A DNA stretch of 63,689 nucleotides, from the IMG/VR virus record IMGVR_UViG_3300029951_000027. One strand, 5' to 3'. Source of the DNA: a virus. Numbering within the stretch: the stretch's first letter is position 1; each line of letters opens with the position of its first letter. This document shows positions 1 through 63,689 of this stretch, one piece after another. Both the position numbers and the translations under genes were made by a program. A model generated the notes under the pieces. That model was not told the origin of the DNA, did not search any database, and saw nothing but the letters and a program-made list of their open reading frames with translations.

Positions 1-127
1 CGTTCAGGCGTTGTGCCGGCATCAAGCTGTGGTACAGTTGCTGGACAACCAGGAGCAAACATGAGCGGCAATAGCTATCGAAGACGTCTTAAGAAGGCCG
101 AACGCAAGGGCTTTGTGCAAGGCTGGC
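1..127. repeat. Terminal direct repeat copy A, identical to 63563..63689. It indicates a circular-assembly overlap or a short terminal redundancy, and the unique length is 63562 bp.
   Basis: Read directly: bases 1-127 recur verbatim as the last 127 bases of the window. Confidence 0.95.
11..38 (+). promoter_or_regulatory. Candidate sigma70-type promoter TTGTGC-16 nt-TACAGT
   Basis: The hexamers at 11-16 and 33-38 have a 16-nt spacer. They lie about 20 nt upstream of AGGAG (51-55) and the ATG at 61. The site sits in the divergent intergenic region opposite the minus-strand gene 63347..63520. Confidence 0.3.
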
Positions 128-366
128 ACGACGCATGGCTTGCTGGCTGGAAAGCTGGTCATGCCGACGGCTATGCGCAGGGGAAGCCCTTTGCGTTGCC
201 CAACCCTACCGAGTACGCGGCAGCCGTATCGTTCGTGCAAGAGTTTCAGAAAGCCGAAGCTGAGCTCGCTGGCGATACGACCTTCGTGCCGCCGCAGCCG
301 GCTGACTGGATCGTGTGCGCGGTAATCGCGGCACGCCAGTTGAAGGCCCATGACGATCATCTGTAG
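61..366 (+). CDS. hypothetical protein (101 aa)
   Basis: The ATG at 61 is preceded by AGGAG. It is in frame with track ORF 13..366 and is followed by a hairpin terminator. Confidence 0.6.
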   Translation: MSGNSYRRRLKKAERKGFVQGWHDAWLAGWKAGHADGYAQGKPFALPNPTEYAAAVSFVQEFQKAEAELAGDTTFVPPQPADWIVCAVIAARQLKAHDDHL

Positions 367-390
367 ACCACTTGGGTCGACTACTAATGC

Positions 391-415
391 AAGGCCGCCT
401 TCGGGCGGCTTTTTG
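391..415 (+). terminator. Rho-independent terminator
   Basis: The stem GGCCGCC-TTCG-GGCGGC(C) is followed by TTTTT immediately after the stop at 366. Confidence 0.6.
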
Positions 416-519
416 CTGACCACATGCATGCGGCGGGCTGTGCTGGCGCAGCGGTGGCTAGACGATCGTCATGTCGGTCGAGTGGAACCAATGTGCTATG
501 CGGCTACCAGCAGGCTAAT

Positions 520-817
520 CGGCAGATGCCTATGGGTTGTGTACTGTATATAGTAAATTATTATTTTTTTTACAAGTATAGAGAGGCTGATAGCCAGAGA
601 GAGATTGGGGTGTGCACCCCCCTCTCCCTGTATGGGTATCTTAGTATGATATAGGCAACGCACTACTTTCTGCTATTTTCGGCCTGTTTAGTACGCTAAT
701 GCTCGGTTTTACCCATTATATATCCCCGGCCTAGGCCCCTCCCTACCCATTTATCAACATTAGTCTGCTCATTCCCGTGCTAACATAAACACCCACTTCA
801 ATCACTTGGTTCTTATC
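520..817. promoter_or_regulatory. AT-rich intergenic region (candidate early promoter or origin region)
   Basis: This is visibly the most AT-rich stretch of the window (for example tatatagtaaattattatttttttt). It contains TTGTGT (537-542)-16 nt-TATTAT (559-564) and the small palindromes GGCTGATAGCC and GGGGTGTGCACCCC. No protein-like ORF is present. Confidence 0.3.
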
Positions 818-1354
818 ATGCGCACTCGCTTGCCTTTCCACCAACAAATCGGCTGGACCCCCAATTTCACCCCTGAGCAAAATGCGGACAATTCCAACTT
901 CGCATTGCTGCGCCAGCAAGATATGGAACGTAATACGGCACTCGTTGCCGATCAACTGTTCATGTCTGCTCTCCGCAATACGCTGTTGCGCTACCCGTAT
1001 ATTAACTTCGATAATATCATTCAGCTCGCCGGCACCCAGCACGGCCAAGGGCCTTACGACATCTGCGATACGGTGGACAAGATGTTGCACTATTGGCATG
1101 AATCCGAGGCTACTGCTGAACAGGCCACCAAATACACGAACCAATTGCTGCGTGACGCTGTTCAGCAACAAAAGGTAGATAGGGCGTTGTCGTACAAGGA
1201 AACATACGACCAGTACGTGAAGGCGTGCCAGGAACGCCGTGCACGACATCAACAAGCCAAAGTCGATCACGACTACCGCATGCGCGAATCCCAAGCCCAG
1301 TTGATGCGCGAAACGTGCGACCCTGCACCTGTAGCCCCCAGGCGGCCCGCATAG
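818..1354 (+). CDS. hypothetical protein
   Basis: Track ORF 806..1354 with the first ATG at 818. Composition is protein-like and no domain was recognised. Confidence 0.55.
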   Translation: MRTRLPFHQQIGWTPNFTPEQNADNSNFALLRQQDMERNTALVADQLFMSALRNTLLRYPYINFDNIIQLAGTQHGQGPYDICDTVDKMLHYWHESEATAEQATKYTNQLLRDAVQQQKVDRALSYKETYDQYVKACQERRARHQQAKVDHDYRMRESQAQLMRETCDPAPVAPRRPA

Positions 1355-1422
1355 CGTCCCTATTGTGACTTTTGTAGGCTTACGCTTACACTGCACCTCC
1401 CGCGCTCATATCTGGCATCCGT

Positions 1423-1662
1423 ATGTCTACCAATCCTGCGCAAGCTCATTTCGATAGTGTGTACATCACAAGCACCGCCCTCATGCAGGAAGTCGGCGTG
1501 TCGCGCACCGGGTTGCTGTATGCCCGCAAGCAAGGGCTGTTGCCCAATGCCATTGTGGTCAACGACGGCCAGCTCTATATCTGGGAACGCGGGCCGCTGC
1601 AACCGTACATCGACGCGTGGAAGCTGGTGTTGCACCGTCGTCGGAGCGCAGTGCCGGCATGA
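1423..1662 (+). CDS. small helix-turn-helix DNA-binding protein (AlpA/excisionase-type HTH)
   Basis: The 79-aa protein contains ITSTALMQEVGVSRTGLLYARKQGLLP, which reads as an HTH. Its stop overlaps the next start (ATGA at 1659-1662). Confidence 0.5.
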   Translation: MSTNPAQAHFDSVYITSTALMQEVGVSRTGLLYARKQGLLPNAIVVNDGQLYIWERGPLQPYIDAWKLVLHRRRSAVPA

Positions 1663-4040
1663 AACGACCCCCGCAATGGGGCCGGCTACCTGAAGAGTTG
1701 AAGGCGCGGGCGCAATGGTTGCTCGCTACGCCGGATGCACAGGGTGACCTCAAGGTTCCGACAGGATTGGATGCGGCAGGGCGCCCGGTGCGCTGCGATG
1801 CGCACGCGCCTGCCAACTGGCTGTCGTTTGACGTAGCGTGCGGCGCGGCGCTGCACTACGGCCTAGCCATCGGCTATTGCGTGTCTGCGGACGACCCGTT
1901 TGTCTGCATTGACTTGGACGTCAAGAACCAGACCAACTGTGCTGACCCGGCCAAGTGGACGCCTTCGGAGGTGGTGCAGGGCCACGCAATGATCATGGGG
2001 ACGTTCGAGTCCTACACCGAACGCTCGCAGTCGGGCCAGGGCTTGCACATCTGGGTCAAGGCGCCGGGCTTCGGCCAGGGCGTCAAGCGCGAGTTTGTTG
2101 AAGTCTACTGCCAGGAGCGCTTTCTGGTGTGCACGGGCGACATCGTGCTCGACAAGCCTATTCGGGCGGACGAGACGGTGTGCCAGATGGTGCTGGCGCT
2201 GGTTAACCGCATACGCGATGCGCAACAGGACGACAAGATCGAGTTGGTTGAGCTTGATGAAGAGCTCACGGACTCGGATGTCGTTGAGTCGCTTACGGCA
2301 CAGTCGAACGGCGACAAGTATGTCGAACTGTGCAAGGGCGATTGGCAGGGCATGGGCTTTCCCAGTGGGTCCGAAGCCGACCTAGCCCTGCTGTCCATGC
2401 TGTGCTACAAGAGCGCAGCGAACTCACAAGTGCGCCGGTTGTTCCGCATGACCGCGTTGGGCAAGGACACGCGCAAGAACAACAAGATCAACAAGAACGA
2501 CAAGTACATTGACCGCACGTTGAAGATTATCCGTGCGCGCCAGGAACGCGAGCGTGTAGCGAGTGAGCACGGGCAGGCCCAGGCACAGGCGTTGATAGCG
2601 AGCTTGGCGCCTGCTGGTGCCCCGGCTGCGGGGGTTGCTGGGGTAGTACAGGCAATGGGGCACGCTGCGCAGGCAGGGCAGTCCGAAGCGGGGGCCGTTG
2701 CGCTCGATTGGCCGCCCGGACTTATGGGTCAACTGGCACAGTTCATTTACCACAGCAGCCCGCGCCCTGTGCGTGAGGTGTCCATCGTGGCCGCTATCGG
2801 CCTGCTGGCTGGGATTCTGGGGCGCGCATACAACATCCCCGGTTCTGGCCTTAATATGTACGTCGTCTTGGTGGCCCGTAGTGCGGTGGGCAAGGAAGCC
2901 ATGCACAGCGGGGTGAGCAAGATCATTGCGCAGTTGTCGCAGATGGGGCAACCAAAAGTCCAAGACTTCGTAGACTTTAGCAAGTTCGTCAGCGGCCCAG
3001 CGCTCACTAAGGCTGTGGCAATGAAAACGTCGTTCGTTAACGTAAGCGGTGAATGGGGTAAGACGCTGGCGGCCATGGCTGGCGACGAGAACAAAACGAG
3101 TGGGCCGTTGTCGTCGTTGCGTACAGTGATGACTGACCTATACCAGAAGTCTGCGTTCGGCTCAATCGTCGGCGGCATGGCGTATAGCGATAAGGAAAAG
3201 AACGTCGCGAGTGTGAACGGTGTGGCCTATAGCATGATTGGCGAGACCACACCCAGCACGTTCTACGAGTCATTGACCGAAAGCATGATGGCTGACGGGT
3301 TCTTGTCGCGCTTCCTGATCGTTGAGTACGATGGGGACCGGCCACCCATCAACTACAACCCAGTCAACTTTATGTCGGTCGACGTCGCTAATCACTTGGC
3401 AACGCTAGTCGGAGCCGCAGTTGACCGGTCGCACGGGTGCCAGTTACTCAGCGCCGCCGATGCGGCGGTTGAAGCCATGCACGCATTCAACCTCGAGTGC
3501 GACATGCAGATCAACAGCACGCGCACCAACGAGCCGCATCGACAGATGTGGAACCGGGCGCACCTGAAGATGATGCGACTGGCTGCACTGGTTGCAATTC
3601 CGGACAACCCTGCGTTTCCTAGAATTGAAATACACCATGTGCAATGGGCTTTGCAAGCCATCCGCAACGACATTGCCATCATGACGCGGCGCCTTAACGA
3701 AGGCGATGTCGGCATCAGTGACCACAGCCGCGAACAGAAGCTCCAAACGTACTTCAGTGACTACCTCACTCAAGAAGTCCCCGACAGCTACAACGTCCCC
3801 AAGGCGCTGAAAGCGAACGGCATCATCCCGCGCAAGTACCTCCAGATCCGGAGCCAGAAGACGCCTTCGTTTGTGCAGCATCCGCTAGGCGCCATCCGCG
3901 CACTTGACGAAGCGCTGCGCAACATGGTCGACAGTGGGTACCTGGGGGAGATCAGCAAGGACAAGCTTGCGTCCGAATACGGGTTTAGCGGCAAGGCGTA
4001 CCGCATACTTGAACTTTCAAAGGCGTACAGGAAGCATTGA
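1659..4040 (+). CDS. bifunctional primase-polymerase (AEP) / DUF3987-D5-type helicase
   Basis: AEP motifs CIDLDV and SGQGLHIWV are present, with a PriCT-like segment GFPSGSEADLALLSMLCYKS and a large C-terminal helicase-like domain. The start was set at ATG 1659 (ATGA coupling) rather than 1617. Confidence 0.8.
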   Translation: MKRPPQWGRLPEELKARAQWLLATPDAQGDLKVPTGLDAAGRPVRCDAHAPANWLSFDVACGAALHYGLAIGYCVSADDPFVCIDLDVKNQTNCADPAKWTPSEVVQGHAMIMGTFESYTERSQSGQGLHIWVKAPGFGQGVKREFVEVYCQERFLVCTGDIVLDKPIRADETVCQMVLALVNRIRDAQQDDKIELVELDEELTDSDVVESLTAQSNGDKYVELCKGDWQGMGFPSGSEADLALLSMLCYKSAANSQVRRLFRMTALGKDTRKNNKINKNDKYIDRTLKIIRARQERERVASEHGQAQAQALIASLAPAGAPAAGVAGVVQAMGHAAQAGQSEAGAVALDWPPGLMGQLAQFIYHSSPRPVREVSIVAAIGLLAGILGRAYNIPGSGLNMYVVLVARSAVGKEAMHSGVSKIIAQLSQMGQPKVQDFVDFSKFVSGPALTKAVAMKTSFVNVSGEWGKTLAAMAGDENKTSGPLSSLRTVMTDLYQKSAFGSIVGGMAYSDKEKNVASVNGVAYSMIGETTPSTFYESLTESMMADGFLSRFLIVEYDGDRPPINYNPVNFMSVDVANHLATLVGAAVDRSHGCQLLSAADAAVEAMHAFNLECDMQINSTRTNEPHRQMWNRAHLKMMRLAALVAIPDNPAFPRIEIHHVQWALQAIRNDIAIMTRRLNEGDVGISDHSREQKLQTYFSDYLTQEVPDSYNVPKALKANGIIPRKYLQIRSQKTPSFVQHPLGAIRALDEALRNMVDSGYLGEISKDKLASEYGFSGKAYRILELSKAYRKH

Positions 4041-4092
4041 CTCGGTGTGGCTGTTAAGTTAACCTAACGGCTACACCACACAGGAGCACCCG

Positions 4093-4632
4093 GTGAGCAA
4101 TACGGAGAATCAGATGGTTGACATCCCTCGGCAACCCCCGGCCACGCTGGAAGACTTGAAGCGGTGGCAAGCCCTCAAGGTGGAGATCGCGCGGCTGACG
4201 CCCACGGCTCTCATCCTTCAGGAGAAGGAACTGCGTGCACGGTTGGTCGCGTCGTTCTTCCCCACCCCCAAGGAAGGCACCAACAAGTTCCCGCTCAACA
4301 ATGGGTGGCAGCTCAAGTTCACCAACACCATCAAGCGTGAAGTGGACTACGGCATGTTCCAGGCCATGGCCGACAAGTTCCGCGAGGCCGGCATTGGCGC
4401 CGCAGCGTGCATCCGCCAGAAGTGGGAGCTCGAGAAGAAGGTGTACAACACCCTGACGGCCGAACAGCAACAGGTCTTCGACCAGTGCCTGACCATCAAG
4501 CCCGAGTCGCCGCAGCTGGAAATCGAACTTCCGGCCGCCGAAAAGAAGAAGCAAGAAGCGATCGCTTCGCTGGCCGCCGCGCAGGCGACGGGTGTGGTCA
4601 ACAACCCGCCCGTGCCGGGGATCCAGCTGTGA
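4093..4632 (+). CDS. hypothetical protein
   Basis: The 179-aa ORF has a GTG start with AGGAG about 6 nt upstream. Confidence 0.6.
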   Translation: MSNTENQMVDIPRQPPATLEDLKRWQALKVEIARLTPTALILQEKELRARLVASFFPTPKEGTNKFPLNNGWQLKFTNTIKREVDYGMFQAMADKFREAGIGAAACIRQKWELEKKVYNTLTAEQQQVFDQCLTIKPESPQLEIELPAAEKKKQEAIASLAAAQATGVVNNPPVPGIQL

Positions 4633-4835
4633 GTATCGAAGTCACCCATCTGGACCCCAAGTCCAACCCTGCCGGCCAGCACGCGGTCCTGATCGCCGTG
4701 ACGGGTGCCGAAGACATCGCACGCGTCAAGCGCGTGTTCGACCGTTCCCTCAACTGCGATCCGGAAGCCGGCAGCGATCTGTTCGATGCCTGCGACACGC
4801 TGGAACGCATTGCGCTCGAAGCGCAAGGAGCCTGA
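4629..4835 (+). CDS. hypothetical protein (68 aa)
   Basis: The GTG at 4629 overlaps the upstream stop (GTGA). It is in frame with the tail of track ORF 4407..4835 (VSIEVTHLDPKSNPAG...). Confidence 0.45.
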   Translation: MSIEVTHLDPKSNPAGQHAVLIAVTGAEDIARVKRVFDRSLNCDPEAGSDLFDACDTLERIALEAQGA

Positions 4836-4836
4836 C

Positions 4837-5310
4837 ATGTTCGGATGGATCAAGCGGCTGTTCAGCAAGCGCAAGTCGCCCGTCGAAGCGTTCGTGGACA
4901 GCCTGTCGCAGCCGCCCAAAGCCAATCCGTGGCGCGGCCAGATGCCCAAGCCGCTTGTGATGGCACCGACTGGGCTTTACCAACCTGATCCGAGTTGGAA
5001 AGACCCGGCGCCGCGCGCCGAAGAAGCCCAGCCGCGCCGGCTGGTGCCCAACATGCAGCCAGGGCGCACGGGCCGGCGTGTGGCAGACGACCGTCGCACT
5101 ACCTTCAGCCCGGCCCCGTACAACCCGCTGACGGACATCGAGTCGCCTCTCAATCCCATTAGCCCGCTGTACGCCGCATTGGAACAAAGCTATGCACCGC
5201 CTGCCCCCGCCGCCTCCGACTACTGCGCCGCACCGCCGCCCGACACCAGTTCCGGCATCGACTTTGGCTCCAGTAGTGGTGGCTGTGACACCAGTGGCGG
5301 AGGGTGGTGA
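4837..5310 (+). CDS. hypothetical Pro-rich protein (157 aa)
   Basis: The ATG at 4837 lies 1 nt after the upstream stop, with GGAG upstream. It is the in-frame part of track ORF 4705..5310. Confidence 0.5.
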   Translation: MFGWIKRLFSKRKSPVEAFVDSLSQPPKANPWRGQMPKPLVMAPTGLYQPDPSWKDPAPRAEEAQPRRLVPNMQPGRTGRRVADDRRTTFSPAPYNPLTDIESPLNPISPLYAALEQSYAPPAPAASDYCAAPPPDTSSGIDFGSSSGGCDTSGGGW

Positions 5311-5311
5311 G

Positions 5312-5521
5312 ATGGGCAGCAATCGTCTTGGATTCCTTCTCGCTGCCGTACTGTGCCGGGCAGTCGATTATTATCATCTGTCGCGTGAGGTTGCAGAAGA
5401 CCTTGCCGAAGGCATGGGCGGCACGCAACTGGACCACGCACAAGGCTACCTTCGCTTGCGTGAACACGAACTCGGCAAAGCCATCGGCGCCGCTGTTGAA
5501 GAACTCAAGGAACTCAAGTGA
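5312..5521 (+). CDS. hypothetical protein (69 aa)
   Basis: The ATG at 5312 lies 1 nt after the upstream stop. It is the in-frame part of track ORF 5192..5521. Confidence 0.45.
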   Translation: MGSNRLGFLLAAVLCRAVDYYHLSREVAEDLAEGMGGTQLDHAQGYLRLREHELGKAIGAAVEELKELK

Positions 5522-6279
5522 TCCACGCCAACCCTAACCAGATCGCCGTCCTAGACCACGGTTTCGTCAAGCTGCGCAACCTCGCCGGGCCGACGCGGCG
5601 TCACTGGGACATCAATATTGCAAGCCTTGACCAGCGTCCAATGCTTCGCCCCTTCGACGCTGACGACACCGACGTCGCCAACGCGGCTCGCCTGTCGTTC
5701 GAAGGCCAGGACCAGGAGCGCGGCTACGACGCCGAGATGAAGCTGACGCGCTACCTCGCGCAGCACCACCACGACACGCCGTTCGAGATCATCGAAGTGT
5801 GGCTCGAGATGAAGCTGCCGATCTTCGTGGCCCGCCAGTTCGTGCGCCAGCGCACCCAGACGATCAACGAGGCCAGCGGCCGGTACATCACGCTTCCTGA
5901 GCAGTGGTACATCCCGGCCGTCGTGGGCGGCAAGGCACCAAACGCCAAGCAAGGCCAGGAAGACAACCTGGACGAAGTCACGCAGGGCTGGTTCCGCCAA
6001 GAGCTCAACATGGACTGCGAGAACGGGTATGCGCTGTACAAGATGGCGTTGGCTCGCGGCGTGGCACCGGAGCATGCCCGCATGTTCCTTCACGTCAACC
6101 ACTACACGCACTGGATGATGAAGATGAACCTACGGAACCTGATGTTCAGTTTCCTGCGGCTTCGTTACCACAGCCACGCCCAGGTGGAAGCGCAAGCGTA
6201 CGCCAAAGGCACGTTCGAGCTCATCGAACCGCACCTGCCGGGCCTGATGAAGATCTACCAGGAATTTATCGCGCAATGA
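5518..6279 (+). CDS. thyX: flavin-dependent thymidylate synthase ThyX-like
   Basis: The ThyX layout is present: LDHGFVKL, DVANAARLSF, TPFE, and a signature region RQFVRQRTQTINEASGRY that deviates from the canonical RHRxxSxNExSxRY. The GTG start overlaps the upstream stop. Confidence 0.75.
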   Translation: MIHANPNQIAVLDHGFVKLRNLAGPTRRHWDINIASLDQRPMLRPFDADDTDVANAARLSFEGQDQERGYDAEMKLTRYLAQHHHDTPFEIIEVWLEMKLPIFVARQFVRQRTQTINEASGRYITLPEQWYIPAVVGGKAPNAKQGQEDNLDEVTQGWFRQELNMDCENGYALYKMALARGVAPEHARMFLHVNHYTHWMMKMNLRNLMFSFLRLRYHSHAQVEAQAYAKGTFELIEPHLPGLMKIYQEFIAQ

Positions 6280-6386
6280 CAGCCAAGATATCAGCAGTCG
6301 TCTACGTGACGACGAGCGTCATCCTTTTCAGCACCGGCCACTGGATCGGCGGTTCGGTTATGCTGGTTCTCTTTCTACTGATGTAA
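6276..6386 (+). CDS. small hydrophobic peptide (36 aa)
   Basis: An ATGA overlap links it to the thyX stop. The sequence MTAKISAVVYVTTSVILFSTGHWIGGSVMLVLFLLM is below the ORF-track cutoff as a separate gene. Confidence 0.35.
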   Translation: MTAKISAVVYVTTSVILFSTGHWIGGSVMLVLFLLM

Positions 6387-6389
6387 AGC

Positions 6390-6800
6390 ATGGAACCAGA
6401 CGACATCCGCAACGTTGCCCCCGAAGAGCTGGCGCGCCGCAACGCGGCAGCCCAGGCGGTCATCGCTAAGTCGAAGGCGATGTTCGAGCGCATGCAGCGT
6501 GCCCGCGCGCCGCTGCCTACAGGGCTCAGTGATGCCCGCACGCTGGCCCTGCTGCACGGTGGCATGCGAGAACGCGTGGCAACGTCCACGTTCAGAGGGC
6601 GGCAGGCGCCGTCGCATCTGTACATGCTGCCGTGCTTTGCTGAGCGGGTGCCACTGAACGATATGCAGGCTGCGGCGCTCATCACTTTCCTCAACCGTGG
6701 CCGCATGGCGCGCGCCGGCCAGCTCGCGCCGCGATCGGTGCAGCAACAGGCGTTCGACGACGCAGCGGCAAGCCAGGAGGCCAGTAATGAGCCCATTTGA
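6390..6800 (+). CDS. hypothetical protein
   Basis: 136-aa ORF with an ATG start. Confidence 0.55.
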   Translation: MEPDDIRNVAPEELARRNAAAQAVIAKSKAMFERMQRARAPLPTGLSDARTLALLHGGMRERVATSTFRGRQAPSHLYMLPCFAERVPLNDMQAAALITFLNRGRMARAGQLAPRSVQQQAFDDAAASQEASNEPI

Positions 6801-7728
6801 ACAGGCGTTCTTCGACAGGCAGAAGCCCATGCTCGCCTGTGACTGGGACGCGAAGAAGCTCTGTTTTCCGCAGTGGGTGCAGCCGAAGATCGACGGCGTC
6901 CGTGCCCTCAACTTCAAGGGTGTGCTGACGGGCCGTTCGTTCAAGCGGCACAAGAACAAGTTCACTACGGGGTTCTTCACGCACGACCTCACGCTGGGCA
7001 TGGACGGCGAACTGGCAAGCTGGTCAGAGACCGCTCCGGACCTGTGCCGGCGCACAACCAGCGCGGTCGGTACCATCGAAGGCGAGCCCTACTCGCTGTG
7101 GTGGCTGTTCGATTTCATTCAACTGGATGGCGCAGAACTGTCCTACTGCGAACGGTACGCGCGGCTGCAAGACCGGATGGCGACGCTGCAAGTGAACGAA
7201 CCGTTGCTGTGGTCACGTTTGCGGCTGGTGCCGTACAAGGTGGCATATAACGTCGACGACATCGAAGCTATTGACGCGCAATACCTCGAGCTAGGATACG
7301 AAGGATCTATCCTTCGCAATCCTTACGCCCAGTACAAGTCTGGTCGATGCACGCCGACCGAGTCCAACCTGTCGCGTATCAAGCGGTTTAGCGAGGAAGA
7401 GGCTACGGTGACCGCGCTGGTCGAAGGCAACATGAACGGCAATCCGGCTACGGTCAATGAGCTGGGGCAGACCGAACGCAGCTCGCACCAGGACAACATG
7501 ATTCCGAACGGCCAAGTCGGTGCGCTGCTGTGCAAGGACTTGAAGACGGGACAGGACATCACGGTGGCTGCCGGCTGCATGACCCATGCCGAGCGGCTAC
7601 ACTACTTGGCTCACCCCGGCGAGATTGTCGGCAAGGTAATCAAGTTTAAGACATTCGCCCACGGCAAGAAGGACAAGCCGCGCTTCCCCACGTTCCAAAG
7701 CCTGCGGGCAGAGAGCGACATGTCATGA
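6787..7728 (+). CDS. lig: ATP-dependent DNA ligase
   Basis: Motif I is QPKIDGVR (KxDG), with EGSILR and LLCKDL downstream. The start was set at ATG 6787. Confidence 0.8.
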   Translation: MSPFEQAFFDRQKPMLACDWDAKKLCFPQWVQPKIDGVRALNFKGVLTGRSFKRHKNKFTTGFFTHDLTLGMDGELASWSETAPDLCRRTTSAVGTIEGEPYSLWWLFDFIQLDGAELSYCERYARLQDRMATLQVNEPLLWSRLRLVPYKVAYNVDDIEAIDAQYLELGYEGSILRNPYAQYKSGRCTPTESNLSRIKRFSEEEATVTALVEGNMNGNPATVNELGQTERSSHQDNMIPNGQVGALLCKDLKTGQDITVAAGCMTHAERLHYLAHPGEIVGKVIKFKTFAHGKKDKPRFPTFQSLRAESDMS

Positions 7729-7973
7729 AAGCGATTCTGACCGCCACCCGCCGCCCCATGCTTGCGGGTACCATGACCCGGCAAGAGCTGGTGCGCGAAG
7801 CTGAGCATGCGTTTCCATATCCTTCACCCATCGTGCAGCGCATGATCGAGGAGCTGCGGGGTGAAATGACTCCCCTCAAAGGCAACAAGGCAATGCCCAT
7901 CATCGAGCACGTTCACGGCGAAGGCCAGTGCCCCGCGTGCGGCGCCCATCTCAACATCGATCTGCAAGGCTGA
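7725..7973 (+). CDS. hypothetical protein with C-terminal CPAC motif
   Basis: The 82-aa ORF has an ATGA overlap with the ligase stop. Confidence 0.55.
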   Translation: MKAILTATRRPMLAGTMTRQELVREAEHAFPYPSPIVQRMIEELRGEMTPLKGNKAMPIIEHVHGEGQCPACGAHLNIDLQG

Positions 7974-7977
7974 CCAC

Positions 7978-8811
7978 ATGAGCTTCCTTCAGCAAGTCAC
8001 AAGGGGTCCTTCCCGTGCCGGTATTCGCGTCGTCGTTGCGGGTCTCGAAAAGATGGGCAAGTCGACGTTCTGCGCCGGTGCGCCGGGTGTTCTGTTGGTA
8101 CCGTTGGAAGTCGGCTACGCAGGTCTTACCTGTGACAAGACCCCGATGATCCAGACGTACGAAGACTTCATGCTGTTTCTGCAGGAAGTGACGACCATGG
8201 CCCAGCGCGGCCAGTTCGCATACCGTACCATCGCCTTTGACAGCGCCACGGCCCTCGAGCGCATGATTCACGACTACGTGCTGCGCATCGACACGGCCAA
8301 GACCAAGACGAGCACGATGGAAAGCGCTCACGGTGGCTACGGCAAGGCGTACACGCTGTCGAACACGATTTTCGACACGGTACTGAAGACACTTGACCAA
8401 CTAGCAGTCTACGCTGGCATCAACACCGTCTTCACCTGCCACGTCTTCTCGAACAAGGTGTCTGATCCGACGGCCGGCGAGTATGACAGCTGGGACCTGC
8501 TGTTGCACAGCCCGAAGAATAGCAAGACGTACGGCAAGAGGGAACTGATGACGCAGTGGGCTGATGTGATTGGCTTCCTGTACGAACCCGTCTTTCTGAT
8601 CAGCAGCGATGACAAGAAGGGCATGACTCGTGCCACTTCGCAAAACAAGGGTCGTATGCTGGCCCTGTCCCGTACGCCGTCGTACACGGCGGGCAATCGC
8701 TTCGGCATCATGGGCGAGGTGGCATTGCCGACCCCGCCCAACAATGCCTGGAACGCGTTTGCGCACGCCTTGTACACGACGTGCGGAATCGATCTGTACA
8801 CGCGCACTTGA
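7978..8811 (+). CDS. AAA_24 / Sak4-like RecA-fold ATPase
   Basis: A Walker A motif GLEKMGKST lies near the N-terminus. Its position directly upstream of a DUF669-type gene is the usual pairing. Confidence 0.7.
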   Translation: MSFLQQVTRGPSRAGIRVVVAGLEKMGKSTFCAGAPGVLLVPLEVGYAGLTCDKTPMIQTYEDFMLFLQEVTTMAQRGQFAYRTIAFDSATALERMIHDYVLRIDTAKTKTSTMESAHGGYGKAYTLSNTIFDTVLKTLDQLAVYAGINTVFTCHVFSNKVSDPTAGEYDSWDLLLHSPKNSKTYGKRELMTQWADVIGFLYEPVFLISSDDKKGMTRATSQNKGRMLALSRTPSYTAGNRFGIMGEVALPTPPNNAWNAFAHALYTTCGIDLYTRT

Positions 8812-8870
8812 ATCAAAATGCGGTAAGTCATGGGCACCGCTCTTAAGCCCTAGAAAAAGGAGAATGCCCC

Positions 8871-9620
8871 ATGGGCGTCGTAATCAACTTCGACAGTACG
8901 TCTGTCGTCCCGTCGACTGGCGTCATGGACGCCATGCCTGCCGGCTGGTATATCGCGGCAATGGATCAGTCCGATTCCAAGCCCACCAAGGACGGCAGCG
9001 GCATGTATCTCGAGCTGCGCTTCGACATTCTCGACGGCCAGTACAAGGGCCGCAAGGTGTTCGCGCGTCTAAACGTGAAGAACAACAATCCGCAGGCGGT
9101 CGAGATTGCATACAAGGATCTCGCCGCCATCTGCCATGCTGTCGGCGCTGTCGGGCTGGTGCAGTCTACCGACATGCTGCACGGCCGCCCGCTGAAGCTG
9201 AAGCTCAAGGTTCGCCCGGCAACCGGCGAGTACGAAGCGAACAACGAGATCTCCGCGTATCGCAACGTCAATGACCAGACGGCTGTCAATGGCGCTGCTG
9301 CGGCCGGTCAGGCTGTCAACCCCGGCATGCCTGCCAACTTCCCGCCCCCGGCACAGACGGGCAACTGGGCACCCGCACAGGGCGGCCAGCCGGCCCCGCA
9401 GCAAGGCTATGCGCCCCCGCAGCAACCGGCTCAAGGGCAACCCAGCTACCAGCCGCCGCAACAGCCCCAGCAGCCCGCCCAGGGTCAGCAGTGGCAACAG
9501 CCCCAGGGCGGCCAGCCGTGGCAGCCCCCGCAGCAACCGGTCCAACAGCCGCAACAGCAGTTCGCACAGCCGCAACCCGGCGGCAACCCGGCCGCGAACC
9601 AGCCGCCGCCCTGGGGCTGA
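8871..9620 (+). CDS. DUF669-type (SSB-like) protein with Gln/Pro-rich C-terminal tail
   Basis: GGAG lies upstream. The N-terminal ~140 aa resemble the DUF669 family, and the C-terminal ~100 aa are QQP/QPQ low complexity. Confidence 0.6.
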   Translation: MGVVINFDSTSVVPSTGVMDAMPAGWYIAAMDQSDSKPTKDGSGMYLELRFDILDGQYKGRKVFARLNVKNNNPQAVEIAYKDLAAICHAVGAVGLVQSTDMLHGRPLKLKLKVRPATGEYEANNEISAYRNVNDQTAVNGAAAAGQAVNPGMPANFPPPAQTGNWAPAQGGQPAPQQGYAPPQQPAQGQPSYQPPQQPQQPAQGQQWQQPQGGQPWQPPQQPVQQPQQQFAQPQPGGNPAANQPPPWG

Positions 9621-9674
9621 CGCCGTGCTACCCGGCTTCGGCCGGGTTCTTTCCTCAACTTTAAGGAGTCCAAC

Positions 9675-9968
9675 ATGGACGAGCAAGATCCGAACGCTGG
9701 CAAGGGCCAGGAAGACACGCAGAGCAAGAACGAACCGAAGGGCGGCACCATCGTTGACAAGACGCTGGCCGACATCAAGGCCGATGCGGACAAGCTGGCC
9801 GGTACCGTCGAGTCCGACGGCAAGGATGCGGCGAACGCCGTCGAAACCAAGGTGCGTCACGCCGGCCACGATGTGCTGGACGAGATGGAGCAACACCTGA
9901 GCCAGTTCGGTCACTACGAAGTGGCCGTGTATCACGGGTTCCTGCAACGCCTGCGCAACCTGCTGTAA
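9675..9968 (+). CDS. hypothetical acidic protein
   Basis: 97-aa ORF with AAGGAG upstream. Confidence 0.55.
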   Translation: MDEQDPNAGKGQEDTQSKNEPKGGTIVDKTLADIKADADKLAGTVESDGKDAANAVETKVRHAGHDVLDEMEQHLSQFGHYEVAVYHGFLQRLRNLL

Positions 9969-10041
9969 GTCGGCCGCGTCAGCGTTCGAACGTGCCGGGG
10001 CCTTGCGCCCCGAATTCATCTGTACTTCGAAAGACATCAAC

Positions 10042-10668
10042 ATGAAGTTTCACGAATACCAGCCGCTTGCCATGCGCACGGCCAAGATGTTTCCGTCTCT
10101 GGAAATGAACCTGATCCACGCTGCGCTGGGCATCGGCAGCGAGATCGGCGAACTGGCCGAGACGGTCAACGGCATCTGGATGGATCTCGAGACCGCCACC
10201 CATTCGGGTACTGGCGGCCTGTCCAACATCCAGGAAGAGATCGGCGACGCCGCGTGGTACGCACAGCTCGCGTGCGCGCACCTGGGCTGGCAGTTCCACG
10301 AGCTGATCGTGTGGGACCAGCAGGCCATCCGCGACCTCAGCTACCCGCTGTTCAAGGCATCCAGCACCCGCAGCCCCGTCGCCGTGCACGAGTGCGCCGT
10401 CGCATTCAGCGGCGAGATCCTCACGATCATCAAGGCAAATGCAATCTACAGCAAGACGCTCAACGAGGAGAAGCTGAAGCAGAACCTCGCGCTGTTCATC
10501 ACGTCGCTGGCCTACCTGAGCGAGATCTACGAGGTCAAGTTCGAGGCCGCACTCGAGCACAACATCGACAAGCTCCGCAAGCGCTACCCGAACAAGTATA
10601 GCGACGCCGACGCGCTGGCACGCGCCGACAAGGCGGCCGAAGACTTCAACAAGGCCACGCCCACGTGA
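10042..10668 (+). CDS. mazG: MazG-like nucleoside triphosphate pyrophosphohydrolase
   Basis: The acidic motifs SEIGELAE and EEIGDAAWY, with C-terminal LEHNIDKLRKRY, are typical of the all-alpha NTP-PPase family. The start was set at ATG 10042. Confidence 0.7.
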   Translation: MKFHEYQPLAMRTAKMFPSLEMNLIHAALGIGSEIGELAETVNGIWMDLETATHSGTGGLSNIQEEIGDAAWYAQLACAHLGWQFHELIVWDQQAIRDLSYPLFKASSTRSPVAVHECAVAFSGEILTIIKANAIYSKTLNEEKLKQNLALFITSLAYLSEIYEVKFEAALEHNIDKLRKRYPNKYSDADALARADKAAEDFNKATPT

Positions 10669-10856
10669 GCGTCGACGATCGGGCCGACCAAGAGGTCAAC
10701 GGCCCTGTCCTCGCTTCACAAATAGCCGCAGCGCAAAAACGTGCTGCGGCTATTCCTGCCGGTACACCCGGCGAATGCGAGCACTGCGATGAACCGTCGC
10801 TGCGTCTCGTCAACAAGGCGTGTGCACGATGTCGAGATCGTTTGCATTTGCCCTAA
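10665..10856 (+). CDS. TraR/DksA-type C4 zinc-finger protein
   Basis: CEHC...CARC cysteine pairs occur in a 63-aa protein. There is a GTGA overlap with the mazG stop. Confidence 0.6.
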   Translation: MSVDDRADQEVNGPVLASQIAAAQKRAAAIPAGTPGECEHCDEPSLRLVNKACARCRDRLHLP

Positions 10857-11083
10857 TCGCAGTGTGCGCGTATACGTACGCGCTGCTAGAATTAGGGTTC
10901 GCTGTCGGGCAGTGGAAGCAACGGCTCGCTGAGCCTGTGCCGGCCGCTTGCCCGGCACCCAAGACCGAACCCGAACGCTGCATGGCGTTCTGGTTCGGCA
11001 GAGATTCCGTGCGCGACAAGGATTCGTTGCGCCGTCAAGTATGTGGTCAGGACTCCCGTGACAGCCATCCGCCTCGCAAATAA
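10829..11083 (+). CDS. possible small membrane protein
   Basis: ATG 10829 opens with a hydrophobic N-terminus (SFAFALIAVCAYTYALLELGFAV). It overlaps both neighbours, so it is uncertain. Confidence 0.3.
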   Translation: MSRSFAFALIAVCAYTYALLELGFAVGQWKQRLAEPVPAACPAPKTEPERCMAFWFGRDSVRDKDSLRRQVCGQDSRDSHPPRK

Positions 11084-12026
11084 CACCCTCGCCGCTATCG
11101 AAGCGGCGCTCGTAGCCGACCAAGGCGCTAAGTTTCGCGGTCTTGAAGGCAAGGTGTTTCCACACATGTCGGACGCCTACCGTGACGAACCGGAAGAAGG
11201 TTTTCGGTCACACCTGGGCGCCTCACTGCTGGGCGGCGAATGCGCGCGCGACCTGTGGTACGGGTTCCACTGGTACCACAAGGGCAAGTTCAACGGCAAG
11301 ACGCTTCGGTTATTCAACCGTGGACATCTTGAAGAAGCCCGGTTCATTGCGTTGCTTCTTATGATCGGGGTGCAAGTCTACCAGCAGGATGCCGAAGGTA
11401 AGCAGTACCGCATCAGCGAGCTAGGCGGCCACCTGGGCGGCAGCGGCGACGGCGTGGGCATCGGCGTACCCGACAACCCTGGCGGCCCCAGCTTGCTTGA
11501 GTTCAAGACGCACGGTGAAACGTCGTTTGATGAACTCGCTGGCAAATCCTGGCGCAAGGTACACGCCGGCCTATGCGACCCGCGCGAACCGCAACTGCCC
11601 TTCGACGGCAAAGGCGTGCGCGCCGCCAAGTTCGAACACTTTGTGCAGATGCAGACGTACATGCGCAAGATGGGCATCATGTGCGGGCTGTACATGGCCG
11701 TCAACAAGAACACCGACGACATCTACGCTGAGATCGTTCTGCTCGATGCCGACTTCGCTGACCAGTTCTTGCAGCGTGGGCGGCAGGTGATCATGATGGC
11801 CGATCCGCCTAAGAAGCTGAGTGAGTCACCGGGCTGGTACGGGTGTAAGTGGTGTAACCACAAGCCAGTCTGCCACCTGAAGGCGGTGCCGGAAGTGAAC
11901 TGCCGGACGTGCCGGTTCAGCGAACCCGTTGCCGACGGCACCTGGGTGTGCGTCAATCCGGTGGCACCCGGCCCGATTAACAAGGCTACCCAGCTCAAGG
12001 GGTGCAGCCACTACGAGGTGCGTTGA
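11043..12026 (+). CDS. Cas4/RecB-family PD-(D/E)XK exonuclease with 4-Cys cluster
   Basis: An N-terminal Cys (GGECARD), an ExK motif (LLEFKTHG) and C-terminal CKWCNHKPVC (C-x2-C-x5-C) are present. The start is uncertain: GTG 11043 or ATG 11166. Confidence 0.65.
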   Translation: MVRTPVTAIRLANNTLAAIEAALVADQGAKFRGLEGKVFPHMSDAYRDEPEEGFRSHLGASLLGGECARDLWYGFHWYHKGKFNGKTLRLFNRGHLEEARFIALLLMIGVQVYQQDAEGKQYRISELGGHLGGSGDGVGIGVPDNPGGPSLLEFKTHGETSFDELAGKSWRKVHAGLCDPREPQLPFDGKGVRAAKFEHFVQMQTYMRKMGIMCGLYMAVNKNTDDIYAEIVLLDADFADQFLQRGRQVIMMADPPKKLSESPGWYGCKWCNHKPVCHLKAVPEVNCRTCRFSEPVADGTWVCVNPVAPGPINKATQLKGCSHYEVR

Positions 12027-13753
12027 TGGGACTAACTAAGGTTCCGCGCAACTATCAAGTTGCGGCGCATGACTCGATCTATGCCTATTTTCGGGAGAAA
12101 AAAGGTAATCCCGTGATTGCGCTGCCCACGGGCACGGGCAAGGCGCTGGTCATTGCCATGTTTTTGATGTCTGTGCTGCGCCAGTGGGCCAGCCAACGCA
12201 TTTTAGTGCTGACGCACGTGAAAGAATTGGTCGCCCAAAACCATGCGGAACTAAAGGAACTATGGCCCGAGGCCCCGGCCGGTATCTTCAGTGCCGGCCT
12301 CGGCAAGAAAGAGACGTACTACCCTATCACATTCGCCGGCATTGCTTCGATTGTGAAGATGCTGCACTTGTTCGGGCGCATTGATCTCATCATCATTGAC
12401 GAAGCACACCTCGTCAATCCTACCGAAGAGACGATGTACAAGGCACTCATTGAAGAGCTGCTGCTACGCAACCCGGCGCTGAAGGTGATTGGCCTGACGG
12501 CAACCCCGTACCGGCTGGGGCATGGGAAGATTACCGAAGACGGCATTTTCACAGATGTCTGCTTCGACATGACAACCATGAAGGCATTCAACTGGTTGCT
12601 TGAACAAGGCTTCCTTGCGCCGCTGGTGCCGAAGCAGATGAAGGCGCTGATCGACACCGATGGCGTGGGCCTGATTGCTGGCGAGTTCAACAAGGCGAAG
12701 CTTGAACTTGCGGTAAACAAAGACGAGGTGACAGAAGCTGCACTGCGCGAGTGCATGGAGCACGGGCACGACCGCAAGCACTGGCTAATCTTTGCCAGCG
12801 GCATCGAACACGCGCACAAGATTGCAGATATGCTAAACTTGATGGACGTCTCCACCGTTTGCGTGCACAGCAATACCAAAGCGTTCCCCATGTCGGACAC
12901 GCAGCGGGACGACAACATTAAAGCCTTCAAGGCCGGGGCTGTGCGGTGTGTGGTCAATAACAATGTGCTCACAACCGGTTTCAACTACCCTGCCATCGAC
13001 ATGATTGTCATGCTGCGGCCCACCATGTCGACTGTGCTGTGGGTGCAGATGCTGGGGCGGGGGACACGCCCCTGGGAAGGAAAGGAAGACTGCCTTGTGC
13101 TCGACTTCGCGCGAAACAGTCTGCGCCTTGGGCCTATCAACGACCCCGTCATCCCGCGCAAGAAGGGCGAAGGCACTGGCGAAGCTCCAGTCAAGCTGTG
13201 CCCTTCGTGTGAGACATATGTCCACGCAACACTCAAGATCTGCCCCGAGTGCAAGCACGAATTCATCTTCATGCACAAGCTCGACCAGACGGCGGGCACG
13301 GCCGAACTCATCAAGGTTGATCTGCCGATCACCGAAGTGTTTCCGGTTGACCATATGACATTTAGCATCCACATGAAGGCTGGGGCGCCGGAGATGCTGA
13401 AGGTGTCATACTACAGCGGGTTGACGAAGGCGTTCTACGATTACGTGTGCATCGAACATCAAGGCTATGCGCGTAAGAAGGCCGAGAAATGGTGGAAGCA
13501 GCGTTCGCATGAAAGCGAACAGGTGCCCAGCAAGACGCGCGAAGCGATCGAACTTGCCAGCGGGCTAAGACCGCCGACGCACTTGCGGGTGTGGATCAAC
13601 AAGAAATATCCTGAGATCATGGAATACTGCTTCGACGGCACGGCGTTCGGCACGCAGCTAGACGACGGCAAGGTGGTTGACATAGTGGTACCGAACGCTG
13701 CACCGGCACCGCAGGTGCCCAGCAACTTGATGGATGACGATATTCCATTCTAG
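12026..13753 (+). CDS. SF2 DEAD/DEAH-box helicase ending in an SSB-like DDDIPF tip
   Basis: Motif I is LPTGTGKA, motif II DEAH, motif III GLTATP and motif VI QMLGRGTR. A Cys4 ribbon CPSC...CPEC is present and the C-terminus is NLMDDDIPF. The ATG overlaps the upstream stop. Confidence 0.8.
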   Translation: MGLTKVPRNYQVAAHDSIYAYFREKKGNPVIALPTGTGKALVIAMFLMSVLRQWASQRILVLTHVKELVAQNHAELKELWPEAPAGIFSAGLGKKETYYPITFAGIASIVKMLHLFGRIDLIIIDEAHLVNPTEETMYKALIEELLLRNPALKVIGLTATPYRLGHGKITEDGIFTDVCFDMTTMKAFNWLLEQGFLAPLVPKQMKALIDTDGVGLIAGEFNKAKLELAVNKDEVTEAALRECMEHGHDRKHWLIFASGIEHAHKIADMLNLMDVSTVCVHSNTKAFPMSDTQRDDNIKAFKAGAVRCVVNNNVLTTGFNYPAIDMIVMLRPTMSTVLWVQMLGRGTRPWEGKEDCLVLDFARNSLRLGPINDPVIPRKKGEGTGEAPVKLCPSCETYVHATLKICPECKHEFIFMHKLDQTAGTAELIKVDLPITEVFPVDHMTFSIHMKAGAPEMLKVSYYSGLTKAFYDYVCIEHQGYARKKAEKWWKQRSHESEQVPSKTREAIELASGLRPPTHLRVWINKKYPEIMEYCFDGTAFGTQLDDGKVVDIVVPNAAPAPQVPSNLMDDDIPF

Positions 13754-13873
13754 GTAGACGGGATGTAACAAGTTGTAATATCGGCTTGTGTGGTTGTCAA
13801 GAGCTCTATACAGTGCAACTCATCCGGCTGCAACCGCTGCCGGTGTAACCCGCCAATCACTGGAGTACCCACC

Positions 13874-14776
13874 ATGCAAGCTCAAGCGCAAACCCTGATT
13901 CATCCGGTCATCCACTTCAAGCCGCAAGCCAAGTCGAACGCCAAGCGTTTTCTGGTCAAGACCAGCAAGGTCGCCGAAGACGATGTGCCGCTGTACCTGA
14001 CGCAAGTCGACGGCGAATGGGGCACGTACACCAACGAGGCCGGCGAGCCGATCAAGATCGACAAGCTGGCGGGTGCCGTGGATCGTTCGATCATGCGCGA
14101 AATCGAGGCACACGTTTCGCCTGCGCAGGCTGCCGCCGAAGCGCGGGTCAATGCCCCGGCAATCACTACAGCTGACACGCCGGTCACCGTGCAAGCGGCT
14201 ACCGAAGGCGTCGAGCACGCCATCCCCGACGCGCCGGCTGCCATGGGCGGCTTCAGCGTGTTCAGCGCCCTCGGTGGCGCCCCCGTGCCCGCCGCTGCCA
14301 CGGCTGCCAGCACCGTCGTGCGCGACGGCAAGGTGGTCGACCCCGACGCCCCTGCCGAACGCACCGACAAGGCTGTGCAAGCCGGCGATACGTGCCCGCT
14401 GTGCGGTGCCGACCACGCCAAGCAAACCGCCGCCAACGAGGGCGTGAGCCAGACCTGCGGCGGCTGCGGCAAGACCTACAGCATGGCGACGGGCCGCGAG
14501 GTGCGCATCGGCTACAAGCGCGATGACGTCAATCGCGGCTACACCATCGAAAAGAACCGCGCCGAGCAAAACGGCGTGAAGCGACCGAGCGCAGGCACCC
14601 TGTGCGGCCAAGTGTGGGCCGCCCTGGACGCGGTGCACGCCACGCACATGCCGGTCGCCGCCGATCTCGACACCATCGCCACGGTCAACAACTGGAACCG
14701 GAACAACGTGTCGTGCGAGTTCTACCAGTGGCGCAAGTTTATGGGCATCAAGGGTCGCCAAGTCCGCGCCAAGTAA
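13874..14776 (+). CDS. hypothetical protein with Zn-ribbon and shared C-terminal module
   Basis: ATG 13874 follows GGAG. CPLCG...CGGCG is present, and the C-terminal QNGVKRPSAGTLCGQVWAALD...EFYQWRKFMG is paralogous to 15664..16323 and 24186..24506. Confidence 0.6.
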   Translation: MQAQAQTLIHPVIHFKPQAKSNAKRFLVKTSKVAEDDVPLYLTQVDGEWGTYTNEAGEPIKIDKLAGAVDRSIMREIEAHVSPAQAAAEARVNAPAITTADTPVTVQAATEGVEHAIPDAPAAMGGFSVFSALGGAPVPAAATAASTVVRDGKVVDPDAPAERTDKAVQAGDTCPLCGADHAKQTAANEGVSQTCGGCGKTYSMATGREVRIGYKRDDVNRGYTIEKNRAEQNGVKRPSAGTLCGQVWAALDAVHATHMPVAADLDTIATVNNWNRNNVSCEFYQWRKFMGIKGRQVRAK

Positions 14777-14857
14777 ACTACGAAATTGGCCGGGCAACCG
14801 GCTTCGCGCTGCACCGACCCGTGCAAGCGGACAAACTGAAGATCACGAGGTGACCAT

Positions 14858-15571
14858 ATGCACGTCCTCATCGACCTTACCAACATGCGCTTCGTATACG
14901 CGCACGAGAACCAGCGGCTGCTGTCGAGCCTCTGCCACATCGAGCTCAACGAGTGCGCTACCCTGCTGGGCGAAGGCTGCTCGCAGTACACCTATGCTCG
15001 CTTCACTGACCTCGAGCTCAAACTGCTGTACCGCAACACGTTCGGCGTCGACAGCATCTTCGGACGCGGCGGCACCATCCAAGTCATCATGGACAACGTG
15101 CCCGACCTGCCGCAAGTCGATGCCGATCCGTACGAAGCCTTGATGCAAGCCGATAGCATTGCGGACAATGACGACTGGCATTACCGATACCTCAAGGGAA
15201 GCATGAAGCCCCAGATGCTGGAAGAAGCGTTCACGTACGTGCCGCTGCGCATGAAGCACATCCCAACGCAGGCCCCCAAGCCAGCGGCAAGCCCTGTGGC
15301 AGCCCCGCCAGCGGGCGATCGCCCTGCCGTCGGTACCGTACCAGCACCCCGGCCGGCTGCGGCCCCCAGCGCGCCGCGCCAGGGCGGCACCACTGCCATT
15401 ATTTGGCAGGTTGCCGACGCCATGTGGGAAGCTGCTGGTAAGCCGACCGCACTGCCGACCGTGCTGGCGCTGCGCAAGACCATGATGTCGGAGCTTGAGG
15501 CCAAGCACAACGTCAAGAAAACAACGTCGTCAACCTCGCTGGGCAACTGGCAAAAAGCCCGTCTGCCTTGA
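14858..15571 (+). CDS. hypothetical protein (divergent copy of the shared C-terminal module)
   Basis: 237 aa with GAGG upstream. The C-terminal IIWQVADAMWEAAGKP...LGNWQKARL weakly resembles the module. Confidence 0.6.
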   Translation: MHVLIDLTNMRFVYAHENQRLLSSLCHIELNECATLLGEGCSQYTYARFTDLELKLLYRNTFGVDSIFGRGGTIQVIMDNVPDLPQVDADPYEALMQADSIADNDDWHYRYLKGSMKPQMLEEAFTYVPLRMKHIPTQAPKPAASPVAAPPAGDRPAVGTVPAPRPAAAPSAPRQGGTTAIIWQVADAMWEAAGKPTALPTVLALRKTMMSELEAKHNVKKTTSSTSLGNWQKARLP

Positions 15572-15663
15572 TGGAAGAAAGGGGTTGCCCACTCTGAGGC
15601 CAACCCCTAAAGTACGAGTCCTGCATTCAACCGACGCAGCAACGTCACAACCGAAGGAACACC

Positions 15664-16323
15664 ATGAACCACCCGCAACACGCGCAGGCCGCTGCGCCGG
15701 CTTCGCAGCCGATCCCCGAACAACTGGCCGCCCAGAAGGCCGCAGCCGACGCGCAAGCCAAGGCCGATGCGGCTGCCGCGAAGCAGGCCGAGAAGGACGC
15801 CAAGGCGAAGGAGAAGGCCGAGAAGGCTGCCGCTGCCAAGGCCGAAAAGGAAGCCGCTGCCACCAAGAAGGCCGCCGACGCGCAAGCCGCAAAGGACGCC
15901 AAAGCTGCGGAAGCCAAGGCGAAGGCAGACGAGATCGCGAAGAAGAAGGCTGACGCCGAAGCCGCCAAGAAGGCCAAGGAAGATGAGAAGGCCGCCAAGG
16001 CGCAGAAGAAGATCGACGACGCGGCTGCGGCCAAGGCCGCCAAGGAAGCGGCGCGCCAGCCCGAGCAGAACGGTGTCCGCCGGCCGGGTCCCGAGGGCCT
16101 GTGCGGCAAGGCGTGGGCCGTGTTCGACGCCGAGTCGAAGCGCCTGGGCCAGCCGGTCACCATCGGTGACGCGCTGAAGGTCGGCGAACCGCAGAGCCTC
16201 AACGCGGGCAACATGCGCACCGAATACGCGCGCTGGAAGAAGTTCCATGGCCTGACCGGCGCGGTCGCCAAGCCCGCTGCCGCCCCGGTGCCGGCTCCGG
16301 CTGCTCAAGGCGCCACGGCCTAA
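15664..16323 (+). CDS. Ala/Lys/Glu-rich histone-H1-like protein with shared C-terminal module
   Basis: About 110 aa of AKKA/AEKA-type repeats are followed by QNGVRRPGPEGLCGKAWAVFD...EYARWKKFHG. Confidence 0.6.
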   Translation: MNHPQHAQAAAPASQPIPEQLAAQKAAADAQAKADAAAAKQAEKDAKAKEKAEKAAAAKAEKEAAATKKAADAQAAKDAKAAEAKAKADEIAKKKADAEAAKKAKEDEKAAKAQKKIDDAAAAKAAKEAARQPEQNGVRRPGPEGLCGKAWAVFDAESKRLGQPVTIGDALKVGEPQSLNAGNMRTEYARWKKFHGLTGAVAKPAAAPVPAPAAQGATA

Positions 16324-16356
16324 GAGCCTGCGGTACACTGGTACCGCGCAACAGGG

Positions 16357-16384
16357 CAAAGGCGCTTCGGCGCCTTTGTTTTTG
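16357..16384 (+). terminator. Rho-independent terminator
   Basis: The stem CAAAGGCGC-TTCG-GCGCCTTTG is followed by TTTTT. Confidence 0.6.
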
Positions 16385-16426
16385 ATTGCTCCGCAACCCG
16401 CCTCACGGCCACTTATCGGAGTCTGC

Positions 16427-17170
16427 ATGCAGCTGAACAGTCAGCCCATGGAACACATTGATGTCGCGTCGGGAGACGTACTTGATGTCCATTCTATCTT
16501 CTACACCCTGCAAGGTGAAGGCCCCTTCACCGGCCGCCCCGCAGTGTTCATTCGCTTGGCGGGCTGCAACTTGCAGTGTCCAGCCTGTGACACGGACTAC
16601 ACCAGCGGGCGTGAGAAGCGAAGCGTGACCAGCATCATTGCCGGCGTACACAACGCGGCACCCGACAGGGCAGCGCGACCACTTGTGGTCATCACGGGCG
16701 GCGAGCCTTTCCGTCAAAAGATCTACGGCCTGTGCCACGACCTTCTGCGCGAAGGCTACACGGTGCAAATCGAAACGAATGGCACGTTGCCGCCACCCAA
16801 CCCGGTATTCGGAGATCTCTGTTCGACCGACTTGACGGACGAGAACGTGATCTTCATCGTATGCAGCCCCAAGACGGGTCGCGTCAATCGATACCTGGAA
16901 CCACTGGTGGCCGCGTACAAGTACGTTCTCGATGCCGACAGCGTGAACGATGACGACGGTCTGCCGATTCTGGCCCTGGGCCACACGGCCCACCCGCACG
17001 TCGCCCGGCCGCCTGTTGGCTTCCTGGGGCCGGTGTACTTGCAGCCGGCCGACATGCAAGATGAGGCACTGAACAAGCGCAACCGTCAAGCCTGTGTCAT
17101 CCTCGCTATGAACGCACCGGACCGTTTCACGGTTCAGCTTCAGACACACAAGATCCTCAATCTCGAATAA
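16427..17170 (+). CDS. queE: 7-carboxy-7-deazaguanine synthase (radical SAM) QueE
   Basis: The CNLQCPACD (CxxxCxxC) and GGEP motifs are present. ATG 16427 follows GGAG. Confidence 0.85.
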   Translation: MQLNSQPMEHIDVASGDVLDVHSIFYTLQGEGPFTGRPAVFIRLAGCNLQCPACDTDYTSGREKRSVTSIIAGVHNAAPDRAARPLVVITGGEPFRQKIYGLCHDLLREGYTVQIETNGTLPPPNPVFGDLCSTDLTDENVIFIVCSPKTGRVNRYLEPLVAAYKYVLDADSVNDDDGLPILALGHTAHPHVARPPVGFLGPVYLQPADMQDEALNKRNRQACVILAMNAPDRFTVQLQTHKILNLE

Positions 17171-17179
17171 GGTCACCAC

Positions 17180-18580
17180 ATGTGTTCAATCATTGGTGCA
17201 GTCTTGTACCGTCAAAGCGGGCTGCCTTGGGAATTGGAATCGCTGCTGCGTGTCACCTGGGGTAACAGCCTGCGCCGGGGTCGCGACGGGCGCGGGTTTG
17301 TGGCTCGTACTACCGATATCGAAGGCCGCGTCAAAATAGGGTTGAAACGGTCCGTCGTTCGGCGCGAGCATTTCCCGGACATCTACCCGCACATCCCGCC
17401 GTTCACCACGTCGTTTGACATGGTGGGCAACCAGCGGGCGGAGCCGACTACCGAGTTTGTCCAAGACAAGCAAGAGTTCGATCAGCAGCCGTATTCGCAC
17501 AGTGGTTGGCATGTTGTGCACAACGGCACTATCGCCAACGACAAAGAGCTGCGTACGGGTGACGTGCCCACAAGCATCGACAGCGCGGCTATCGTCGAAG
17601 TGCTGGCAAGCGTGTCGCCGAACACAACGGCCTTCGCCAGTGCGATCCGGAAGTTGAAGGGTTCGTATGCAATCCTTGCGATGCATGACAGCCTGCCGGG
17701 CGTCATGTTTTCAGCCTGTAACTACCGCCCTATCTGGTACGTGCAGACGCCAAGCGGCTTTGTGTTTGCTTCAGAACGCGGTGCATTCCCACAAGGTTAC
17801 GTTCCGCAGATGCTGCGACCGTACAGCGTGGCGACGTTCGGGTGCACGGGCACGGTCGAACGCGTTGCGCTGCTGGAACCTGTCGTTGACGGCGAAGCCC
17901 GCAAATCGCTCAAGACAGCGCTGGTCGTGTGCAGCGGCGGCCTGGACAGTGTGGTTAGCGCGGCGGCCATGCAGAAGCGGGGCTATGAGCTTCACCTGAT
18001 TCACTTTCAATACGGGTCGCGTGCGCAAACGCCCGAGCTAGAAGCGGTGCGCAAAGTGGCAAAGCACTTGGGGGCTGACTTCGACATCGTGCCTCTGCCG
18101 ATTTACCGCAAGCAAGACAGTCCGCTCCTGGACCCCGACAGCAAGGTGGCAGGCGGCGAGGCGGGCGCCGAATTCGCGCACGAGTGGGTGCCGGCACGGA
18201 ATACGGTGCTGCTCGCCATGGCGGTCGCATTTGCCGAAGCCAGGGGCTACGAAACGATCGTGCTGGGGAACAACCTGGAAGAAGCCGGGGCGTACCCCGA
18301 CAACGAACCGGAGTTCATTGCCCGCTGGAACGATCTGCTGCCGTTCGCTGTGGGTGACGGCAAACGCATGCGCATCGAGATGCCTGTCGGCAACATGATG
18401 AAGCACGAGATCGTCGCACTGGGGCACGAGTTGGACGCGCCCATGGACATGACGTGGTCGTGCTACAGGGCCGGGGCGCTGCACTGCGGGTCGTGTGGGC
18501 CGTGCTACATGCGTCGGAAGGCGTTCGCGATCAACGGGCTTCCCGAAGTGATCAACTACCAGGATGAGCAAGATGTATAG
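17180..18580 (+). CDS. queC: glutamine amidotransferase-QueC fusion (Gat-QueC)
   Basis: The N-terminal MCSIIG is a Cys2 Ntn amidotransferase signature. The QueC PP-loop CSGGLDS is present, with a C-terminal Zn site C-x8-C-x2-C-x2-C (WSCYRAGALHCGSCGPC). Confidence 0.85.
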   Translation: MCSIIGAVLYRQSGLPWELESLLRVTWGNSLRRGRDGRGFVARTTDIEGRVKIGLKRSVVRREHFPDIYPHIPPFTTSFDMVGNQRAEPTTEFVQDKQEFDQQPYSHSGWHVVHNGTIANDKELRTGDVPTSIDSAAIVEVLASVSPNTTAFASAIRKLKGSYAILAMHDSLPGVMFSACNYRPIWYVQTPSGFVFASERGAFPQGYVPQMLRPYSVATFGCTGTVERVALLEPVVDGEARKSLKTALVVCSGGLDSVVSAAAMQKRGYELHLIHFQYGSRAQTPELEAVRKVAKHLGADFDIVPLPIYRKQDSPLLDPDSKVAGGEAGAEFAHEWVPARNTVLLAMAVAFAEARGYETIVLGNNLEEAGAYPDNEPEFIARWNDLLPFAVGDGKRMRIEMPVGNMMKHEIVALGHELDAPMDMTWSCYRAGALHCGSCGPCYMRRKAFAINGLPEVINYQDEQDV

Positions 18581-19019
18581 ATCGACTAAGACGTATGGGC
18601 ATGACCTGGGCCTGTCCGCCTGCTTCCGCCAGTGGCGAGCTCAGTCGCACTGCAACCTTTTGCATGGGTACGCGCTGGCGTTTACCATCACGTTCGACTG
18701 TGACAAGCTTGACGAAAATGGGTGGGTGATGGACTTTGGCGCACTGAAGCCTGTCAAGACGGAGATCGAACGGCTATTTGATCACACTGTGCTTGTTGCG
18801 TGCGATGATCCTGAACTGAATCGATTCGTGGCGCTGAACAACGCCGGTATGATTCAGTTAGTCGCTGTTCAGCGCACGGGGTGCGAAGCTTTTGCCAAGC
18901 TGGTATTCGACAACGTGACCACATGGCTGCGCAGCTACCAGAAGGGTCGTGTGCGAGTGGTGTCGGTTGAATGCAAGGAACACGGCGCGAACAGCGCCAT
19001 CTACATTGGAGGCAATTGA
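18564..19019 (+). CDS. queD: 6-carboxy-5,6,7,8-tetrahydropterin synthase QueD
   Basis: The N-terminus (STKTYGHDLGLSACFRQW...HCNLLHGY) is PTPS/QueD-like. It overlaps the queC end, and the start could be 18564 or 18573. Confidence 0.8.
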   Translation: MSKMYRSTKTYGHDLGLSACFRQWRAQSHCNLLHGYALAFTITFDCDKLDENGWVMDFGALKPVKTEIERLFDHTVLVACDDPELNRFVALNNAGMIQLVAVQRTGCEAFAKLVFDNVTTWLRSYQKGRVRVVSVECKEHGANSAIYIGGN

Positions 19020-19600
19020 TGAACGCACCGTACGAGAAGCCGCCGACTGTCAATGAGCAGATTATCTATGACGTGCTGGCGCACCTGTGCGGCGAGAACC
19101 CCGAACGGGGTGGTCTGAAGGACACGCCGGCCCGTGTGGTCAAGGCGTGGGAATTCTGGACAAGCGGCTACGGCATGAACGCGGCAGACATCCTCAAGAC
19201 GTTTGAGGACGGTGCCGAGGGTTGCGACCAGATGGTCATTCGCAAGGACATCCCGTTCTACTCGCACTGCGAGCACCACATGGCCGCCATCTTCGGAACA
19301 TGTACCATCGCGTACATCCCGAACGGGCGTGTGGTTGGCCTGTCAAAGATGGATCGCCTGTGCGAGATGTTCATGCGCCGGCTGCAAGTACAGGAAAGAG
19401 CGACCAACCAGATCGCCGATGCGATGATGGAGCACCTCATGCCGACCGGCGTGGGCGTGTACATCAACGCCCGTCATATGTGCGTGGAATCGCGTGGCGT
19501 GCGTAACGGCAACAGCGCGACAATCACGACGGCACTGCGCGGTGCGTTCCTCAACGAGCCGGCAACAAGAGCAGAGTTTCTCGCGGCAGCTCGCGGGTAA
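19019..19600 (+). CDS. folE: GTP cyclohydrolase I FolE
   Basis: GLKDTPARV and the YSHCEHHMAAIFG active-site region are present. The ATG overlaps the queD stop. Confidence 0.85.
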   Translation: MNAPYEKPPTVNEQIIYDVLAHLCGENPERGGLKDTPARVVKAWEFWTSGYGMNAADILKTFEDGAEGCDQMVIRKDIPFYSHCEHHMAAIFGTCTIAYIPNGRVVGLSKMDRLCEMFMRRLQVQERATNQIADAMMEHLMPTGVGVYINARHMCVESRGVRNGNSATITTALRGAFLNEPATRAEFLAAARG

Positions 19601-19609
19601 AATGGCGCC

Positions 19610-20533
19610 ATGAACCTCTACTGCGCTGCTGTCTACACGAATAACTATAGAGCCGGACAGCGGCAGTACCAGCATTTCAACGAGCGTGAACGCGAGTGTG
19701 TCGACGGTGTTCCCCACATTCTCGAATCGTTTCACTACGTGGGCAAGCAGAGTTTCGTTGACGATATGCGAAAAGATGGAGCGAAGATCTTCCTGGACTC
19801 CGGCGCCTTCTCGTCCTTCACCCAAGGCGTTGCGCTCGACGTGCGCGTGTACTGCGATTACATCAAGCGCAACATGGATATCATTCGCTTCGACGATGGG
19901 GTGATGATGGCGTCCGTGCTCGATGCGATTGGCGACCCATTGGAGACGTACCGCAACCAGCTTTGGATGGAAAGCCTGGGCGTGCGCCCGCTGCCTTGTT
20001 TCCATGCCAACGAAGACGAACGGTACCTCGAACACTATGTCAAAAACTACGAGTACATCACACTCGGCGGTATGGTGGGTGCCAGTTCGAAGCAACTGAT
20101 GAATTGGCTGGACCGTATCTGGGACCGGTACCTTGTGGACGGCGCAGGGCGCCCGCGCTGCAAGGTGCATGGGTTCGGTATCACAGCCGTGCCAATTATG
20201 CAGTCATACCCTTGGTGGAGCTGCGATTCGTCGTCGTGGATTCAATCGACCTCGTTCGGCACCATTGTGACACCTGACTGGGGCCCGATCGCAGTGAGCG
20301 ACAAGTCGCCCAGCCGGCACGACGCCGGCCAACACATCACGACGTTTAGCGAAGTGGAGCGCCAAGCCATAATTGCCAAGCTGGCCGAGCAGGGCTACGA
20401 CTGGGAGCGTCTTGCTACGGTGTACCAGTCGCGGGCGGCCTTCAATTTATGGGCATACTGCGAGTTGAACAAACGAATGAACGTTGAGAACGACTACACG
20501 CAGATGACGCGCGTCAAACAGGAACTGTTCTGA
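19610..20533 (+). CDS. dpdA: DpdA-type (TGT-like) DNA guanine transglycosylase
   Basis: The 307-aa protein has a FLDSGAFS motif that I recall from DpdA. It is the last gene of the deazapurine operon. The family assignment rests on recollection and context. Confidence 0.7.
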   Translation: MNLYCAAVYTNNYRAGQRQYQHFNERERECVDGVPHILESFHYVGKQSFVDDMRKDGAKIFLDSGAFSSFTQGVALDVRVYCDYIKRNMDIIRFDDGVMMASVLDAIGDPLETYRNQLWMESLGVRPLPCFHANEDERYLEHYVKNYEYITLGGMVGASSKQLMNWLDRIWDRYLVDGAGRPRCKVHGFGITAVPIMQSYPWWSCDSSSWIQSTSFGTIVTPDWGPIAVSDKSPSRHDAGQHITTFSEVERQAIIAKLAEQGYDWERLATVYQSRAAFNLWAYCELNKRMNVENDYTQMTRVKQELF

Positions 20534-20534
20534 A

Positions 20535-20735
20535 ATGAGCACCGTACCAATCGTCGCCAGCACCAAGCCCGACCCGAAGATTTATTGCAACGATGGGTGC
20601 AAGCGCGGCATGTTGCCAACTGAGATCGAATCGTCTGGCTGGCAGCTTCTCCAGATTACTCAGCGGTACAGGTGCGTAGACTGCTGCCGCGAGCTGCGTG
20701 AAGCAAACGAAAGGCACGGAAATGGAAACCGATAA
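20535..20735 (+). CDS. small Cys-rich protein
   Basis: 66 aa with CNDGC...CVDCC. Confidence 0.45.
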   Translation: MSTVPIVASTKPDPKIYCNDGCKRGMLPTEIESSGWQLLQITQRYRCVDCCRELREANERHGNGNR

Positions 20736-21012
20736 GCAACTGCGTGATCTGAAGATACAAAAACTTCAGGACCGCAGCCGCGAACAGAAACGCCGCATTG
20801 CCGCCGGCGAAATGCTTGTCTGTACGCAAGACAATCCTATTTCTGGCGAACGCGACGCGATGACTGGCAAGCCTGTTTATCATAAAGACGCTAGGCCAGG
20901 GCCGGACCACGACATACTTGCTATGACGTCAATCTCGGTCTGCCCGCACTGTAAAACCAACGTCACGATCCATCGCAGGTTCTGGGATTACGAAAAGAAA
21001 GATTGGAGATAA
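20722..21012 (+). CDS. hypothetical protein (96 aa)
   Basis: ATG 20722 lies within track ORF 20698..21012. A C-terminal CPHC is present. Confidence 0.5.
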   Translation: METDKQLRDLKIQKLQDRSREQKRRIAAGEMLVCTQDNPISGERDAMTGKPVYHKDARPGPDHDILAMTSISVCPHCKTNVTIHRRFWDYEKKDWR

Positions 21013-21013
21013 C

Positions 21014-21973
21014 GTGCTGGCTGAGCTTAAGTTTGTGATGGGAGCGGTGTCCAAGAAGGATCTGATTCCGTCGATGGCCCACTTCGCGATCGACGGGGGC
21101 CGCGTACGGGCTTACAACGGCGTCGTTGCGCTGTGCAGCCCCATAGCCCTTGATCTGGAGTGCAAGCCCCGTGCAGAGCCCATGGTGCGAGCCATAGGCC
21201 ATTGCAGCGAGACGGTAACGCTGGCCCGCACGCCGGCCGGCAAGCTAAGCATTAAGAGCGGCACCTTCCGCGCTCTAATCGAGTGCCTGCCAGACGAACA
21301 AGTGACACCACATGTCGAGCCTGAAGGTGATGTGGTGGAGATCAACGGCGCGGCGCTGCTAGAAGCATTCAAGGCGTGCTCGCCCTTCGTCGGCAACGAC
21401 GCTTCCCGTGCCTTCAGCAACGGCATCCTTCTTAAGGAGGGTTCCGCCTTTGCGACGAACAACGTGATGGCGGTGCAATATTGGGTCGGCCACGCGCTGC
21501 CCCATGTGGTCAACATACCCATGAAGTGCGTGCAAGAAATGGTTCGCATTGACGAAGCGCCTGTCAGCGCGTTGTTCGCGGCCAATAGCATCACTTTCCA
21601 CTACACGGGTGACCGTTGGATTCGCACGCAACTGCTGAACGTCGAGTGGCCCGACATCACGAAGATCTTGGATCGCGAGTCTAACGCCACACCGATCGAC
21701 AAGGAACTGTTTGCAGCCATCGCCAAGGTCAAACCATTCCTTGACAAGTACGGCCGCATTTATTTCCACGAGGGTGCTGTGTCGACACATGCTGACCACT
21801 CCGAGGGCACGTACGTGGAAATTCCTGGGTTCGCGAACGCTGGCATCTACCGTCACGAATACCTTGCGCTGCTGGAAGACACGGCAGAACGCATCGACTG
21901 GACAACGTACCCCGACCCTTGCATGTTCTTCGCTCCGCGCCTGCGTGGCGCCATCATCGGAGTTCACAAATGA
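21014..21973 (+). CDS. DnaN-like sliding clamp
   Basis: The three-part beta-clamp-like pattern (LKF..GAVSKKDLIPSM, SAFATNNVMA, YRHEYLALLED) and the position upstream of the polymerase support the call. It is shorter than bacterial DnaN. Confidence 0.55.
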   Translation: MLAELKFVMGAVSKKDLIPSMAHFAIDGGRVRAYNGVVALCSPIALDLECKPRAEPMVRAIGHCSETVTLARTPAGKLSIKSGTFRALIECLPDEQVTPHVEPEGDVVEINGAALLEAFKACSPFVGNDASRAFSNGILLKEGSAFATNNVMAVQYWVGHALPHVVNIPMKCVQEMVRIDEAPVSALFAANSITFHYTGDRWIRTQLLNVEWPDITKILDRESNATPIDKELFAAIAKVKPFLDKYGRIYFHEGAVSTHADHSEGTYVEIPGFANAGIYRHEYLALLEDTAERIDWTTYPDPCMFFAPRLRGAIIGVHK

Positions 21974-22095
21974 TTCGACAAGCCATTCCCCGGCCTGTGC
22001 AACAGCCGTCACCCGTGTGCCCGTGGTGCGGTTGCACCTTCAAGTTCGTCTCATACGGACGCCATAAAGAACACTGCCCCAAGCGGCCGAAGTGA
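21970..22095 (+). CDS. small C2HC zinc-ribbon peptide (41 aa)
   Basis: It has an ATGA overlap with the clamp stop and its stop overlaps the polymerase GTG. CPWCGC...HKEHC is present. It is below the ORF-track cutoff. Confidence 0.35.
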   Translation: MIRQAIPRPVQQPSPVCPWCGCTFKFVSYGRHKEHCPKRPK

Positions 22096-24128
22096 GAAAA
22101 GACGCAATCGGCTTTTTCTGGGCCGATCACGAGAAAGAGAAGGCGGCTAAGAAAGTCGTCGAAAAGCGTACGCCCCCCGCCCGCACCTGGGAAGCTGCGG
22201 GCTACCTGCCGGGGCTTGAAGAGGCGCAGCGCTTCAATGTCGATCTGTTTACGTGGGAAGAGTTGTTCGCGGCTGCAATCAACCGTGAAGAGCTATTGTT
22301 CGACTTAGAGGTCTACCCGAATTATTTTCTGGCGGCCTTCTGTTCATACAAGTCCGGCAAAGTGATCTATTGCGAAGGCACACCAGACAACCCGCTGGAT
22401 GTGCAGAAGTTGCGTTGGCTGATGGAGACGTTTACCACCGTCGGCTTCAACTCGATCCCGTTCGACATGCCTATCACCGCAATGGCGGTGGCCGGTTGCA
22501 CCAATACGCAACTGAAGCAAGCGACGAACATGATCATCGTCGAAGGCATGCAGCGCCAAGACGTGCTGAAGCACTTCAAGGTCAAGAAGCTTAAAGGTTG
22601 TGACCACATTGATCTGATTGAAGTGGCGCCGCTCAGTGCCAGCCTGAAGATCTACGGCGGCCGGCTGCATGCGCCTAAGATGCAAGACTTACCGTTCCAT
22701 CCGGACACAGAACTGTCGCCCGAACAAATTGCTATCGTTCGTTTCTACTGCGTCAATGACCTGACGACTACCGGTTTCCTGCGCAAGTGCTTGGACGAAG
22801 CGGTGCAACTCCGTGTTCAGATGAGTAAGGAATACTGTGTAGACCTGCGTAGCAAGTCAGACGCACAGATTGCCGAAGTAGTGATTGCCGACGCCGTGGG
22901 CCGCATGAACGGGTACCGGCCCACCAAGCCAAGCATCGCAATCGGCACGACGTATTACTACGACGTGCCGCACTTCTTGCAGTACAAGTCGGCACTCATG
23001 CAATGGGTGCTGGAACAAGTGCGTCAGACGCCTTTCGTTGTCGGCGAACATGGTTCCATCAACCTGCCGCAGCACTTGGCAGACATGGAAGTCCGCATTG
23101 CCGACGGCGTATACCGCATGGGGATTGGGGGCCTGCACAGCAGCGAGCACACGGTCAGCTATAAGACCGACGACACGCACAGCCTGCACGACTTCGATGT
23201 CGTGTCGTTCTACCCCAAGATCATCATCAACCAAGGCTTGTACCCAGAGCACTTGGGCAAGGCGTTCTTGCATGTGTTCAAGGACCTTGTTGACCGCCGC
23301 ATTGCCGCTAAGGCTGCCGGGCGCAAGGGTGAAGCGAACAGCCGCAAGATTATTATCAATGGAACCTATGGCAAGCTGGGGTCGAAGTACAGCATCTTGT
23401 ATGCGCCGAAGCTGCTAATCCAAACCACTCTGACGGGTCAACTGGTGCTGTTAATGCTTATTGAGCGTATGGAGATGGCAGGTATTCGTGTGGTCAGCGC
23501 GAACACCGACGGCATTGTGCTGCACTGCCCGCGCGACAAGCACGAGCTTATGCATGCCATCGTGACGCAGTGGGAACGCGACACCAACTTCGAGACCGAA
23601 GAGACCAAGTACGCGGCCCTGTACTCGCGTGACGTGAACAACTACATTGCGGTCAAGCTGGACGGTACCACCAAGAACAAGGGGGCGTTCTTTAACCCGT
23701 GGACGGCCGACACCAAGGACCCCACCGAGAAGCTGAAAAAGAACCCGTCGACGCAGATTGCGATCGAGGCCGTTGAAGCATTCCTTGTCAAGCAGACTCC
23801 GATCATTGACACTATCAAGGCGTCAACTGACCCGCGCAAGTTCGTTAGCGTGCGCACTGTCAACGGCGGCGCAGTGCATGATGGCGAGTACCTAGGCAAG
23901 TCTGTGCGTTGGTACTACTCCACTACGCCACGCGGCGAGATGGTGTACGCAAAGACCGGAAACAAGGTGGCGCGCAGCGATGGGGCCTGCCAACTGCTGA
24001 CTTTGCCGCAAGCTTTGCCGCAAGATGTGGACTTTGACTGGTATGAACGGGAAGCGTTTGACATGCTTTCGGATCTTGGCTACTCGGCAGGTAGTTTGAG
24101 CGTTAAGGATAGTTTGCAACCGCACTAA
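22092..24128 (+). CDS. family B DNA polymerase with 3'-5' exonuclease
   Basis: Exo motifs are I FDLEVYPNY, II GFNSIPFD and III YCVNDL. Pol motifs are A DFDVVSFYPKII, B KIIINGTYGKLG and C ANTDGI. Confidence 0.85.
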   Translation: MRKDAIGFFWADHEKEKAAKKVVEKRTPPARTWEAAGYLPGLEEAQRFNVDLFTWEELFAAAINREELLFDLEVYPNYFLAAFCSYKSGKVIYCEGTPDNPLDVQKLRWLMETFTTVGFNSIPFDMPITAMAVAGCTNTQLKQATNMIIVEGMQRQDVLKHFKVKKLKGCDHIDLIEVAPLSASLKIYGGRLHAPKMQDLPFHPDTELSPEQIAIVRFYCVNDLTTTGFLRKCLDEAVQLRVQMSKEYCVDLRSKSDAQIAEVVIADAVGRMNGYRPTKPSIAIGTTYYYDVPHFLQYKSALMQWVLEQVRQTPFVVGEHGSINLPQHLADMEVRIADGVYRMGIGGLHSSEHTVSYKTDDTHSLHDFDVVSFYPKIIINQGLYPEHLGKAFLHVFKDLVDRRIAAKAAGRKGEANSRKIIINGTYGKLGSKYSILYAPKLLIQTTLTGQLVLLMLIERMEMAGIRVVSANTDGIVLHCPRDKHELMHAIVTQWERDTNFETEETKYAALYSRDVNNYIAVKLDGTTKNKGAFFNPWTADTKDPTEKLKKNPSTQIAIEAVEAFLVKQTPIIDTIKASTDPRKFVSVRTVNGGAVHDGEYLGKSVRWYYSTTPRGEMVYAKTGNKVARSDGACQLLTLPQALPQDVDFDWYEREAFDMLSDLGYSAGSLSVKDSLQPH

Positions 24129-24185
24129 ACGGGTGTACTGTGCGGTGTCGCACACACTTTGATGCGGCTTTAATGGAGAGTTGAA

Positions 24186-24506
24186 ATGCAACTGACTAAC
24201 GCAACCGAAAAGCGCCTCGAACGAGCTGTCATGGACCGGCTCAAGCATGTCATGGAACCTGCCGTGCGCTCGGCGCTCATGGAAGTTTTGCACGGCGGGC
24301 GCCGTACGCAGAACGGAGTGCAAGAACCTGCGCCCGGCAAATGCCGCGACGTGTGGGATGCCCTGGACGAATTTGCCAACCCTGTTCAAGTGAGCCTCGC
24401 TGACGCGCTGGCCGTTGCCATGGACAAGGGTTTCAACCCGAATAACGCGCGCATCGAGTTCTACCGCTGGCGTACCTTCAACGGGTTCGGCAAGGAAACA
24501 CACTGA
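24186..24506 (+). CDS. hypothetical protein consisting mainly of the shared module
   Basis: QNGVQEPAPGKCRDVWDALD...EFYRWRTFNG aligns with the C-termini of 13874..14776 and 15664..16323. Confidence 0.6.
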   Translation: MQLTNATEKRLERAVMDRLKHVMEPAVRSALMEVLHGGRRTQNGVQEPAPGKCRDVWDALDEFANPVQVSLADALAVAMDKGFNPNNARIEFYRWRTFNGFGKETH

Positions 24507-24575
24507 CATCAAGTCCTGCCCGAGGAGGGAGGACATTTCTGGTCTATAGTGGGCTCACCAAAGAAGGAGCTCGCC

Positions 24576-24812
24576 ATGAACCGCCATACCATGTACATGC
24601 ACGACGTGTACTTCACTGCCACGCACCATAGCGGGCAAGTAGCCGTGATGCGTCAACCGGCCGGATGCCTGACGGCAGCGCTGGTGACCACACTGCCGCT
24701 CAACGAAGCCATTCGGGCGTGCAACGCCTTGCGCCGCGAAGCGCGCACGCCTCTGGAGCTGCCTGACCGCGTTCTGCCGGCCGTGCTGCCCAACCCGCTT
24801 CTGCAGGACTAG
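24576..24812 (+). CDS. hypothetical protein (78 aa)
   Basis: ATG 24576 follows AAGGAG. Confidence 0.5.
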   Translation: MNRHTMYMHDVYFTATHHSGQVAVMRQPAGCLTAALVTTLPLNEAIRACNALRREARTPLELPDRVLPAVLPNPLLQD

Positions 24813-24904
24813 GGTTTCTACCTAGACACAAGTCATTTCGGTCATCGGATAATTGTTTCACCGGCAAGCACTGCCGGCAACGCCACTCACCTGAAGGAAC
24901 CGAA

Positions 24905-25108
24905 ATGTACCAAGTTACCGTCTTCACCCGTACCGCCGCCCCCGAAGTTCACCTTTTCGAGTCTAAGCGTGACGCTGTTGCGGCTGCAGATCAGCTTGGT
25001 GGCGAAGGTCGCAGCGCCGAGGTCACCGACCAGCGCGACGGCACCTTCAACGATTCGGTGCAGTGCTACTACTCGCGCGGCGCTTGCGCTGGTGCCCGCT
25101 ACAAGTAA
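24905..25108 (+). CDS. hypothetical protein (67 aa)
   Basis: The ATG follows GAAGGA. Confidence 0.5.
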   Translation: MYQVTVFTRTAAPEVHLFESKRDAVAAADQLGGEGRSAEVTDQRDGTFNDSVQCYYSRGACAGARYK

Positions 25109-25201
25109 GTCAAGCGAGCGGGTGAAAACCCGCTACACTGCACATCGCAGCACAACCCGGCGCGTCCGCCGGGGCTGCACCACACCTAAAGGAATACCGC
25201 C

Positions 25202-26740
25202 ATGAACCGTCCCGCCAACAGCCTGCCGCCCGTCCAGCCTTACGTCCGTGACCCGAACTGGGTCGACCCCACGCCCCCGGTGCGCGTGGCGCGTAATTGG
25301 TCGTCGTACCAGCAGGCCATCTTCGACTTCGTACGCACGGCAACGGGCAACGCGGTGATCAAGGCGGTGGCCGGCAGCGGCAAGTCGACCACCATTGTGG
25401 AAGCGATGAACTTGGTGCCGTCGCACCTGGGCACCGTGTTCCTGGCCTTCAACAAGTCGATAGCCGACGAGCTGAAGGGCCGAGGTGTCAACGCCAAGAC
25501 GTTTCACAGCCTGTGCTACAGCGTGGTCACACGTTACAAGAACGTGCGCGCGGCCGACCCCGACAAGCTCTTCAAGTTGGTCAAAGAGCACTTCAGCGGC
25601 GCTGACGACCGAATCTACGGAGGCTTCGTCAAGCGGTTGGTGGGGTTGGGCCGTGGTGTGGGCATCGACGCGCTGGTGCCCAACGTGGAGGCAAGCTGGC
25701 TGGAACTGATTGCGCACCACGACCTCGAACTGGACAACGAGGAGGGCAACCTTGGCCGCGCGATCGAGCTGGCGCAGGAGCTGCTCGAACTCAGCAATAA
25801 CAGCGACATGATCGACTTCGACGACATGCTGTACATGCCGGTCAAGTTCGGCCTGTCGCTGCCCAAGTTCGACTTCGTGTTCGTTGACGAAGCCCAGGAC
25901 ACCAACGCCATCCAGCGCGCGCTGCTGCGCAAGATCCTCAAGCCTAACAGCCGACTGATTGCCGTGGGCGACCCTAAGCAAGCCATCTACGGGTTTCGCG
26001 GTGCCGACAGCGAGTCGATGAATATGATTGCCGAGGAGTTCGGCTGCATCGAGTTGCCGCTGACCGTGTCGTACCGCTGCGGTACCGACATCGTCAAGTA
26101 CGCACAGAAGTGGGTGCCGTACATCGAGGCCGCTCCCAACGCACCGACGGGTGAAGTGCGCGACCTAGAACTCGACTGGAAGCCTGCCACCCAGTTCACC
26201 GCCGAAGACCTCGTGGTGTGCCGTACCACGAGGCCGCTGATCACGCTGGCCTACACGCTCATGCGCGCGAAAGTGCCTTGCTACATCATGGGCCGGGAGA
26301 TCGGCCAGGGCATGAAAGCACTCATCAACAAAATGAAGGCCAGCAGCATCAATGACCTCGAAGTACGCCTCGAGAAGTGGCGCGAGCGCGAGACCGAGAA
26401 GGCGCGGGCCAAAGGTGACGAGGCCAAGACTGAAGCTATCGATGACAAGTTCGAAGCTATCACGTTTTTGGCGGACAGCCTTGTCGAGACGCAACGCCAC
26501 ATCCCCGGCCTGCTGGCGCTGGTGGATAGCCTGTTCGCGGACGGCGTCGGCAAGGTGCGGCTCGCCACTATCCACAAGTCGAAGGGCCTGGAAGCCGACG
26601 TGGTGCACTGGTTGCAACCCAAGACGGACTTCTCCCGCTGGATCAAGAAGGACTGGCAAAAAGAACAGGAAAAGCACCTGTGCTATGTCGCGGTCACCCG
26701 CGCGAAGTCGAAGTTGTACGTACTGAGCGAACAAAGCTAA
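25202..26740 (+). CDS. UvrD/Rep/PcrA-family SF1 helicase
   Basis: Walker A is AVAGSGKST, with FVFVDEAQDT, YGFRGA and ATIHKSKGLEADVV. Confidence 0.8.
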   Translation: MNRPANSLPPVQPYVRDPNWVDPTPPVRVARNWSSYQQAIFDFVRTATGNAVIKAVAGSGKSTTIVEAMNLVPSHLGTVFLAFNKSIADELKGRGVNAKTFHSLCYSVVTRYKNVRAADPDKLFKLVKEHFSGADDRIYGGFVKRLVGLGRGVGIDALVPNVEASWLELIAHHDLELDNEEGNLGRAIELAQELLELSNNSDMIDFDDMLYMPVKFGLSLPKFDFVFVDEAQDTNAIQRALLRKILKPNSRLIAVGDPKQAIYGFRGADSESMNMIAEEFGCIELPLTVSYRCGTDIVKYAQKWVPYIEAAPNAPTGEVRDLELDWKPATQFTAEDLVVCRTTRPLITLAYTLMRAKVPCYIMGREIGQGMKALINKMKASSINDLEVRLEKWRERETEKARAKGDEAKTEAIDDKFEAITFLADSLVETQRHIPGLLALVDSLFADGVGKVRLATIHKSKGLEADVVHWLQPKTDFSRWIKKDWQKEQEKHLCYVAVTRAKSKLYVLSEQS

Positions 26741-26751
26741 GGCTTGCTTAC

Positions 26752-26799
26752 AGGCCCGCAAGGGCCGTTTGGCTAGGGTGGCACCAGCCACCCCCGTTT
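26752..26799 (+). terminator. Tandem hairpins after the helicase gene (candidate terminators)
   Basis: GGCCC-GCAA-GGGCC is followed by GTTT, and GGGTGGC-ACCA-GCCACCC is followed by CCGTTTT. Confidence 0.45.
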
Positions 26800-26853
26800 T
26801 AACGCCCCCACGGGGCCGCCAGGGCGGTTCCCGGGGCATACCAAGGAGTGCAT

Positions 26854-27138
26854 ATGGCCGACGACGGCACAATGGGTGAGTTTTTCCGGGATTGGGACAA
26901 AATGAAGGCCGAGAAGAAGGCCAAGCGGCTTGACCACAATGTGGAACAGCTCCTGACAGGCGGCAACGTGCCGGCGCGGGAGCAGTCGAAAGGCGTGTGG
27001 CGAGTCAACACGCCGGCCGGCGCAGTCATGTACTACCCCGCGACCAACTGCTGGCAGCACAAGGGCAAGGTTTGCCGAGGCGACGTAACAGCCTTCGTCG
27101 CGTGGTACCACAAGCAATCGTTCGCGAGGCCGCAATGA
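26854..27138 (+). CDS. hypothetical protein (94 aa)
   Basis: ATG 26854 follows AAGGAG. Confidence 0.5.
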   Translation: MADDGTMGEFFRDWDKMKAEKKAKRLDHNVEQLLTGGNVPAREQSKGVWRVNTPAGAVMYYPATNCWQHKGKVCRGDVTAFVAWYHKQSFARPQ

Positions 27139-27371
27139 AGGACTCAACCCTTCAAGCGGTCGCTACGGCACTACTTATTACCCTGGGCGGCTTGCTGTTT
27201 GTGTCAACCTGGAAAGGCGACGACTACAAACCCCAGCACGCGCCCGAGCAGTACGCCGCACGCAAACATGCCAACGCCGACGAGTGCCCAAAGTCGCCAT
27301 GTGTCGACGTGCCGATGGCTTGCTACGTCCACGGCGGGGCGCCGCAGACGTTTCAGTGCCCGCATGATTAG
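27135..27371 (+). CDS. membrane-anchored Cys-rich protein (78 aa)
   Basis: It has an ATGA overlap and an N-terminal TM segment AVATALLITLGGLLFV. Its stop overlaps the convergent holin stop. Confidence 0.45.
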   Translation: MKDSTLQAVATALLITLGGLLFVSTWKGDDYKPQHAPEQYAARKHANADECPKSPCVDVPMACYVHGGAPQTFQCPHD

Positions 27372-27766
27372 TGGCCGGAAGCTACGCCGTTCACCTTATC
27401 GAACGAACGCATGCCGCCAAGACCCAGCATACCCGTCAGCAGCGTCATCTCGACGCTAGTGTCGAAGGCGGGGAACTTGACCGGGTGACCTACCAGCGCC
27501 GCCAGCCATTCCAGCAGCGGGGCCAGGGCGTTGACGGCGAAGCCGACGCCACACACCCAGCCCACGAACGGGCGCCAGCCGGCCACGAAGATTGACGGGT
27601 TGGCAGCCTCGGCCTTGTTGATGTCGAGTTGTCCTTGTAGAGCGGCCAGCAGGTAGGCGGCTTGCGCCTTCTCCTGATCGGTCTTGTCGGGCCAAATCTT
27701 GTCGATGCCGTCCTTGATGAGATCAGCGACGTCGCCGATGCCAGTGTTGATGATTGCGTCGCTCAT
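27368..27766 (-). CDS. holin (3-TM, GTA_holin_3TM-like)
   Basis: DKIWPDKTDQEKAQAAYLLAALQGQLDINKAEA is followed by GWRPFVGWVC and hydrophobic helices. It lies adjacent to the endolysin. Confidence 0.7.
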   Translation of the reverse strand: MSDAIINTGIGDVADLIKDGIDKIWPDKTDQEKAQAAYLLAALQGQLDINKAEAANPSIFVAGWRPFVGWVCGVGFAVNALAPLLEWLAALVGHPVKFPAFDTSVEMTLLTGMLGLGGMRSFDKVNGVASGH

Positions 27767-28209
27767 GCTTGCACTCCTTCGGTATACGTGGTGTCGTGGC
27801 CGTCGTGGAAGTTGGCGGTGAGCACCTGCCCGCGCATCTTCGGGTCAAAGCTCACGTGCACCCAGGTCTTTTCCATGATGCATTGGTCGTACTTGATGCC
27901 GCTCTTCGCCAGCGATGCCACGATGTGCAACGGCGACCCGTACTGCGGCGCTTCAAAGTCCGCGGCGAACCCCGTCAGGTGCGCACTGTCGGGCACCCCG
28001 CCAACCGACTTGTTCAGTTCCGAGCAACGGTACCCGCTGCTGACACGCATGGGCACGTTGCCCAGGAACGCGCGGACGAGCTCCAGGCCCTGGGCCAATG
28101 TGGTCAGGTTGGCGATCATGGCCGCGTCGGGCGTGTTGTCGATGTGCTTCTCGGCAGCGGTTGCGCTGGCAACCAGTTCTTCGAGCGAGAAGTGCGGGGT
28201 GAGTTGCAT
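27763..28209 (-). CDS. endolysin, peptidase M15 family
   Basis: FSLEELV, SGYRCSELN and DSAHLTGFAADF are M15_3-type Zn-peptidase motifs. Confidence 0.8.
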   Translation of the reverse strand: MQLTPHFSLEELVASATAAEKHIDNTPDAAMIANLTTLAQGLELVRAFLGNVPMRVSSGYRCSELNKSVGGVPDSAHLTGFAADFEAPQYGSPLHIVASLAKSGIKYDQCIMEKTWVHVSFDPKMRGQVLTANFHDGHDTTYTEGVQA

Positions 28210-28210
28210 G

Positions 28211-28906
28211 TCAGTTACCTCGAATGTCGACCGCGACGGTCACGTTGTTGCCGCTGGGCACGACACCGATATCGATCGTGCAGCCCGTCTGGCTCCACGT
28301 GACTGCGGTCGCACCTACAAACATATTGCCCGTACCCGTTGCGCCAGGATTTGATGCGAATGGTCGCGGCATGTTCGCGCTGTTGGGGAATGGGAATGGG
28401 TACGTGACGGTGATGATCTGCGCCCCGGCGATGCCCGGCACTTCGATCCACTGTTCGATATTGCCGGTCGTATCAATTTTATGACCGCTGGTACCGGACA
28501 CGAACCCGCCTGCCGGTGACCACACAATGGCGGTGCCGTTGAAAGTCAGAAACTGGCCGGCGGTCGTCGGGGCTGTCAGGAAGCTGGTGACGTTGGCTGC
28601 GGACTGGTACAGTAGCTGTAGCGCGGCGCCGCCCGGCTTGGTGCCGAATAGGGAAGTGAGCTGCGTGATAAACGCGCTAGTGCTGCCGTTGTCAAGGATG
28701 GCAACACCCAGCGTATTCGCCATCAACTGCGCAAGGCACGAAGCAACAAACGACGCTTGCCGAATTGCCTTGTTCATGATCGGAGACTTGGCAAGCCCGG
28801 TCTGGAAACCGTCGACATAGGTGCCATCAGCTACATAGGCTGATTGAGATGCTACGTTAGCAGAACCATCAATTGCAAAAGGGAGGAAGTCGTTTGAACC
28901 GGACAT
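28211..28906 (-). CDS. tail fibre-like protein
   Basis: The N-terminal FLPFA..ANV..Q..Y...GF..GLAKSP.MNKAIRQ pattern is typical of fibre N-termini. It follows the baseplate genes. Confidence 0.6.
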   Translation of the reverse strand: MSGSNDFLPFAIDGSANVASQSAYVADGTYVDGFQTGLAKSPIMNKAIRQASFVASCLAQLMANTLGVAILDNGSTSAFITQLTSLFGTKPGGAALQLLYQSAANVTSFLTAPTTAGQFLTFNGTAIVWSPAGGFVSGTSGHKIDTTGNIEQWIEVPGIAGAQIITVTYPFPFPNSANMPRPFASNPGATGTGNMFVGATAVTWSQTGCTIDIGVVPSGNNVTVAVDIRGN

Positions 28907-28915
28907 AATGATGCC

Positions 28916-29482
28916 TCAGATAATGGTTGCCCAGGATCCTACGTCGAAACCGGCGAAGGATGTGTTTTCGATATCGAACGCGAAGATGGGGCCTGCACCA
29001 GACTGGTATGCGTATCCAGCGATGCGGATGGTAACAGGCTTGACGTCCATGTACCCACCTGTCAAGAGTGTGATGATCTCAGCCGACGGGACTCCTGTAC
29101 CAATGACCCCTAATGTGATGGACAGATCAGCGTGGTCTTCAATGAAGAATGAGAAACCCAACCCAGCAAACAATTCGTTCGCCAACTCGTAAGCGCTGGG
29201 TTTGTTGCACTGCCAATGGTTGTTCAGGATCCGCACCTTCAGAATGATGCGATAGTAGTCGTCGCTGAAGCCGCCCGGTCGTTGCACACCGATCAGCATG
29301 CCAAGTGTATCCAGCTGAACACCGATGGCTTCATCAAGGTCGTAATAGCTGGGAATCAAACCCAGAAATTGAGCGATGTCCGCAAACGGCTGCACCGACA
29401 CACCCAGCATTGCCATGAAATTCGGCTGGCTACTGTTCGCGACCGGAACTAGGTTCTGGTACTTGCTGATGTCTGCGCTCAT
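28916..29482 (-). CDS. DUF2612-like baseplate/tail protein
   Basis: It sits immediately downstream of the baseplate J-like gene. The family was recognised from memory only. Confidence 0.55.
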   Translation of the reverse strand: MSADISKYQNLVPVANSSQPNFMAMLGVSVQPFADIAQFLGLIPSYYDLDEAIGVQLDTLGMLIGVQRPGGFSDDYYRIILKVRILNNHWQCNKPSAYELANELFAGLGFSFFIEDHADLSITLGVIGTGVPSAEIITLLTGGYMDVKPVTIRIAGYAYQSGAGPIFAFDIENTSFAGFDVGSWATII

Positions 29483-30678
29483 TACAGCACCGTGATTGCA
29501 GCGTTGGCAGCCACCGTCTGGGGCTGCTCGTTAAAAGTGATTGGGATGTCGGTGATTGTTGAAGGTGAAGCCGCCGTGCCCAGGTACAGCGCGGTGAGCT
29601 TGAACGTGTTGTTCGGGCGTCCATTGGCGTCAGGCAACCCGGCTGCCGAGATGGCTTGGAAGTACGAAACTTCCTCGCCGATGTTAAGCTGGTTGGTGTA
29701 CGATGCCAGCGCGGCCTGAATAAGACCGGGAGTATTGACGCTGTCGAATCCGGCCAGTGGTTGCACGGTGACTGCGTAGTAGACCGTGATGTCCGCCAGA
29801 ATGAAGAAGTTGATTGGTGTGGTCAGTCCGTACTGGTCGGTATACGTACCCGATGTCGTACCGTAGGTCTGGGCACCGGGAGGCTTAGTTTCGCCGATAG
29901 CGTTGACAATATCGCTAATCGTCCCGCCACCAACGATGACAGCGATAGAGTGGGCGGGTACACCGTTAGAGTCAGTGCTACCCGTATCGTTATCGTACAC
30001 CGTGCACGACGTAACGCCTGCAAGGTTTGATACAACAGAGAAGATCGATTCTCGAATACCGAGCGCAGAGATGGCCGTAGAATTGTACTGCCGCACGCGT
30101 AGTTCTGCATCGGTCTCGACTGCTGCGCCTGGGGTAGCTGCCGCAGTATTGACAACACTTTGCCAACCCAACTGCGGATTGTTGATGGTATTGATAGCAC
30201 CAACAATTGCTTGAATGCTACCAGGAGTCTGCGCCGTAGCGGTGACGCTGATGCTGCCGCCCGACGGGATGGTCACGCTGGTTGGCAGGTTCCAGAGGTT
30301 GCCTGCCGTGTCTTCTGCCACCCCATTAACAATCGTTGCGTTGGCCTGCCCGACGACATTGACAGGCGCCGTGCTGTTGGTGGGTACCCCGCGCGTGATG
30401 CCCGTCAATTTGACCAGCGACGACAGACCTGCGCCTTGAGCAAAGGTGGGCGAGAAGGCTTGGAAGACGGCAACTGCCGCTTGCCCGCTATCATAAATGG
30501 CTTGCGCCAGAACACCGATCCACTGGCCGTCCTGGCTGTCCGCTGCAATATAGATGTCAGAACCATAGATCGATTGAAACGAAGCAATCAAACTAAGATA
30601 GATGTCGTTGTACGACGGGGCAGAAATGCCCGTGCCGTCTACGGTTGGTGCCAGGGTGGGCAGCGGGTAAGTAGGCAT
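29482..30678 (-). CDS. baseplate J-like protein
   Basis: The N-terminal pattern PTLAPTVDGTGISAPSYNDIYLSLIASFQSIYG and its size and position in the baseplate cluster support the call. Confidence 0.7.
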   Translation of the reverse strand: MPTYPLPTLAPTVDGTGISAPSYNDIYLSLIASFQSIYGSDIYIAADSQDGQWIGVLAQAIYDSGQAAVAVFQAFSPTFAQGAGLSSLVKLTGITRGVPTNSTAPVNVVGQANATIVNGVAEDTAGNLWNLPTSVTIPSGGSISVTATAQTPGSIQAIVGAINTINNPQLGWQSVVNTAAATPGAAVETDAELRVRQYNSTAISALGIRESIFSVVSNLAGVTSCTVYDNDTGSTDSNGVPAHSIAVIVGGGTISDIVNAIGETKPPGAQTYGTTSGTYTDQYGLTTPINFFILADITVYYAVTVQPLAGFDSVNTPGLIQAALASYTNQLNIGEEVSYFQAISAAGLPDANGRPNNTFKLTALYLGTAASPSTITDIPITFNEQPQTVAANAAITVL

Positions 30679-30679
30679 A

Positions 30680-31033
30680 TCAGATGCTCACGTTGACGGT
30701 TGCGGGGCCATACAGCGTGTCGATAACCACAAACACGGAAGCGGCCCGCGTATCTGGGTTCACTGTGCTGCTGTACTGCGAGATATCGGTGACGCCTTGC
30801 GTGTTAAGAATGACGTCCTGAATGGCTGCGTCGTAGGTTGACACGCGGCCAGCGCCAAGGATCTTTGACTGGTACGGGGTGCCGTAAGAAAGGTCAAGAA
30901 ACCATTCGCCGACAGCAATCGCCAATCGCGTCCTGACCGCCTGTGCTACTGCCGCAGGAGAATTGATGAGAAAGTTGGTTCCATTCTGGCCGAACGTGTA
31001 GTCGCCAGTCGGGCTGAGCGTGCGATATCTCAT
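30680..31033 (-). CDS. small baseplate wedge protein (W/gp25-like position)
   Basis: The 117-aa ORF lies between the spike and J-like genes. Confidence 0.5.
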   Translation of the reverse strand: MRYRTLSPTGDYTFGQNGTNFLINSPAAVAQAVRTRLAIAVGEWFLDLSYGTPYQSKILGAGRVSTYDAAIQDVILNTQGVTDISQYSSTVNPDTRAASVFVVIDTLYGPATVNVSI

Positions 31034-31734
31034 GGCGCAACGGGTCCACTAGTACCACCGCCGGTAGTTACTCCGGTGTGTTCATGTGTATTGAAATTGT
31101 GCGTGCCGACCATGAGAACACCACCGCTAATATCAACACCGTCTTCTGCAACGATGCCACCTTGATTAATGATTTGCCCGGTCGTCAAAATTATCGGTGC
31201 GTCGAGCTTGATCAGCGTGGTCGCCTTGACATTGACATTGCCACCAATGGGGTCTAGTTCAATTACATTGTTACCGTCAGCGGATCTGACTTGCAAAGTT
31301 GTCGCGCTAATTGAGCCGACAACTTTGCTGTTTGAGCGGAAGCCCGCGAACGCAAAACCATCGGACAGATCGTGCATGCGGAACAGGGCCTGGGGTTGCA
31401 CGCCTCCGTTCTGCCACCAGCCGTCGATACAGCGCGAAGCAAACACCACAAGGCATTCGTCGCCAGCGGCCACGGGAAACGTGATCGAACAGTTGCCGCC
31501 GTGCGGGAAGAAGAGAGGGCAATCGAGCAGAGGGCTGATTGCCTGCTGAGTGGTTTCGCCCGTCATAATATTGCGGACAGACATCTGGATTGCAACCTGC
31601 ACCACGCAAGTCTGCTGATCAAGGTTTACTGACTGGATGATGCCGGGCATCGCCGACCAGATATCCGCCTGCCAACCTTGAAGCACGGCAATCAGAGTTT
31701 CGCGCAGATTATTGAGGCGTTCTTTAGGATCCAT
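31030..31734 (-). CDS. baseplate central spike / gpV-gp138-N-like protein
   Basis: GDECLVVFASRCIDGWW and HDLSDGFAFAGF are motifs typical of spike N-domains. Confidence 0.6.
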   Translation of the reverse strand: MDPKERLNNLRETLIAVLQGWQADIWSAMPGIIQSVNLDQQTCVVQVAIQMSVRNIMTGETTQQAISPLLDCPLFFPHGGNCSITFPVAAGDECLVVFASRCIDGWWQNGGVQPQALFRMHDLSDGFAFAGFRSNSKVVGSISATTLQVRSADGNNVIELDPIGGNVNVKATTLIKLDAPIILTTGQIINQGGIVAEDGVDISGGVLMVGTHNFNTHEHTGVTTGGGTSGPVAP

Positions 31735-32683
31735 TGGCGTTCGCCAGCGGGATTGAACCCAGCCGATTAGATGGGTTGGGCGTGACTGACAACAATGTCA
31801 GATGCGAGTACCAATCGTTACCCCGGGAGTCACCGCTATGCGTGACCACAAACGCCCGGTACAGACCGTCGGCATCAATTGGCGCGATCTGCTGCACACC
31901 AGCCCAACGATTGTAGGGTGTGCTCGTGGGGCTGTTTTGGATGAGTTGGTTTACCTCATTGTTGTTCAGCTTAATCTGGCATCCGATGCGGTATCGTGAA
32001 TTCAACAACGTCGTGACGTTGATACCGCCATCTGTCTGCTCGGGAACTCCAATAAGCCCGGTGTTAATGTTGACATTCACCACTTGACCGTCGCGATAAC
32101 CTGTGTTGTCTATCATCACAACTTGACCATTTTGCACAGACCAGGAGGCATCTAAATGGCTTGCCAGATTGCGCATACGTGCTCGCGCCATACCGAACAG
32201 TACCTGACCGCGGATGCTCGGCGTATATTGAGCGGTTGTGGTCAGTGATCCGAAGTCTGTTCCTGCCGACCCTAGTACAGTGCCAAGCTGCCCCGCTACC
32301 TGCTGGGGCGTCTGCCCCTTAGCCAGCGAGGTATTGATGACTGCATTGTTGTATCCAATGTCGCCGTCAGCGCCATAGATATCAAGGAAGGTGTCAGTTG
32401 GCCCTTCGCGGCCAACTTTGAATTGTTTGATGGTACCTTGGAAGATTAAGCCGAAATTGCCCTGTTCGTAGCCGGCACTGAGCTGTACCTGCCCGAACTG
32501 TTCCCGGATGTTTTTAATTGTGTTATCGGAAAGGTTGTACACGCGAATGACCGCCGTGTTGGGCGATTCAGTATCGGCGACCGTTGTCTCGAACCGAATA
32601 CGCAATTCAGACAGGTCGAGCGCCTTATTGCCATTGAAGACCTGCAAAGAGATCTTGCGAATCCACTGGGTCTGGTCGCTCAT
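31724..32683 (-). CDS. baseplate hub-like protein
   Basis: 319 aa, called from position in the baseplate operon. Confidence 0.5.
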   Translation of the reverse strand: MSDQTQWIRKISLQVFNGNKALDLSELRIRFETTVADTESPNTAVIRVYNLSDNTIKNIREQFGQVQLSAGYEQGNFGLIFQGTIKQFKVGREGPTDTFLDIYGADGDIGYNNAVINTSLAKGQTPQQVAGQLGTVLGSAGTDFGSLTTTAQYTPSIRGQVLFGMARARMRNLASHLDASWSVQNGQVVMIDNTGYRDGQVVNVNINTGLIGVPEQTDGGINVTTLLNSRYRIGCQIKLNNNEVNQLIQNSPTSTPYNRWAGVQQIAPIDADGLYRAFVVTHSGDSRGNDWYSHLTLLSVTPNPSNRLGSIPLANANGS

Positions 32684-33102
32684 GCGTCCTCCAGGCCTCG
32701 ACCGCCGACAGGCTCAATAGTCTTTTTGCCATCCGTGCCGAAATAGATATTCGTGTAGTTAGCCGGCTGCTGCACAACGACGGTCGTGACAACGAAATAG
32801 ACGTGACCGGTAGTGCCGAGATTGCTGAACGTTGGTACCGCATCGGGATCGTGGTCTGTTTGCACAACCAGTTGACCGCCGAAGTTAAGATACCCAAACG
32901 GGCCAAGCAGATCGACCCCAGTCACCAACGGAATTGAATTGATGATTGGAATGTTGTTGATGTCTGCAATGCTAATGTTCCAGCAGTTGCCAGCGGTGCT
33001 CCACCATAGGCTAATCGAATAGACGACACCGGCCAGGGCAATCTGGAACGTTTGCGCCGCTGGCTCAAGCGGAATCTCGTAGCTGGTCTGTACTGTGGTC
33101 AT
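32680..33102 (-). CDS. tail/baseplate-associated hypothetical protein
   Basis: 140-aa ORF coupled to its neighbours. Confidence 0.5.
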   Translation of the reverse strand: MTTVQTSYEIPLEPAAQTFQIALAGVVYSISLWWSTAGNCWNISIADINNIPIINSIPLVTGVDLLGPFGYLNFGGQLVVQTDHDPDAVPTFSNLGTTGHVYFVVTTVVVQQPANYTNIYFGTDGKKTIEPVGGRGLEDA

Positions 33103-33812
33103 GGCATGAGGATCCCCGCACCTTGGGGCGCCGGGGTGAGCGCCTTGCTGCCGTTGGTCTGATAAGTTGCGGTGTCTTGCGGGTTAGCCTGCAAACTAGC
33201 CGGCAATGTAGTCACCGACGTATTAACAAGAAATACCTGCTGGCATTCGACCGTAATCTCGAGCGAATTAGCACTCTTGTAATTCGTGCTGGTACGCAAC
33301 GACTTACAGATCATGTTCTGGTACAGGCGTTTGCCTGTGATGACAGAGAACAACGATCGCGTCTGTTGCAACTTCAGCAGTGTCGCATATGCAGTGTTGA
33401 TGCTTGTGGTACCTGCGCCTTGCTGGTTTGATGTGAAGCTTAGCGCGGCCTGCGCCGCCGACACCGCACCGACCACCGAATTCGCGATGGCACTGTTTGC
33501 AGTCGCAATGCCAGTAATGTCACCTGACAACGTTCGAACGACAGGCGGGCTATTTGACCACATGAGGGTGAGAACCAAGTGCGCCGGCCTCACGAATGCG
33601 TGGTCGGTGATCGGTGCGCCGGTTTCGACCGGATGCACCGTCACTTCCATCTCGTCCTGGTGCTGTTCTTCAACCACCGCTTGTGCGATGATATCGTTCG
33701 AGCTAGTACCGTTGAATTGAACAATATTGTAGATGCGACGTGGCAGTGGAGCAATCGCAATAGCTTGAAGGCCAAGTTGTGCCCCAGCACTGACAAAACT
33801 TCCGGCACTCAT
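33099..33812 (-). CDS. tail protein (DNA-circulation-N-like position)
   Basis: 237 aa, directly downstream of the tape measure gene. Confidence 0.45.
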   Translation of the reverse strand: MSAGSFVSAGAQLGLQAIAIAPLPRRIYNIVQFNGTSSNDIIAQAVVEEQHQDEMEVTVHPVETGAPITDHAFVRPAHLVLTLMWSNSPPVVRTLSGDITGIATANSAIANSVVGAVSAAQAALSFTSNQQGAGTTSINTAYATLLKLQQTRSLFSVITGKRLYQNMICKSLRTSTNYKSANSLEITVECQQVFLVNTSVTTLPASLQANPQDTATYQTNGSKALTPAPQGAGILMP

Positions 33813-35284
33813 CGTACCGCTCCTTGACCGTCACGCAAGGCGTCACCGTACGTGCGCGCCTGCGCACCGGCCACCTTGTGTGCGATCTCGTTTGCGTTGC
33901 TGCCTGTGATGTGGAACGTGTTCTGGATAGTGATAGGATTGCCGCTTTCAAGCGCATGGTACTTGCCGAGATATGCTTGCGTCTCTGGCAGCATGCCACC
34001 AAGACCAACAGTGTCGAGGTGATGTGGGCCGCCGTTGTACGCAGCCAGTGCCATGTCTACGTTACCGCCGTACTTGCTCATCAGACGAGACAGGTACCGC
34101 TGTGCGGCTTTTGAAGACTTAACGGGATCCATTCGATCAGCATCAGTCTTCAGTCCGTAATCACCCCCAGTGTTCTTCACGAATTGCCATGGCCCCAACG
34201 CACCGGCAGACGAAGTTCCAGGGTTTGCCCCGAAACCGCTTTCAATGCCGTAGACGCGCCACATCATATCATGAGGCAGACCTGCTTCTTTCTCGAGCGC
34301 ATTAATATAGGCATGGGGATCCGAACCCATACTAGCCCCAGCAGGCCCCTTGCCGGCCCCGGCAGCGGCCGATCCCGGGATCGCTAGTACCCCTGTACTG
34401 CGTTGCGCTGCGGTCGTGGGCTTTCCGCTGCTCTTGCCGCCAAGCAAATCGCCAATCCAGCCGCGAATATTATCCGAAGCCGCATTACTGATCGCACTGG
34501 GCAGTCCGAGCGTGCTTTCGTACCATGATTTGAGGACGCCGACTTTGCTGATGTGCTTCGTAAGGTCGTCCATTCCTTCGACAAGAACGGCATTGAAGCT
34601 CTTGAATGCCGGAAGGGCATGCGCGAGAATTGTCGTCTCAAGAGCCCCGAAATGCATCTTCAGGTTGTCCAGCGAGCTCGCGTATTCGTTTGAATCTTTG
34701 GCAGCCTTGTCCAGATCAACGCCCATATCGGCGTACGCCTGCTTCATCTGCTGTTGCTTGGCAATAATTTCATCCATGTGCTCGCGCATCTGGTGAAACG
34801 TGTCCGGATCCATACCGAACATGCCGGCAAACTGAGCACCCTGAAATTCGGGCATCTTGCTAATAGCCCGAACGTAGTCAGTCATGACATCGCTAACATC
34901 GCGGCCTTCAACCTTGATGCCGAACGATTCGACTAAGCCCTTCATCCCAGGGTTCAGGCGGAACGCCTGCGCCATGCTATGGATCGCACTGCCCATGGCT
35001 TCGGCAGAGATCCCAACCTGCTTCCCCGCGTACTCCAAGCTCTGCAGATTCTTGACGCTAGACTGTGCCAGTTGAGAGTCGAAGTAGACCTTCCGCATGC
35101 TGTAGGCAAATGATGCGGCAGCGGCTTCAACACCGGCCACCACGCCGGCCACAGCGAGGCCCACACCCATAACTCGTTTCCCAACGAGTCCGAGCGATTC
35201 TTGGAACTTCTTGAGCTCGCCCTGGTCTGTCTTGAAGCCCAGCTTGACGAGGTATTCCTGTAGAACTTCAGAGGTGCCGGACAT
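33809..35284 (-). CDS. tape measure protein with lytic transglycosylase (SLT) domain
   Basis: The SLT motifs are GIESGFGANPG, GALGPWQF and AAYNGGP. It follows the chaperone pair. Confidence 0.7.
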   Translation of the reverse strand: MSGTSEVLQEYLVKLGFKTDQGELKKFQESLGLVGKRVMGVGLAVAGVVAGVEAAAASFAYSMRKVYFDSQLAQSSVKNLQSLEYAGKQVGISAEAMGSAIHSMAQAFRLNPGMKGLVESFGIKVEGRDVSDVMTDYVRAISKMPEFQGAQFAGMFGMDPDTFHQMREHMDEIIAKQQQMKQAYADMGVDLDKAAKDSNEYASSLDNLKMHFGALETTILAHALPAFKSFNAVLVEGMDDLTKHISKVGVLKSWYESTLGLPSAISNAASDNIRGWIGDLLGGKSSGKPTTAAQRSTGVLAIPGSAAAGAGKGPAGASMGSDPHAYINALEKEAGLPHDMMWRVYGIESGFGANPGTSSAGALGPWQFVKNTGGDYGLKTDADRMDPVKSSKAAQRYLSRLMSKYGGNVDMALAAYNGGPHHLDTVGLGGMLPETQAYLGKYHALESGNPITIQNTFHITGSNANEIAHKVAGAQARTYGDALRDGQGAVR

Positions 35285-35853
35285 TTACTTCTGCCTCAAC
35301 CGTTCTTCGTTTTCGGCCTGGACATCGAGCGCCTCGTTCAGCTTGCAGATGGCGAGCAAGTCTAGCGACCCGTCATACAGTGATTCCGCCTTGAAAAGCC
35401 CTCGGAGGAGCGGTCGATACAGCCAGTCTTCCCCTGACGCCATCGTCACGAGGTCTGTTCTGCTTCCGCTTCCAAACTGCCGAGGGCGGTACGAAAAAAA
35501 TCGCCCAGGTTCTCCGCGATGACCATGGCGGTGACCGCAAAGATGTCTTCAACGGCAACGTCCTGAAACATGAAGCCACCTTGAGGGTTGGTCAGACGCA
35601 CAAAGGCGCCTGTCACGTCTTGCGTGCTGACCACACCAAGGCACGCCTTGGTGACTTGGTCCGAGGCTTCGTCCGATAGGTTGCCCAGCAGCATCAGCGC
35701 CAGAAGGGTCTTGTCTTTGCCGGCGTTAGCTTTGGCAACCAGCGGTTGCACGATGGGAATCATGGCTCCCACCTTGCGCGCAACCAGCAGTTGCGCGGGG
35801 AGGGACAGCGTGCCGGTCATGTAGACTCGGCCGCTCTTGCCGGTGTGGGTCAT
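35285..35853 (-). CDS. tail assembly chaperone, predicted -1 frameshift fusion product (G-T analogue)
   Basis: The -1 frame is open from the slip site 35494..35500 through the 52-codon ORF 35285..35443. I verified this codon by codon. Confidence 0.55.
35446..35853 (-). CDS. tail assembly chaperone (zero-frame product)
   Basis: The 135-aa ORF has an ATGA overlap with the tube gene stop and contains the slippery run T TTT TTT at 35500..35494. Confidence 0.65.
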   Translation of the reverse strand: MTHTGKSGRVYMTGTLSLPAQLLVARKVGAMIPIVQPLVAKANAGKDKTLLALMLLGNLSDEASDQVTKACLGVVSTQDVTGAFVRLTNPQGGFMFQDVAVEDIFAVTAMVIAENLGDFFRTALGSLEAEAEQTS

Positions 35854-36293
35854 GCAAGGGCTCCTAGGACACGGTCGATCTGGCCGACGGTGAACGACCA
35901 TTCGTTCATGCCGGCTTCCTTACCGTACACGAGGTTCGGCGCGCGCTTGAACGCCACGTTGCGGCACGTCACCAGATCGCCCAGGTTGGTATCCGTCAGC
36001 GTCAGCGTGTTCTGCCCGTGGTTAGCCGGGCTGCTGGTCTGGTAGGCGTACAGAAGAGCGAGTTGCTGGTTGATGGCGCTGGTCTTCAGCAGACGCACCG
36101 TGGCCGAGCCACTCTTGTTCGCATGCAGGCTGTGCATGGATGTTCCATCCGCGCCGATCACCATGCTGTCGATGTCTTCGGAGGCTTCGATGGTGATGCC
36201 TTCGTCGGACGTGCCGGCCCCTTGGCCCAGATTGATTGAGCCACCGGGGCCAACCAGCGAGCAGTTGACGCTCAGGAACGAGTAGGTGGACAT
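35850..36293 (-). CDS. tail tube protein (DUF3277-like)
   Basis: 147 aa, between the sheath and the chaperones. Confidence 0.65.
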   Translation of the reverse strand: MSTYSFLSVNCSLVGPGGSINLGQGAGTSDEGITIEASEDIDSMVIGADGTSMHSLHANKSGSATVRLLKTSAINQQLALLYAYQTSSPANHGQNTLTLTDTNLGDLVTCRNVAFKRAPNLVYGKEAGMNEWSFTVGQIDRVLGALA

Positions 36294-36305
36294 GTAGTTC
36301 TACCT

Positions 36306-37796
36306 TTAGCGGTTGACGTTGATCAGGATGTCCACGGTGTGGATCGCGCCAGCCAGCTTGGCAGCGACTTGGAAGGTAACGGACTTGCGGGCCGCACGAT
36401 CCGTGGGGTTCTGGCTGGCAATAGGCGGTGCGTAGACGTAGTATCCATTCGGCAGGAAGTCGCCGGTCGCCAGCGTGCCGAAGCCGGTCTGGTTCCAGAT
36501 GCCCGGTGCGAGCAACCCATTGTTGACGTATGCCGACAGGCGGGCCGAGATTACGTTGACGATGCTGTGGTTGCCGGCATCCGTTTGCGGAATCTTGGTG
36601 GGACTGGTATAAAGGAAGTTGTAGACGTCCGACTGAATGTCCAGTGCCAGCGCGTCTGTACCAATCACGGTATCAATGAAGTCGCCCGAAGCACAGAGAC
36701 CCGGTTCAATGATGGCAGTGTTATTGTTGTACGCCACGAAGACATTGCAGTTCTTGGCTTCGAGCGCACTGATCTGCGAAACGTTCATGTTCTCCGCCAC
36801 GATGCCCGGTTCCTGCTTGTACATCAGCGTGATGACCGAGTTGTTCGCGGTATAGTCCGTCGTCAAGATGCGCGCCAGCATAGAGACCACGGCATATGGG
36901 TTGGAACTGCTGTACTGCGTAGCGGTATGGCGGTATCCTGCCTGATTGAGCAGATACGGAATGGACGTCGTGTCCGTACTATTGAGAACAGCCGCCTCTT
37001 GTGTGGTCACACCGAAGAAGTGGCGGTTCTCGCTACCTTCAATGTACGGAGCGATTGCCAGGGTATCGGCGTCCACGCTGCCCAGCACGGTCACGGCGTA
37101 CCAGATTTGCCCGTAGTTGCTGTCAAACAGTGTCACAGCCGCCAGCGCCGTTTCGGCCACCGCGCCTTGAGCCGTGTAGGCGCCCAGGGCCGCCGTCATG
37201 CAGGTCAGCGCGCTGATGTCGGTGCCGCCCGTGCCTGCCGTGACGAAGCCAACAGTGGCGCCCGCGCCGGTAGCGGTGCTGGTGAGCTCGAAACGCTGGA
37301 AGGATGCGTTCCAGACGATGGTTGCCGCCACCGACGCGCCGGTCAAGGCCGTCTGGATAATGGACGCCACACCGTTGAGATTGGTGGCGCCACTGAAGTT
37401 CATCGCCGTCAGCGACGTGACCGTGCCGCCGACGCTGACGTGCAAGGAACCGTTCGTGATGGCGTTCCACGTCGCGATCAGTTGGTCCGCCGCAGGCAGC
37501 TCTCCACCGCGCAAGTACGCAGGCGATGCCGACTGCACCCAGCGGCCAATCAGCAGGCTCGTCGGTTGCGGAAGCTGTTCGAACCACAGCAGAGCAGCAA
37601 GGTACTCCGGCGCGGTCGTGCCGAAGTCGGTCGCCACTTCAGACAGGCCGTTGTAGACACGGTACCGTTCCGTCGGATCGATCGTGGCCGACGAACCCAG
37701 GATCAGGAGCTGCGACGTGTTCTGTGCGGCGGCACCACCGGGCGTAAGGTTGACCGACGTGCTGATCAGCCGGCTGATGGGAAGCGAAGCGGTCAT
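36306..37796 (-). CDS. contractile tail sheath protein (DUF3383-like)
   Basis: 496 aa, immediately upstream of the tube gene. Confidence 0.7.
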   Translation of the reverse strand: MTASLPISRLISTSVNLTPGGAAAQNTSQLLILGSSATIDPTERYRVYNGLSEVATDFGTTAPEYLAALLWFEQLPQPTSLLIGRWVQSASPAYLRGGELPAADQLIATWNAITNGSLHVSVGGTVTSLTAMNFSGATNLNGVASIIQTALTGASVAATIVWNASFQRFELTSTATGAGATVGFVTAGTGGTDISALTCMTAALGAYTAQGAVAETALAAVTLFDSNYGQIWYAVTVLGSVDADTLAIAPYIEGSENRHFFGVTTQEAAVLNSTDTTSIPYLLNQAGYRHTATQYSSSNPYAVVSMLARILTTDYTANNSVITLMYKQEPGIVAENMNVSQISALEAKNCNVFVAYNNNTAIIEPGLCASGDFIDTVIGTDALALDIQSDVYNFLYTSPTKIPQTDAGNHSIVNVISARLSAYVNNGLLAPGIWNQTGFGTLATGDFLPNGYYVYAPPIASQNPTDRAARKSVTFQVAAKLAGAIHTVDILINVNR

Positions 37797-37810
37797 AATT
37801 TAGTCCCGTC

Positions 37811-38404
37811 TTAAGGCGTGTTGACGTTGATGGTCGTCGTATAGATTTCGTTATCCAGTAGAATCTGGGCTGCTTCCAGCGTAAGAACTTGGTACTCGCG
37901 GACAATCTGGCGCTTGACCCGCATCTCCATATCAACGCGGCGGTACCACAGTTCTTTAATAATTTCTGGGGCGGTGACCTGATCTCCGAATTCAATCAGG
38001 CCCATATTATTCAGCTGGAATACTTCAAGATTCTGCGGGATCGCACCGCCGTCGCGTAGCATATCTGCGAAGCTACTGGCGTTCGGACCCCAGAAAGAAT
38101 ACCTGACAGTTAGGACTTGATGCCTGCGGAGTTGATTATAGCCTTGACCAGTTGCGAACTGCAAATTGACGGCAAAGGTATCTGCGCTGCTCACGCTCAC
38201 TTTAAAACTGCACCAGTCAATATCGTTTTGGGGGATATTCGGAGCATTCGTTTGCCATGATGGGCGCACCATGGGTGCCGGGTAGCCAGTGAGCGCAACT
38301 GTCCAGGCTTGAAAGAAGTCTTCAAGCTGCTGGTCGTTTAGGGGTGGCGCTGGCGGGTTGCTGGGGAGCAGGGCGCCGCCCGTGGCGCTGGTGTTACCCG
38401 GCAT
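37811..38404 (-). CDS. neck / tail terminator-like protein
   Basis: 197 aa, directly upstream of the sheath gene. Confidence 0.45.
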   Translation of the reverse strand: MPGNTSATGGALLPSNPPAPPLNDQQLEDFFQAWTVALTGYPAPMVRPSWQTNAPNIPQNDIDWCSFKVSVSSADTFAVNLQFATGQGYNQLRRHQVLTVRYSFWGPNASSFADMLRDGGAIPQNLEVFQLNNMGLIEFGDQVTAPEIIKELWYRRVDMEMRVKRQIVREYQVLTLEAAQILLDNEIYTTTINVNTP

Positions 38405-38407
38405 GGT

Positions 38408-38743
38408 TTACCACTCGCGTGCGGTGTACTTGGCAGCGTTGGTGCCGCTGATGTGGATCTGTCCCGTCAGCACTGGGAAGCCGGCAGGCGGAAATATACC
38501 ACCGGGAGCAACTTCCCAGGAACCGATCGTATTCGGAACCGCAGCCGCTCCCGTATCGTTGACCCACATGCTAGTCACATCAATGTTCTGCATCAGCCAG
38601 CCCGAGCGCGTGGCATTGGCATCCATGAGAAGTTCACTGTCGCCAGTACCAGTCAGGGCACCACTGTGGTCAACGATGGCTTCCTGACCATGTACGATAA
38701 TGGTTTGCGACGAACCCAGTGCGTCGATTACTTTCAGCAGCAT
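38408..38743 (-). CDS. hypothetical virion protein
   Basis: 111-aa ORF in the head-tail joining block. Confidence 0.5.
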   Translation of the reverse strand: MLLKVIDALGSSQTIIVHGQEAIVDHSGALTGTGDSELLMDANATRSGWLMQNIDVTSMWVNDTGAAAVPNTIGSWEVAPGGIFPPAGFPVLTGQIHISGTNAAKYTAREW

Positions 38744-39216
38744 ATTGCCCCCAGCGTGCTATTCTGTTGAACGTTAAAATTAGTCATTGAGCCAGCCACT
38801 ACCGTACCTGTCGCCAAACCGGCCAGCCCCGACAGGATAGCAGGGTCCGTCAAGACTGTACTGCGGCATTCTGCTTCGTAGAACCCTGGGCCAAAATGCC
38901 CATAGGGGTCCACGCGAATGACAAGGTACGTGCTACCCCGCCAAATAACGATGTCAGGCTGGCTACCTGTGATCTCACCCTGCAATTGAAACTGCGTGAC
39001 CACAGTGATCTGGCGAGGCGTGACTTCGAAAGCATCTCGCGCATCGCGATCATTACTGCTGCCAGAAGTAATTACGCCGATCACGTTTGCGAACGTCGAC
39101 ATTGCGAATGTGTTACGTCCATTCGTGCCAATGGTTTCGACCCGACGTAGCACACCGAAGTCGGTGGCAAAGTCAGGGTCTGTTAGTGGCTCAGTGACGT
39201 CGAGAAACGGATTCAC
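38734..39216 (-). CDS. hypothetical head-tail joining protein
   Basis: 160-aa ORF that overlaps its neighbours. Confidence 0.5.
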   Translation of the reverse strand: MNPFLDVTEPLTDPDFATDFGVLRRVETIGTNGRNTFAMSTFANVIGVITSGSSNDRDARDAFEVTPRQITVVTQFQLQGEITGSQPDIVIWRGSTYLVIRVDPYGHFGPGFYEAECRSTVLTDPAILSGLAGLATGTVVAGSMTNFNVQQNSTLGAICC

Positions 39217-39770
39217 TTGTTTCGCCTGATGACATAGTTGATGGCATTGCGCATCTGCGCCGTAGCAATCAGCGGCTTAGCGTTATCCAGGCTTGGCGCT
39301 TCGCCATTCGCACGAGCCTTGAGTTCGGTTTTGGCCCCTTTAATTGACTTACGTTGGCGGATACGCTGCCACAACGTTGAGTCGGCCAACGGGGGGCCAA
39401 TACCCTCATTGATTACACCACGGATTTCCGCCTGAGCCTTCATCCCTGCAAGGTTGAGGAAACGGACTGGGTCGGTTCCTTTTAGTGCAGCTTTCGCACC
39501 TTGCTTCAGGGCTTCAACAATGTATTTCTGCGCACGTTTGATACCGGGCCGCATGAATGGCCGAGCAGGTATATGCGCCGCCTCGCTGCCGTTGTCATGA
39601 ATGAATGCGAGGGCCGCATTCGTCATGGGTCCTTTTTCTTGCTGCAATTGTTCGCGCGTCGTTTTCTCTGATGGCACACCGACAAATGTCGCGTTCAGCG
39701 TCAACTTGCTAATGCCAGAAAGCACCTTCGGCAGTTTGTCAATCGTCTTACTTGCAGCGTTTTTAGGCAT
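39213..39770 (-). CDS. HK97 gp10-like head-tail protein
   Basis: The IPARPFMRPG motif and its position support the call. Confidence 0.6.
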   Translation of the reverse strand: MPKNAASKTIDKLPKVLSGISKLTLNATFVGVPSEKTTREQLQQEKGPMTNAALAFIHDNGSEAAHIPARPFMRPGIKRAQKYIVEALKQGAKAALKGTDPVRFLNLAGMKAQAEIRGVINEGIGPPLADSTLWQRIRQRKSIKGAKTELKARANGEAPSLDNAKPLIATAQMRNAINYVIRRNK

Positions 39771-39771
39771 C

Positions 39772-40947
39772 TTATGTGCCGTTGCAAATCAAGTTAATTG
39801 CCGTTGCCGTCGCCATACTATGTGCAACTGAGTATCCAACGAATGTTCTGAATTGCGCTTCACTGTAGTTGCTCGAGAAGTTCACCGACGAAGCGTAGCA
39901 AATCTGCCCACCAGAAATTGGATTATTATCTACGCTGCCAGCAGTTCCATGAAATGTCGGATTGCCGCCGTCAACATAGATATTTACTTGTGTAATAAAA
40001 GTAGATTTTGTCGTATCAAAAACCACGGCGTATGCATCATCTGCATCCCCGCCGGTATAAGAATTTCCATTCGCACTGCCAATGCCTACAAGAAGACCGC
40101 TGTTACCGCCTCCCAAAATAGCATAGGCCATGATGGCAGTCTTAGGCGATGCATTGGTTCCAAACATCAACGGCAAACCGGTTCCAGTTGCCGGATACGG
40201 CACGCCCGTGAAGTAGAACGACATCCCGGCGCTCGCCGCAACGCTACCGGTAGTTGCCATACCGTCGGTAGTGCCGTTGGGTTGGAAATTACGTAGAATA
40301 GTGCCTGCGTTTACTACGAGCGGTTGCGCTCCAGCAGTCGGCTGAGTCATGTCTAAACCCATGCCACTCTGATCGTACCAAGTAACAAGATACGCAGAAG
40401 CTGAACCGACAAAGGCTGTCAGATTTGTAGTATCGGTTCCATCCGTTCCAGGGATAATGTCGGATTCTACATTATCTGTAGAACGACGAACTCTATAAAG
40501 TCTTTGAGTTGCGTAGGAACTTAGAAGTGTTCTGCGTCCGTAGCAGAACATCATATTGGCGCTGTAGGCATCAAGCGGCCCAGGAGGTGGGGGAGGAGCA
40601 GTTACCGTAATATAAGCAGGTTTTGGAACTACATAGTTATTGGTATCAACCGTGACTGTCATAGTCACTTCATAACTTCCTGCCGATGCGTACGTATATG
40701 ATGGATCTTCAAGTGATGAAGTACCGCCATCACCAAAAGTCCACGCCCAGGCCGTAGGTATACCACCCATGGTCAGGTCAGTGAACAATACCGTCAGCGG
40801 CACTTCTCCAATTGTTGGTGTCCCTTCAAACTCTGCAATTGGTGCTGGCGGTGGCGCTGGTTCAGGCGTGGTGTTTTCAATAGCTAGATCCCCACCGATG
40901 GTAATATGCACCAGTCGGTCGAGCGTTGGGGCAATTTGATTAACCAT
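39772..40947 (-). CDS. PKD-domain protein with GH54/AbfB-like beta-sandwich (candidate capsid decoration or adhesin)
   Basis: The PKD hallmark is PLTVLFTD...WAWTFGDGGTS...YTY..AGSYEVTMTV. Downstream, RLYRVRRSTDN...YLVTWYDQSGMG resembles the AbfB catalytic-domain N-terminus. The start was set at ATG 40947. Confidence 0.6.
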   Translation of the reverse strand: MVNQIAPTLDRLVHITIGGDLAIENTTPEPAPPPAPIAEFEGTPTIGEVPLTVLFTDLTMGGIPTAWAWTFGDGGTSSLEDPSYTYASAGSYEVTMTVTVDTNNYVVPKPAYITVTAPPPPPGPLDAYSANMMFCYGRRTLLSSYATQRLYRVRRSTDNVESDIIPGTDGTDTTNLTAFVGSASAYLVTWYDQSGMGLDMTQPTAGAQPLVVNAGTILRNFQPNGTTDGMATTGSVAASAGMSFYFTGVPYPATGTGLPLMFGTNASPKTAIMAYAILGGGNSGLLVGIGSANGNSYTGGDADDAYAVVFDTTKSTFITQVNIYVDGGNPTFHGTAGSVDNNPISGGQICYASSVNFSSNYSEAQFRTFVGYSVAHSMATATAINLICNGT

Positions 40948-40949
40948 AG

Positions 40950-41447
40950 TCACGAAAAATTCGTGAACCCCGGAGTGACGTCCGGGCCGCTCCAAGCTCC
41001 AAGGCTGGTGAAGGTACCGTTACCCCATGCGGGGCCAGGGGCTCCGACTTGCACCGGGCCAGCGCCGAAGAGACGGATAAGCTGCCACAGGCGCACGCCG
41101 AACACGGTGAGCCCATAAGCACCCATGAATTCCTGCTGCATGGCAGACACGTCAAGGCCGACCGACACCTTGTCGACAGACTTCGAGTTGACCACGCCAA
41201 TGCCGCTGCCGTTCGCGCCGGGCACTGCCCCGTTGGCTGCTTCGGCGTTCATGCGGGCTTCCAGGACACAGTTGTGCGCGGCGTAGAGCTGCGCGCCCAG
41301 ATCAAGCTGCCGGCCCCAGCGCGATGCATTCAGCATCATATACGCCACGTTCAGCCAGAACTGCACCATGGAGTTCGGGAAGATGGTGGTCGACGCGAAC
41401 TCGGTAAAGTTCGCGCGGAACTGGGGGACAGTGACAGGGGCGGACAT
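40950..41447 (-). CDS. DUF4054-like head completion protein
   Basis: The F..F.EF...WLNVA...WG...LYAAHN pattern and its position support the call. Confidence 0.55.
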   Translation of the reverse strand: MSAPVTVPQFRANFTEFASTTIFPNSMVQFWLNVAYMMLNASRWGRQLDLGAQLYAAHNCVLEARMNAEAANGAVPGANGSGIGVVNSKSVDKVSVGLDVSAMQQEFMGAYGLTVFGVRLWQLIRLFGAGPVQVGAPGPAWGNGTFTSLGAWSGPDVTPGFTNFS

Positions 41448-41450
41448 GTC

Positions 41451-42050
41451 TTAGTCCATCTCGCGGGCCAGGGGGTGCCACGAGCCGACCGATTCCTTGT
41501 ACTTGTAGTTCACTTTGATGAACTCGCTGCGCGCCGAGGCGAACCCTCGTGCGTGGCGGTTGCCGCCGCTGGCTGCAAATTCGTCGGTGAGTTTCTTGTA
41601 CGCGGAGCGGACTTGCTTGTCGAGATCGCCTTCGGCGTCACGCACCGCGTCGGTCATCTTCGAGTCAAAGACGAATCCTTGCTTGCGATCGCGCAGGATA
41701 TCCGTCACGCTGCGTTGCACGTTCCAGTCGTTGAGGCAGAGATAGTTCTCGGCCGTCGCGTTGGTGCAGTCGCCTTGCTTGGCGACTTCCATGATGCAGT
41801 TGCGGCGCTCGATGTCAGTGGCTGGCTTGCCGGACTTGTTGGCGGCGAGGTCGTGTGTACGATCTGCGCGTTCCCACGCCTGCACAGCACGATCAAGGTC
41901 CCAGCCCTTTGCAACGAGGTAAGACTCCGCATCTGCGCGGTTCTTAGTCTCCGTCTTGATTAGGAAATCCTTGATAGCAATCTCACGTTGCTTCGGGTCT
42001 AACTGAGCGTCAGCCGTGCGCTTGTGCACGTGAATGTGGACTTTTCCCAT
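41451..42050 (-). CDS. hypothetical protein with two UBA-like repeats
   Basis: The 199-aa protein contains the internal repeat AESYLVAKGWDLDRAVQAW / AENYLCLNDWNVQRSVTDI. Confidence 0.55.
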   Translation of the reverse strand: MGKVHIHVHKRTADAQLDPKQREIAIKDFLIKTETKNRADAESYLVAKGWDLDRAVQAWERADRTHDLAANKSGKPATDIERRNCIMEVAKQGDCTNATAENYLCLNDWNVQRSVTDILRDRKQGFVFDSKMTDAVRDAEGDLDKQVRSAYKKLTDEFAASGGNRHARGFASARSEFIKVNYKYKESVGSWHPLAREMD

Positions 42051-42065
42051 AACGGCTCCTATGCT

Positions 42066-42326
42066 TCAGCGTTCGCCGATAGGTTTGACGAGCTTGACGT
42101 TGGCCGCCATCGCAGTGCACTCCGACTTGATGATGTCGATTTGCTTCTTGATGGCTTCGATGTCTTGCCGGTCCATCTCGCGCGCCAAATTCGCAATCTG
42201 CTGTCCTGCTCGCAGCACAATCTGGCCGCTCGCTGCGAGACCGTAATCGTGCTGACGTTCGGCATCAACGGCCGGTGCATTCATGTCCACGACACGAACG
42301 GCAGCCTTGAAATACTTGTCGCTCAT
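42066..42326 (-). CDS. hypothetical protein
   Basis: 86-aa ORF in the head block. Confidence 0.5.
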   Translation of the reverse strand: MSDKYFKAAVRVVDMNAPAVDAERQHDYGLAASGQIVLRAGQQIANLAREMDRQDIEAIKKQIDIIKSECTAMAANVKLVKPIGER

Positions 42327-42532
42327 TTCGTTCCCCAGAACTTGTCGTGTGCTGCGTTGAGCGCTTTCGCGTCCATGCCGCCAATGCAGTCGACTCGCCC
42401 GGTGCGTTCGTCGGCTGCCCGTTGTTCGCTGTAGGCGATCGCCACTGCCTGTTTCTGCGGCTTGCCCGCAGCCATCTCGGTCTTCACGTTCTGGCCGAAA
42501 GCGGCTTCGGACTTACCTTGTTCGAGCGGCAT
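42323..42532 (-). CDS. hypothetical protein
   Basis: 69-aa ORF containing GKPQKQAVAIAYSE. Confidence 0.5.
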   Translation of the reverse strand: MPLEQGKSEAAFGQNVKTEMAAGKPQKQAVAIAYSEQRAADERTGRVDCIGGMDAKALNAAHDKFWGTK

Positions 42533-42547
42533 GGCGATCTCCTGTGA

Positions 42548-42952
42548 TTAAGACTTCTTGTACACTTCGACGCCGTTCGCCTTTGCCCACCAGTGCTCGG
42601 CGTGCGACAGCAGCATCTCCTGAACACCCGCCTTGTACGGGAATTCGTGATGCGTGATGGTCGTACCGTCAGTGGTCGACAGGCGCAGCGTGAAGGGCTT
42701 CTTCACGGTAACCGTCACCGTGACGTCGCTGGCAACCTCGGGGACTGCACCGGCCAGGGCCACGGCGGTACCGCTGGCAGCCGAGGAATCGGGGCTTGCG
42801 GCGCCGATCGCGGGCGTGGTGGCACCTTGGGTGCTGGCCGCAAGCGCCGCCGCTTGGCGGGCTTGCTCTTCGGCCGCCGCTTGCTGTGCGGCATCGGTCG
42901 GCAGGGTACCGGGGTTGTCCCAGGGGGCGGGGGCTTTGTTGGCTTCGGGCAT
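42548..42952 (-). CDS. hypothetical protein (Ala/Ser-rich N-terminus)
   Basis: 134-aa ORF, the first gene after the post-capsid terminator. Confidence 0.55.
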   Translation of the reverse strand: MPEANKAPAPWDNPGTLPTDAAQQAAAEEQARQAAALAASTQGATTPAIGAASPDSSAASGTAVALAGAVPEVASDVTVTVTVKKPFTLRLSTTDGTTITHHEFPYKAGVQEMLLSHAEHWWAKANGVEVYKKS

Positions 42953-42966
42953 TTTCTACTCCATGT

Positions 42967-42994
42967 GAAAACGGCGGGCGCTTGCCCGCCGTTT
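42967..42994 (-). terminator. Hairpin terminator or attenuator downstream of the major capsid gene
   Basis: AAAACGGCGGGC-AAGC-GCCCGCCGTTTT is a perfect 12-bp stem with a T-run on the minus strand. Confidence 0.55.
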
Positions 42995-43028
42995 TGGCTG
43001 CTGTGAACCGGCTAGTCGCCGGCTGTAA

Positions 43029-44153
43029 TCACAGACCGTCGAAGTAGCCGACGACTTCCGGGTACACGACTTCGACCGCGCCCAGACGACAGAAGTACGT
43101 CGTCTTGTGGTAGATCGAGTCGTATTGGATCGGCGTGCGGTTGAGAAGCGTCATGGGGAAGCGCACGCGCTTCTTGTCCTTGACGTACACGACCGCACGA
43201 TCGACCGTACCCGTGGTGCCAATGGTACCACCGACGCCCGAGCCGATGCACCACTTGACCGGCAGGATGGTCAGCTGGCCCTTGCCCGAGGTCGTCAGGA
43301 GGTTGTTCTCCATGATGTACCGCAGGATGGACACGTTACCGGCCGACGAGACCTTCTGCGTGCTGATATAGCCGAACTGGGCCGGCGGCAGGAGCAGGCG
43401 GTCCGGCATGACGGCCCAGGCCGCCGCTTGCCAGACGCTGGTCAGCATCGTATTGACGTCGGCCAGGATCTCGTCGGCGGTCTTCTTGGACCACTGCGAG
43501 AAACCCGAGGCGCCGTTCGGCAGGTTGGACACGTTGGTGACCAGCGAGTTGTTCACCAGACCGGTGTCGCCCGTGCCGGTGTCGCCGATGTACACCTGCT
43601 CGTCGATGTCCATCTGGTGCTTGAGCTGGAGGCCCTCGTACTTCTGCTGGTCGATCGGGCGGCCCAGCTTGGCCGCCGACTCGAGTTCCAGGATGGTGTA
43701 CTTGAGCTCCATGGCCCACGGGCGCAGTTGATGCGGGATCTTGGCGATGTCCGCCGACACACCCGTCACCTGATCGGTGTTCTTGCCGATCCACGCCTTG
43801 CCGTTGCCGATGCCGTTGCCCGAGCCGGTAGAGCCGGCGCTGCCGAAGGTGGACAGAGTGAAGCTGGACACCTCGTCGGCAATGGTCACGTCTTCGCGCA
43901 GGTCGATGTCGCGCGACCACGTCACGGCGGCCAGCGGCTCGTGCAGCGTCATGTCCAGGCGTTCCAGCTCGCCCACCATGAAGGCGCCGGTGGAGTCCAC
44001 CGTGCGCTTGCCATCGTGCGTCTTGAACGCATGCTCGAGCTTGCGGCCGAGCTGGTTGCCCGCCGCGTCGATGGTGCGAAACGCGCTGTCGAACGTGAAG
44101 CTGTCGCGCGTCTTGGCGCGGAAGCGACGGGGCGGAATCAGGACTTGGTTCAT
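43029..44153 (-). CDS. major capsid protein (DUF2184-like)
   Basis: 374 aa, positioned after the scaffold gene and followed by a strong hairpin. The family was recognised from memory. Confidence 0.7.
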   Translation of the reverse strand: MNQVLIPPRRFRAKTRDSFTFDSAFRTIDAAGNQLGRKLEHAFKTHDGKRTVDSTGAFMVGELERLDMTLHEPLAAVTWSRDIDLREDVTIADEVSSFTLSTFGSAGSTGSGNGIGNGKAWIGKNTDQVTGVSADIAKIPHQLRPWAMELKYTILELESAAKLGRPIDQQKYEGLQLKHQMDIDEQVYIGDTGTGDTGLVNNSLVTNVSNLPNGASGFSQWSKKTADEILADVNTMLTSVWQAAAWAVMPDRLLLPPAQFGYISTQKVSSAGNVSILRYIMENNLLTTSGKGQLTILPVKWCIGSGVGGTIGTTGTVDRAVVYVKDKKRVRFPMTLLNRTPIQYDSIYHKTTYFCRLGAVEVVYPEVVGYFDGL

Positions 44154-44209
44154 GTCAGTTCTCTCGTATGAAGTTGAGGTGTTTACCTTTCGGCCCCGTC
44201 AGGTACCGA

Positions 44210-44755
44210 TCAGACCTTGCAGCAGAGTTCCGTGATGCCGGTGGCATCCGCGGGGCCGTTGAACGTGTAGCTCGCGGACAGCGTGGCGGTGGAACCACCC
44301 GTGGCAGCGTTCTCGAACGAGCCCTGGATGTGCGCGCCGCTGGAAGCCGCAACCCACAGGAACACGGCGCCACCCTTGGTCACCGCCTGCGTGGCGGGGA
44401 TCTGCACCATGATGTAGCCGCGACGCAGTACGTCCAGCAGTTGGCCGCCGGCGAAGCTGCCGGTGCCGAAGGACTGTGCACCGTAGTTGCTGGCCGCCGC
44501 CACCTGGAAGGGGTACGGGCGAACGGACACGCCGTAGATCTCGGTGATCGCCGTGTCCGTGGACTCGATGCCGCGAACCGTGTTCGCCGCCGTGTTCACG
44601 AGACAGGCAAGGCCCGGCGCCGCGATGGGGTTCGTGCTGTCGTTCATCGCCGGCTCGATGGTCGCCGGGTGCGTGCGGTTGACGTCGCCCGGGAAGCCCG
44701 CACCCATGCGGAACTGGAAAGCGGCGTCACGGGTCTTGCTGCGAATGCGGTTCAT
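44210..44755 (-). CDS. head structural protein, function unknown
   Basis: 181 aa, between the scaffold/protease and the capsid gene. Confidence 0.55.
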   Translation of the reverse strand: MNRIRSKTRDAAFQFRMGAGFPGDVNRTHPATIEPAMNDSTNPIAAPGLACLVNTAANTVRGIESTDTAITEIYGVSVRPYPFQVAAASNYGAQSFGTGSFAGGQLLDVLRRGYIMVQIPATQAVTKGGAVFLWVAASSGAHIQGSFENAATGGSTATLSASYTFNGPADATGITELCCKV

Positions 44756-44791
44756 GTTGCTTGCTCCAACTGGAATCAGGGTTGTGTGGGT

Positions 44792-46300
44792 TCAGTGCTT
44801 GGCCGCCCAGTGCTCGGCGTTTTTGCGATTGAGGTCTGCCAGCGTGACCACACCTTGCGCGTGCTGGTGGCTCGCGTCGTTGGTGGCTCGCGTGGCGGCC
44901 TTGCCGTTGTTCTGCTGCTGCTTCATGGCGGCGGCAGAGTTGAACAGGGTGCGTGCGGCGTCGCAGGTCATCTTGCTCGTGTCCAGGCGCTTGCCGGCCA
45001 GGATGGTGTCGATCAGGGTGCGCGTTTCGGGGAACGTGTAGGCGCTGTCCAGGGCCTTGCGGCGGAAGGAGCAGAGAGTCTTCGCCGTGGCACCGGGGCG
45101 GGCCGCCGCGTCAAACGTGGGGAAGGAGATGCCGGGGGCGAGGATTTCACCCATGCTGAAGACGTCGCGGACGGTGTCTTGCATGAACGCGCTGTCGCGA
45201 GCCTTGTCCTTGTTCTTCTGGACCTCTTCCTTGAGGTCTTCCGGAACTTCGTCCAGGGCCATTTCGTCGGCGCGGGTCTCTTCGTCCTTCGCATCCTTGG
45301 CCTTCTTGTCGGCCTCTTCCTTCTCGCGCTTTTCCTTCTCTTCGGCGGACTCGTCCAGGGTGCCGGGGTTGTGCCCTTGTTTGCCCTGGGTGTTCTTGTC
45401 CGGGTTCGGATTGCCTTCGCCGGTGTCCTTGCCCTTGCCGTCCTTGGCGCCACCCTTGCCGGCGATGTGCGCCTCGAGCGCGGCGATGCGCTCGCGCAGT
45501 TCGGCATGTTCGGCGTCGTTCTGCTTCCAGCGTTCTTCGTCGTCACCATCGGCGGCGTGGACGTGGACATGGGTGTCACCCGTGCTGGCGCCTTCTTCCA
45601 TCTCGGCGGCAGCGTCTTCGACCAGCTTTTCCACCTCGGCGGCGTCCTTAGCCTTGAAAGCCTTGGTGAAGAATTCGCTCAGCTTGTCACGCACCGTGGC
45701 GGTCTTGACAGCAGTCTTGGCATCGCGGGTCTTGCTCATGTCGTCATCCAGGTTGATCGTCTTGTGGTCACGGATCGCGCAGCGGGGGCCGCAGCGTCCT
45801 TCGTCCACCACTGCGACGTGGTTGATATAGATGTTCTCTTGCCGGCCAATACCGGGTTCGACTTCGACGTAATCTGCGTCGTATCCGAGGCTGACCTCGG
45901 CTTTGCCAGCTTCGACCAGCGCAATTCCGACCGCGTCGGTGATCAGCAGATCGGCCAGGAGAAGGTCGTCTTCGTTACCTTCTCCCCGGCGCACGTTGAA
46001 CATCGTGCCGATCGTCAGCTCTTTCCAGGTCGCCGGCAGCACGTCATCTTCAGGATGCGTGTCACATACCGACTTGCCGTTACCGCTGGCAATCGTCTCG
46101 GGGCGAAAGACTTCCTTGTCGTCCCGGAAAATTCTGGTGATGCCGTCAGGGCCACCTTTGACCGGAGTCTCATCCGGCCCGTAGATCATCATGCCCGTGC
46201 GGGCAATGGGAACGTTCTTGCAGAGGAGAAAGCCTTCGGGGGTCTTTTCCCGGTTTGGCCCGATCTTCTCGACCGTGTAGAACGTTCCCCGCTGCGTCAT
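44792..46300 (-). CDS. DUF2213-like prohead protease/scaffold protein
   Basis: The N-terminal domain (FYTVEKIGPNREKTPEGFLLCKNVPIARTG...LGYDADY) is followed by a long Lys/Glu-rich scaffold-like region. Confidence 0.7.
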   Translation of the reverse strand: MTQRGTFYTVEKIGPNREKTPEGFLLCKNVPIARTGMMIYGPDETPVKGGPDGITRIFRDDKEVFRPETIASGNGKSVCDTHPEDDVLPATWKELTIGTMFNVRRGEGNEDDLLLADLLITDAVGIALVEAGKAEVSLGYDADYVEVEPGIGRQENIYINHVAVVDEGRCGPRCAIRDHKTINLDDDMSKTRDAKTAVKTATVRDKLSEFFTKAFKAKDAAEVEKLVEDAAAEMEEGASTGDTHVHVHAADGDDEERWKQNDAEHAELRERIAALEAHIAGKGGAKDGKGKDTGEGNPNPDKNTQGKQGHNPGTLDESAEEKEKREKEEADKKAKDAKDEETRADEMALDEVPEDLKEEVQKNKDKARDSAFMQDTVRDVFSMGEILAPGISFPTFDAAARPGATAKTLCSFRRKALDSAYTFPETRTLIDTILAGKRLDTSKMTCDAARTLFNSAAAMKQQQNNGKAATRATNDASHQHAQGVVTLADLNRKNAEHWAAKH

Positions 46301-46307
46301 GGCTGCC

Positions 46308-46760
46308 TTAAAAGGCCGTCACGAAATCGTACGGTGCACCGACCAGCGCGAACACGCAGGAAGCTGTCAGTGCCGTCACGCTTACCTTGACCGTGGTGTA
46401 GCCCGACACGTTGGCTTTCCAGAAGCCGGTCGCAGCGACCGCACTGGCCGCCGTTGCGGCGCCGCTGTAGCTGGCAACGGGGTAGATGTTGATCACCGTG
46501 TAGTTGGCACCGTTGTCGTTGGACGCCTGCACGGTGGCTGCCAGGGCGGTACAGGTACCGCTCACCCGCAGCGTCATCACGCCACTGCCGGAAGACGTGA
46601 ACGTGACCGTGCCGGGCGCCGACAGCGTGACCGGCGCCAGCACCGAGTTCGGCAGGTACGTCGGGTTCTGATACGGCAGAGTCTGCGCGCACACGGCGGC
46701 CGATGCGACGGCAAGCGCCATCGTCAACATCATGGCGAGCTTGGAAATCATGTTGCGCAT
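46308..46760 (-). CDS. secreted protein with signal peptide (moron candidate)
   Basis: The signal-peptide-like N-terminus is MISKLAMMLTMALAVASAAVCAQT, followed by a Thr/Ser/Ala-rich body. GAGG lies upstream. Confidence 0.55.
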   Translation of the reverse strand: MRNMISKLAMMLTMALAVASAAVCAQTLPYQNPTYLPNSVLAPVTLSAPGTVTFTSSGSGVMTLRVSGTCTALAATVQASNDNGANYTVINIYPVASYSGAATAASAVAATGFWKANVSGYTTVKVSVTALTASCVFALVGAPYDFVTAF

Positions 46761-46856
46761 TTGGACCTCTGTGGTATGCTAGGTGAATATCGGGTTTGAG
46801 CGGATGGCCGGATTGTAAGGGGTGATTACTCAACTCCTTTTCATCAACCTATATTA

Positions 46857-47123
46857 TCAGGTTTGCATGCTCCGGCACGTATTCCAAGTCTTCGATGTGA
46901 GCAAAAACCATCCCAACATCAAAATCAGAATTGCAAACACCCATACCTGCGTGTGAACGAATAGGAGCAGGCTTGCCGTCGCGCCCAGCGCGAAGTATCC
47001 CAGCGTAACCACATGGGGTGTTTGCCGCGACATGTAATTCAGGCGGCACAGCGTGCACCACATAACGAGCAAGCATAGCGCCATGTGCAGCATGCACGGG
47101 ACGCAATGGAGGTAGGCGGTCAT
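46857..47123 (-). CDS. small multi-TM membrane protein (88 aa)
   Basis: It has an ATGA overlap with the upstream gene and about 3 hydrophobic helices. The DNA here is visibly lower in GC. Confidence 0.45.
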   Translation of the reverse strand: MTAYLHCVPCMLHMALCLLVMWCTLCRLNYMSRQTPHVVTLGYFALGATASLLLFVHTQVWVFAILILMLGWFLLTSKTWNTCRSMQT

Positions 47124-47503
47124 TTCTGTTCCTTGGAAAACAGGCCGAACAACATCCCGGTCAAGTTTTGCAACTTCTCCATCCACACCTCGCCGAACGC
47201 AGTGGTTACAAGCGAGATGGGGAAGTACAGCCAATCAATCTTGCCCGCTTCTAGGTGTGGGCCGATATACTGAGCAACGAACACCGTCATGAACAGTGAA
47301 GTCGTCAGCGTGATAATGCTGTATGCCAGGGTAGAGAATCTACTGGTGGGTTGCCGGCGCCTGACTCCAATCATCAAGCCGACAAACGAACCCATCAGAA
47401 TCACGAAGTACACCGTTGCCGCTGGGGCATATTGCGCGCCCAGCATGGCCGTGAAGACGATTAGCAGCAACGAAAGGGGGTCGATTTGCGGAGTCGGCTG
47501 CAT
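47120..47503 (-). CDS. 4-TM membrane protein (127 aa)
   Basis: Four hydrophobic segments are present, and the DNA is visibly lower in GC. Confidence 0.55.
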   Translation of the reverse strand: MQPTPQIDPLSLLLIVFTAMLGAQYAPAATVYFVILMGSFVGLMIGVRRRQPTSRFSTLAYSIITLTTSLFMTVFVAQYIGPHLEAGKIDWLYFPISLVTTAFGEVWMEKLQNLTGMLFGLFSKEQK

Positions 47504-47569
47504 GGCCCGTAATTATCAACAATGACCCGCACCTTGATACAACATCAAACTTAAGTCAATGCTGCAAAG

Positions 47570-48343
47570 TTATTCAAGATCTGGCAGCACAGGTACTGGA
47601 TAGCAGCGGCAGTTATAAATCTGCCCGGCGTGCGTGACCGATCCGTCTTCAAGCGTCGGCATCGTGTCCCACGCAATCACCTTGCCATTCATGGCTTTGT
47701 GTGATTCGCGCACGGTGGCGTCCATGCTGGTACGCCAGACGTAGTGTGTGACGCCGACATGAAGGCACCTTGATTGAACGAGGCCGCTGGCGGTGCGTGC
47801 CACCTCGGTACGGGCAATGAGGCGGGCGCGACTGAGAGTCACATCGCCAGTTTCGAGAATGTCCTTCTGGATCTCTTCTGCACGTCGCCCGGTTGCTAGG
47901 GCACCGAACGTAAGGTCATGCACTCGGGTCGCAGCGTCTTCAGGCAGCGACGTGATGAGATTAACGTTCTCTTCAAGGTACCGCCGCAGCCACTGCCCGG
48001 TCGGCGCCGTGCGCAGTTCGCGCTTCAGTGCATCGCCCATCTGCCCAGACAGCTTGAACCACCTGTTATCATCAACCTCGGCAATGCGGTTTACCATCTT
48101 GGCCGCCACAGACGTAGCCCAGGGCCTAATAGCAGTGCCGTAAGACCGTAGCACGCGCTGGAGCTCGTGCGAATCCTCGACAACGCCTCCCGGCGCCATA
48201 CCCTTGACAATGTGGTCAATCTGTTTCGCGAGCATGCGCAACGAGCGCATGTATTCGCTTTCCAAGCGTTCAGCCAGCTTGAACCGCTTGTGGGCCTCGG
48301 CCCTCAGCGCGGCGCTGGCGTAGTCGTCGCGGGTGCTGCGCAT
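47570..48343 (-). CDS. Mu F-like head morphogenesis protein
   Basis: The C-terminal NCRCYPVP motif and its position after the portal support the call. Confidence 0.75.
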   Translation of the reverse strand: MRSTRDDYASAALRAEAHKRFKLAERLESEYMRSLRMLAKQIDHIVKGMAPGGVVEDSHELQRVLRSYGTAIRPWATSVAAKMVNRIAEVDDNRWFKLSGQMGDALKRELRTAPTGQWLRRYLEENVNLITSLPEDAATRVHDLTFGALATGRRAEEIQKDILETGDVTLSRARLIARTEVARTASGLVQSRCLHVGVTHYVWRTSMDATVRESHKAMNGKVIAWDTMPTLEDGSVTHAGQIYNCRCYPVPVLPDLE

Positions 48344-49887
48344 TACTCGCTACCAGCGGCCCCAGGATCGGCGCTGGCGGGCTTGCTGGGGCCTGCGGCC
48401 TTGCCCTGCACCGGGGCTACCTTAGTGGTGCCCGTAGCCCCGGCAGCCGCCGCGCCGGGCGCCCCAGGCACGCCATCTTCAGGCACGCCATCTTCAGGCA
48501 GCGGCGGCGGCTCGTTCTCGGCCTCGGTGATCAGCTTGTCGGTAATTGCACCCCACACGCCAGTCTCTTCCGCCGACCGCTTCAGTTCGCGCAGTGCAGT
48601 CGGTTTGTCAACCAGCCCGACGCCTTCGGCGCTCGTCACGGCGCTGGTGATGCTGCTCGCGATCTCTGCCTTCTCCTTGGCGCTCATCTGCCACAGCGGC
48701 TTGAACTTGATGCTGACCGACTTGTGCAGGCTCACACCCTCCGACAGTGCCATGACGTGGTAGATCATGTTCACGCCGACATGCAAGTCGCGGATCTGCT
48801 TCTGGTGAACTCGGTCGTAGTAATTGCGAACGTCTGTTTCGCCGGTGTTGAAGCCCTTGGGTGACTGGCCGAACAGGCGCACCAGCGGGATCTCGGCCGC
48901 TGCGGAAACTTGTTCGCTGAACGACCCCAGGATGTCAGCAAGGCCGCTGAATGCCGTGTGAGACACGCCTTCAAACTCGTCTTTCGAGTCCATGACGGTC
49001 ATACCTTCGACACCTTGCAGCGACCGCATCATTTCGATGTACTTGATGAAGCCGGCATATGCATCGCCACCGGCCGCAACAAGCTCGCGCATGTTTTCGA
49101 CCTTGTACGTGCGAATGTACGCCTTGTACACCAACTGCGCGGCCCCGGTGGTGGCGCTGTCGAACGCCACCATGCGATCATACATGCGTTCGAGCACCGA
49201 GATGCCCCACATGTTTTCCATGATGCGCTGCCAGTACGGCAACCGGATCCCTTCCAACCGAATGACTCGGCTGTAGTGGATACGCATCATGGACAGCGCG
49301 GGCGCCTGCGCGGTCACGGAGTAGAACTTAGGGAGCCCGAGGTGCGGCCCCATCTCGGTCACGAGATCGTTCAAGGACGGTTCAACCATCCAACGGTCGA
49401 GCGTGATCAGGCCGCGGAACTGCCCCTTGCGAATCGACTGCAAGCGCAGCGGCGTAGCCGGGTCCTGCCCATCGATCAACATGACCACAATGGCGCCGCC
49501 GTACAGTCTGCTCCAGCGCACACCGTCATTGATGGCGTTCCAGATGCCCATCGACGTTCCGGCCTGCGTCAGCTGCTCCTGGTCTTCGGCGTCAACGTCA
49601 CCCTTGAATTCGATGCCTTCGCGGGTCATGTCGTCGGCAACTGAATCGATGACCGCACCAGCCATCCAACTACCCCGGTACGCCCATTCCAGCAATGTGC
49701 GATTGCGCGTGATGGGGTTGAACCCATAGGTCGCCGTCGACATGGGATTGTTTGCCCCTACCCCAAAGTTCTGCGGCAGGTTCTGAAAACTGTCGAGCGA
49801 CTTCTTGCGCGCAGCGTCGTCGGTTCGAAGCGCAGTCTTGGCAGCGCGTGCCACGGACTTCGAACGGGGCGGTTTTTGAGTTGTCAT
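48343..49887 (-). CDS. portal protein (DUF1073-like)
   Basis: 514 aa, directly downstream of the large terminase. The WAYRGSWMAGAVIDSVADDMTREG pattern is present. Confidence 0.8.
   Translation of the reverse strand: MTTQKPPRSKSVARAAKTALRTDDAARKKSLDSFQNLPQNFGVGANNPMSTATYGFNPITRNRTLLEWAYRGSWMAGAVIDSVADDMTREGIEFKGDVDAEDQEQLTQAGTSMGIWNAINDGVRWSRLYGGAIVVMLIDGQDPATPLRLQSIRKGQFRGLITLDRWMVEPSLNDLVTEMGPHLGLPKFYSVTAQAPALSMMRIHYSRVIRLEGIRLPYWQRIMENMWGISVLERMYDRMVAFDSATTGAAQLVYKAYIRTYKVENMRELVAAGGDAYAGFIKYIEMMRSLQGVEGMTVMDSKDEFEGVSHTAFSGLADILGSFSEQVSAAAEIPLVRLFGQSPKGFNTGETDVRNYYDRVHQKQIRDLHVGVNMIYHVMALSEGVSLHKSVSIKFKPLWQMSAKEKAEIASSITSAVTSAEGVGLVDKPTALRELKRSAEETGVWGAITDKLITEAENEPPPLPEDGVPEDGVPGAPGAAAAGATGTTKVAPVQGKAAGPSKPASADPGAAGSE
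48466..48500. repeat. 15-bp tandem duplication (2.3 copies) inside the portal C-terminus
   Basis: aggcacgccatcttc occurs at 48466-48480 and again at 48481-48495, then a partial copy follows. It encodes EDGVP-EDGVP. Confidence 0.8.
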
Positions 49888-49919
49888 AGCTAGACCCAGG
49901 TTATCCGAGCATTATGGCC

Positions 49920-51392
49920 CTAGCGCTTTGCCAGGGCGGCCCAAGTGCTCAAGTTTGATTTGACTAGCAGTCGGAAGGCTTCTGCGGATGCGTCAACTTG
50001 GTCATCATGCGCAGTGCCAGTTCCAAACGCTTCCAGCTCGCTGAGGTACGCGTCGTTCCACGGCCCTTCCAGCAAGTCAACGGCTCCTGCCTGCCATACC
50101 GCCGCGAAAGGATCTGCTCGGACCTCTTTGTCGCCAGAAGCACGTTCAATATCTGTGATATAGCCGGCGAGGAATGTTGCATAGCTTTCCGCCTGATCTT
50201 TACCGGCTTGGCCGGGGTCTTGACACAATCCAATCTTGCACCCGATGCCGTCCGTGCTTGCGATGTTCTTGATCATCTTGCGGACATCGTGCGCACGCTT
50301 GCGCTCGTGTGCCACATGCATGACCACAAACCGTCCGTTCTTCAGCTGCGCCAGCTTCACCCCTGCCGTCCAGTCGGGGTCCTTTGCGGCTTCGCTTTCT
50401 TCGGTGGCAGCCAAGTCCCAGCCACGAACGATCTTGGCAATCTCGTCGCGGGGCGGCATGGTCTGAATGATGCGGACATCGGTCCGCTTAAAATACATGC
50501 CGTTACCCTTGACAACCTTCCAGTTGCCACCCAGCAGGCGCTCGCGTTCGACGCGAGACTGGGCCATCAAGTTAGCCTTGTAATCCGGGTCAGCCGCCAT
50601 CAGCGCTTTGTTGTCGCTTAGCTTGGCCGGGATAAATGTTAGCGACTTGGGGCGGACTTGATCTTCGTGGTCGTCTGCAAGCTCGGGCCTACCGTGCTTG
50701 TCGATTAGCTCTTGCTTGCTGTCGCCCCAATAAATCTCTTCGCCGATGCGAACGAAGTAGCGCAGCACGCCACTCCGGGCTTCTATCGGCAGGCCGGTTT
50801 CTTGGTCAATCCACCATGCGATAAACTTGGCAACCCACGATTCGGCATCAGGATTGCACGTCGCGCGAATGTAAGGCTTGACACCGCACATGCTGCGGTT
50901 CCGGGTCATCATGTAAAAGAACTGGTACTCTGTGAAGTGAGTCAGTTCGTCAAACATGATTAGCGGGATCTGCGAGCCCTGCCACTGCTGCACAGTGTTC
51001 TCATGCTCGAGGTGGGACATCTTAATGTATCCACCCTTTTCCCAGCGCCACGTATGGTCGCCTTCGCGCGGTGTGCCGTTGATTAGGTTGTAGAGCTTCT
51101 TCGACTCATCCCACAGGCCGCCAGGGTTAGTGATCTGCGGGGTGGTGCGGCGGAAGAATACCGCATTGAACTCGGGGTTGGATGTGATGTGCCGCAACGG
51201 CTCCATCAGAAGCGCCCACGACTTACCCCCGCCAGCAGCCCCTCCGTAGATGACAAGATCCGCGGCTGAGGCTAGAAACTGCTCTTGCGGCCCTTCCTGG
51301 GGTCGAATGATAATTAGTTCGGCGGTCTGCTTGGCTGCCGCCGAAGTGGGGCTGCGTACAGGCGCCGCAACTTCTTCAGGCGCAACTACCAT
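49920..51392 (-). CDS. terL: terminase large subunit
   Basis: Walker A is GGAAGGGKSW. The size and its position upstream of the portal support the call. Confidence 0.85.
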   Translation of the reverse strand: MVVAPEEVAAPVRSPTSAAAKQTAELIIIRPQEGPQEQFLASAADLVIYGGAAGGGKSWALLMEPLRHITSNPEFNAVFFRRTTPQITNPGGLWDESKKLYNLINGTPREGDHTWRWEKGGYIKMSHLEHENTVQQWQGSQIPLIMFDELTHFTEYQFFYMMTRNRSMCGVKPYIRATCNPDAESWVAKFIAWWIDQETGLPIEARSGVLRYFVRIGEEIYWGDSKQELIDKHGRPELADDHEDQVRPKSLTFIPAKLSDNKALMAADPDYKANLMAQSRVERERLLGGNWKVVKGNGMYFKRTDVRIIQTMPPRDEIAKIVRGWDLAATEESEAAKDPDWTAGVKLAQLKNGRFVVMHVAHERKRAHDVRKMIKNIASTDGIGCKIGLCQDPGQAGKDQAESYATFLAGYITDIERASGDKEVRADPFAAVWQAGAVDLLEGPWNDAYLSELEAFGTGTAHDDQVDASAEAFRLLVKSNLSTWAALAKR

Positions 51393-51395
51393 GCG

Positions 51396-51662
51396 TCACC
51401 GGCTGCGCCCATTGATGGCGTTGTACGTAGTTACCAGCGCGGACAAGCGCCCGTACACGATCTGCCGGCGCCGCAGAATGGGTGCGTATGACACGTCGGT
51501 GATGTTGGGAATCGACCGCAACTCTTTCAGTCGTTTGTCCAACGCTTCCTTCACAACCTCTGTGAATCGCTGCGGGGTGACACCAGCCCGGCCAATCTCA
51601 TCCGCCAGTCGTTCGCTGCCTTCCACTACTGCCGACACCTGAAGCAGAGTCATTGTGGTCAT
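51396..51662 (-). CDS. hypothetical protein (88 aa)
   Basis: It lies between TerS and TerL. The start was chosen at 51662, and 51671 or 51653 are also possible. Confidence 0.45.
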   Translation of the reverse strand: MTTMTLLQVSAVVEGSERLADEIGRAGVTPQRFTEVVKEALDKRLKELRSIPNITDVSYAPILRRRQIVYGRLSALVTTYNAINGRSR

Positions 51663-51663
51663 A

Positions 51664-52227
51664 TCATGCATGTGAATCATCCCTTGCAGGAAAGGTGATC
51701 GCGGCAAGCGCCGTCGATACCACTGCGTCTTCAATAGCCTCAGGCGGGGTCTGCACGGCATCCTCAACGATATCTGCAAGAGGTGCTTTGCGATCACGTC
51801 CGTTGTCGGGCAGATAGAATTTGACATTGCTTTCGACGCGCACAGTGCTTTCGGTTTTCACCGGCGCGTTCATGCCGTAGATGTCGGCCAGCACCTTGAG
51901 TGCCGCCACGCGTGAGCTAGGCTTGGCAAACTGGTTGTGCGCTTCGCGGAATAAGGATGCCTTGATACGCTTGCGCAGCGCCTCGTCGGTATTCACATTC
52001 GCGACATTCTCTTCGAGCTCGCGGCGCTTGATTTCGCGCTGCACATACCCGTCGAGCATGTAGGTATGACTGTACTCGTTCGCGTATTCCTTGGCAAAGC
52101 CCAGCCGAATACACGCTTCGACCGGGCTATAGTCCAACAGGTATTCGCTCACGAAACGATCGCGGAACTCCCGTTCAGCTTGCGTTAGTTGGGGCGCCAT
52201 GTGCTGCGCCTGCCATTGCGAATACAC
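51664..52227 (-). CDS. terS: terminase small subunit (Terminase_2-like)
   Basis: The FVSEYLLDYSPVEACIRLGF HTH-like N-terminus and its position support the call. The GTG start has AGGAG 8 nt upstream. Confidence 0.65.
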   Translation of the reverse strand: MYSQWQAQHMAPQLTQAEREFRDRFVSEYLLDYSPVEACIRLGFAKEYANEYSHTYMLDGYVQREIKRRELEENVANVNTDEALRKRIKASLFREAHNQFAKPSSRVAALKVLADIYGMNAPVKTESTVRVESNVKFYLPDNGRDRKAPLADIVEDAVQTPPEAIEDAVVSTALAAITFPARDDSHA

Positions 52228-52235
52228 GTCAGACT

Positions 52236-52263
52236 CCTATACTCAACTGATCAGGAGTATAGG
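52236..52263. promoter_or_regulatory. 28-bp near-perfect palindrome overlapping the terS Shine-Dalgarno sequence
   Basis: CCTATACTC-aactgatcag-GAGTATAGG has 9-bp arms, and the centre contains CTGATCAG. On the minus strand the 3' arm runs into AGGAG. Confidence 0.45.
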
Positions 52264-52288
52264 CGACGAACCTTGATGGTCTAAACCA

Positions 52289-52744
52289 TCAAATGCGGTC
52301 AATCTCTCCAGCGGCGATTTTGTATTCAGCCCAGTTCGAGAACCAGATCTTGAATGCTTCGATATCGATGGTGGCGCGGACCTGCTGCATGCGCTGGTTG
52401 CCCATCGGGATGAAAGTGTTCATGACCACATGCCACGCCTTGTTATTCTGGCGATAGATGAGGATCGGCTCTTCGTTGTTGCGTTCGGCGCTGGCGCACG
52501 CCTGCCGCCACCATTCAGGGATAGCGAGTGTCTCCTGCCGCTTGACTTCGAAGGCCAACCCGAAGCAGCTAATGTCGCCGCCGCCGACGGCCGACTGGTT
52601 CTGGTTGCGTTGTACGAGCTGGTGCAAGGCGACCATCGTTTCGCCGTCGTACTGGTGTTTGTGCATGAGCAGATAGATCTCGTGACGCAGCATGTTCGCC
52701 ACATCTCGTTCACCTTGCTTACCTTTGTTTTGTGCGTGGACCAT
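52289..52744 (-). CDS. PD-(D/E)XK nuclease, Hjc-like Holliday junction resolvase candidate
   Basis: GKQGERDVANML...GGGDISCFGLAFEVKRQ gives an E..D..EVK arrangement. The start at 52744 forms a TAATG overlap. Confidence 0.6.
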   Translation of the reverse strand: MVHAQNKGKQGERDVANMLRHEIYLLMHKHQYDGETMVALHQLVQRNQNQSAVGGGDISCFGLAFEVKRQETLAIPEWWRQACASAERNNEEPILIYRQNNKAWHVVMNTFIPMGNQRMQQVRATIDIEAFKIWFSNWAEYKIAAGEIDRI

Positions 52745-52971
52745 TATTTCGGCATACTTCCATTGACAGGCGCATGATGCATGTAGCCGATCTCGCGCGG
52801 GTTGCGGTATTCCTGGCGCAGGCAACGCGAGCAGAAGAACGAGTCTTCGTACCGGCGCCGTTCACACCCTTCGACGTAAAGCTTCGTACCGCTGTGCACA
52901 AGGCCCTTGTACGCAAACGAGTAACCCTGCTGTTCGCAGACTTCAGCGGCGGTCATGACTTGGTTTGACAT
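52744..52971 (-). CDS. small Cys-containing protein (75 aa)
   Basis: ATG 52971 lies within track ORF 52744..53085. Confidence 0.4.
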   Translation of the reverse strand: MSNQVMTAAEVCEQQGYSFAYKGLVHSGTKLYVEGCERRRYEDSFFCSRCLRQEYRNPREIGYMHHAPVNGSMPK

Positions 52972-53140
52972 TGCTTTTAAGGTAGAGGGTAAGCTCTGCC
53001 AGTTCCGGTTGAGTAGGGTGGCCGCCGGCGATGTCGTGGCTGTGGTATTCAACCTTGCCGGACTCGATAGCATCGGCCAGTGCACGCAGCGCCCACACCA
53101 CGCGGTGCGGATCGTCGCATTTGAATTCTTCGAACGGCAT
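52943..53140 (-). CDS. hypothetical protein (65 aa)
   Basis: ATG 53140 lies within track ORF 52943..53260. Confidence 0.4.
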   Translation of the reverse strand: MPFEEFKCDDPHRVVWALRALADAIESGKVEYHSHDIAGGHPTQPELAELTLYLKSNVKPSHDRR

Positions 53141-53142
53141 TA

Positions 53143-53469
53143 TCACTCCGTGCTTCTGTGAATGACAATCTTCTCGCAGTGCCGGCATTGCATGACGAGG
53201 TCGCCTTGCTGCGTGTCGATGACGCCGAACGAATGCTGCCGGCACCTGAAGTGACGCCACCAGCGCGGCAGCCAGTTGAAGAACCGACGCAGCACGTACG
53301 TGCGCACAACGCTGGCAATGGTCATCCAGAACGTCAGAATGGCGTTGTTCTTGAAGCTCAGCGGGAACCCGTTGAGCGAACAGATGATGTAGTTAAGCGG
53401 CATGGCGTAGCACAGGCCAATCAGCGTGCCAGTGAGAGCCTCAACAAACGAGCCCTTTTTTGATTGCAT
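53143..53469 (-). CDS. membrane protein with C-terminal CRHC motif
   Basis: The 108-aa protein has 2-3 hydrophobic helices. Confidence 0.5.
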   Translation of the reverse strand: MQSKKGSFVEALTGTLIGLCYAMPLNYIICSLNGFPLSFKNNAILTFWMTIASVVRTYVLRRFFNWLPRWWRHFRCRQHSFGVIDTQQGDLVMQCRHCEKIVIHRSTE

Positions 53470-53518
53470 GAAATGGGCCTTTGCGGGCCGCCCAAGCTAC
53501 CCAGCCATTGAGCGGCGG

Positions 53519-53544
53519 TGAAAAACGCGGCCAGCGGCCCGCCA
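53519..53544 (-). terminator. Rho-independent terminator after the KGG gene
   Basis: The minus strand reads GCGGGCC-GCT-GGCCGC followed by GTTTTT. Confidence 0.5.
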
Positions 53545-53562
53545 GGGGCCGTGCCGGGCGAG

Positions 53563-53757
53563 TTAGCCGGTTGCCAGTTGCTTGCGCGCCTTGCGCTTGG
53601 CGTGACCCAGCTTGGCCGCCGCGCTGGCTTCTTCGCTCGTGAACTGGTGGCCCATGCCGCTGAGGTGAGAAGCGCGCCCACCTTGCCGAGCGATCTCGCG
53701 CTGGCGGTCCTTGTTCATGGCCGCGAATCCGCGCGCCTTACCTTCGAACTGATTCAT
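53563..53757 (-). CDS. KGG-repeat stress-induced protein (YciG-like)
   Basis: GFAAMNKDRQREIARQGGRASH and GHQFTSEEASAAAKLGH match KGG-family repeats. ATG 53757 follows GGAGAA. Confidence 0.65.
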   Translation of the reverse strand: MNQFEGKARGFAAMNKDRQREIARQGGRASHLSGMGHQFTSEEASAAAKLGHAKRKARKQLATG

Positions 53758-54052
53758 CTGCTTCTCCAAGTTGGTTGAGCGGGCCGGTAACGCCGACCTG
53801 CGCCAGCAGTGTACGCGCCCGCTCAACAGCAGTAGGTTCGTCAAAGGGGCCTGAGCCGCTTTCAAAATCCGCCATCACATACAGGTTACGAATGACGTCG
53901 CGCATCCAGCTTTCTTGGCTGGCGATAGTGCTCAAGATGCTGTACTTGAGCACGTCAAACCTATTGACCACATGCAACGGTGTGGTCAAGTCCCAGCGCG
54001 GCAGGGCGGCCAGGGTTTCGACGTCCTTAGACAGCGTGCTCAACGCAGCCAC
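53738..54052 (-). CDS. hypothetical protein
   Basis: The 104-aa ORF has a GTG start and overlaps both neighbours. Confidence 0.4.
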   Translation of the reverse strand: MAALSTLSKDVETLAALPRWDLTTPLHVVNRFDVLKYSILSTIASQESWMRDVIRNLYVMADFESGSGPFDEPTAVERARTLLAQVGVTGPLNQLGEADESVRR

Positions 54053-54276
54053 CCGAAGTCACGTGCCAGCTCGAGCAGGTTCCACGCGATGAAAGACGGG
54101 ACGATCCACAGCACGAAGTACGCGCCCCATGCGAACAGTTTCTGCAGACCGAAGTCGCCGTGCGTCATGCTGCTACGACGGCGATCGACCAGACCCCATT
54201 TGATGAGAAACTGGCGCACCACGAAAAACAAGGCAGCCGAGAAAAGGATGACGGCGATGGTACCGGGACGAAACAT
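54040..54276 (-). CDS. 2-TM membrane protein
   Basis: 78 aa with two long hydrophobic helices. Confidence 0.5.
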   Translation of the reverse strand: MFRPGTIAVILFSAALFFVVRQFLIKWGLVDRRRSSMTHGDFGLQKLFAWGAYFVLWIVPSFIAWNLLELARDFGWLR

Positions 54277-54300
54277 AAAACCTCCTGGATTTATTGTGCC

Positions 54301-54771
54301 TCAGTAACGCAGCACGAAATCCGGGCGGCGATTCGAAGGTGCAGCCGGCGGAAGCAGGCACAGCGCCACCAGCACCGGGATATTTTCAAGGCATGCGCCC
54401 TGCTGCGCAAGCGCCGTCAGGGTATCCACCTTCGCCCATTCTAGGGGCTCGTCGGTCTGGTTTAGATTCAGATCGGGCCAGACACAGCCTTCGGTTTTGA
54501 AGACGTCAATGTCCCAAGGTTCTTTCGGGTCGTCTCGTATCATCCGGCCAACGCGGTCCCAGCAGAAATCCGGTGTTGCGCAGCCGGTTTCTTCATGGAA
54601 CTCACGTGCCATTGCCATGAAAGGGTCTTCCCATCCCAAGGCGCCATCACATTCCCGCTTGCCGCCCACCCCGTTGAGCTTGCCGGCCTGCCAGTCGGGC
54701 CGCGCCTTGAGTATCAGCAAGACGGTGTTGTCGAGCGGGTTGAAGGCGAAGCCGAGTACCATGCGTTTCAT
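54301..54771 (-). CDS. NUDIX hydrolase
   Basis: The Nudix box is GVGGKRE...AREFHEETG, with a longer than usual spacer. Confidence 0.7.
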   Translation of the reverse strand: MKRMVLGFAFNPLDNTVLLILKARPDWQAGKLNGVGGKRECDGALGWEDPFMAMAREFHEETGCATPDFCWDRVGRMIRDDPKEPWDIDVFKTEGCVWPDLNLNQTDEPLEWAKVDTLTALAQQGACLENIPVLVALCLLPPAAPSNRRPDFVLRY

Positions 54772-55094
54772 TTGACGACTCCTCTGTCAATGTACGTCAC
54801 GTGCACGACGGGTGACTTGCGTGCAGCACGGTCGGCATCGGTCTGTGCCTTGCCGATGTGAATGCGGAAGGCTTGCGCCATCGGGCCGCCCGGCTTGAAC
54901 GGGTAGGCATCTGCCGGCACACGTTCAACTTCGAGCAACAGCTTCAGGATCTCGCGTTGCATCTCGACGTTCAGCCAGTCGAGTTTACGGTTCATTTCGA
55001 ACGCGTGATGCTCGATCTCCATTTGGTCCTGGGCCACCCGTACCGCGTGTTCGAAGCTGGACCGGAACTTGAGCATCGGCGGCCATGCATCCAT
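54768..55094 (-). CDS. hypothetical protein (108 aa)
   Basis: ATG 55094 overlaps the upstream stop by 1 nt. Confidence 0.5.
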   Translation of the reverse strand: MDAWPPMLKFRSSFEHAVRVAQDQMEIEHHAFEMNRKLDWLNVEMQREILKLLLEVERVPADAYPFKPGGPMAQAFRIHIGKAQTDADRAARKSPVVHVTYIDRGVVK

Positions 55095-55258
55095 CACACT
55101 CTCCGCAGGCAAGCGTACCGCCGCTGGTCGTCGTTGAACTGGAAGCACTGTGCTTGCTTGCGCGCTTCCAGCTTCTGCGAGGCGTACCCGCAGACGAACA
55201 TCAGCAGCACGAAGCACGCGAAGGCGAGCACGGGGACGATGATAGATTGACGGATCAT
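55094..55258 (-). CDS. small single-TM peptide (54 aa)
   Basis: ATG 55258 follows AAGGAG. The hydrophobic segment is IIVPVLAFACFVLLMFVCG. Confidence 0.4.
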   Translation of the reverse strand: MIRQSIIVPVLAFACFVLLMFVCGYASQKLEARKQAQCFQFNDDQRRYACLRRV

Positions 55259-55259
55259 G

Positions 55260-55439
55260 TCAATCTCCTTGGAAACCTGCGGATCGCTTCCATTCGGAAG
55301 CCATGATGCTGTCGGCCGCACAACGGGCGAGAACACCAGCACCGTCGAGGCGCTCGAGAATGAGATCGATACCATTCGACAACAGACGGAATTTGAACCC
55401 GTTGTATACCTTGGACCAACTACTGATTACGCGTTCCAT
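55260..55439 (-). CDS. hypothetical protein (59 aa)
   Basis: ATG 55439 lies within track ORF 55260..55481. Confidence 0.35.
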   Translation of the reverse strand: MERVISSWSKVYNGFKFRLLSNGIDLILERLDGAGVLARCAADSIMASEWKRSAGFQGD

Positions 55440-55491
55440 AGTGATTACCTTTTGATTGCGGATGCACCCACTGTAGCGCATCCGCCGTGCT

Positions 55492-56364
55492 TCAGTCCAG
55501 CTTGTCCTCGTCCATCATTTCGATGGCGCGGTTGATGCTGACGACCGCTTCGCTCAAGTCCTTGCGCACGTCCTTGCTGCCACGACGGCCGGGAACCAGC
55601 AGCTTCTTGATCGCGTGCTGGATGGCCGGGCTGGTAACGCCGAAGATCTCGAGCGTGCGATACACGTCGATGCCGTCGTAGGGGCAGGGGCGAAAGTAGT
55701 GGCTGAAAGGGCGCTTCGTCAGCATGTCCTCGGCATCAAATTCCTTCGCCCGTACCTTCGCTTGTTCGGCCATGCTGCACCGCGCGTGAAGAGTCGTTTC
55801 GCATGTCTTGCAGTCCACAACATGCGTGTTCCTACCGTGCGCAAAACAATACGGCATACCCTCGCCGTCCCAAGCAACAGCCAGCGCAGTAGCGGTCTTA
55901 TTGACGCCGACGCCGGCCGTATGCGTGTGGTCAGCCATCGGCGTGCCGGCAAACGCAGATTCCGCGACGGCCTTGTACAACGGGTCGCGCGTCTTGACGT
56001 GCTCATGCCGCACCGGATCCTTCGGCTGGTCAGCCTTGATCGTCTCGATGTCCATGAACATCCGTCCGCGCAGCTCCAGACGCTTGATGCCGAGCGAACA
56101 CCAGCCTTCTTGCAGGCCGTAGCCCGTGAGCTTCTGCGTGACCACACAGAGCACTTCGCGGCCCGTATAGTCGACGCTGTAGTTCATCAGGTGCATGACC
56201 TCGCCGGTGTGGCTCGTCTCGCGCAGCAATAGCTCGTCGCCGACCATGTAGCCGATGCCTTCGCCCGGCGCCCGCTTTCGGTCGTCAACACGCAGTTGAT
56301 ACAGCATCTTGCCGTCCCAAACGTCTTGGAACGGTGCCGGGTCTTGCTTCAGTTCGAATCTCAT
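55492..56364 (-). CDS. ASCH/DUF3850-like N-domain fused to a DUF3310-like C-domain
   Basis: The N-terminus is FQDVWDGKMLYQLRVDDR...GDELLLRE and the C-terminus is IDVYRTLEIFGVTSPAIQHAIKKLLVPGRRG.KD..KDL.EA. Both were recognised from memory. Confidence 0.55.
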   Translation of the reverse strand: MRFELKQDPAPFQDVWDGKMLYQLRVDDRKRAPGEGIGYMVGDELLLRETSHTGEVMHLMNYSVDYTGREVLCVVTQKLTGYGLQEGWCSLGIKRLELRGRMFMDIETIKADQPKDPVRHEHVKTRDPLYKAVAESAFAGTPMADHTHTAGVGVNKTATALAVAWDGEGMPYCFAHGRNTHVVDCKTCETTLHARCSMAEQAKVRAKEFDAEDMLTKRPFSHYFRPCPYDGIDVYRTLEIFGVTSPAIQHAIKKLLVPGRRGSKDVRKDLSEAVVSINRAIEMMDEDKLD

Positions 56365-56633
56365 ACCGATTGCGCCTTTCTGATGGCTTCCGCGTTGTCG
56401 ATGAATTCACACTTCTGATCGTCCGTGATCTCGAACGCCTCGAGCATGAGCTTTGCGAAGTTGAGGGCAAGGTCTCGATTGGACCCAAAGCACTCGACTT
56501 GCATCTTGGTACAGGCCACGAACATGTCCACCCGCAAAGCGTACAGGGGGCCTTTGCGGGCCGCAAGTGCCTCAATGACTTCGGCATTGCGTGTAATCGC
56601 CATCCTGATAGCTTGCGGGTCAGGTCTGTCCAT
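56361..56633 (-). CDS. hypothetical protein
   Basis: 90-aa ORF coupled to its neighbours. Confidence 0.5.
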   Translation of the reverse strand: MDRPDPQAIRMAITRNAEVIEALAARKGPLYALRVDMFVACTKMQVECFGSNRDLALNFAKLMLEAFEITDDQKCEFIDNAEAIRKAQSV

Positions 56634-56829
56634 TGCGCGCCCTCATGTTCCACTTGTGGATGGCTTCGAGAAGGTCCATGTCGCGCGGGCCGTTGGCGCC
56701 GCAGTCTTCGCACTTGCCGCGAAACAGCGGGGCCGCACCGTAGCACTTGCCTTCCTGCGTTGTGACCTTACCGCTTCCACAGAACGGGCACGGGATCATG
56801 CCGTAGGGGTTGAAACCGTTTGCCATCAT
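56620..56829 (-). CDS. Lar-family restriction alleviation-like protein
   Basis: CPFCGSGKV...KCEDCGANGP...EAIHKWNMR matches the Lar-family pattern. The start was set at 56829. Confidence 0.55.
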   Translation of the reverse strand: MMANGFNPYGMIPCPFCGSGKVTTQEGKCYGAAPLFRGKCEDCGANGPRDMDLLEAIHKWNMRARNGQT

Positions 56830-57011
56830 AACCCCGGCTGAACGCTGAACTGCATGGGCACTGACTTGATACGACGGCATTCCTTCAGAAAGAACTCGGC
56901 CGCCTCCATTGCGTCGTGCGCTAGCTCGTGGTAATCGACGTCGGTATAACCTTCGGTGTTCGGAATCTTCACCTTGGCGCGGATGCGGAACGGCATGACT
57001 GGTTCGGCCAT
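56826..57011 (-). CDS. hypothetical protein (61 aa)
   Basis: ATG 57011 follows GAGGGAG and forms a TAATG overlap with the upstream stop. Confidence 0.45.
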   Translation of the reverse strand: MAEPVMPFRIRAKVKIPNTEGYTDVDYHELAHDAMEAAEFFLKECRRIKSVPMQFSVQPGL

Positions 57012-57418
57012 TATAGCTCCCTCGTTATCGCGATCCACGCGCGCTGCCACCACGGCGCCGCGTTGAACTTGGCGATGTGCGCGTCCTTGTCTTCCAGCCG
57101 TGTTTTGTACATGTGCGCTTGCGTCGAGTGATGCTCAATGGTGCGCTGCATGTGCTCGCGTTCAAGGCGATGCAAGTCGCGCGCCACTTGCTCGAGATCC
57201 GGAGTGATGGCGTAGTGCGTGTCGATCGCGTAGCCTTGCTGCATCTCGCGGGCCGTGCGCACTTCGAGGTCCAGGCGCTTCAGATTCATGCTGACAACAC
57301 GATCCTTGAGCGACATCGCCGGCATCTGTTGGCTGTCGGGGTAGATCGAGATGACCTTCTGGCCTTGGTACAGCGGATACCACGCGGTGCGCAGCTCCAT
57401 TACTTTGACGCGGTTCAT
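57011..57418 (-). CDS. hypothetical protein (135 aa)
   Basis: ATG 57418 forms an ATGA overlap. Confidence 0.5.
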   Translation of the reverse strand: MNRVKVMELRTAWYPLYQGQKVISIYPDSQQMPAMSLKDRVVSMNLKRLDLEVRTAREMQQGYAIDTHYAITPDLEQVARDLHRLEREHMQRTIEHHSTQAHMYKTRLEDKDAHIAKFNAAPWWQRAWIAITREL

Positions 57419-57663
57419 GCTAGTTGATTGCACTTGCAGAGGTTGCAGAAGTTGATTGGCGTGCCGTCACCTGTGGTCATAGGAGTCTGCGCCCAACCGG
57501 GATGCTCGCAGTGTGCCGGATCTGGCGCCTGCTGTGCGTCAGTCATGCTGCCGTACTTCCGTCGAATCTCCGTAGCGATTGACTTGATGCGGAACGGGCG
57601 TACCTGGGGCCTGCCCGCTTCGTATATGATGTCGTTGCAGAGGTCAATGAGACTGCGGGCCAT
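57415..57663 (-). CDS. hypothetical protein (82 aa)
   Basis: ATG 57663 overlaps the upstream stop. A C-terminal CNLCKC is present. Confidence 0.45.
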   Translation of the reverse strand: MARSLIDLCNDIIYEAGRPQVRPFRIKSIATEIRRKYGSMTDAQQAPDPAHCEHPGWAQTPMTTGDGTPINFCNLCKCNQLA

Positions 57664-57872
57664 CAAATAAACTCCCAAGCGTCGGCATCGTCCATACGGT
57701 GCTTGGCACCATTGGCGTCTTCAACTTCGTAGATTGGTTCGCACTCGAACACAGAATCCATCTCAAGTTCACCTTCGATGGCCTTGCTGCCGAACAGCAC
57801 GCGAATGCGCTTGCCGACGTCTGCCCAGGTTGGCCACTCGTCGACGTTTGTGAACGTGTTGACGAAGTTCAT
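57663..57872 (-). CDS. hypothetical acidic protein (69 aa)
   Basis: ATG 57872 lies within track ORF 57663..58019. Confidence 0.45.
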   Translation of the reverse strand: MNFVNTFTNVDEWPTWADVGKRIRVLFGSKAIEGELEMDSVFECEPIYEVEDANGAKHRMDDADAWEFI

Positions 57873-57877
57873 TTGTC

Positions 57878-58069
57878 CTACGCCTTTCGCAATCGCATTT
57901 CGGTCAAGCTGGACCAGTGCGCCCGCATAATAATATTGACAGCTTCGTGCACCAGCGGAGTGATGTGCATGGTCTGGAACAAGCGAGCTTCGTACACCGA
58001 CAGCGTAATCACGACCCACTGGCCGGGCCGCCAGGGCACCAGACGGGCTTTAGCGCCGCTTGCCATCAT
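57878..58069 (-). CDS. hypothetical protein (63 aa)
   Basis: ATG 58069 lies within track ORF 57878..58156. Confidence 0.35.
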   Translation of the reverse strand: MMASGAKARLVPWRPGQWVVITLSVYEARLFQTMHITPLVHEAVNIIMRAHWSSLTEMRLRKA

Positions 58070-58299
58070 CGCCCCTTCGCCGTGCACGTGACGATGAACG
58101 CCCGCTGGCCTTGCCCATCGCCGGTCTGCCCGTAGTGCAAGTCGTTGGGGTCGCAATCCTTAGCCCAGTTGGACAGGGCGTAGGCGGTCTGTGTGGCCTG
58201 GGTGTGGGGTGGTGGTGCCATAAGAATAGCTAGCCCAATCCCTGCGCAGCCAAACGGCACCACGATGCAAGTAAAGGACATGAACGTTGAAGTCTTCAT
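58066..58299 (-). CDS. small exported or membrane protein (77 aa)
   Basis: ATG 58299 opens with a hydrophobic N-terminus, MKTSTFMSFTCIVVPFGCAGIGLAILMA. Confidence 0.45.
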   Translation of the reverse strand: MKTSTFMSFTCIVVPFGCAGIGLAILMAPPPHTQATQTAYALSNWAKDCDPNDLHYGQTGDGQGQRAFIVTCTAKGR

Positions 58300-58300
58300 G

Positions 58301-58606
58301 TTACTCGCCCTCCAGCGCATCGAACGCGGCCTGCCACGCCTTGTCCTTGCCGGCTTCGTATTCGGCTTTCAGTGCATAGTCTTGTTCGAGCATGGTGCCG
58401 GCAGCTTGCATGGCTTCGCAATGCTGCTTCATGTGCTTCAGGCGCACCAGTTCGGCCAGGGCTTCGATGCAGCGCAAGGCACGCATTTGGCCGGCGATGG
58501 TAGGTTGAATGGCTGCCGCACCACACGACGGATCGAAATCACACGTACAGGTTGACGGCTGGCCGCCTTCCCAGACAGCTTGACAAGAATCGCAAGACTT
58601 CATCAT
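58301..58606 (-). CDS. Cys-rich hypothetical protein
   Basis: 101 aa with GAGGAG upstream. It is the first gene after the terminator at 58638..58678. Confidence 0.5.
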   Translation of the reverse strand: MMKSCDSCQAVWEGGQPSTCTCDFDPSCGAAAIQPTIAGQMRALRCIEALAELVRLKHMKQHCEAMQAAGTMLEQDYALKAEYEAGKDKAWQAAFDALEGE

Positions 58607-58637
58607 CTAGTATCTCCTCGGGCTTTGCACCCGCATA

Positions 58638-58678
58638 AACGAAAAGGCCAGCCCACAGTGTATGCGGACTGGCCTTCG
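58638..58678 (-). terminator. Hairpin terminator downstream of the SGNH tail-fibre gene
   Basis: The minus strand reads AAGGCCAG-17 nt-CTGGCCTT followed by TTCGTTT. Confidence 0.5.
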
Positions 58679-58738
58679 TACGGCGTATGTCAGACTATTT
58701 CGTCATCACCAGCGAGCGGAGAGCGTGTTCATGTGGGA

Positions 58739-60505
58739 TCAATACTTGATGATGCCGACGCACCGAACGCCGACGTTGCACGTCACGCCGGTGATGCTGC
58801 CGAACTTGACCAGGATTTGCGGGACGACGGCGGTGATGCTGGCACTGCTCATTTGCAGTCGGCCTGTACGGATGAACCGAGTGCCAGCCGCCACGACGTC
58901 GGGCAGGATGCCGACGCTTTCCAGTTCCTCTCCGCTCGTCGCGAGGCCGTACGCGCCACCGCTGTTGGTGGGGAAATAGGCCTGGACAAGTTCGACGCCT
59001 GCCGCGTGTACGTTGTCCCACCTGAGTTCGAACACGAGCTCAAGCTCGCTCGTGTCTGTCGCGGCAACCCCGAGGGACGCTGGGCTGACGCCGCCAGCGC
59101 CGCAGGGATACGCAGCGACAATGTCATTGGCTGCACCCGCGGTGCACTCCATGTTGACCCAGTAGCCGTTCGTCGAGGCGTCTCCGCCGTCATAGACGGA
59201 CACGGCCATCGTTCCGCTGCCTGACGTCCGTCCACAGGCCCAACCCGAAGGCTGGCCGCCTGTGCCTCCCTTGGGTAGCGTGGTGCTGGCCGAACCGCCG
59301 GTCAAGAAGCCCGTCGTGACCGTTGTCCCGACCCACGGCCCCTTATTCAGCAGGCGCGTGTGACCTCCGGGCGTCGTCGCATCAGACGCGCTGCGCGGAA
59401 CGATCAGCGGGAAGCTGATCTTCGAAGACGTTGCGCTATTGACCTGGGCACCATTGAGGAGCGCGCCGTTGGTCAGGATGTGCGTACCGTCAGCCGTGTG
59501 GGGGTAGCCACCCGCATCGGGATACGTCGCATCGAACATGCACGTGTGCGTGAAGTTGTAGTCGCACGACGTGGCATCAACGAAGATGACTTTGCCCGGA
59601 TTCGCGAGGGCGTACTGGTAGAGCTGGTAGTTGTAGGTGTGCTGCAGGACGCCGCCGACCGTGTACTGAGTCGAGTCGACGTTCAGCACGGTGGGCGCAG
59701 CGGACGTGGCGCACTTGCCGATGACCTGCTCGTTGAGCGTGGCGTAGCCGGACTGCACCGAGCCGACCGCCGTGCAGGAATACAGGACGACGAAGGCGTT
59801 GCCGCCGTTGCCGTCCAGCCCGGTCAGCCCGTCGAGAATCACTTTCGCAGCAGTGAACGTGGTGTTCGGGGTCGCACCGCCCTTGATGTCGTTGATGCCG
59901 AGACGAAGTGCTACGACCGGGTTCGTGTACAGCGCGAGCAACTGCTTGGCGTAGGCGAGTTCCGCGCCCATGCCAGAGGCGAGCGCGCCCGGATGCCCCA
60001 GGTTGCCGATGATGTCCATGCCACCGCCGGCCAGTGCATTCCAAGCATGTGCAACACCCCGATGGCTCTTGCGCTCGAGGTTGATGATCGTGCCGTTGCT
60101 GATCGTCTGCGTGACGCCGCTGGCCGCCGTCGTTGGGTTGAACGTCGGAACACCTGTGGCAACCGCGTCGGACTGCCGCGTGTGGATGCTGACGGTCGTG
60201 CTGCCGGCGCCAGAGTCCGCATAGTTATTACGGCCCTGCACCTCCATCGTGGTGTCGGACAGGTTGACCAACTGCACGCGCGGCGTGCCCCACAGCGAGT
60301 TCGAGATTGGGTTGCTGCTGGTGGTGATGCGCCCGATGTTCGTCGTGCCGTCTCGCGTGAAGACGGCGCTGTTCATCGCGATGTTCTGGTGCTCGTGTGC
60401 AGCGAGCGAGTCCCCGAAGAGGAGGACGGGCGGATTGCTTAGCGTCGGGAAGGCGACTGAGACCGCCTTACTGACCCGTTGCCGCGCGTGGAGTGCTGGG
60501 CGCAT
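58739..60505 (-). CDS. tail spike/fibre protein with N-terminal SGNH (GDSL) esterase domain
   Basis: Block I is LLFGDSLAA, block III GINDI and block V ADGTHI (DxxH). It lies immediately downstream of a tail fibre gene. Confidence 0.7.
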   Translation of the reverse strand: MRPALHARQRVSKAVSVAFPTLSNPPVLLFGDSLAAHEHQNIAMNSAVFTRDGTTNIGRITTSSNPISNSLWGTPRVQLVNLSDTTMEVQGRNNYADSGAGSTTVSIHTRQSDAVATGVPTFNPTTAASGVTQTISNGTIINLERKSHRGVAHAWNALAGGGMDIIGNLGHPGALASGMGAELAYAKQLLALYTNPVVALRLGINDIKGGATPNTTFTAAKVILDGLTGLDGNGGNAFVVLYSCTAVGSVQSGYATLNEQVIGKCATSAAPTVLNVDSTQYTVGGVLQHTYNYQLYQYALANPGKVIFVDATSCDYNFTHTCMFDATYPDAGGYPHTADGTHILTNGALLNGAQVNSATSSKISFPLIVPRSASDATTPGGHTRLLNKGPWVGTTVTTGFLTGGSASTTLPKGGTGGQPSGWACGRTSGSGTMAVSVYDGGDASTNGYWVNMECTAGAANDIVAAYPCGAGGVSPASLGVAATDTSELELVFELRWDNVHAAGVELVQAYFPTNSGGAYGLATSGEELESVGILPDVVAAGTRFIRTGRLQMSSASITAVVPQILVKFGSITGVTCNVGVRCVGIIKY

Positions 60506-60515
60506 TCGATTCTCC

Positions 60516-61529
60516 TCAGTTATTGTAGATGCGCCAGTTGTCTTGCGACACCTGATAGGCGTAGCCGCCTTCGAGTTGAGCCGAAGTGGAGTACGAACGG
60601 CTGCTCGGTTTGGTGAACGTCACGCCCGCGCCTGCTGTGATCGTGACGACGCCAGCGCCGACCTGAGACCAGTACAGGAGCGTTCCCGCGGGAAACGCAA
60701 CCGACGAGTGCGGCGGGATCGTGGCCGCGATTGCCGAGGCGTTGTTCAGGTCGACCTGCTGGCCGGCGTCGGTGAGCGCGAACGTGTAGGTCGTGCCGGT
60801 CTGGGCGTTGTCGGCCTGCACCGTCGCTGCCGCCGTCAGCGTAGTGACGCCGTTCGCGGCTGCCGTGATCGCGGCCTGCTGAGTCGCGCCGTCGCTCAGG
60901 TTCGCGAGTGCGAGCGAGACGTTGCCGCTAGCGTTCGGCGACTGGCCGCCGACAGTGATGACTTCGCCCGTGTTGCCGTCGATCTTCTCGATGGACGTGC
61001 CGTTGTCGACGACCTTGTCGCCGACGAGCCAGTTGATGCCCAGCGATGTGCCAGCCGTAGCGACAGTCCAGAAGAAGCCCTTGTTGCCGGCCACGATGGC
61101 AGGCGTGTTCGTGGTGGCGTTGTACGTGCCCTGGTAGTTCAGCGCGCCGACGATCGCGGCCGGAAGCTGGGCGACAGGAACCTTTCCGGTACCGTCGAGC
61201 CCCGCAACACCGTTGGCGACGCCCTTCTGACTGGCGGGCAGCGCTGCATTGGCCGTCGCAGTGACCGCCGCCAGCGGCGTCACCAAGTTTGCATTGTAGT
61301 CGCTGGCTTGGCTAAGAGCGGTGATACCGCCGCCCCCCGCAGCCGTTTCAAACCCTGTGCCAGCCTTATTGACGCGGTAAATGACGCGCGGCGAAGCGTT
61401 GGGGTCATAGAATTCAGCTCGTGGCCCCAGAGCCAGCTGATTCGCGTTGGGTGTCAGGCCGGCAAAGTTCACAGGGCTGCCATCGGCATTTGCAACCGCG
61501 ATGCGAAGCAGATTGTCAGAAGTGAGCAT
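60516..61529 (-). CDS. tail fibre protein
   Basis: The KGVANGVAGLDGTGKVPVAQLP motif is typical of phage fibres, and the sequence is Gly/Ala/Thr-rich. Confidence 0.7.
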   Translation of the reverse strand: MLTSDNLLRIAVANADGSPVNFAGLTPNANQLALGPRAEFYDPNASPRVIYRVNKAGTGFETAAGGGGITALSQASDYNANLVTPLAAVTATANAALPASQKGVANGVAGLDGTGKVPVAQLPAAIVGALNYQGTYNATTNTPAIVAGNKGFFWTVATAGTSLGINWLVGDKVVDNGTSIEKIDGNTGEVITVGGQSPNASGNVSLALANLSDGATQQAAITAAANGVTTLTAAATVQADNAQTGTTYTFALTDAGQQVDLNNASAIAATIPPHSSVAFPAGTLLYWSQVGAGVVTITAGAGVTFTKPSSRSYSTSAQLEGGYAYQVSQDNWRIYNN

Positions 61530-61593
61530 GATGCACCTGGGTTGTGTGACTAGCGCATTATGGCCTTTGACGCAAGGGCTTGATACTTTGATG

Positions 61594-61624
61594 TCAAAAA
61601 TAAAGGGCGCTCAAGGCGCCCTTT
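61594..61624 (-). terminator. Rho-independent terminator
   Basis: The minus strand reads AAAGGGCGC-CTTGA-GCGCCCTTT followed by ATTTTTG. Confidence 0.6.
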
Positions 61625-61627
61625 CTG

Positions 61628-61774
61628 TTACTTGGTACTCACGCGCACCGCTGATACGACTGGCTGCCAATTGACACGCCGACGTCGCTTGCGCCGGGCC
61701 AGCCATGCAACCGCTTCGGTCCAGCCGAACATGATTGCCATGCCCAACCCGACCATTGCGAGGTCGTGTGCCAT
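61628..61774 (-). CDS. small TM peptide with poly-Arg anchor (48 aa)
   Basis: I read it manually as MAHDLAMVGLGMAIMFGWTEAVAWLARRKRRRRVNW.... It is below the ORF-track cutoff and has no clear SD. Confidence 0.3.
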   Translation of the reverse strand: MAHDLAMVGLGMAIMFGWTEAVAWLARRKRRRRVNWQPVVSAVRVSTK

Positions 61775-61781
61775 GGCCGCG

Positions 61782-62147
61782 TCAGCCGACCTGGACGGTC
61801 ACCGTCTGCGCGACGGGCTGCATGTTGGCCGGGGGCGGCACCGGCGTCGGGCTGGGGGCGGGTGCTGAGACGGTGCCGCTGTAGCTGACCGCCGCGCCCA
61901 GCGCCGCGCCCGTGCTGTCGACGGTCTGGACCGAACCCGTGAAGCCGCCGACCGGGATGTCGTCTGCGAAGACCAGCGTCGTCACGAGCGTGGACGAACC
62001 GTCCGGGTTTGGCGTCAGGGTGCTGGCGGAGACGGTGCCGGTGTGCTGTGCGCCTTCGCTGTCCACGACCGTGGCGTTGAAGCTGGCCGTGGTGACGCCA
62101 CTGGCGACGCTGGTGAGTGCCGCCACGATGAGGAGGGAAAGTTTCAT
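61782..62147 (-). CDS. secreted Thr/Ser/Val-rich protein with signal peptide
   Basis: The N-terminus is MKLSLLIVAALTSVASG, with AGGA upstream and a Pro-rich C-terminal segment. Confidence 0.55.
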   Translation of the reverse strand: MKLSLLIVAALTSVASGVTTASFNATVVDSEGAQHTGTVSASTLTPNPDGSSTLVTTLVFADDIPVGGFTGSVQTVDSTGAALGAAVSYSGTVSAPAPSPTPVPPPANMQPVAQTVTVQVG

Positions 62148-62207
62148 TTCAGGTTCCTAGCTAGGGAGTTGTGACCACACTTGACGCGGTGGCCTTGCGG
62201 TTTGTAA

Positions 62208-62358
62208 GGTGTCGAGCGCAGGAATCGAACCTGCCGCGAGTGTTGAATGGACTGTTGGTGCTTGCGCACAAGGCTGCCAGCCCTACAGCTACGCCGAACG
62301 CATGCCTTCTGACAGATGCCTGCGTTCGACCACTCGGCGCACCATTGCACCGCTCGAC
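62208..62358 (-). ncRNA. tRNA-like module: canonical T-arm and 7-bp acceptor stem, with a non-canonical 113-nt three-hairpin body
   Basis: The T-arm is GCAGG-TTCGATT-CCTGC (62234..62218). The acceptor stem pairs GTCGAGC (62358..62352) with GCTCGAC (62217..62211), followed by ACC. The interior folds completely into helices (see findings) but has no D or anticodon arm of standard geometry. Confidence 0.5.
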
Positions 62359-63346
62359 GAAATTGGATGGCCTTCTCCGTGCGACTTACGTCCACGGCGA
62401 GGCGGCCTATTACGCGCCTTCCTCAAGGGCGCGACACATCGGTGCCGGTTGCGGCCGGCGTCGTTCGGCGGATTCTGCTTCTCGACCGCTTTTGTCCGCA
62501 CGAACCTACCACGCATAACCCGGTGGCCTGTAGGCGGACTAATTTGGCGCGAGCACCGCCCAGCCCGTGACGCATGGTGGCAACTCGATCCCTCTCAGGA
62601 TTGGAGATTCCACGCGCTCGGTAACGCAGGTTCAGATGCAGTGCTCGCATAAATGTTACGGTGGACAGCCCACCCTTGGCGCTGCCGTGCCCATCACTGG
62701 GTGCGGGCAAGCCGCCCACCGTAACGTTCAATGAATGCTTTAGCAGAACGCCTCTTGTCGCATACGCAGATTGGTACCATCTACGCAGCCAAGCGACTGA
62801 CCTGAGCGCCTCCTCCAGAATCATGCCGGCAGCTTGGCCGGTGTACTTCCGGTTAATCTACCTTGCATGCCACGACGACCACTTACAGAGCGCGAAGCGC
62901 CCTGCTAAAGCATTCAATCTTCTCGAATTGTGAAAGAGCGGGTGTCACAGGGCGCTTCGTAGCCGGCGCATACTCGGCATTGCCCTGTGACGTGTGACTT
63001 GCGCCACCATGCGCGGCCTACTTGCATAGGCAGGTCGCAGGACATGTGCAAGCATGGCCCACGTATGATGCGATGTCCCAGATTTGTGATGGTCACCTAC
63101 CCCTGGGCGGGGTGTCCCGTGACGAGCTGGCCGGGCGTGCATCCTGTGAAGGCTGCGGCGCCAAGCCTACGGGCTGTTGTGCGATGGTGCTGGTTATGTT
63201 CTGTTGAAGTGCAAGGCGAATGCCCTTCGGCTTGCCGAGTACCCACCACGGTGCATAGCCGCCTAGTGGACACTCGCCTTGCGCTTCGTGTTGGTTGCAC
63301 TGTAAGCCGGTTAGCAGTACGGTGCAACTTGACGGCGGCAGGCTGA
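62359..63346 (-). ncRNA. candidate large structured non-coding RNA (family unknown)
   Basis: No protein-like ORF is present. Several 10-20 bp long-range helices contain G.U pairs, and GNRA loops are valid only on the minus strand. The block is co-oriented with its flanking genes, with no intervening terminator. Confidence 0.35.
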
Positions 63347-63520
63347 CTACTTCTTCTTGCTGGCCTGCGCCATGCGCGAAGCCTTCCTGCGCTCGGCTTC
63401 GATAGCGGCCTTGATGTCGCCCTTCGACTTGCCGGCGCCGGCGATATGCGGGCGGCGCAAGGACTTGCCCATCGCGGCGTATCCGTTGGCAGTGTGGACC
63501 TTGGTGAAGCGGCGGGGCAT
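63347..63520 (-). CDS. small basic protein (57 aa)
   Basis: I read it manually as MPRRFTKVHTANGYAAMGKSLRRPHIAGAGKSKGDIKAAIEAERRKASRMAQASKKK. AGGAG lies 9 nt upstream and G/C is strong at third codon positions. It is below the ORF-track cutoff. Confidence 0.55.
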   Translation of the reverse strand: MPRRFTKVHTANGYAAMGKSLRRPHIAGAGKSKGDIKAAIEAERRKASRMAQASKKK

Positions 63521-63562
63521 GGAGTGGCTCCTGGTTGGTTGCTGTGACCACGGTGTATCGGT

Positions 63563-63689
63563 CGTTCAGGCGTTGTGCCGGCATCAAGCTGTGGTACAGT
63601 TGCTGGACAACCAGGAGCAAACATGAGCGGCAATAGCTATCGAAGACGTCTTAAGAAGGCCGAACGCAAGGGCTTTGTGCAAGGCTGGC
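63563..63689. repeat. Terminal direct repeat copy B (identical to 1..127)
   Basis: Read directly. It contains the promoter-like site, RBS and first 67 nt of the gene that starts at 61. Confidence 0.95.

Follow-up and report, generated by a model that had tools for sequence, protein, structure and literature searches.

The uncultured phage genome analyzed here, a metagenomic assembly of 63.6 kb, carries a five-gene 7-deazaguanine set that is embedded in its replication module. The window comprises the whole stretch of 63,689 nucleotides. It is likely that this pathway swaps some guanines of the phage DNA for a 7-deazaguanine, most likely 2'-deoxyarchaeosine (dG+), shielding the genome from host restriction. 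With this cluster, a pathway characterized earlier in phage 9g and its relatives gains a further example. The evidence documented below covers gene content, domain architecture, catalytic residues, the DpdA fold, synteny, and the absence of additional tailoring enzymes.

Cluster organization and genomic context

The genes encoding QueE, Gat-QueC, QueD, FolE, and DpdA are five densely packed open reading frames (ORFs; Table 1). The preliminary description had placed them at coordinates that proved exact to the base, and the motifs it quoted (CNLQCPACD, MCSIIG, SGGLDS, a four-Cys site, and CEHH) all occur in the translations. The tight coupling it proposed is borne out by the junctions. Gaps of 9 nt separate QueE from Gat-QueC and FolE from DpdA, QueD and FolE overlap by 1 nt in TGATG, and orf66 follows DpdA after 1 nt. 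Gat-QueC and QueD overlap by 17 or 8 nt, depending on whether QueD starts at an alternative ATG at 18564 (151 aa) or at the position listed. Independent gene calls on the source contigs yield the same genes, including the 66-aa and 96-aa ORFs, and HMM scans (Pfam, NCBIfam, PHROG) uphold the family assignments of all five.

Table 1. Features of the modification cluster and its surroundings
Feature	Position	Strand	Length	Characteristics
Intrinsic-terminator-like hairpin	16354..16384	+		11-bp G+C-rich stem, UUCG loop, T-run
QueE, radical-SAM 7-carboxy-7-deazaguanine synthase	16427..17170	+	247 aa	PHROG 2076 QueE-like, 2.9e-49
Gat-QueC fusion	17180..18580	+	466 aa	PHROG 10428, 4e-193, full length
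QueD-type 6-carboxytetrahydropterin synthase homologue	18573..19019	+	148 aa	Pfam PTPS, 1.7e-19
FolE, GTP cyclohydrolase I	19019..19600	+	193 aa	Pfam GTP_cyclohydroI, 5.4e-64
DpdA (DpdA1 subfamily), DNA guanine transglycosylase	19610..20533	+	307 aa	PHROG 887 DpdA/TGT family, 6.5e-85
orf66, small four-Cys zinc-ribbon-like protein	20535..20735	+	66 aa	C18, C22, C47, C50
orf96, small basic protein	20722..21012	+	96 aa	Conserved C34, C74-x2-C77
Sliding-clamp-like processivity factor	21014..21973	+		PHROG 947, 5.7e-65
Family-B-like DNA polymerase	22092..24128	+		PHROG 1252, 1.2e-200

A terminator-like hairpin (GGCAAAGGCGC-TTCG-GCGCCTTTG, with the T-run after it) closes the upstream gene 43 nt 5' of the QueE start. 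A consensus terminator scanner did not detect it at this position. The 111-nt hairpin region folds as RNA with -44 kcal/mol (z = -2.75), and 0 of 200 shuffles were equally stable. Sequence reading and the RNA fold thus support the terminator previously noted ahead of QueE as a genuine hairpin.

Downstream, the clamp and polymerase genes adjoin the cluster (21014..24128), an arrangement common to all compared relatives. Of the operon first described, the five coupled genes stand, but a free-standing unit does not, as there is no detectable punctuation before the clamp and polymerase genes. The modification cluster sits inside the replication module. This layout is no chance pattern, because NP1, ChristophMerian, MiCath, CAjan, and 9g all have their genes in this order. 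All five genes are under purifying selection relative to the sister phage L013 (dN/dS 0.16-0.24). The genome has a G+C content of ~59% and contains a contractile-tail module with sheath, tube, and baseplate genes.

The two small ORFs downstream of DpdA had been described as Cys-rich potential accessory factors. Both are real genes, the Cys-rich character is clear for orf66 only, and a role as conserved accessory factors did not hold. A single homologue of orf66 was found among 5.8 billion proteins, at the matching position in L013 (55% identical, four Cys kept, dN/dS ~0.27), and none in L006, NP1, 9g, CAjan, or MiCath. A search of 1.84 billion representatives gave four matches to orf96, of which two are likewise small proteins of this type; Pfam, NCBIfam, and PHROG scans gave no family match. 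Apart from the L013 homologue (49% identical), no homologue of orf96 was found among phages. Of the related phages, only the sister L013 carries the two ORFs, and the closest relative, L006, lacks them. They are therefore lineage-restricted and do not count among the conserved pathway components.

Predicted enzymes of precursor synthesis

QueE displays the CX3CX2C cluster motif (C47/C51/C54) within CNLQCPACD. It matches Pfam Radical_SAM (7e-07, 30 bits against a cutoff of 29.5), and its top NCBIfam matches are all QueE models, yet they remain under every equivalog cutoff. It is 51% identical to 9g QueE with an invariant Cys motif, and 9g queE complements an E. coli ΔqueE strain (PMC6884629). 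FolE carries the CEHH motif and is recognized by NCBIfam NF006825 (218 bits against a cutoff of 174) and the PHROG GTP cyclohydrolase family (4.9e-72). A reading of FolE as QueF was rejected; the weak matches fall under cutoff (26.5 against 27.3 bits; 32.1 against 86.9 bits) and arise because T-fold ancestry is shared.

QueD belongs to PHROG 2389 (1.4e-42), which also holds the QueD proteins of 9g, CAjan, and NP1. It displays a variant motif, C30-x3-H34-G-Y36, and retains just one of the three canonical zinc-ligand histidines, with F21 and Y36 standing where E. coli has H16 and H33. It also scores under the NCBIfam QueD equivalog cutoff (47 against 89 bits). On account of this score and the missing histidines, we infer CPH4 synthase activity from position and family. 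The original QueD label is upheld, but not as a canonical enzyme, since the protein belongs to a large variant subfamily lacking two zinc-ligand histidines. The same substitutions and score would fit a partly defunct cluster, in which the variant QueD is inactive and host QueD is used, or in which the pathway is unused. This scenario is very unlikely. The protein keeps catalytic Cys30, D73-H74, and E139, its variant motifs show no change across 31 members (54-79% identity) of a family of 3668, and dN/dS against L013 is 0.22. Moreover, the variant gene fills the exact QueD slot in MiCath, L006, and L013, and MiCath DNA resists EcoRI, BamHI, and EcoRV (PMC10710427).

DpdA as a predicted DNA-modifying transglycosylase

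DpdA is 68% identical to its MiCath homologue and, over full length, 62% and 59% identical to those of 9g and CAjan. It keeps all nine active-site residues modelled for CAjan DpdA (PMC7544227), namely D63, S64, F67, D105, H132, G153, G154, F189, and D206. The AlphaFold2 model (pLDDT 77.9) returned tRNA-guanine or archaeosine transglycosylases as all of its best 50 Foldseek matches in the PDB (probability 0.99-1.00, TM ~0.5). This fold, together with the label 'queuine tRNA-ribosyltransferase' often attached to GenBank relatives, could point to a cluster that modifies tRNA (queuosine- or archaeosine-type, at the wobble position or D-loop) to tune translation, rather than DNA. Such a role is extremely improbable. 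DpdA gave no match to Pfam TGT and no sequence-level match to solved TGTs, even as a profile. Its chain is also short compared with the structural matches (~340-380 aa in bacterial and murine TGTs, ~577 aa in archaeosine TGT), whereas its 59-62% identity is to enzymes shown to modify DNA. Furthermore, 9g dpdA fails to complement E. coli Δtgt (PMC6884629), the phage genome has no tRNA genes, and dpdA is placed between nucleotide-precursor and replisome genes. The protein, initially described as TGT-like, groups with the DNA-modifying phage DpdA1 enzymes and not with tRNA TGTs.

Gat-QueC and the predicted base

The fusion combines a class-II (Ntn) glutamine amidotransferase (~aa 1-235, starting MCSIIG) with QueC, a PP-loop ATPase/preQ0 synthase (~aa 244-466). 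Pfam recognizes QueC (2e-56) and GATase_7 (5e-08), and TIGR00364 QueC scores 150.8 bits against a cutoff of 150.3. The QueC domain aligns to PDB 2pg3 and 3bl5, and the Gat-QueC profile aligns to GFAT/GlmS/PurF starting at residue 1. Alignment confirms that the amidotransferase catalytic residues are kept: C2, R86, N115-G116, and D134 correspond to Cys1, the 'TRWATHG' Arg, the 'HNG' Asn-Gly, and the 'ETDTE' Asp of GFAT1/GlmS. These residues, the SGGLDS PP-loop, and the zinc site C428/C436/C439/C442 are invariant in the family.

The link from Gat-QueC fusions to dG+, cited in the preliminary description, is experimental for 9g, whose Gat-QueC turns DpdA-dependent dPreQ0 into dG+ (PMC6884629). 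In that system, DpdA alone puts dPreQ0 in plasmid DNA, and DpdA with Gat-QueC replaces 9-18% of G by dG+, also in a ΔqueC host (PMC6884629). The absence of a QueF-like gene was confirmed genome-wide, as no QueF, ArcS/DUF5591, methyltransferase, or formyltransferase occurs in any predicted protein of the genome. Given a 9g-like Gat-QueC, a conserved DpdA, and no other tailoring enzyme, dG+ is predicted as the most likely base.

The QueC reaction, from carboxylate through amide to nitrile, itself needs ammonia. At 51% identity to 9g Gat-QueC, the Gat domain might differ in function, for example by supplying ammonia only for nitrile synthesis. An active pathway would then form no amidine and deposit dPreQ0 or a dPreQ0/dADG mix. 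We consider this outcome unlikely, even though preQ0 is what the DpdA enzymes assayed to date insert (PMC10516641) and, in 9g itself, G+ may form before or after insertion (PMC6884629). Phage iggy, with an atypical QueC, is strictly dPreQ0, indicating that an unusual QueC extension need not alter the product (PMC10484667). Direct measurements of dG+ come from 9g-type phages only. [quoted passage not shown] The protein studied here aligns collinearly with 9g Gat-QueC from end to end (E 1e-170), and 150 positions (~1/3) are invariant across six family members.

Proposed pathway to dG+

Activities, base identity, and protective function are predicted here from homologues. FolE would convert GTP to dihydroneopterin triphosphate, from which the QueD homologue would form 6-carboxytetrahydropterin and the radical-SAM QueE 7-carboxy-7-deazaguanine. 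The ATP-dependent PP-loop QueC domain would then yield preQ0. After replication, the TIM-barrel DpdA would flip guanine out of duplex DNA and exchange it for the deazapurine, with D206 as putative nucleophile and D63 as general acid/base. Before or after insertion, the Ntn domain (Cys2 nucleophile) would provide the ammonia for turning the nitrile into the formamidine of G+. The modified base may guard the phage genome from host restriction enzymes.

Comparison with known systems

The dG+ cluster of Enterobacteria phage 9g (Nonagvirus) likewise encodes FolE, QueD, QueE, Gat-QueC, and DpdA1. It shares the order QueE-GatQueC-QueD-FolE-DpdA-clamp-polymerase and the catalytic residues. In contrast, 9g carries an additional ORF after QueE, ahead of Gat-QueC; its QueD (24% identical) has the canonical CxxxHGH motif, and its clamp gene follows DpdA without intervening small ORFs. 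As a member of Nonagvirus, 9g falls in the Queuovirinae, a siphovirus subfamily, whereas the present genome encodes a contractile tail. The best named-phage Gat-QueC matches (55%) are Pseudomonas phages NP1 and PaMx25 (Nipunavirus, Queuovirinae), with DpdA at 62%, clamp at 57%, polymerase at 53%, and the same order. NP1 differs in that its FolE is longer, an HNH endonuclease gene interrupts the stretch from FolE to DpdA, and its QueD is canonical. Escherichia phage CAjan (Seuratvirus, Queuovirinae) shares the overall module order and identical DpdA active-site numbering, but its dPreQ0 cluster encodes a plain QueC that lacks a Gat domain, along with a putative preQ0 transporter. In CAjan DNA, dPreQ0 is found at GA and GGC motifs (PMC7544227).

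The closest cultured relative is the Pseudomonas putida phage MiCath, an unclassified myovirus of ~61 kb. Megablast gave no MiCath match, and the likeness is at protein level only (Gat-QueC 52-54%; QueD 47%, also of the HGY variant), together with a shared module order. In MiCath, a small ORF separates Gat-QueC from QueD, and the 68-aa ORF after DpdA is a different, unrelated one. The restriction resistance of MiCath DNA is in keeping with the modification predicted here, and its myovirus morphology (PMC10710427) fits the tail genes found here.

Beyond phages, a reaction of this type is known from the DpdA/B/C restriction-modification system of Salmonella Montevideo, where a TIM-barrel transglycosylase with a pair of catalytic Asp residues replaces G in DNA with preQ0 (PMC10164549). 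The bacterial DpdA NCBIfam model scores 16 bits on the phage protein against a cutoff of 200, and neither a ParB-fold ATPase of the DpdB type nor a DpdC-like protein emerged from the Pfam/NCBIfam scans. The bacterial product, dADG/dPreQ0, occurs at <0.1% of G and serves defence, not counter-defence. The archaeal Gat-QueC/arcTGT pathway shares the fusion architecture and the proposed chemistry (preQ0 nitrile to formamidine). Its substrate, however, is tRNA position 15, and its arcTGT is a multidomain protein of 577 aa that DpdA matches structurally with a TM of 0.51 (normalised to query).

Organization of the modification locus

The five genes of the cluster lie on the plus strand exactly where the preliminary description had placed them. 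Each motif that it quoted is also found in the translations, namely CNLQCPACD in QueE, MCSIIG, SGGLDS and the four C-terminal cysteines in Gat-QueC, and CEHH in FolE. Neighboring genes are separated by gaps of at most 9 nt or overlap, with QueD and FolE sharing a TGATG stop/start overlap. The five genes have a G+C content of 0.67-0.75 at third codon positions, which speaks for these frames and against the long shadow ORFs read from the other strand. The family searches proposed in the same description, run against Pfam, NCBIfam and PHROGs, are concordant on the gene identities.

Coordinates and assignments of the modification cluster, the adjoining small ORFs and other annotated genes in the window
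Feature	Coordinates	Strand	Remark
ThyX thymidylate synthase	5518-6279		Thy1 1.4e-36
ATP-dependent DNA ligase	6697-7728		
AAA_24 (Sak4-like) protein	7978-8811		
DUF669 SSB-like protein	8871-9620		
QueE	16427-17170	+	ORF translation
Gat-QueC	17180-18580	+	ORF translation
QueD	18564-19019, or start at ATG 18573	+	Latter start as called independently on the source contig
FolE	19019-19600	+	ORF translation
DpdA	19610-20533	+	ORF translation
orf66	20535-20735		Real gene, zinc-ribbon-like
orf96	20722-21012		Real gene
DUF3383 sheath-like protein	36306-37796	-	Pfam 8e-126
PDDEXK_15 nuclease	52289-52825		
DUF3850 (ASCH-like) protein	55492-56364		
Lar-like restriction-alleviation domain protein	56620-56880		3e-08

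The terminator hairpin reported upstream of QueE is genuine. At approximately 16354-16384, a G+C-rich stem of 11 bp closed by a UUCG loop precedes a T-run, and the RNA fold of this region beats 200 of 200 shuffled sequences (z = -2.75). A consensus terminator scanner missed this hairpin and listed no terminator on the plus strand as far as 28.5 kb. Because the same tool overlooked a hairpin verified by hand, its lack of downstream terminators is weak evidence. A scan for sigma-70-like promoters between the hairpin and QueE found none. The earlier view of five tightly coupled genes holds, whereas that of a self-contained operon does not: on this weak terminator evidence, the cluster runs into the clamp and polymerase genes with no detectable punctuation. 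It is embedded in the replication module, as in all compared relatives, and the order QueE-(Gat)QueC-QueD-FolE-DpdA-clamp-DNA polymerase is common to NP1, the Nonagvirus ChristophMerian, MiCath, CAjan and 9g.

The sequence derives from metagenome assemblies (ENA ERZ27248672 and JGI 3300030746), in which the source contig measures 63,703 bp. Positions 1-127 of the window are exactly identical to 63563-63689. This repetition fits an assembly closed into a circle, so that the window would hold the complete genome, about 63,562 bp long. G+C content ranges from 53 to 65% along the window, and no tRNA or tmRNA genes were found in it. Among cultured phages, the nearest relatives have Pseudomonas and Xanthomonas as hosts.

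DpdA and Gat-QueC

DpdA shares 68% identity over its full length with the homolog from the Pseudomonas putida myovirus MiCath, 62% with that of 9g and 59% with that of CAjan. Aligned with the DpdA1 proteins of 9g and CAjan over 307 aa, it shows no indel before residue 225. In the CAjan enzyme, the pocket is formed by S64, F67, D105, H132, G153, G154 and F189, with D206 as nucleophile and D63 as general base (PMC7544227). All nine residues are invariant, with the same numbering, in alignments of 5, 7 and 34 sequences. The protein also matches PHROG 887 (6.5e-85), and more than 3000 metagenomic proteins match it, the best 120 of them at 64% identity or higher.

A tRNA-specific TGT was considered as an alternative identity for this protein. 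The AlphaFold2 model (pLDDT 77.9, pTM 0.76) does retrieve TGT or arcTGT structures as all of the best 50 Foldseek matches in the PDB, with probabilities of 0.99-1.00 and TMq of 0.43-0.52. This similarity is structural only, and the alternative was rejected: Pfam, including the TGT family PF01702, gave no match, and solved structures were matched neither by the single sequence nor by a seven-sequence profile. Given these structural matches together with the DpdA1 identity and conserved residues, DpdA has a TGT fold but belongs to the DpdA1 group. Placement among the tRNA TGTs had been named beforehand as counting against DNA modification; the protein sits instead within the DNA-modifying group. 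The bacterial DpdA equivalog NF041059 scores below threshold (16.2 bits vs a cutoff of 200). By sequence, the phage protein is thus outside that equivalog, though it putatively works alike.

Gat-QueC aligns end to end with its 9g counterpart at 51% identity (E 1e-170), and full-length homologs occur in 66 GenBank phages. Its QueC domain clears the Pfam cutoff and, with 150.8 bits, also the equivalog cutoff of TIGR00364 (150.3 bits); it aligns to two solved QueC structures, Cys cluster included. The N-terminal half matches GATase_7 above the Pfam cutoff. An NCBIfam QatC match at the C-terminus was discarded, as it reached 27 bits against a cutoff of 280 and was confined to the Cys-rich tail.

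A single-sequence PDB search with the isolated Gat domain returned no match, and a profile was needed. That profile aligns with GFAT1/GlmS and PurF starting at residue 1. In this alignment, C2 corresponds to the N-terminal nucleophile, R86 to the Arg of 'TRWATHG' and D134 to the Asp of 'ETDTE' (both in GFAT1/GlmS), and N115-G116 to the 'HNG' oxyanion hole. The roles of these residues in Ntn amidotransferases are established. Together with R33-G-R-D-G and H114, they are invariant in a set of six Gat-QueC proteins sharing 54-72% identity with that of the window; SGGLDS and the four C-terminal Cys are likewise invariant in the alignment. The catalytic residues of the amidotransferase, whose loss would have spoken against the proposed pathway, are intact and map onto GlmS/GFAT catalytic positions.

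QueE, FolE and the predicted DNA base

QueE keeps an invariant cluster motif, C47-x3-C51-x2-C54, and shares 51% identity with 9g QueE. It matches the QueE-like PHROG at 2.9e-49, and in NCBIfam the highest-scoring models are exclusively those for QueE, each under its equivalog cutoff. FolE is recognized as GTP cyclohydrolase I by Pfam (215 bits, cutoff 27) and by NCBIfam NF006825 (218 bits, cutoff 174), and retains CEHH.

The identity of the final base depends on which enzymes accompany DpdA. The 9g DpdA alone yields dPreQ0 in plasmid DNA, and 9g DpdA with Gat-QueC yields dG+ at 9-18% of G, also in a delta-queC host (PMC6884629). The rule applied in the field is that Gat-QueC in place of QueC indicates dG+ (PMC6884629, PMC10484667). 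Product-diverting enzymes were sought across the whole genome by comparing predicted proteins 60 aa or longer, as concatenated queries, with Pfam; no QueF, QueF-L, ArcS/DUF5591, methyltransferase, formyltransferase or decarboxylase domain was found. Since no dedicated models exist for DpdL, DpdM and DpdN, their absence is judged from the missing methyltransferase, formyltransferase and decarboxylase domains. The lack of a QueF-like gene noticed earlier therefore extends genome-wide, bar sub-threshold signals on FolE (26.5 bits vs a cutoff of 27.3 in Pfam; 32 vs 87 for NCBIfam QueF-II), which were set aside as T-fold cross-matches.

The DNA of MiCath resists EcoRI, BamHI and EcoRV (PMC10710427). 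This resistance, the 9g-like Gat-QueC and the lack of a product-diverting enzyme make dG+ the prediction with the best support, and a prediction it stays, as the sequence was assembled from metagenomes. In our assessment, the cluster very probably encodes a functional DNA 7-deazaguanine modification system, and dG+ is its likely main product. G in a GA context makes up 19.9% of window G, and GA plus GGC together 29.7%. These would be the predicted target shares if DpdA had the GA specificity of iggy or the GA+GGC specificity of CAjan, respectively, and both values fall within the range measured for relatives.

Replaced zinc ligands in QueD

QueD belongs to the PTPS family by Pfam (70 bits, cutoff 22), but scores below the NCBIfam QueD equivalog (47 vs 89). 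Alignment with the QueD proteins of E. coli (PDB 4NTM), 9g, CAjan and NP1 shows that the catalytic C30, H34, D73-H74 and E139 are conserved. Of the three His that canonically bind zinc, two have given way to other residues, with F21 at E. coli H16 and Y36 at E. coli H33. The protein is a putative, non-canonical QueD.

The replacements are not confined to this phage. F21, H29-C30, H34-G-Y36, D73-H74 and E139-H140 are invariant in 31 family members at 54-79% identity, and H13 nearly so; this invariance argues that the variant is not a product of decay. Compared with L013, a sister phage, QueD evolves at a dN/dS of 0.22. The variant family comprises 3668 proteins, bacterial chromosomal copies among them, and like DpdA1 it is very abundant in metagenomes, with more than 3000 members each. 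The window protein falls in the same PHROG as 9g QueD, which complements an E. coli delta-queD strain (PMC6884629). We infer from these sequence features that the variant probably catalyzes the QueD reaction and that its metal site is altered.

An alternative is that the variant represents a functionally distinct PTPS subfamily, defined by the motifs TKTYGH, F-R-Q, S-H-C-x3-H-G-Y and E-H-G-A-N-S. The metal site would then be re-wired, and H13 and H29 would stand in for the canonical first and third His. Such an enzyme may have another metal dependence or pterin product, so that the 7-deazaguanine route could differ from the textbook one.

Small ORFs downstream of DpdA

The preliminary description regarded the two small ORFs between DpdA and the clamp gene as possible accessory factors. 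They are real genes, but lineage-restricted rather than conserved. The sister phage L013 carries both at the same position, with 55% (orf66) and 49% (orf96) identity; conservation between the two phages includes all four Cys of orf66 and C34, C74 and C77 of orf96, and orf66 shows a dN/dS of about 0.27. Both are nevertheless rare: orf66 has one homolog among 5.8 billion proteins, orf96 has four matches among 1.84 billion representatives, and tblastn against phages gave no match for either. L006, the closest relative, lacks both, and its clamp gene directly adjoins a DpdA that is 85% identical to that of the window.

The DpdA-clamp junctions of 9g, NP1 and ChristophMerian hold no ORF, and those of MiCath, CAjan and the further compared locus L009 hold other small ORFs, unrelated in sequence. 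Because the ORFs found there are absent or unrelated among relatives, the junction is read as a variable insertion spot, and a role as conserved pathway components was rejected. A second insertion spot lies at the FolE-DpdA junction, which contains an 80-aa ORF in L013 (3826-4068), an HNH homing endonuclease in NP1 (8790-9233 of locus L001), and just a 9-nt gap in the window.

Translationally coupled to dpdA, orf66 and orf96 might influence which sequences DpdA targets or how it is coupled to the replisome. We regard this proposal and that of a functionally distinct PTPS subfamily as improbable. In the preferred reading, a probable dG+ pathway, nothing is out of the ordinary except, to a slight degree, the QueD variant and the two zinc-ribbon-like ORFs restricted to this lineage.

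Other genes in the genome

Three proteins (13790-14776, 15664-16323 and 24186-24506) have in common a domain of some 65-70 aa at the C-terminus, with the consensus 'QNGV(R/K)RP...G..C..VW..LD...F..W+.F.G'. They fall in PHROGs 11298 and 18634, and homologs lie upstream of QueE in NP1, ChristophMerian, MiCath and L009. The N-terminal half of the 15664-16323 protein is Ala/Lys-rich and TolA-like.

The virion module (28211-51392, minus strand) is of the contractile-tail, or myovirus, type. In addition to the sheath-like protein, it encodes a KPP10_Orf10 tube, Baseplate_J, an E217 gp41 hub, a Pam3 gp18 plug, an SLT-domain tape measure, a PF09950 capsid protein, a portal and a T4-type terminase. Two large minus-strand ORFs (588 and 337 aa) at 58739-61529 have no Pfam match; Gly/Thr/Ala-rich and away from the main tail module, they look like tail-fiber or receptor-binding proteins. 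The Lar-like gene would provide a second anti-restriction function beside DNA modification.

Comparison with known systems

Published work on 9g (PMC6884629), CAjan (PMC7544227), iggy (PMC10484667) and others already describes this pathway, the enzymes involved and its part in countering restriction, and the locus therefore adds to a known pathway. It raises no new question on 7-deazaguanine biology, the sole biochemical point being the QueD variant that lacks two zinc ligands. If confirmed, dG+ would occupy roughly 20-30% of phage guanines, assuming CAjan- or iggy-like specificity, and render the DNA resistant to most type II restriction enzymes and prone to mis-calling by nanopore sequencing. 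Such properties bear on the cloning, sequencing and engineering of these phages.

When the locus was compared by megablast with 50,697 phage records, the sole match was 404 bp at 76.5% in PaMx25 queC, so that no sequenced phage among them is closely related at the nucleotide level. The replication and modification module is nevertheless syntenic with that of the Queuovirinae, and 9g carries the ThyX, DNA ligase, AAA_24 and DUF669 genes in the same order as found upstream in the window. The Queuovirinae are siphoviruses, and the window differs from them in its contractile-tail virion module and in having essentially no nucleotide similarity; judged by sequence, this phage is outside the Queuovirinae proper. 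The myovirus MiCath already combines a Queuovirinae-type module with a contractile tail (PMC10710427). Together, the two phages illustrate that a modification and replication module of the Queuovirinae type is also carried by phages with contractile tails.

Follow-up and report, generated by a model that had tools for sequence, protein, structure and literature searches.

What does a phage encode in about 1.2 kb of DNA that holds no gene? The question is raised by the minus strand of positions 62148-63346, a gene-free part of an uncultivated phage genome. The whole stretch of DNA analysed, 63,689 nt long and referred to here as the window, is a phage genome. A preliminary description had proposed that this block, free of ORFs, gives rise to a large structured RNA of the minus strand that ends in a tRNA-like module. 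In this study, we analysed the coding status of the block, its surroundings and homologues, the helices predicted in its minus-strand RNA, and its likeness to known RNA families.

Coding status, neighbouring genes and homologues

The ORFs inside the block all overlap one another, and the longest has 133 aa. None of them had a Pfam match at E<=1, and public gene callers placed 0 genes across the block in nine contigs of the same phage and in L013, one of the two full-length homologues found (L001 and L013; a third locus, L026, is partial). The window and its homologues differ by frameshifting indels. The best-conserved part, a 274-nt stretch with 81% identity between the window and L001, contains seven such indels of 1-2 nt, which excludes coding there. 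We also looked for an intact ORF conserved in the homologues, and none common to them was found across the block. These results show that the block is non-coding and agree with its earlier description as ORF-free.

The genes on either side lie on the same strand. Upstream, a 57-aa basic protein is encoded at 63347..63520 (minus), and no other gene lies between it and a divergent intergenic region. It had no Pfam or PHROG match; such proteins fell into nine protein clusters, several of them in phages without the block, and contigs with homologues of the protein mostly carry ordinary genes where the block would be, or end too early. Downstream lie a 121-aa signal-peptide gene (62147-61782, minus) and a 48-aa membrane-protein gene (61774-61628, minus), followed by the first intrinsic terminator after the block (61624-61602, minus). 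This order is the same in L001, and no terminator was found within the block, as had been stated. Promoter prediction across 61400-63689 returned none. The leader of the downstream gene (62148..62199, minus) is conserved, with a CCAC...GUGG hairpin and the palindrome CCUAGCUAGG over the Shine-Dalgarno sequence; it has 93% identity to L013 and is kept in L026 too. Two small ORFs were seen in the homologues, namely an extra signal-peptide ORF in L001 (about 3925-4095, just past its tRNA-like module) and a 28-codon hydrophobic ORF in L026.

The RNA family is rare, with three lineages found (the window, L001 and L013) and block lengths of 1.2-1.7 kb. BLASTN of the blocks of the window, L013 and L001 against 50,697 GenBank phage records returned no homologue; the sole match was 40 nt long (E=7e-5) and fell within a gene annotated as protein-coding in a Pseudomonas phage. 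Scanning viral contigs with the downstream protein gave no homologous locus. Six DNA-pattern scans of viral contigs recovered the L001 contig, and a metagenome scan recovered this contig and no other. The 21-mer GACGCCGGCCGCAACCGGCAC, which belongs to a conserved linker of the block, is also found in three unrelated loci, L028, L029 and L051, where it lies in non-coding DNA. L028 and L029 have this motif only, and the other pattern matches showed no further likeness to the block. A genome scan with the 21-mer gave 32 matches, almost all within protein-coding sequence, L051 being the one possibly relevant non-coding match; several of the genome matches encode ...KDAGRNRH, presumably the GRNR motif of diguanylate cyclases.

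Conserved helices and motifs of the minus-strand RNA

Five perfect stems in the block reach 10 bp or more, whereas 200 dinucleotide shuffles gave 0.95 and 51 segments from elsewhere in the genome gave 1.12 (maximum 4). The longest of the five has 15 bp, against <=13 in the shuffles and <=12 elsewhere in the genome. The thermodynamic stability of the block is not exceptional, with a mean folding-energy z of -1.73 in 200-nt windows of the minus strand against about -0.9 in sampled controls (p=0.055), and folding energy alone is weak evidence. Read as the minus strand, the block has 18 G.U pairs against 3 A.C. Because of this asymmetry and of the orientation of the boxA element and T loop described below, the sense strand is the minus strand, as for the flanking genes and as the preliminary description had it.

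For the helices H1, P2 and H3, 46 curated pairs were compared among the window, L001 and L013. The results showed that 94.9% were paired and that 22 of the 46 had changed on both sides, counts that are biased towards pairing by hand-picked helix arms of equal length (the H1 arms were chosen by hand because MAFFT misaligned them). None of 500 shuffles reached as high a value, and slid controls were 23-42% paired. RNAalifold on plain MAFFT alignments reported 9 and 10 compensatory pairs in two alignments, one of the 5' part with P1 and P2 and one of H3. Since the set comprised three full homologues (the window included) and one partial one, the covariation rests on few independent events. These findings support the view that the structure is what has been conserved, not the sequence; compensatory changes occur in H1, P2, H3 and the tRNA-like module.

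At the 5' end of the block, P1 (63294..63328, minus) forms the hairpin GUUGCAC...GUGCAAC with 11 predicted pairs, and the helix proposed for 63328-63322 with 63300-63294 is present. The predicted pairs are kept in L001, and 4/11 are broken in L013. P2 (63206..63287, minus) is a 20-bp hairpin in which 6/20 pairs changed on both sides and G.U pairs of the window become G-C or A-U in the homologues; its apex UGGUGGGUAC is invariant in all three homologues. A pseudoknot of this apex with the linker was dropped, being not conserved. The remaining 5' domain (62995..63205, minus) is conserved with L001 to about 63068 and includes an invariant CCCC/GGGG hairpin (63112-63100); many of the pairs predicted for it cannot form in L013.

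About 400 nt into the block, not at its start, lies an rrn-type boxA with its spacer (GCUCUUUCACAAUU / GCUCUUUCACAAUUCGAG; 62922..62939, minus), the only exact match in the window. On the transcribed strand GCUCUUUA is followed by an ACAAUU spacer, and the candidate NusB-NusE target RNA at this site is GCUCUUUCACAAUUCG. The element with its spacer reads GCUCUUUCACAAUU in the window, GUUCUUUUACAAUU in L001 and GCUCUUUGACAAUU in L013, the rrn boxA used for comparison being UGCUCUUUAACAAUUUA (PMC2724277). Its ninth base is C, U or G in the window and homologues versus A in rrn. The element is kept in L001 and L013 and occurs in none of the other loci fetched. At a distance of 4-5 nt upstream of boxA stands the hairpin GUCACAGGGC/GCCCUGUGAC (62944..62991, minus), formed as proposed by 62991-62982 with 62953-62944, at the position that boxB holds in rrn leaders. 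L001 (GGCCGAC/GUCGGCC) and L013 (GACGGG..CCAC/GUGG..CCCGUC) have a hairpin of different sequence at the same site. An alternative pairing of 62959-62948 with 62904-62893, possible in the window only, was not conserved and was dropped.

Downstream of boxA runs the long-range helix H1 (62732..62916, minus), whose 5' arm is 62916-62894 and whose 3' arm is 62754-62732. This helix had been recognised in the preliminary description, and it is present over 23 nt with 87% complementarity and 15 contiguous Watson-Crick pairs. In the window it starts 11 nt past the ACAA of the boxA match GCUCUUUCACAA and encloses a 139-nt variable domain. Across all three homologues it starts 8-11 nt past this ACAA and is 18-23 bp long; both partners have changed in 10/18 pairs, and 96% of cells are paired. 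The boxA therefore occupies the rrn-type position, upstream of a long-range helix resembling the leader-trailer helix of rrn operons, whose logic comprises boxB-boxA-boxC, this helix and tethering (PMC10250234). We regard the combination of boxA and leader-trailer-like helix, absent from the preliminary description, as the most informative feature of the locus. In some contexts boxA promotes termination rather than preventing it.

H2 (62652..62728, minus) is a hairpin (AACGUUACGGUGG.../...CCACCGUAACAUU) in which the proposed pairing of 62728-62711 with 62669-62652 is present. L001 retains it, both bases being replaced in two pairs (C-G to G-C, A-U to G-C) and one mismatch being repaired there, and L013 lacks it. 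The CCCA/UGGG hairpin inside H2 and the GUGA and GCAA tetraloops, which had been singled out earlier, are not conserved in the homologues. H3 (62549..62648, minus) is a multi-helix domain of 28 predicted pairs with the outer stem GCGAGCAC/GUGCUCGC. Compensatory change was found in 10/28 predicted pairs, both sides having changed in 6/8 outer-stem pairs, and the unpaired motifs CUGAAC, ACCGA and CACGGG are conserved. Two other readings of this region were rejected: positions 62648-62545 as another tRNA-like module with a terminal CCA, where the alignment shows H3 and the window has no second module, and a 5S-rRNA-like ancestry of H3, for which there was no model match.

The linker that follows (62438..62544, minus) is conserved at AAUUAGUC (62544-62537), AAAGCGGUC (62492-62484) and the 21-mer GACGCCGGCCGCAACCGGCAC (62462-62442). 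The 21-mer contains the invariant hairpin GCCGG-CCGCAA-CCGGC, which gives no covariation evidence because its stem never varies. A helix described between 62505-62495 and 62472-62463 was found as 5+5 bp around one bulged U, its 3' end one base away from that claimed, and a rival GCGG/CCGC pairing competes with it. A tmRNA-like tag-peptide reading of the AAUUAGUC region was discarded, as its frames are not conserved.

The tRNA-like module (62208..62358, minus) has acceptor, D-like and T arms. Its acceptor stem has 7 bp (GUCGAGC/GCUCGAC), the D-like hairpin GGUGCA-AUGG-UGCGCC has GG in its loop, and the 'anticodon' stem GAGUG/CACUC carries a branched insert of ~90 nt and no anticodon loop. The T arm, GCAGG-UUCGAUU-CCUGC, with a canonical T loop, is followed by a discriminator A and CC, so that at its 3' end the module runs into ACC instead of CCA. 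Among the three homologues 98.6% of cells were paired, against 30-61% in slid controls, and 5/23 pairs had changed on both sides (4/7 in the acceptor and one in the T stem). The 7-bp acceptor stem, 5-bp T stem and UUCRANY T loop are those of tRNAs and are accompanied by compensatory changes. The module was nevertheless rejected as a canonical tRNA, since it has no 7-nt anticodon loop, default ARAGORN reported 0 tRNA genes and the Rfam tRNA model gave no match at E<=10. Relaxed ARAGORN reported 'intron-containing tRNAs' with 66-81-nt introns and anticodons that differ among the homologues (Glu, Phe, Asp). L013 has a second module, with a D arm typical of long-variable-arm tRNAs, and G3.U70 in its module where the window and L001 have C3-G70. 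The tRNA-like ending claimed for the block is thus real, and it is not itself a tRNA.

Module content is variable: L013 lacks H2, and the window lacks the second tRNA-like module of the relatives. The covarying helices and the stem excess bear out the idea of a large structured RNA; because whole modules come and go between homologues, we favour a modular cassette over one integrated ornate fold.

Proposed mechanism and rival explanations

We give an even chance to the reading of the block as a cassette of non-coding RNA modules that resembles a small rRNA operon in its organisation and is co-transcribed with its neighbours and processed. The optional H2 and second tRNA-like module fit such a cassette and weaken the case for a single fold. 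RNA polymerase would start upstream of the 57-aa gene and transcribe the block together with the neighbouring genes. By analogy with rrn operons, the boxA RNA would bind host NusB-NusE(S10) and seed an rrn-type antitermination complex, which would keep Rho from aborting the 1.2-kb untranslated stretch. As proposed for pre-rRNA, this complex might also hold the leader strand near the RNA exit until the H1 partner emerges. RNase P would cut at about 62358, RNase Z/E or exonucleases together with the CCA-adding enzyme would act near 62210, and RNase III would probably cut at H1. The products of cleavage would be stable structured RNAs and, separately, an mRNA with a short leader that carries the 121-aa and 48-aa genes. 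The released RNAs would most likely mimic tRNAs, serving as a decoy or platform for host factors that bind tRNA or for defences that target it, or else act as an RNA-only scaffold like GOLLD and ROOL. A bolder version, in which the locus is a phage 'rRNA-operon without rRNA' that uses the host rrn antitermination and folding complex and tRNA-processing enzymes to make large stable tRNA-mimicking RNAs, is possible, and we put it forward tentatively and with considerable doubt. If true, this would add a new type of RNA machine or decoy to those of phages, produced by hijacking the ribosome-biogenesis pathway.

A less ambitious explanation, unlikely in our judgement and still to be taken seriously, is a long structured intercistronic leader that acts only in cis, as a nut-like antitermination or attenuation region, and yields no stable RNA product. 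It would control the amount of transcription and translation that reaches the 121-aa gene, the 48-aa gene and, past the terminator, the tail-fibre genes. Phage nut sites classically include a boxA (PMC2724277, PMC10250234). The leader of the 121-aa gene is highly conserved, with its palindrome over the Shine-Dalgarno sequence. The order of promoter region, small basic-protein gene and boxA, which we take to resemble lambda pR-cro-nutR, also counts for the cis-acting leader. However, covarying domains of 1.2-1.7 kb and tRNA-shaped modules with intact T loops far exceed the needs of a nut site or attenuator, the block contains no terminator on which an antiterminator could act, and no boxB-type hairpin follows boxA. 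It is improbable that the block is what is left of a decaying phage tRNA gene cluster, or of a captured piece of a host rrn operon, and survives by chance without function. The helices are kept by paired compensatory changes while their surroundings diverge, a mark of purifying selection on structure; within divergent surroundings, boxA and a number of single-stranded motifs do not vary, and the anticodon assignments are inconsistent among homologues. These observations stand against three that would suit a remnant, namely the long-variable-arm-type D arm of the second L013 module, the 'intron-containing tRNAs' of relaxed ARAGORN and the differing module content.

The inverted repeats might instead act in DNA, as a replication origin, a packaging site or an attP with tRNA-gene fragments, which we consider very improbable. 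The block is rich in inverted repeats and adjoins the divergent control region and replication genes, and the invariant 21-mer hairpin and the palindrome CCTAGCTAGG, both without covariation, could be protein-binding DNA sites. Yet the G.U excess is strand-asymmetric (18 versus 3), boxA and the T loop are meaningful only as minus-strand RNA, both halves of the acceptor stem are present and covarying where attP carries a 3' tRNA fragment only, and no integrase was found among the proteins scanned, which are part of the proteome. There is likewise only a slight chance that the block is a very divergent GOLLD or ROOL RNA missed by the Rfam models. To our knowledge, neither family has a boxA or leader-trailer features. 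The block does share their genomic habit, being phage-encoded, large and linked to tRNA-type elements, and some GOLLD RNAs have tRNAs in the linker region (PMC12286853). Against this, a cmscan of 2-2.7-kb inputs from the window, L001 and L013, run with permissive filters, reported neither GOLLD nor ROOL at E<=10, and the 3' region of GOLLD, described as universally conserved (PMC12286853), went unmatched as well. That small or unusual proteins, one or several, are encoded in the block is barely credible: the small signal-peptide ORF of L001 and the hydrophobic ORF of L026 speak for it, and the frameshifting indels, the lack of a conserved ORF or Pfam match and the absence of public gene calls speak against it.

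Very few bacterial or phage ncRNAs longer than 1 kb have a conserved structure, and the functions of GOLLD, ROOL and OLE are still open. The block would be a further example, unrelated to these three, with two mechanistic handles that they lack: a recognisable, predicted Nus-factor loading site placed as in rRNA operons, and tRNA-shaped modules that predict cut sites. If the rrn analogy is true, phages can co-opt the rRNA-folding machinery of the host for large RNAs of their own. tRNA mimics without an anticodon may also bear on how phages handle host defences that target tRNAs.

Comparison with known RNA families and operons

The block matches no RNA family in Rfam 15, as its lack of a recognisable family had suggested. 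We scanned the window, L001, L002 and L013 with the 4227 covariance models at gathering thresholds and permissively at E<=10. The results showed no real match, GOLLD, ROOL, tmRNA, tRNA, RNase P and introns included, and the only matches were chance-level ones to miRNAs and sRNAs far below gathering scores. Self-splicing introns, RNase P RNA and riboswitches likewise had no Rfam match to the block.

GOLLD and ROOL behave as homo-oligomeric RNA-only nanocages (PMC12286853). Like them, the block is a large, multi-domain, covarying phage ncRNA linked to tRNA-type elements; as with GOLLD it lies in a phage genome, and its tRNA-type elements lie inside the block. It differs from both in having no model match, in its greater length (1.2-1.7 kb), in carrying tRNA mimics rather than true tRNAs, in its boxA and in being very rare in databases.

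With tmRNA and YrlA, the module shares an acceptor stem, a canonical T arm and a GG-containing D-like loop, the anticodon arm being replaced by a long extension. The ARAGORN tmRNA search and the Rfam tmRNA models were negative, and unlike tmRNA the module has an insert of about 90-105 nt with neither a tag reading frame nor a pseudoknot series; the G3.U70 pair of tmRNA was found only in L013. YrlA was not among the families reported by cmscan at E<=10, and no TROVE-domain (Ro60/Rsr) protein was found among 47 window ORFs scanned against Pfam or PHROGs, 7 spurious in-block ORFs included. The ends of YrlA RNA lie in the Ro-binding stem rather than in an acceptor stem.

In the lambda nut site, too, a phage boxA follows a small early gene in the transcript, with presumed Nus recruitment. 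The boxA of the block is, however, of the rrn type (CUUUN + ACAAUU) and not of the lambda type CGCUCUUA, and its hairpin lies upstream, with no local one downstream, H1 being a long-range helix. No N-like protein was identified, and the basic protein of 57 aa encoded beside the block is present in phages that lack the block, too.

tRNA-like signals within longer transcripts are found in MALAT1 mascRNA, in gammaherpesvirus tRNA-miRNA units and in the stable RNAs of the T4 tRNA cluster. These share with the block a non-decoding tRNA-shaped module in a longer RNA, whose ends RNase P or RNase Z could set; they are unrelated to it in sequence, and the first two are eukaryotic or viral-eukaryotic.

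The comparison with the rrn operon is the one on which our preferred reading, the processed cassette, draws. The block differs from such an operon in that H1 encloses a 43-139-nt variable domain and no rRNA (the 5S, 16S and 23S models gave no match to the block), in having no recognisable boxC, in tRNA-shaped units without anticodon loops, in being phage-encoded, and in that about 400 nt of structured RNA and a protein-coding gene precede its boxA. In both, a hairpin is followed by a boxA with an extra U and the ACAAUU spacer (GCUCUUUNACAAUU) and, within about 10-20 nt, by the 5' strand of a long helix. This helix closes over a looped-out structured RNA, and tRNA-shaped units stand further along the untranslated transcript.

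A non-coding block with conserved structure

We analyzed the coding capacity of the block at 62148-63346. As the preliminary description held, no protein-like ORF was found: the ORFs overlap one another, are at most 133 aa long and gave zero Pfam matches even at E ≤ 1, and the public gene calls for the available contigs place no gene there. Seven 1-2-base indels within the best-conserved 274 nt, which are 81% identical to the homologous locus L001, exclude a reading frame. In the block we counted five Watson-Crick stems that are perfect over 10 bp or more, with a maximum of 15 bp. Dinucleotide shuffles gave a mean of 0.95 such stems and never reached a 15-mer, and 51 other 1.2-kb segments of the same genome gave a mean of 1.12, with none longer than 12 bp. 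Minimum free energy was a much weaker signal (mean z in 200-nt windows of -1.73 on the minus strand versus about -0.9 in controls, p = 0.055; whole-block folding energy similar on both strands), so thermodynamics alone is insufficient for the case.

The block had no match among GenBank phages. Through the 57-aa protein encoded beside it, we obtained two full-length counterparts, L001 (IMG/VR contig, block at about 2236-3920) and L013 (Logan contig, 892-2364), and through the neighbouring 121-aa protein one partial counterpart, L026. Their similarity is collinear yet patchy. All remaining collection scans gave nothing further; the block family is truly rare in current data, and the conservation analysis rests on three lineages.

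RNAalifold on plain MAFFT alignments detected compensatory pairs both in the 5' domain (9 pairs) and in H3, a multi-helix domain at 62549-62648 (10 pairs). We then considered the arms of the long-range helix H1 (62732-62916), hairpin P2 (63206-63287) and the H3 outer stem, aligned by hand in register. The results showed 94.9% of cells paired versus 23-42% with partners slid by 1-3 columns, both-sided changes in 22 of 46 pairs, and 0 of 500 shuffles attaining any of five measures, numbers that overstate certainty somewhat because the arms were chosen by eye and three sequences offer few independent events. The analysis as a whole shows that the block is non-coding and conserved in structure, and it also establishes the strand, motif content and layout.

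The helices proposed from the first inspection were all present, at most one base off, and fared differently in the homologues. The 20-bp helix, H1, is kept by compensatory change and gives the clearest covariation, with UGAAUGCUUUAGCAGGGC in the window versus UGAACGUUUCAGGAUGCG in L013 and a matching partner strand in each. Hairpin H2 (62652-62728) is kept in L001, where a C-G and an A-U pair are each replaced on both sides by G-C and a position mismatched in the window forms C-G; L013 lacks this hairpin. The 62505/62472 helix exists in the sequence but is not conserved, and the tetraloops GUGA and GCAA are not conserved either. On the minus strand, 62959-62948 (CGAAGCGCCCUG) could alternatively pair with 62904-62893 (CAGGGCGCUUCG) over 12 perfect bp. 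This pairing would leave boxA in a loop, in competition with both H1 and the hairpin before boxA; neither L001 nor L013 keeps it, so it is probably incidental.

The curated helices contain 18 G.U pairs against only 3 A.C juxtapositions, G.U pairs of the window become G-C or A-U in relatives, and boxA and the T loop are meaningful on the minus strand only. Together these indicate that the RNA is the minus-strand transcript, as had been proposed.

boxA, tRNA-like modules and an invariant hairpin

The transcript at 62939-62922 reads GCUCUUUCACAAUUCGAG, an rrn-type boxA with spacer that the preliminary description had not mentioned. The E. coli rrn boxA and spacer read UGCUCUUUAACAAUUUA and lambda boxA reads CGCUCUUA; an extra U and an AUU-containing spacer are the rrn hallmarks (PMC2724277). 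The motif has its sole exact match in the window here, is kept in L001 and L013 amid otherwise divergent sequence, and is absent from every other locus retrieved. Each of the three homologues has a hairpin of its own sequence that ends 4-5 nt upstream of boxA, and in each the 5' strand of H1 starts 8-11 nt beyond the boxA-match ACAA (GCUCUUUNACAA). On the transcript (minus), C outnumbers G in the 5' part of the block (62950-63400; plus-strand GC skew +0.06 to +0.10), and downstream of boxA G exceeds C. Speculatively, the C-rich run ahead of boxA could serve Rho as a loading site.

The 3' tRNA-like module (62358-62208, minus) has a 7-bp acceptor stem, a D-like hairpin with GG in its loop, a 5-bp stem in the anticodon-stem place that bears a 90-105-nt branched insert without an anticodon loop, a 3-nt variable region, a T arm with a canonical UUCGAUU loop, and then A-CC. 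Four of the seven acceptor pairs and one T-stem pair changed on both sides across homologues, and 98.6% of cells were paired versus 30-61% in slid controls; the tRNA-like end noted earlier thus has acceptor and T stems that covary between homologues. Default ARAGORN and the Rfam tRNA model called no tRNA in the block. We rejected a true tRNA, since these are silent and relaxed ARAGORN needs 'introns' of 66-81 nt, giving Glu, Phe and Asp in three homologues. A second tRNA-like module, with T loop UUCGAAU and covarying acceptor stems, separates H3 from the conserved linker in L001, L013 and L026; the window lacks it, and a purpose-written scan found no other such module there. The acceptor stem of the L013 3' module (2073-2222) contains G3.U70, which is C3-G70 in the window and L001. 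A G3.U70 pair specifies alanine identity and is found in tmRNA too.

The 21-mer GACGCCGGNCGCAACCGGCAC (62462-62442, minus) folds as a hairpin, GCCGG-NCGCAA-CCGGC. Copies of it stand in non-coding DNA of phage contigs without other relationship to the window and of a Burkholderiales MAG (L028 4562-4582, L029 2557-2537, L051 4319-4299). The 21-mer is preceded by AAGCGGUC in the window, L001, L013, L028 and L029, and lies 185 nt upstream of a real tRNA-Met in L028. Because the stem is invariant, the hairpin could act at the DNA level or bind a protein. L029, itself an unrelated phage contig, also has degenerate tRNA-like elements uncalled by ARAGORN (about 1975-1900 and 1760-1715, minus strand of the locus), near sequence blocks common to L028; one is an acceptor-T-arm minihelix, GCGGGCU...GCCGG-UUCGAUC-CCGGC-AGCCCGC-U-CCA.

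Genome and neighbouring genes

The window is a phage genome, with structural, packaging and replication genes identified; its closure on itself was seen from a 63.7-kb contig (a stretch 100% identical to 61500-63689) and 17 further contigs encoding the same 57-aa protein. The minus strand encodes the large terminase (49920-51392), portal (48343-49887), small terminase, RusA, baseplate J and a tail-fibre-like protein. The plus strand carries a replication and nucleotide-metabolism arm with a DUF3987 primase-helicase-like protein, helicases, ligase, ThyX, MazG and a 7-deazaguanine synthesis cluster (16376-20533: radical-SAM QueE-like, amidotransferase-QueC fusion, QueD (PTPS), GTP cyclohydrolase I), which suggests that the phage modifies its own DNA. 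The 307-aa ORF after this cluster has no Pfam match and could be a DpdA-type transglycosylase.

The 57-aa gene (63520-63347, minus) is the first on one side of a divergent intergenic region, followed on the minus strand by the block, the 121-aa signal-peptide gene, a 48-aa membrane-protein gene and the first intrinsic terminator (61624-61602). Promoter prediction over 61400-63689 gave no candidate. The 57-aa protein is lysine- and arginine-rich, falls into nine 90%-identity clusters and matched nothing in Pfam or PHROG; RNA binding is a plausible candidate role. Its homologues preceding the block in L001 and L013 are both 55 aa, unrelated sequence comes after a further two homologues of 55 aa (L023, L024), and 56-59-aa homologues in other phages have ordinary genes downstream, so the block is not tied to this protein. 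A perfect 10-nt palindrome, CCUAGCUAGG, overlaps the Shine-Dalgarno of the 121-aa gene (62170-62148, minus) and is kept in three lineages (window; L013, about 2335-2358; L026, about 575-600); it might be an operator or translational control element. Small hydrophobic or signal-peptide ORFs lie between the block and the 121-aa homologue in L001 (3925-4095) and L026 (about 440-530) and are missing from the window.

Possible function and comparison with known systems

We give even odds to reading the block as a non-coding cassette of modular build that is co-transcribed with the adjacent genes. In such a cassette, boxA would recruit NusB-S10 and other Nus factors, which would shield 1.2 kb of untranslated RNA from Rho and aid long-range folding. 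Host processing enzymes would cut the tRNA-like modules, possibly also H1 via RNase III, freeing presumably stable structured RNAs and leaving a short-leader mRNA for the downstream genes. Two roles seem likeliest for the products: mimicry of tRNA, as a decoy or platform for factors that bind tRNA, or an RNA scaffold of the GOLLD/ROOL kind.

A purely cis-acting leader is possible, if rather unlikely. A decaying tRNA or rrn remnant is improbable, the helices having been kept by paired changes. The block resembles GOLLD and ROOL in genomic habit; both of these are carried by phages, close to tRNA islands, and the GOLLD linker in some cases includes tRNAs (PMC12286853). A divergent GOLLD or ROOL is nevertheless very improbable: with Rfam covariance models the block failed membership of GOLLD, ROOL, tRNA, tmRNA, YrlA, introns and RNase P RNA, in line with the first inspection, which could not match it to any family by eye. 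We therefore regard it as an RNA class of its own, new but of a general type already known, and place it in none of the described families. We give an equally small chance to a DNA-level element, for which the unvarying 21-mer could speak and against which the strand-specific G.U pairs count. Hidden coding, given the indels, is scarcely credible.

Returning to the transcribed cassette, we think that the nearest working analogue of the block may be a leader or spacer of an rrn operon. There, boxC comes after boxA and is part of the 5' strand of a 25-40-bp leader-trailer helix. In the current model NusB holds boxA on polymerase, so that the leader strand stays close to the RNA exit channel for as long as the trailer has yet to emerge (PMC10250234). 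The block reproduces this layout on a small scale, H1 closing over 43-139 nt of variable RNA. Its ninth boxA base differs from the rrn consensus, and its pre-boxA hairpin occupies the boxB position of rrn leaders, whereas the downstream boxB of the lambda nut site is missing. As in rrn operons, tRNA-shaped units stand further along the same untranslated transcript.

Follow-up and report, generated by a model that had tools for sequence, protein, structure and literature searches.

Background

It has been known for a long time that unusual stable RNAs occur in the tRNA gene clusters of phages, RNA C and RNA D of phage T4 being examples. The role of RNA C (species 1 RNA, rnaC) is still unexplained after about 50 years (PMC3014915, PMC9697503). 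The rnaC gene is 139 nt long and located in the T4 tRNA gene cluster. The seven nucleotides on the 3' side of its T-arm, CCGGG-UUCGAAU-CCCGG, pair with the 5' end of the RNA (CGAUUCG/CGUUUCG); there are two hairpins in its interior, and an anticodon arm is lacking.

Other RNAs of tRNA-like shape have been described outside of T4. The mascRNA/MEN-beta elements and the tRNA-like units of gammaherpesviruses are of eukaryotic or eukaryotic-virus origin, measure about 60-75 nt and have cloverleaf arms. Engineered "tRNA scaffold" RNAs, in which a foreign structured RNA is placed at the anticodon stem, are reportedly processed by RNase P and highly stable in bacteria. YrlA RNAs, found in some phages, imitate the D-arm, T-arm and acceptor of tRNAs, with an acceptor-like stem that is closed in most of them (PMC4201824). 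In M. smegmatis, RNase P cleaves the YrlA RNA and CCA is added to it; the class is recognised by a conserved Ro-binding motif, GNCGAAN0-1G, and by a gene for Ro60 (TROVE) no more than about 4 kb away (PMC4201824). We describe here a phage-encoded element whose closest analogue is T4 RNA C.

Results and discussion

A tRNA-like element on the minus strand

The window, namely the whole 63,689-nt stretch of DNA analysed here (IMG/VR record IMGVR_UViG_3300029951_000027), carries on its minus strand, at 62358..62208, a tRNA-like element composed of a 7-bp acceptor stem, a canonical T-arm, a discriminator A and CC. The two acceptor strands, GUCGAGC (62358..62352, element positions 1-7) and GCUCGAC (62217..62211), pair perfectly. 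The T-arm GCAGG-UUCGAUU-CCUGC lies at 62234..62218, followed after the acceptor strand by the A (62210) and CC (62209..62208), the window reading ACCU at this end. No 5-7-5 anticodon arm could be drawn. All of these features had been proposed by a sequence-only reading of the locus and were found as described. A strict descriptor combining a Watson-Crick T-stem, a UUCRANN loop and an exact 7-nt complement 40-300 nt upstream matched once in the window and in only one of 300 dinucleotide shuffles (mean 0.003 per window), so that a chance origin is unlikely. Folding of the 151-nt element retained both the acceptor and the T-arm (z = -3.5). A second T-arm-like site at 55474..55379 was discarded as a chance occurrence: its acceptor pairing is G-U-rich, numerous other partners are available, the site overlaps the start of an ORF, and its fold gave z = -1.6.

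Between acceptor and T-arm, the organisation departs from that first proposed, in which three hairpins took the place of both the D and anticodon arms. A D-arm-like hairpin, GGUGCA-AUGG-UGCGCC (62336..62351), follows the acceptor strand with no linker and has a 6-bp stem and a 4-nt loop with GG; it is 100% paired in seven sequences and also occurs in the minimum-free-energy fold. Next comes an anticodon-stem-like helix, whose 5' strand GAGUG (62331..62335) pairs with CACUC (62238..62242), the latter being conserved and covarying. Both parts are thus present, conserved and covarying, and what the branched insert replaces is the anticodon loop alone. This insert is variable and ranges from 73 to 143 nt across homologues, the element itself measuring about 149-152 nt in the window and 133-203 nt in its relatives. 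A 3-nt linker, GCG (62235..62237), sits at the place of the tRNA variable loop.

Within the insert, hairpin A (62293..62330) and hairpin B (62251..62289, which in the window includes GUGC-GCAA-GCAC) both vary among homologues, hairpin A in sequence as well as in length. When the insert is folded alone, hairpin A forms in the window, L053, L049 and L065 (homologues are designated by L numbers), although its sequence is not conserved. The two hairpins are separated by a conserved linker, GUA (62290..62292), within the motif GC-GUA-GC. The string GUAGC is found in six of the seven homologues, the window counted; its place is between the two hairpins in the window, L053, L049 and L065, but it falls inside hairpin B in L194 and has no defined place in the L051 fold. 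The insert ends with a conserved single-stranded junction strand, CCAUUCAA (62243..62250, part of GUCCAUUCAACA), which is identical in five of the seven, altered in L058 and absent from L194. Its complementarity to the D-like loop region AAUGG makes a tertiary contact possible, but not required. An AUGG/CCAU pseudoknot was rejected as a required feature, since it is kept in five to six of the seven members and absent from L194.

The interior helices first drawn for this region are complementary in the window, yet the homologues back neither the closing helix nor the outer helix of its first hairpin. In the former, the part pairing positions 13-17 with 109-113 is 86.7% paired with no compensatory change, and its CCAUU strand is missing in L194. 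In the latter (18-23/64-69), only 52.8% of cells are paired, in interior columns that are poorly aligned. The suggested resemblance to a class-II D-arm is not conserved either, only CCGAGU being retained, within other helices. The first description of the element is therefore confirmed in part, its acceptor, T-arm and 3' end standing while its interior helices as drawn do not.

Homologues, covariation and strand

Six homologues that keep this architecture occur in related metagenomic phages (L049, L051, L053, L058, L065 and L194), giving a family of seven members with the window copy. In the cloverleaf-like core, 99.3-99.4% of pair cells are paired across six to seven homologues, with two-sided changes at five pairs (13 cells) and a covariation score that none of 500 shuffles reached; sliding the partner by 1-3 columns reduced pairing to 27-58%. 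The pairing of acceptor and T-arm, whose loss in homologues the sequence-only reading had named as its own refutation, is conserved. The acceptor stem exists in four different sequences among the seven members, every one fully paired, with pairs 2-5 changing on both sides and pairs 1, 6 and 7 invariant. As four members share one acceptor sequence and the family, besides these seven, has a single diverged form (L008), this covariation derives from few independent events. The anticodon-stem-like helix is paired in 97% of cells and reads GGAUG/CAUUC in L053, where a G-C pair has become A-U and an A-U pair G-U; L065 has a G-U pair. In the D-arm-like hairpin, the pair U10-G21 is replaced by U10-A21 in three sequences. 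The T-stem is invariant in the seven homologues and the T-loop differs by a single base in L049 (UUCGAUC). Since the T-arm and the D-like hairpin are nearly invariant, the alignment says little for or against their pairing.

The element of L008 has the same acceptor/T architecture with compensatory changes, including a T-stem GCGGG/CCCGC, but the family model matches its T-arm alone (12 bits). It was treated as a probable diverged relative, outside the core family.

Several pairs indicate the strand. The G-U pairs U10-G21, G3-U70 in L194, G24-U121 in L065 and G25-U120 in L053 would be A-C on the opposite strand, so that the structure belongs to the minus-strand transcript. At the 3' end, ACC is encoded in all copies, extended to a full ACCA in four of the seven (L051, L053, L058 and L065), to ACCC in L049 and to ACCU in L194. 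When acceptor pairs 2-5 are left aside, the core is 86-100% identical among members and 91-100% identical to the window copy, whereas the primase genes of the same phages (five with a primase on the contig) share only 67-82% nucleotide identity. Taken as a conserved structured tRNA-like RNA gene, the element leaves little room for doubt.

Genomic context and neighbouring RNA modules

In the window, the element occupies the 3' end of a non-coding island of 1.2 kb, which contains at least three more covarying domains and lies between a 57-aa ORF and a downstream 121-aa ORF followed by the tail-gene operon. GC3 analysis detected no coding frame in this gap, and sigma-70 and intrinsic-terminator scans found no promoter and no terminator. 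The primase relatives of the window phage are Queuovirinae-type phages.

The first neighbour, module b (62545..62652, minus strand), adjoins the element in every relative. It is a 108-nt rod-like RNA of the form UUAU-GCGAGCAC...CGUUACCGAG...UCACGGG...GUGCUCGC-G-CCA, in which 12 of 28 predicted pairs show compensatory double changes across seven homologues, all copies ending N-CCA. Directly upstream, on the same strand, is a long-range hairpin, GAACGUUACGGUGG...CCACCGUAACAUU (62652..62729), with 19 pairs, nine of them with compensatory double changes among five homologues and 97.9% of cells paired. A further long hairpin (63209..63284, minus strand) contains a near-invariant internal motif, CCGUGGUGGGUAC (63251..63239), and six of its 19 pairs have compensatory double changes among four homologues; because it is a long hairpin, it gave a weak match to MIR399 that is spurious. 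Neither module b nor the other island RNAs are matched in Rfam.

The position of the element differs between relatives. In the window, L049, L051 and L053 no further RNA unit separates it from the protein-coding genes that follow on the same strand. L065 and L194 have it at the head of a compact array made of the element, module b, a tRNA-Thr(UGU) and another tRNA-like RNA; L194 carries in addition a structured RNA of 145 nt and a hairpin ending in CCA. Adjacent units are a few nucleotides apart in L065 and at several junctions in L194, and several units end N-CCA. In these two phages the element is thus one unit of an RNA-gene array beside a tRNA-Thr and not a boundary between RNA and mRNA, which favours a stable-RNA gene.

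Distribution

BLAST searches with the gap and with 24 kb against a phage collection returned no match, and nothing came from IMG/VR when it was scanned for the 121-aa protein, for the exact 3' end or for a first degenerate pattern. The pattern GGTGCAATGGTGCNCCG gave 12 matches in IMG/VR, of which L065 alone was real, and a scan with the 3' motif again recovered L065 only. In genome contigs the same GGTGCAATGGTGCNCCG pattern produced only chance matches, about 280 being expected for 16 fixed bases in 596 Gb. A metagenome scan with AGTCNATT...T-arm yielded 36 loci that do not belong to the family (covariance model scores of 33 bits or less) and correspond to ordinary tRNAs, apparent tmRNA 3' ends and intron-bearing tRNA-Tyr-like genes.

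The more distant primase relatives L009-L011, NP1, VPv62 and L055 have neither the gap nor the element, and no element was found in L196 (a 65% AAA_24 relative). The contigs of L054 and L059 end before the element region. Rhizobium phage RHph_TM3_3_3, the best terminase match, was rejected as a relative and is an unrelated temperate phage.

Comparison with described tRNA-like RNAs

With T4 RNA C and RNA D the element shares a phage origin, a similar size and a place in a tRNA gene array (L065 and L194, with tRNA-Thr), the T4 RNA being known as a stable molecule and the element from its sequence. Like RNA C, it combines a T-arm with a terminal acceptor-like helix and has no anticodon arm. The two nevertheless show no detectable sequence or profile homology, the element covariance model matching just the rnaC T-arm (8.3 bits). 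The acceptor-like stem of rnaC has two U-U mismatches and no encoded ACC, its inner helix encloses one hairpin rather than both in the rnaC fold, and the GGUGCA-AUGG-UGCGCC hairpin is absent. The topology is also that of the engineered tRNA scaffolds, with acceptor, D and T arms kept and an insert at the anticodon stem; these are artificial, and the element would be their equivalent in nature, carrying a natural insert that evolves fast.

The element has in common with the mascRNA/MEN-beta and gammaherpesvirus units a non-decoding tRNA-like fold that lies within a longer transcript and should attract RNase P and a 3' nuclease. It differs from them in being of bacterial-phage origin, twice as long, provided with a large insert and strongly conserved outside the minihelix. 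The element might act as processing punctuation only, of the MALAT1/mascRNA or mitochondrial tRNA type, its fold letting RNase P and a 3' nuclease free the upstream RNAs from the mRNA of the 121-aa ORF, with a functionless excised piece. A processing signal, as had been suggested from the sequence, is compatible with the data, given the terminal position of the element in four of the phages and the failure to detect a separate promoter or terminator. Punctuation, however, needs the acceptor/T minihelix alone, whereas the D-like hairpin, the anticodon-like stem, GUA and GUCCAUUCAACA are all kept at the high identity given above, well over that of primase. Furthermore, in L065 and L194 the element precedes other RNA units instead of an mRNA, and the neighbouring units have their own terminal helix and N-CCA, so that each supplies its own processing signal. 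Punctuation as the only role is on these grounds unlikely.

The tRNA-like domain of tmRNA also resembles the element: both have an open 7-bp acceptor ending in CCA and a T-arm, the anticodon arm is replaced, and a long helix opens into a large insert. A small RNA of tmRNA type, or some other aminoacylatable RNA, charged at its acceptor end (e.g. with alanine) and acting on ribosomes or in tRNA-dependent transfer, would agree with the A73 and CCA of this open end, with the G3-U70 of L194 (GGGUUGC/GCAAUCC), which is the AlaRS identity pair, and with weak Rfam matches to tmRNA or beta_tmRNA in L008 and L194. These matches span the T-arm region alone, however, at 13-15 bits against gathering scores of 47-84, and G3-U70 occurs in L194 only, the 3:70 pair being Watson-Crick (C-G, A-U or G-C) in the other six of the seven members. 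Neither ARAGORN at default settings nor the Rfam models recognised a tmRNA, and no pseudoknots were detected; the single call obtained under relaxed settings has a tag that is not conserved. The insert has no conserved reading frame or sequence and varies from one homologue to the next in length, and a true hairpin stands at the D position where tmRNA has a D-loop analogue. At 133-203 nt, the element is also shorter than known tmRNAs (at least ~230 nt). Such a reading is very improbable.

An ordinary decoding tRNA is not apparent. ARAGORN found no gene in the window, the Rfam tRNA model had no match at E<=10 over 61900-63689, and no Rfam family, including tRNA, tmRNA and YrlA, matched the element, in line with the proposal of a tRNA-like module that does not decode. 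The 7-bp acceptor, 5-bp T-stem, UUCRANY loop, discriminator and CCA are those of a canonical tRNA; recognition by detectors and a cloverleaf with a 7-nt anticodon loop and U33 are lacking. The location of the insert at the place of the anticodon loop, closed by a 5-6 bp stem, could point to a tRNA whose anticodon-loop intron is spliced out. ARAGORN in intron mode detected nothing at default thresholds, and a relaxed run (-ps80, introns up to 200 nt) could force such a parse but read the full-length element, from one homologue to another, as Glu, Val, Arg, Gly, Val or Leu, with no consistent anticodon and intron position; within 1.8 kb it also made ten spurious calls. A loop with U33 cannot be formed from the sequences conserved on either side of the insert (G... 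and ...GUCCAUUCAA), the insert, at 73-143 nt, falls short of the size of a group I intron and has no Rfam intron match, and the D-like arm has no 8-9 linker and a loop of only 4 nt. We regard this explanation as extremely improbable.

A tRNA mimic of the YrlA type had also been considered from the sequence; as a Y-RNA-like molecule it would tether a Ro60-type protein. Like YrlA and bacterial Y RNAs, the element mimics a tRNA without decoding and combines a T-arm with a D-arm-like part, and the window copy contains GUCGAACG, which fits GNCGAAN0-1G. The other six homologues have no GNCGAA, however, and no YrlA match (RF02553) was found on the element even at E<=10, the sole match in L065 spanning two neighbouring tRNAs (19 bits against a gathering score of 69). 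TROVE/Ro60, CCA-adding enzyme, RNA ligase and integrase were all absent among the Pfam matches listed (the best 25 of 54 families in one search). In addition, the acceptor of the element is the terminus of the molecule with an open CCA end, whereas that of YrlA is an internal stem-loop, closed in most cases (PMC4201824). A YrlA-type RNA is thus hardly credible here.

Finally, phage attP sites often hold the portion of a tRNA gene from T-arm to 3' end. The tRNA-perfect T-arm, acceptor strand and ACC might recall such a host remnant with a coincidental upstream complement, but this can be virtually dismissed, as the 5' strand is present and covaries with the 3' strand in four versions, no integrase is among the Pfam matches listed, the primase relatives are Queuovirinae-type phages, and in L065 and L194 the element sits elsewhere in the genome, having moved together with other RNA genes.

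Proposed maturation and function

The reading that best accounts for these observations, to which we assign a probability of roughly 60% for identity and maturation taken jointly, is that of a stand-alone, non-decoding, tRNA-shaped RNA gene with tRNA-type maturation. The RNA would fold as a four-way junction resembling the tRNA cloverleaf, with the 7-bp acceptor stem stacked on the canonical T-arm, the AUGG loop of the D-arm-like hairpin in a position where it could meet the T-loop, and the anticodon-stem-like helix closing a variable insert instead of a 7-nt loop; in most copies the insert is predicted to form a three-way junction with two hairpins. Because the zero-length acceptor/D linker and the 4-nt D-like loop are unlike those of canonical tRNA, an L-shape is plausible rather than proven.

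The element would be transcribed from the minus strand as the final unit of the 1.2-kb structured-RNA array. The standard bacterial RNase P substrate is a 12-bp acceptor/T minihelix with RCCA, and the element has a coaxial minihelix of 7 + 5 bp without linker and a 3' end of the RCCA type, as would suit RNase P as well as the enzyme that adds CCA. RNase P would probably cut between C62359 and G62358, and the 3' end would be trimmed to ACC, then completed to CCA by the host CCA-adding enzyme; both cuts would at the same time part the upstream RNAs from the downstream mRNA.

The function is the least certain part of this scheme. The invariant elbow and the acceptor/CCA end may occupy a host factor that recognises tRNA shape, the RNA acting as a mimic or decoy; alternatively, the tRNA fold may be a stabilising scaffold for the fast-evolving insert. 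Either role is put forward only tentatively. The parts that form the elbow do not change, the acceptor pairs are free to vary and the insert evolves fast, a pattern of conservation that points to recognition of tRNA shape and not to decoding.

Significance

In a clade that carries 7-deazaguanine synthesis genes, these data show that a 1.2-1.6 kb "intergenic" gap is an island holding no fewer than four or five structured RNAs that had escaped annotation. The element adds to the puzzle of T4 RNA C and RNA D a second, independent family, with clear covariation and very strong sequence constraint, and makes tRNA mimicry by phages, be it in the role of decoy, scaffold or substrate, open to experimental study.

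More speculatively, and with a low probability, the element could, together with its neighbours module b, the hairpin of L194 that ends in CCA and tRNA-like RNAs with oversized anticodon loops, represent phage "CCA-tailed RNA arrays", a previously undescribed class of non-decoding acceptor-end mimics matured in a tRNA-like manner. If so, host systems directed at the acceptor ends or the elbow of tRNAs, e.g. nucleotidyltransferase or nuclease toxins used in abortive infection, might be decoyed by them or take them as substrates. An arms race would then lie behind the free variation of the insert and of acceptor pairs 2-5, and some members, such as that of L194 with its G3-U70, might be aminoacylated.

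Sequence of the element and its relatives

On the minus strand, the tRNA-like element (62358..62208) starts with GUCGAGC (62358..62352) and ends with GCAGG-UUCGAUU-CCUGC (62234..62218), GCUCGAC (62217..62211), A and CC, exactly as the sequence-only reading had drawn the acceptor strands, the T-arm and the 3' end. A strict descriptor combining a Watson-Crick T-stem, a UUCRANN loop and an exact 7-nt complement 40-300 nt upstream is found once in the window and in 1 of 300 dinucleotide shuffles, and the 151-nt element folds with z = -3.5. The 1.2-kb stretch around it (63346..62148) has no coding frame by GC3 analysis, while GC3 is ca. 0.9 in the 57-aa and 121-aa ORFs on either side. A second T-arm-like site (55379-55474, minus strand; ACGGG-UUCAAAU-UCCGU), which overlaps an ORF start, was judged to be due to chance, having z = -1.6 and only G-U-rich acceptor partners with many alternatives. 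A perfect 12-nt complement also links the end of the 57-aa ORF, CGAGCGCAGGAA (63384-63395), to the T-stem/acceptor 3' strand, UUCCUGCGCUCG (62213-62224), with an estimated chance probability of ca. 0.1 in 2 kb.

At 63.7 kb, the window represents all or nearly all of a metagenomic phage genome, with genes for terminase, portal, major capsid, primase and tail proteins; several ENA, JGI and Logan assemblies contain identical copies of it. Cultured relatives identified by primase (ca. 42-50% identity) are of the Queuovirinae type, among them NP1, PaMx25, Seurat and CAjan, and the 7-deazaguanine gene cluster of the window (16376-19600, plus strand; radical-SAM QueE-like protein, Gat-QueC fusion, QueD/PTPS and FolE) implies modified DNA, as in Queuovirinae. 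Four metagenomic phage contigs (L049, L051, L053 and L058) were reached via primase homologues with 64-71% identity. In the first three, the corresponding position is a gap of 1.5 kb free of genes, where the element shares the strand of the downstream genes; in L058 the gap is ca. 0.9 kb and the element is present. L065 is the one IMG/VR member recovered with the conserved 5' motif, and L194 was reached through a protein neighbour of L065. The 121-aa protein encoded beside the element has only two homologues, both diverged; one of their contigs, L008, carries upstream an acceptor/T-arm element with compensatory changes (GUUGAUG/CAUCAAC and GCGGG/CCCGC).

A covarying tRNA-shaped core

The element is 133-203 nt long among relatives, and structure alignments were made with six members (A3) and then seven (A4). 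Numbering the RNA from G62358, the acceptor stem (1-7/142-148) is 100% paired through four sequences (GUCGAGC, GGAAGGC, GGGUCGC and GGGUUGC) with two-sided changes at pairs 2-5; a D-arm-like hairpin with loop AUGG (8-13/18-23) is likewise 100% paired with alternation of U-G and U-A; an anticodon-stem-like helix (24-28/117-121) is 97% paired with one compensatory pair and two G-U variants; and the T-arm (125-141) has a stem without variation. All 23 core pairs taken together are 99.3-99.4% paired, with a covariation score reached by none of 500 shuffles, and controls with slid pairing gave 27-58%. The G-U pairs show that the structure belongs to the minus strand. Core identity, acceptor pairs 2-5 excluded, is 86-100% among members and 91-100% to the window copy; primase genes share 67-82% nucleotide identity (five phages with primase on the contig).

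The interior proposed from the single sequence fared less well. Its helix 13-17/109-113 is 86.7% paired with no compensatory change, L194 lacking the CCAUU strand, its outer hairpin-1 helix (18-23/64-69) is 52.8% paired in poorly aligned columns, and the class-II D-arm resemblance is confined to the window copy. In most folds, the insert (73-143 nt) runs hairpin A, GUA, hairpin B and GUCCAUUCAA, with hairpins that vary freely whereas the junction strands are conserved.

The suggestion that this RNA does not decode stands after intron-mode ARAGORN and loop inspection. ARAGORN made no call at the element, nor did Rfam models at gathering or E<=10 thresholds, and ARAGORN at default thresholds still found nothing when introns of at most 200 nt were allowed. 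At 80% thresholds it produced forced parses whose anticodon differs per homologue, with ten spurious calls in 1.8 kb. Since, in addition, no U33-containing 7-nt loop can be made from the conserved insert flanks, an ordinary tRNA, including one interrupted by an intron, was rejected. ARAGORN also misses metagenome loci beside tRNA clusters (L027 643-744, L048 3284-3385, L029 1840-1937 and L033). Their acceptor, D-arm and T-arm are normal, their anticodon loop begins with CUGUAG, and an insert of 25-75 nt comes next; these loci resemble class-I tRNA-Tyr genes carrying an intron and have no relation to the element.

Structured RNAs around the element

On contigs L065 and L194, a compact RNA array within an early operon begins with the element; the other units common to both arrays are module b, tRNA-Thr(UGU) and a further tRNA-like RNA whose anticodon loop is oversized. 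Adjacent units are a few nucleotides apart in L065, as they are at several junctions in L194. The L194 array further contains a ca. 145-nt RNA (2830-2975, plus strand) closed by a long-range 17-bp helix, UUUUGGAAGACUGUCGU/ACGACAGUCUUCCAAAA, and a 60-nt CCA-ended hairpin (3090-3148, plus strand; GAUCAGC...GCUGAUC-G-CCA). Module b is a rod-like RNA, 108 nt long in the window (62545-62652, minus strand; UUAU-GCGAGCAC...CGUUACCGAG...UCACGGG...GUGCUCGC-G-CCA) and 86-108 nt across homologues, which was found in all seven relatives with an N-CCA end in every copy and compensatory double changes in 12 of its 28 predicted pairs; it may represent a separate new RNA family. It is adjoined by a long-range hairpin (62652-62729, minus strand; GAACGUUACGGUGG...CCACCGUAACAUU) with 9 of 19 pairs compensatory in five phages and a variable interior that in L058 holds a T-arm, GGCGG-UUCAAGU-CCGCC. 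Another long hairpin (63209-63284, minus strand) has 6 of 19 pairs compensatory and a near-invariant internal motif, CCGUGGUGGGUAC. These covarying modules make the element the 3' unit of a structured-RNA island with a tRNA-operon-like layout; none of these modules was matched by Rfam.

Near the latter hairpin (63087-63118 and 63294-63328, minus strand) lie a conserved hairpin, GGGACACCCC...GGGGUAGGUGACCA, and a hairpin GUUGCAC...GUGCAAC directly past the 57-aa ORF. Immediately upstream of the 121-aa ORF, motif GGCCACCGCGUCAAGUGUGGUCACAACUCCCUAGCUAGGA (62155-62194, minus strand) is kept in L007, L008 and L053, its hairpin part also occurring in L049 and L051 and as a diverged second copy at 62508-62529. 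The motif might serve as a promoter, an operator or a 5'-UTR element of the phage.

A second tRNA-like family (L053 6179-6259 and L058 ca. 440-520, minus strand; L065 12652-12738 and L194 3231-3308, plus strand) has normal acceptor, D-arm (UAGCUCAGUCUGGUAGAG) and T-arm with an abnormal anticodon loop, too large in L053, L065 and L194 (8-14 nt) and too small in L058 (ca. 5 nt). Scores of 36-43 bits place the copies of L053 and L065 above the Rfam tRNA threshold, with no ARAGORN decoding. Within the L051 gap (7193-7216, minus strand), an extra T-arm, GUCGG-UUCGAUU-CCGGC, is followed by UGUCACCAG; no acceptor partner was found within 500 nt, and this might be a tRNA-like unit that has decayed.

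Maturation, function and classification

The element has a tRNA-shaped fold that is conserved and specific to one strand, its ACC(A) end is open, and it is arrayed with a real tRNA. By the established substrate rules of RNase P and the CCA enzyme, the transcript would be cleaved at C62359/G62358, trimmed at its 3' end and completed to CCA. The product would be a stable RNA of ca. 150 nt, the upstream RNAs being split from the downstream mRNA as a by-product. That the element serves purely as such processing punctuation is less likely, because its conservation reaches well beyond a minihelix and the units beside it have termini of their own. The explanation is weakest on function; recognition by shape fits the invariant elbow-forming core, freely varying acceptor pairs and fast-evolving insert, and the element might act as a mimic or decoy for a host tRNA-binding factor or as a natural tRNA scaffold showing the insert.

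Among known RNAs, the closest analogue is T4 RNA C (species 1), which is 139 nt long and encoded in the T4 tRNA cluster. It contains a T-arm, two inner hairpins and an acceptor-like stem, and its function is still unexplained (PMC3014915; PMC9697503); the two share no profile homology. A reading as attP was rejected, as covariation extends to the 5' strand and the Pfam matches listed include no integrase. YrlA (PMC4201824) was likewise rejected, there being no Rfam match, no conserved Ro-binding motif and, among the Pfam matches listed, no Ro60. So was tmRNA, for which there is no tag, no detector call for the element and no conserved G3-U70, which occurs in one of the seven members. That member, L194 (2643-2814, plus strand), has the acceptor stem GGGUUGC/GCAAUCC, and its G3-U70 together with A73 is the alanine identity signature.

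No description of the family was found in the literature searched. The structure of the element is solid; it is real and conserved, and is best classed with the stable tRNA-like RNAs in phage tRNA clusters that do not decode, a known but poorly understood kind, the RNA island around it being itself unannotated.
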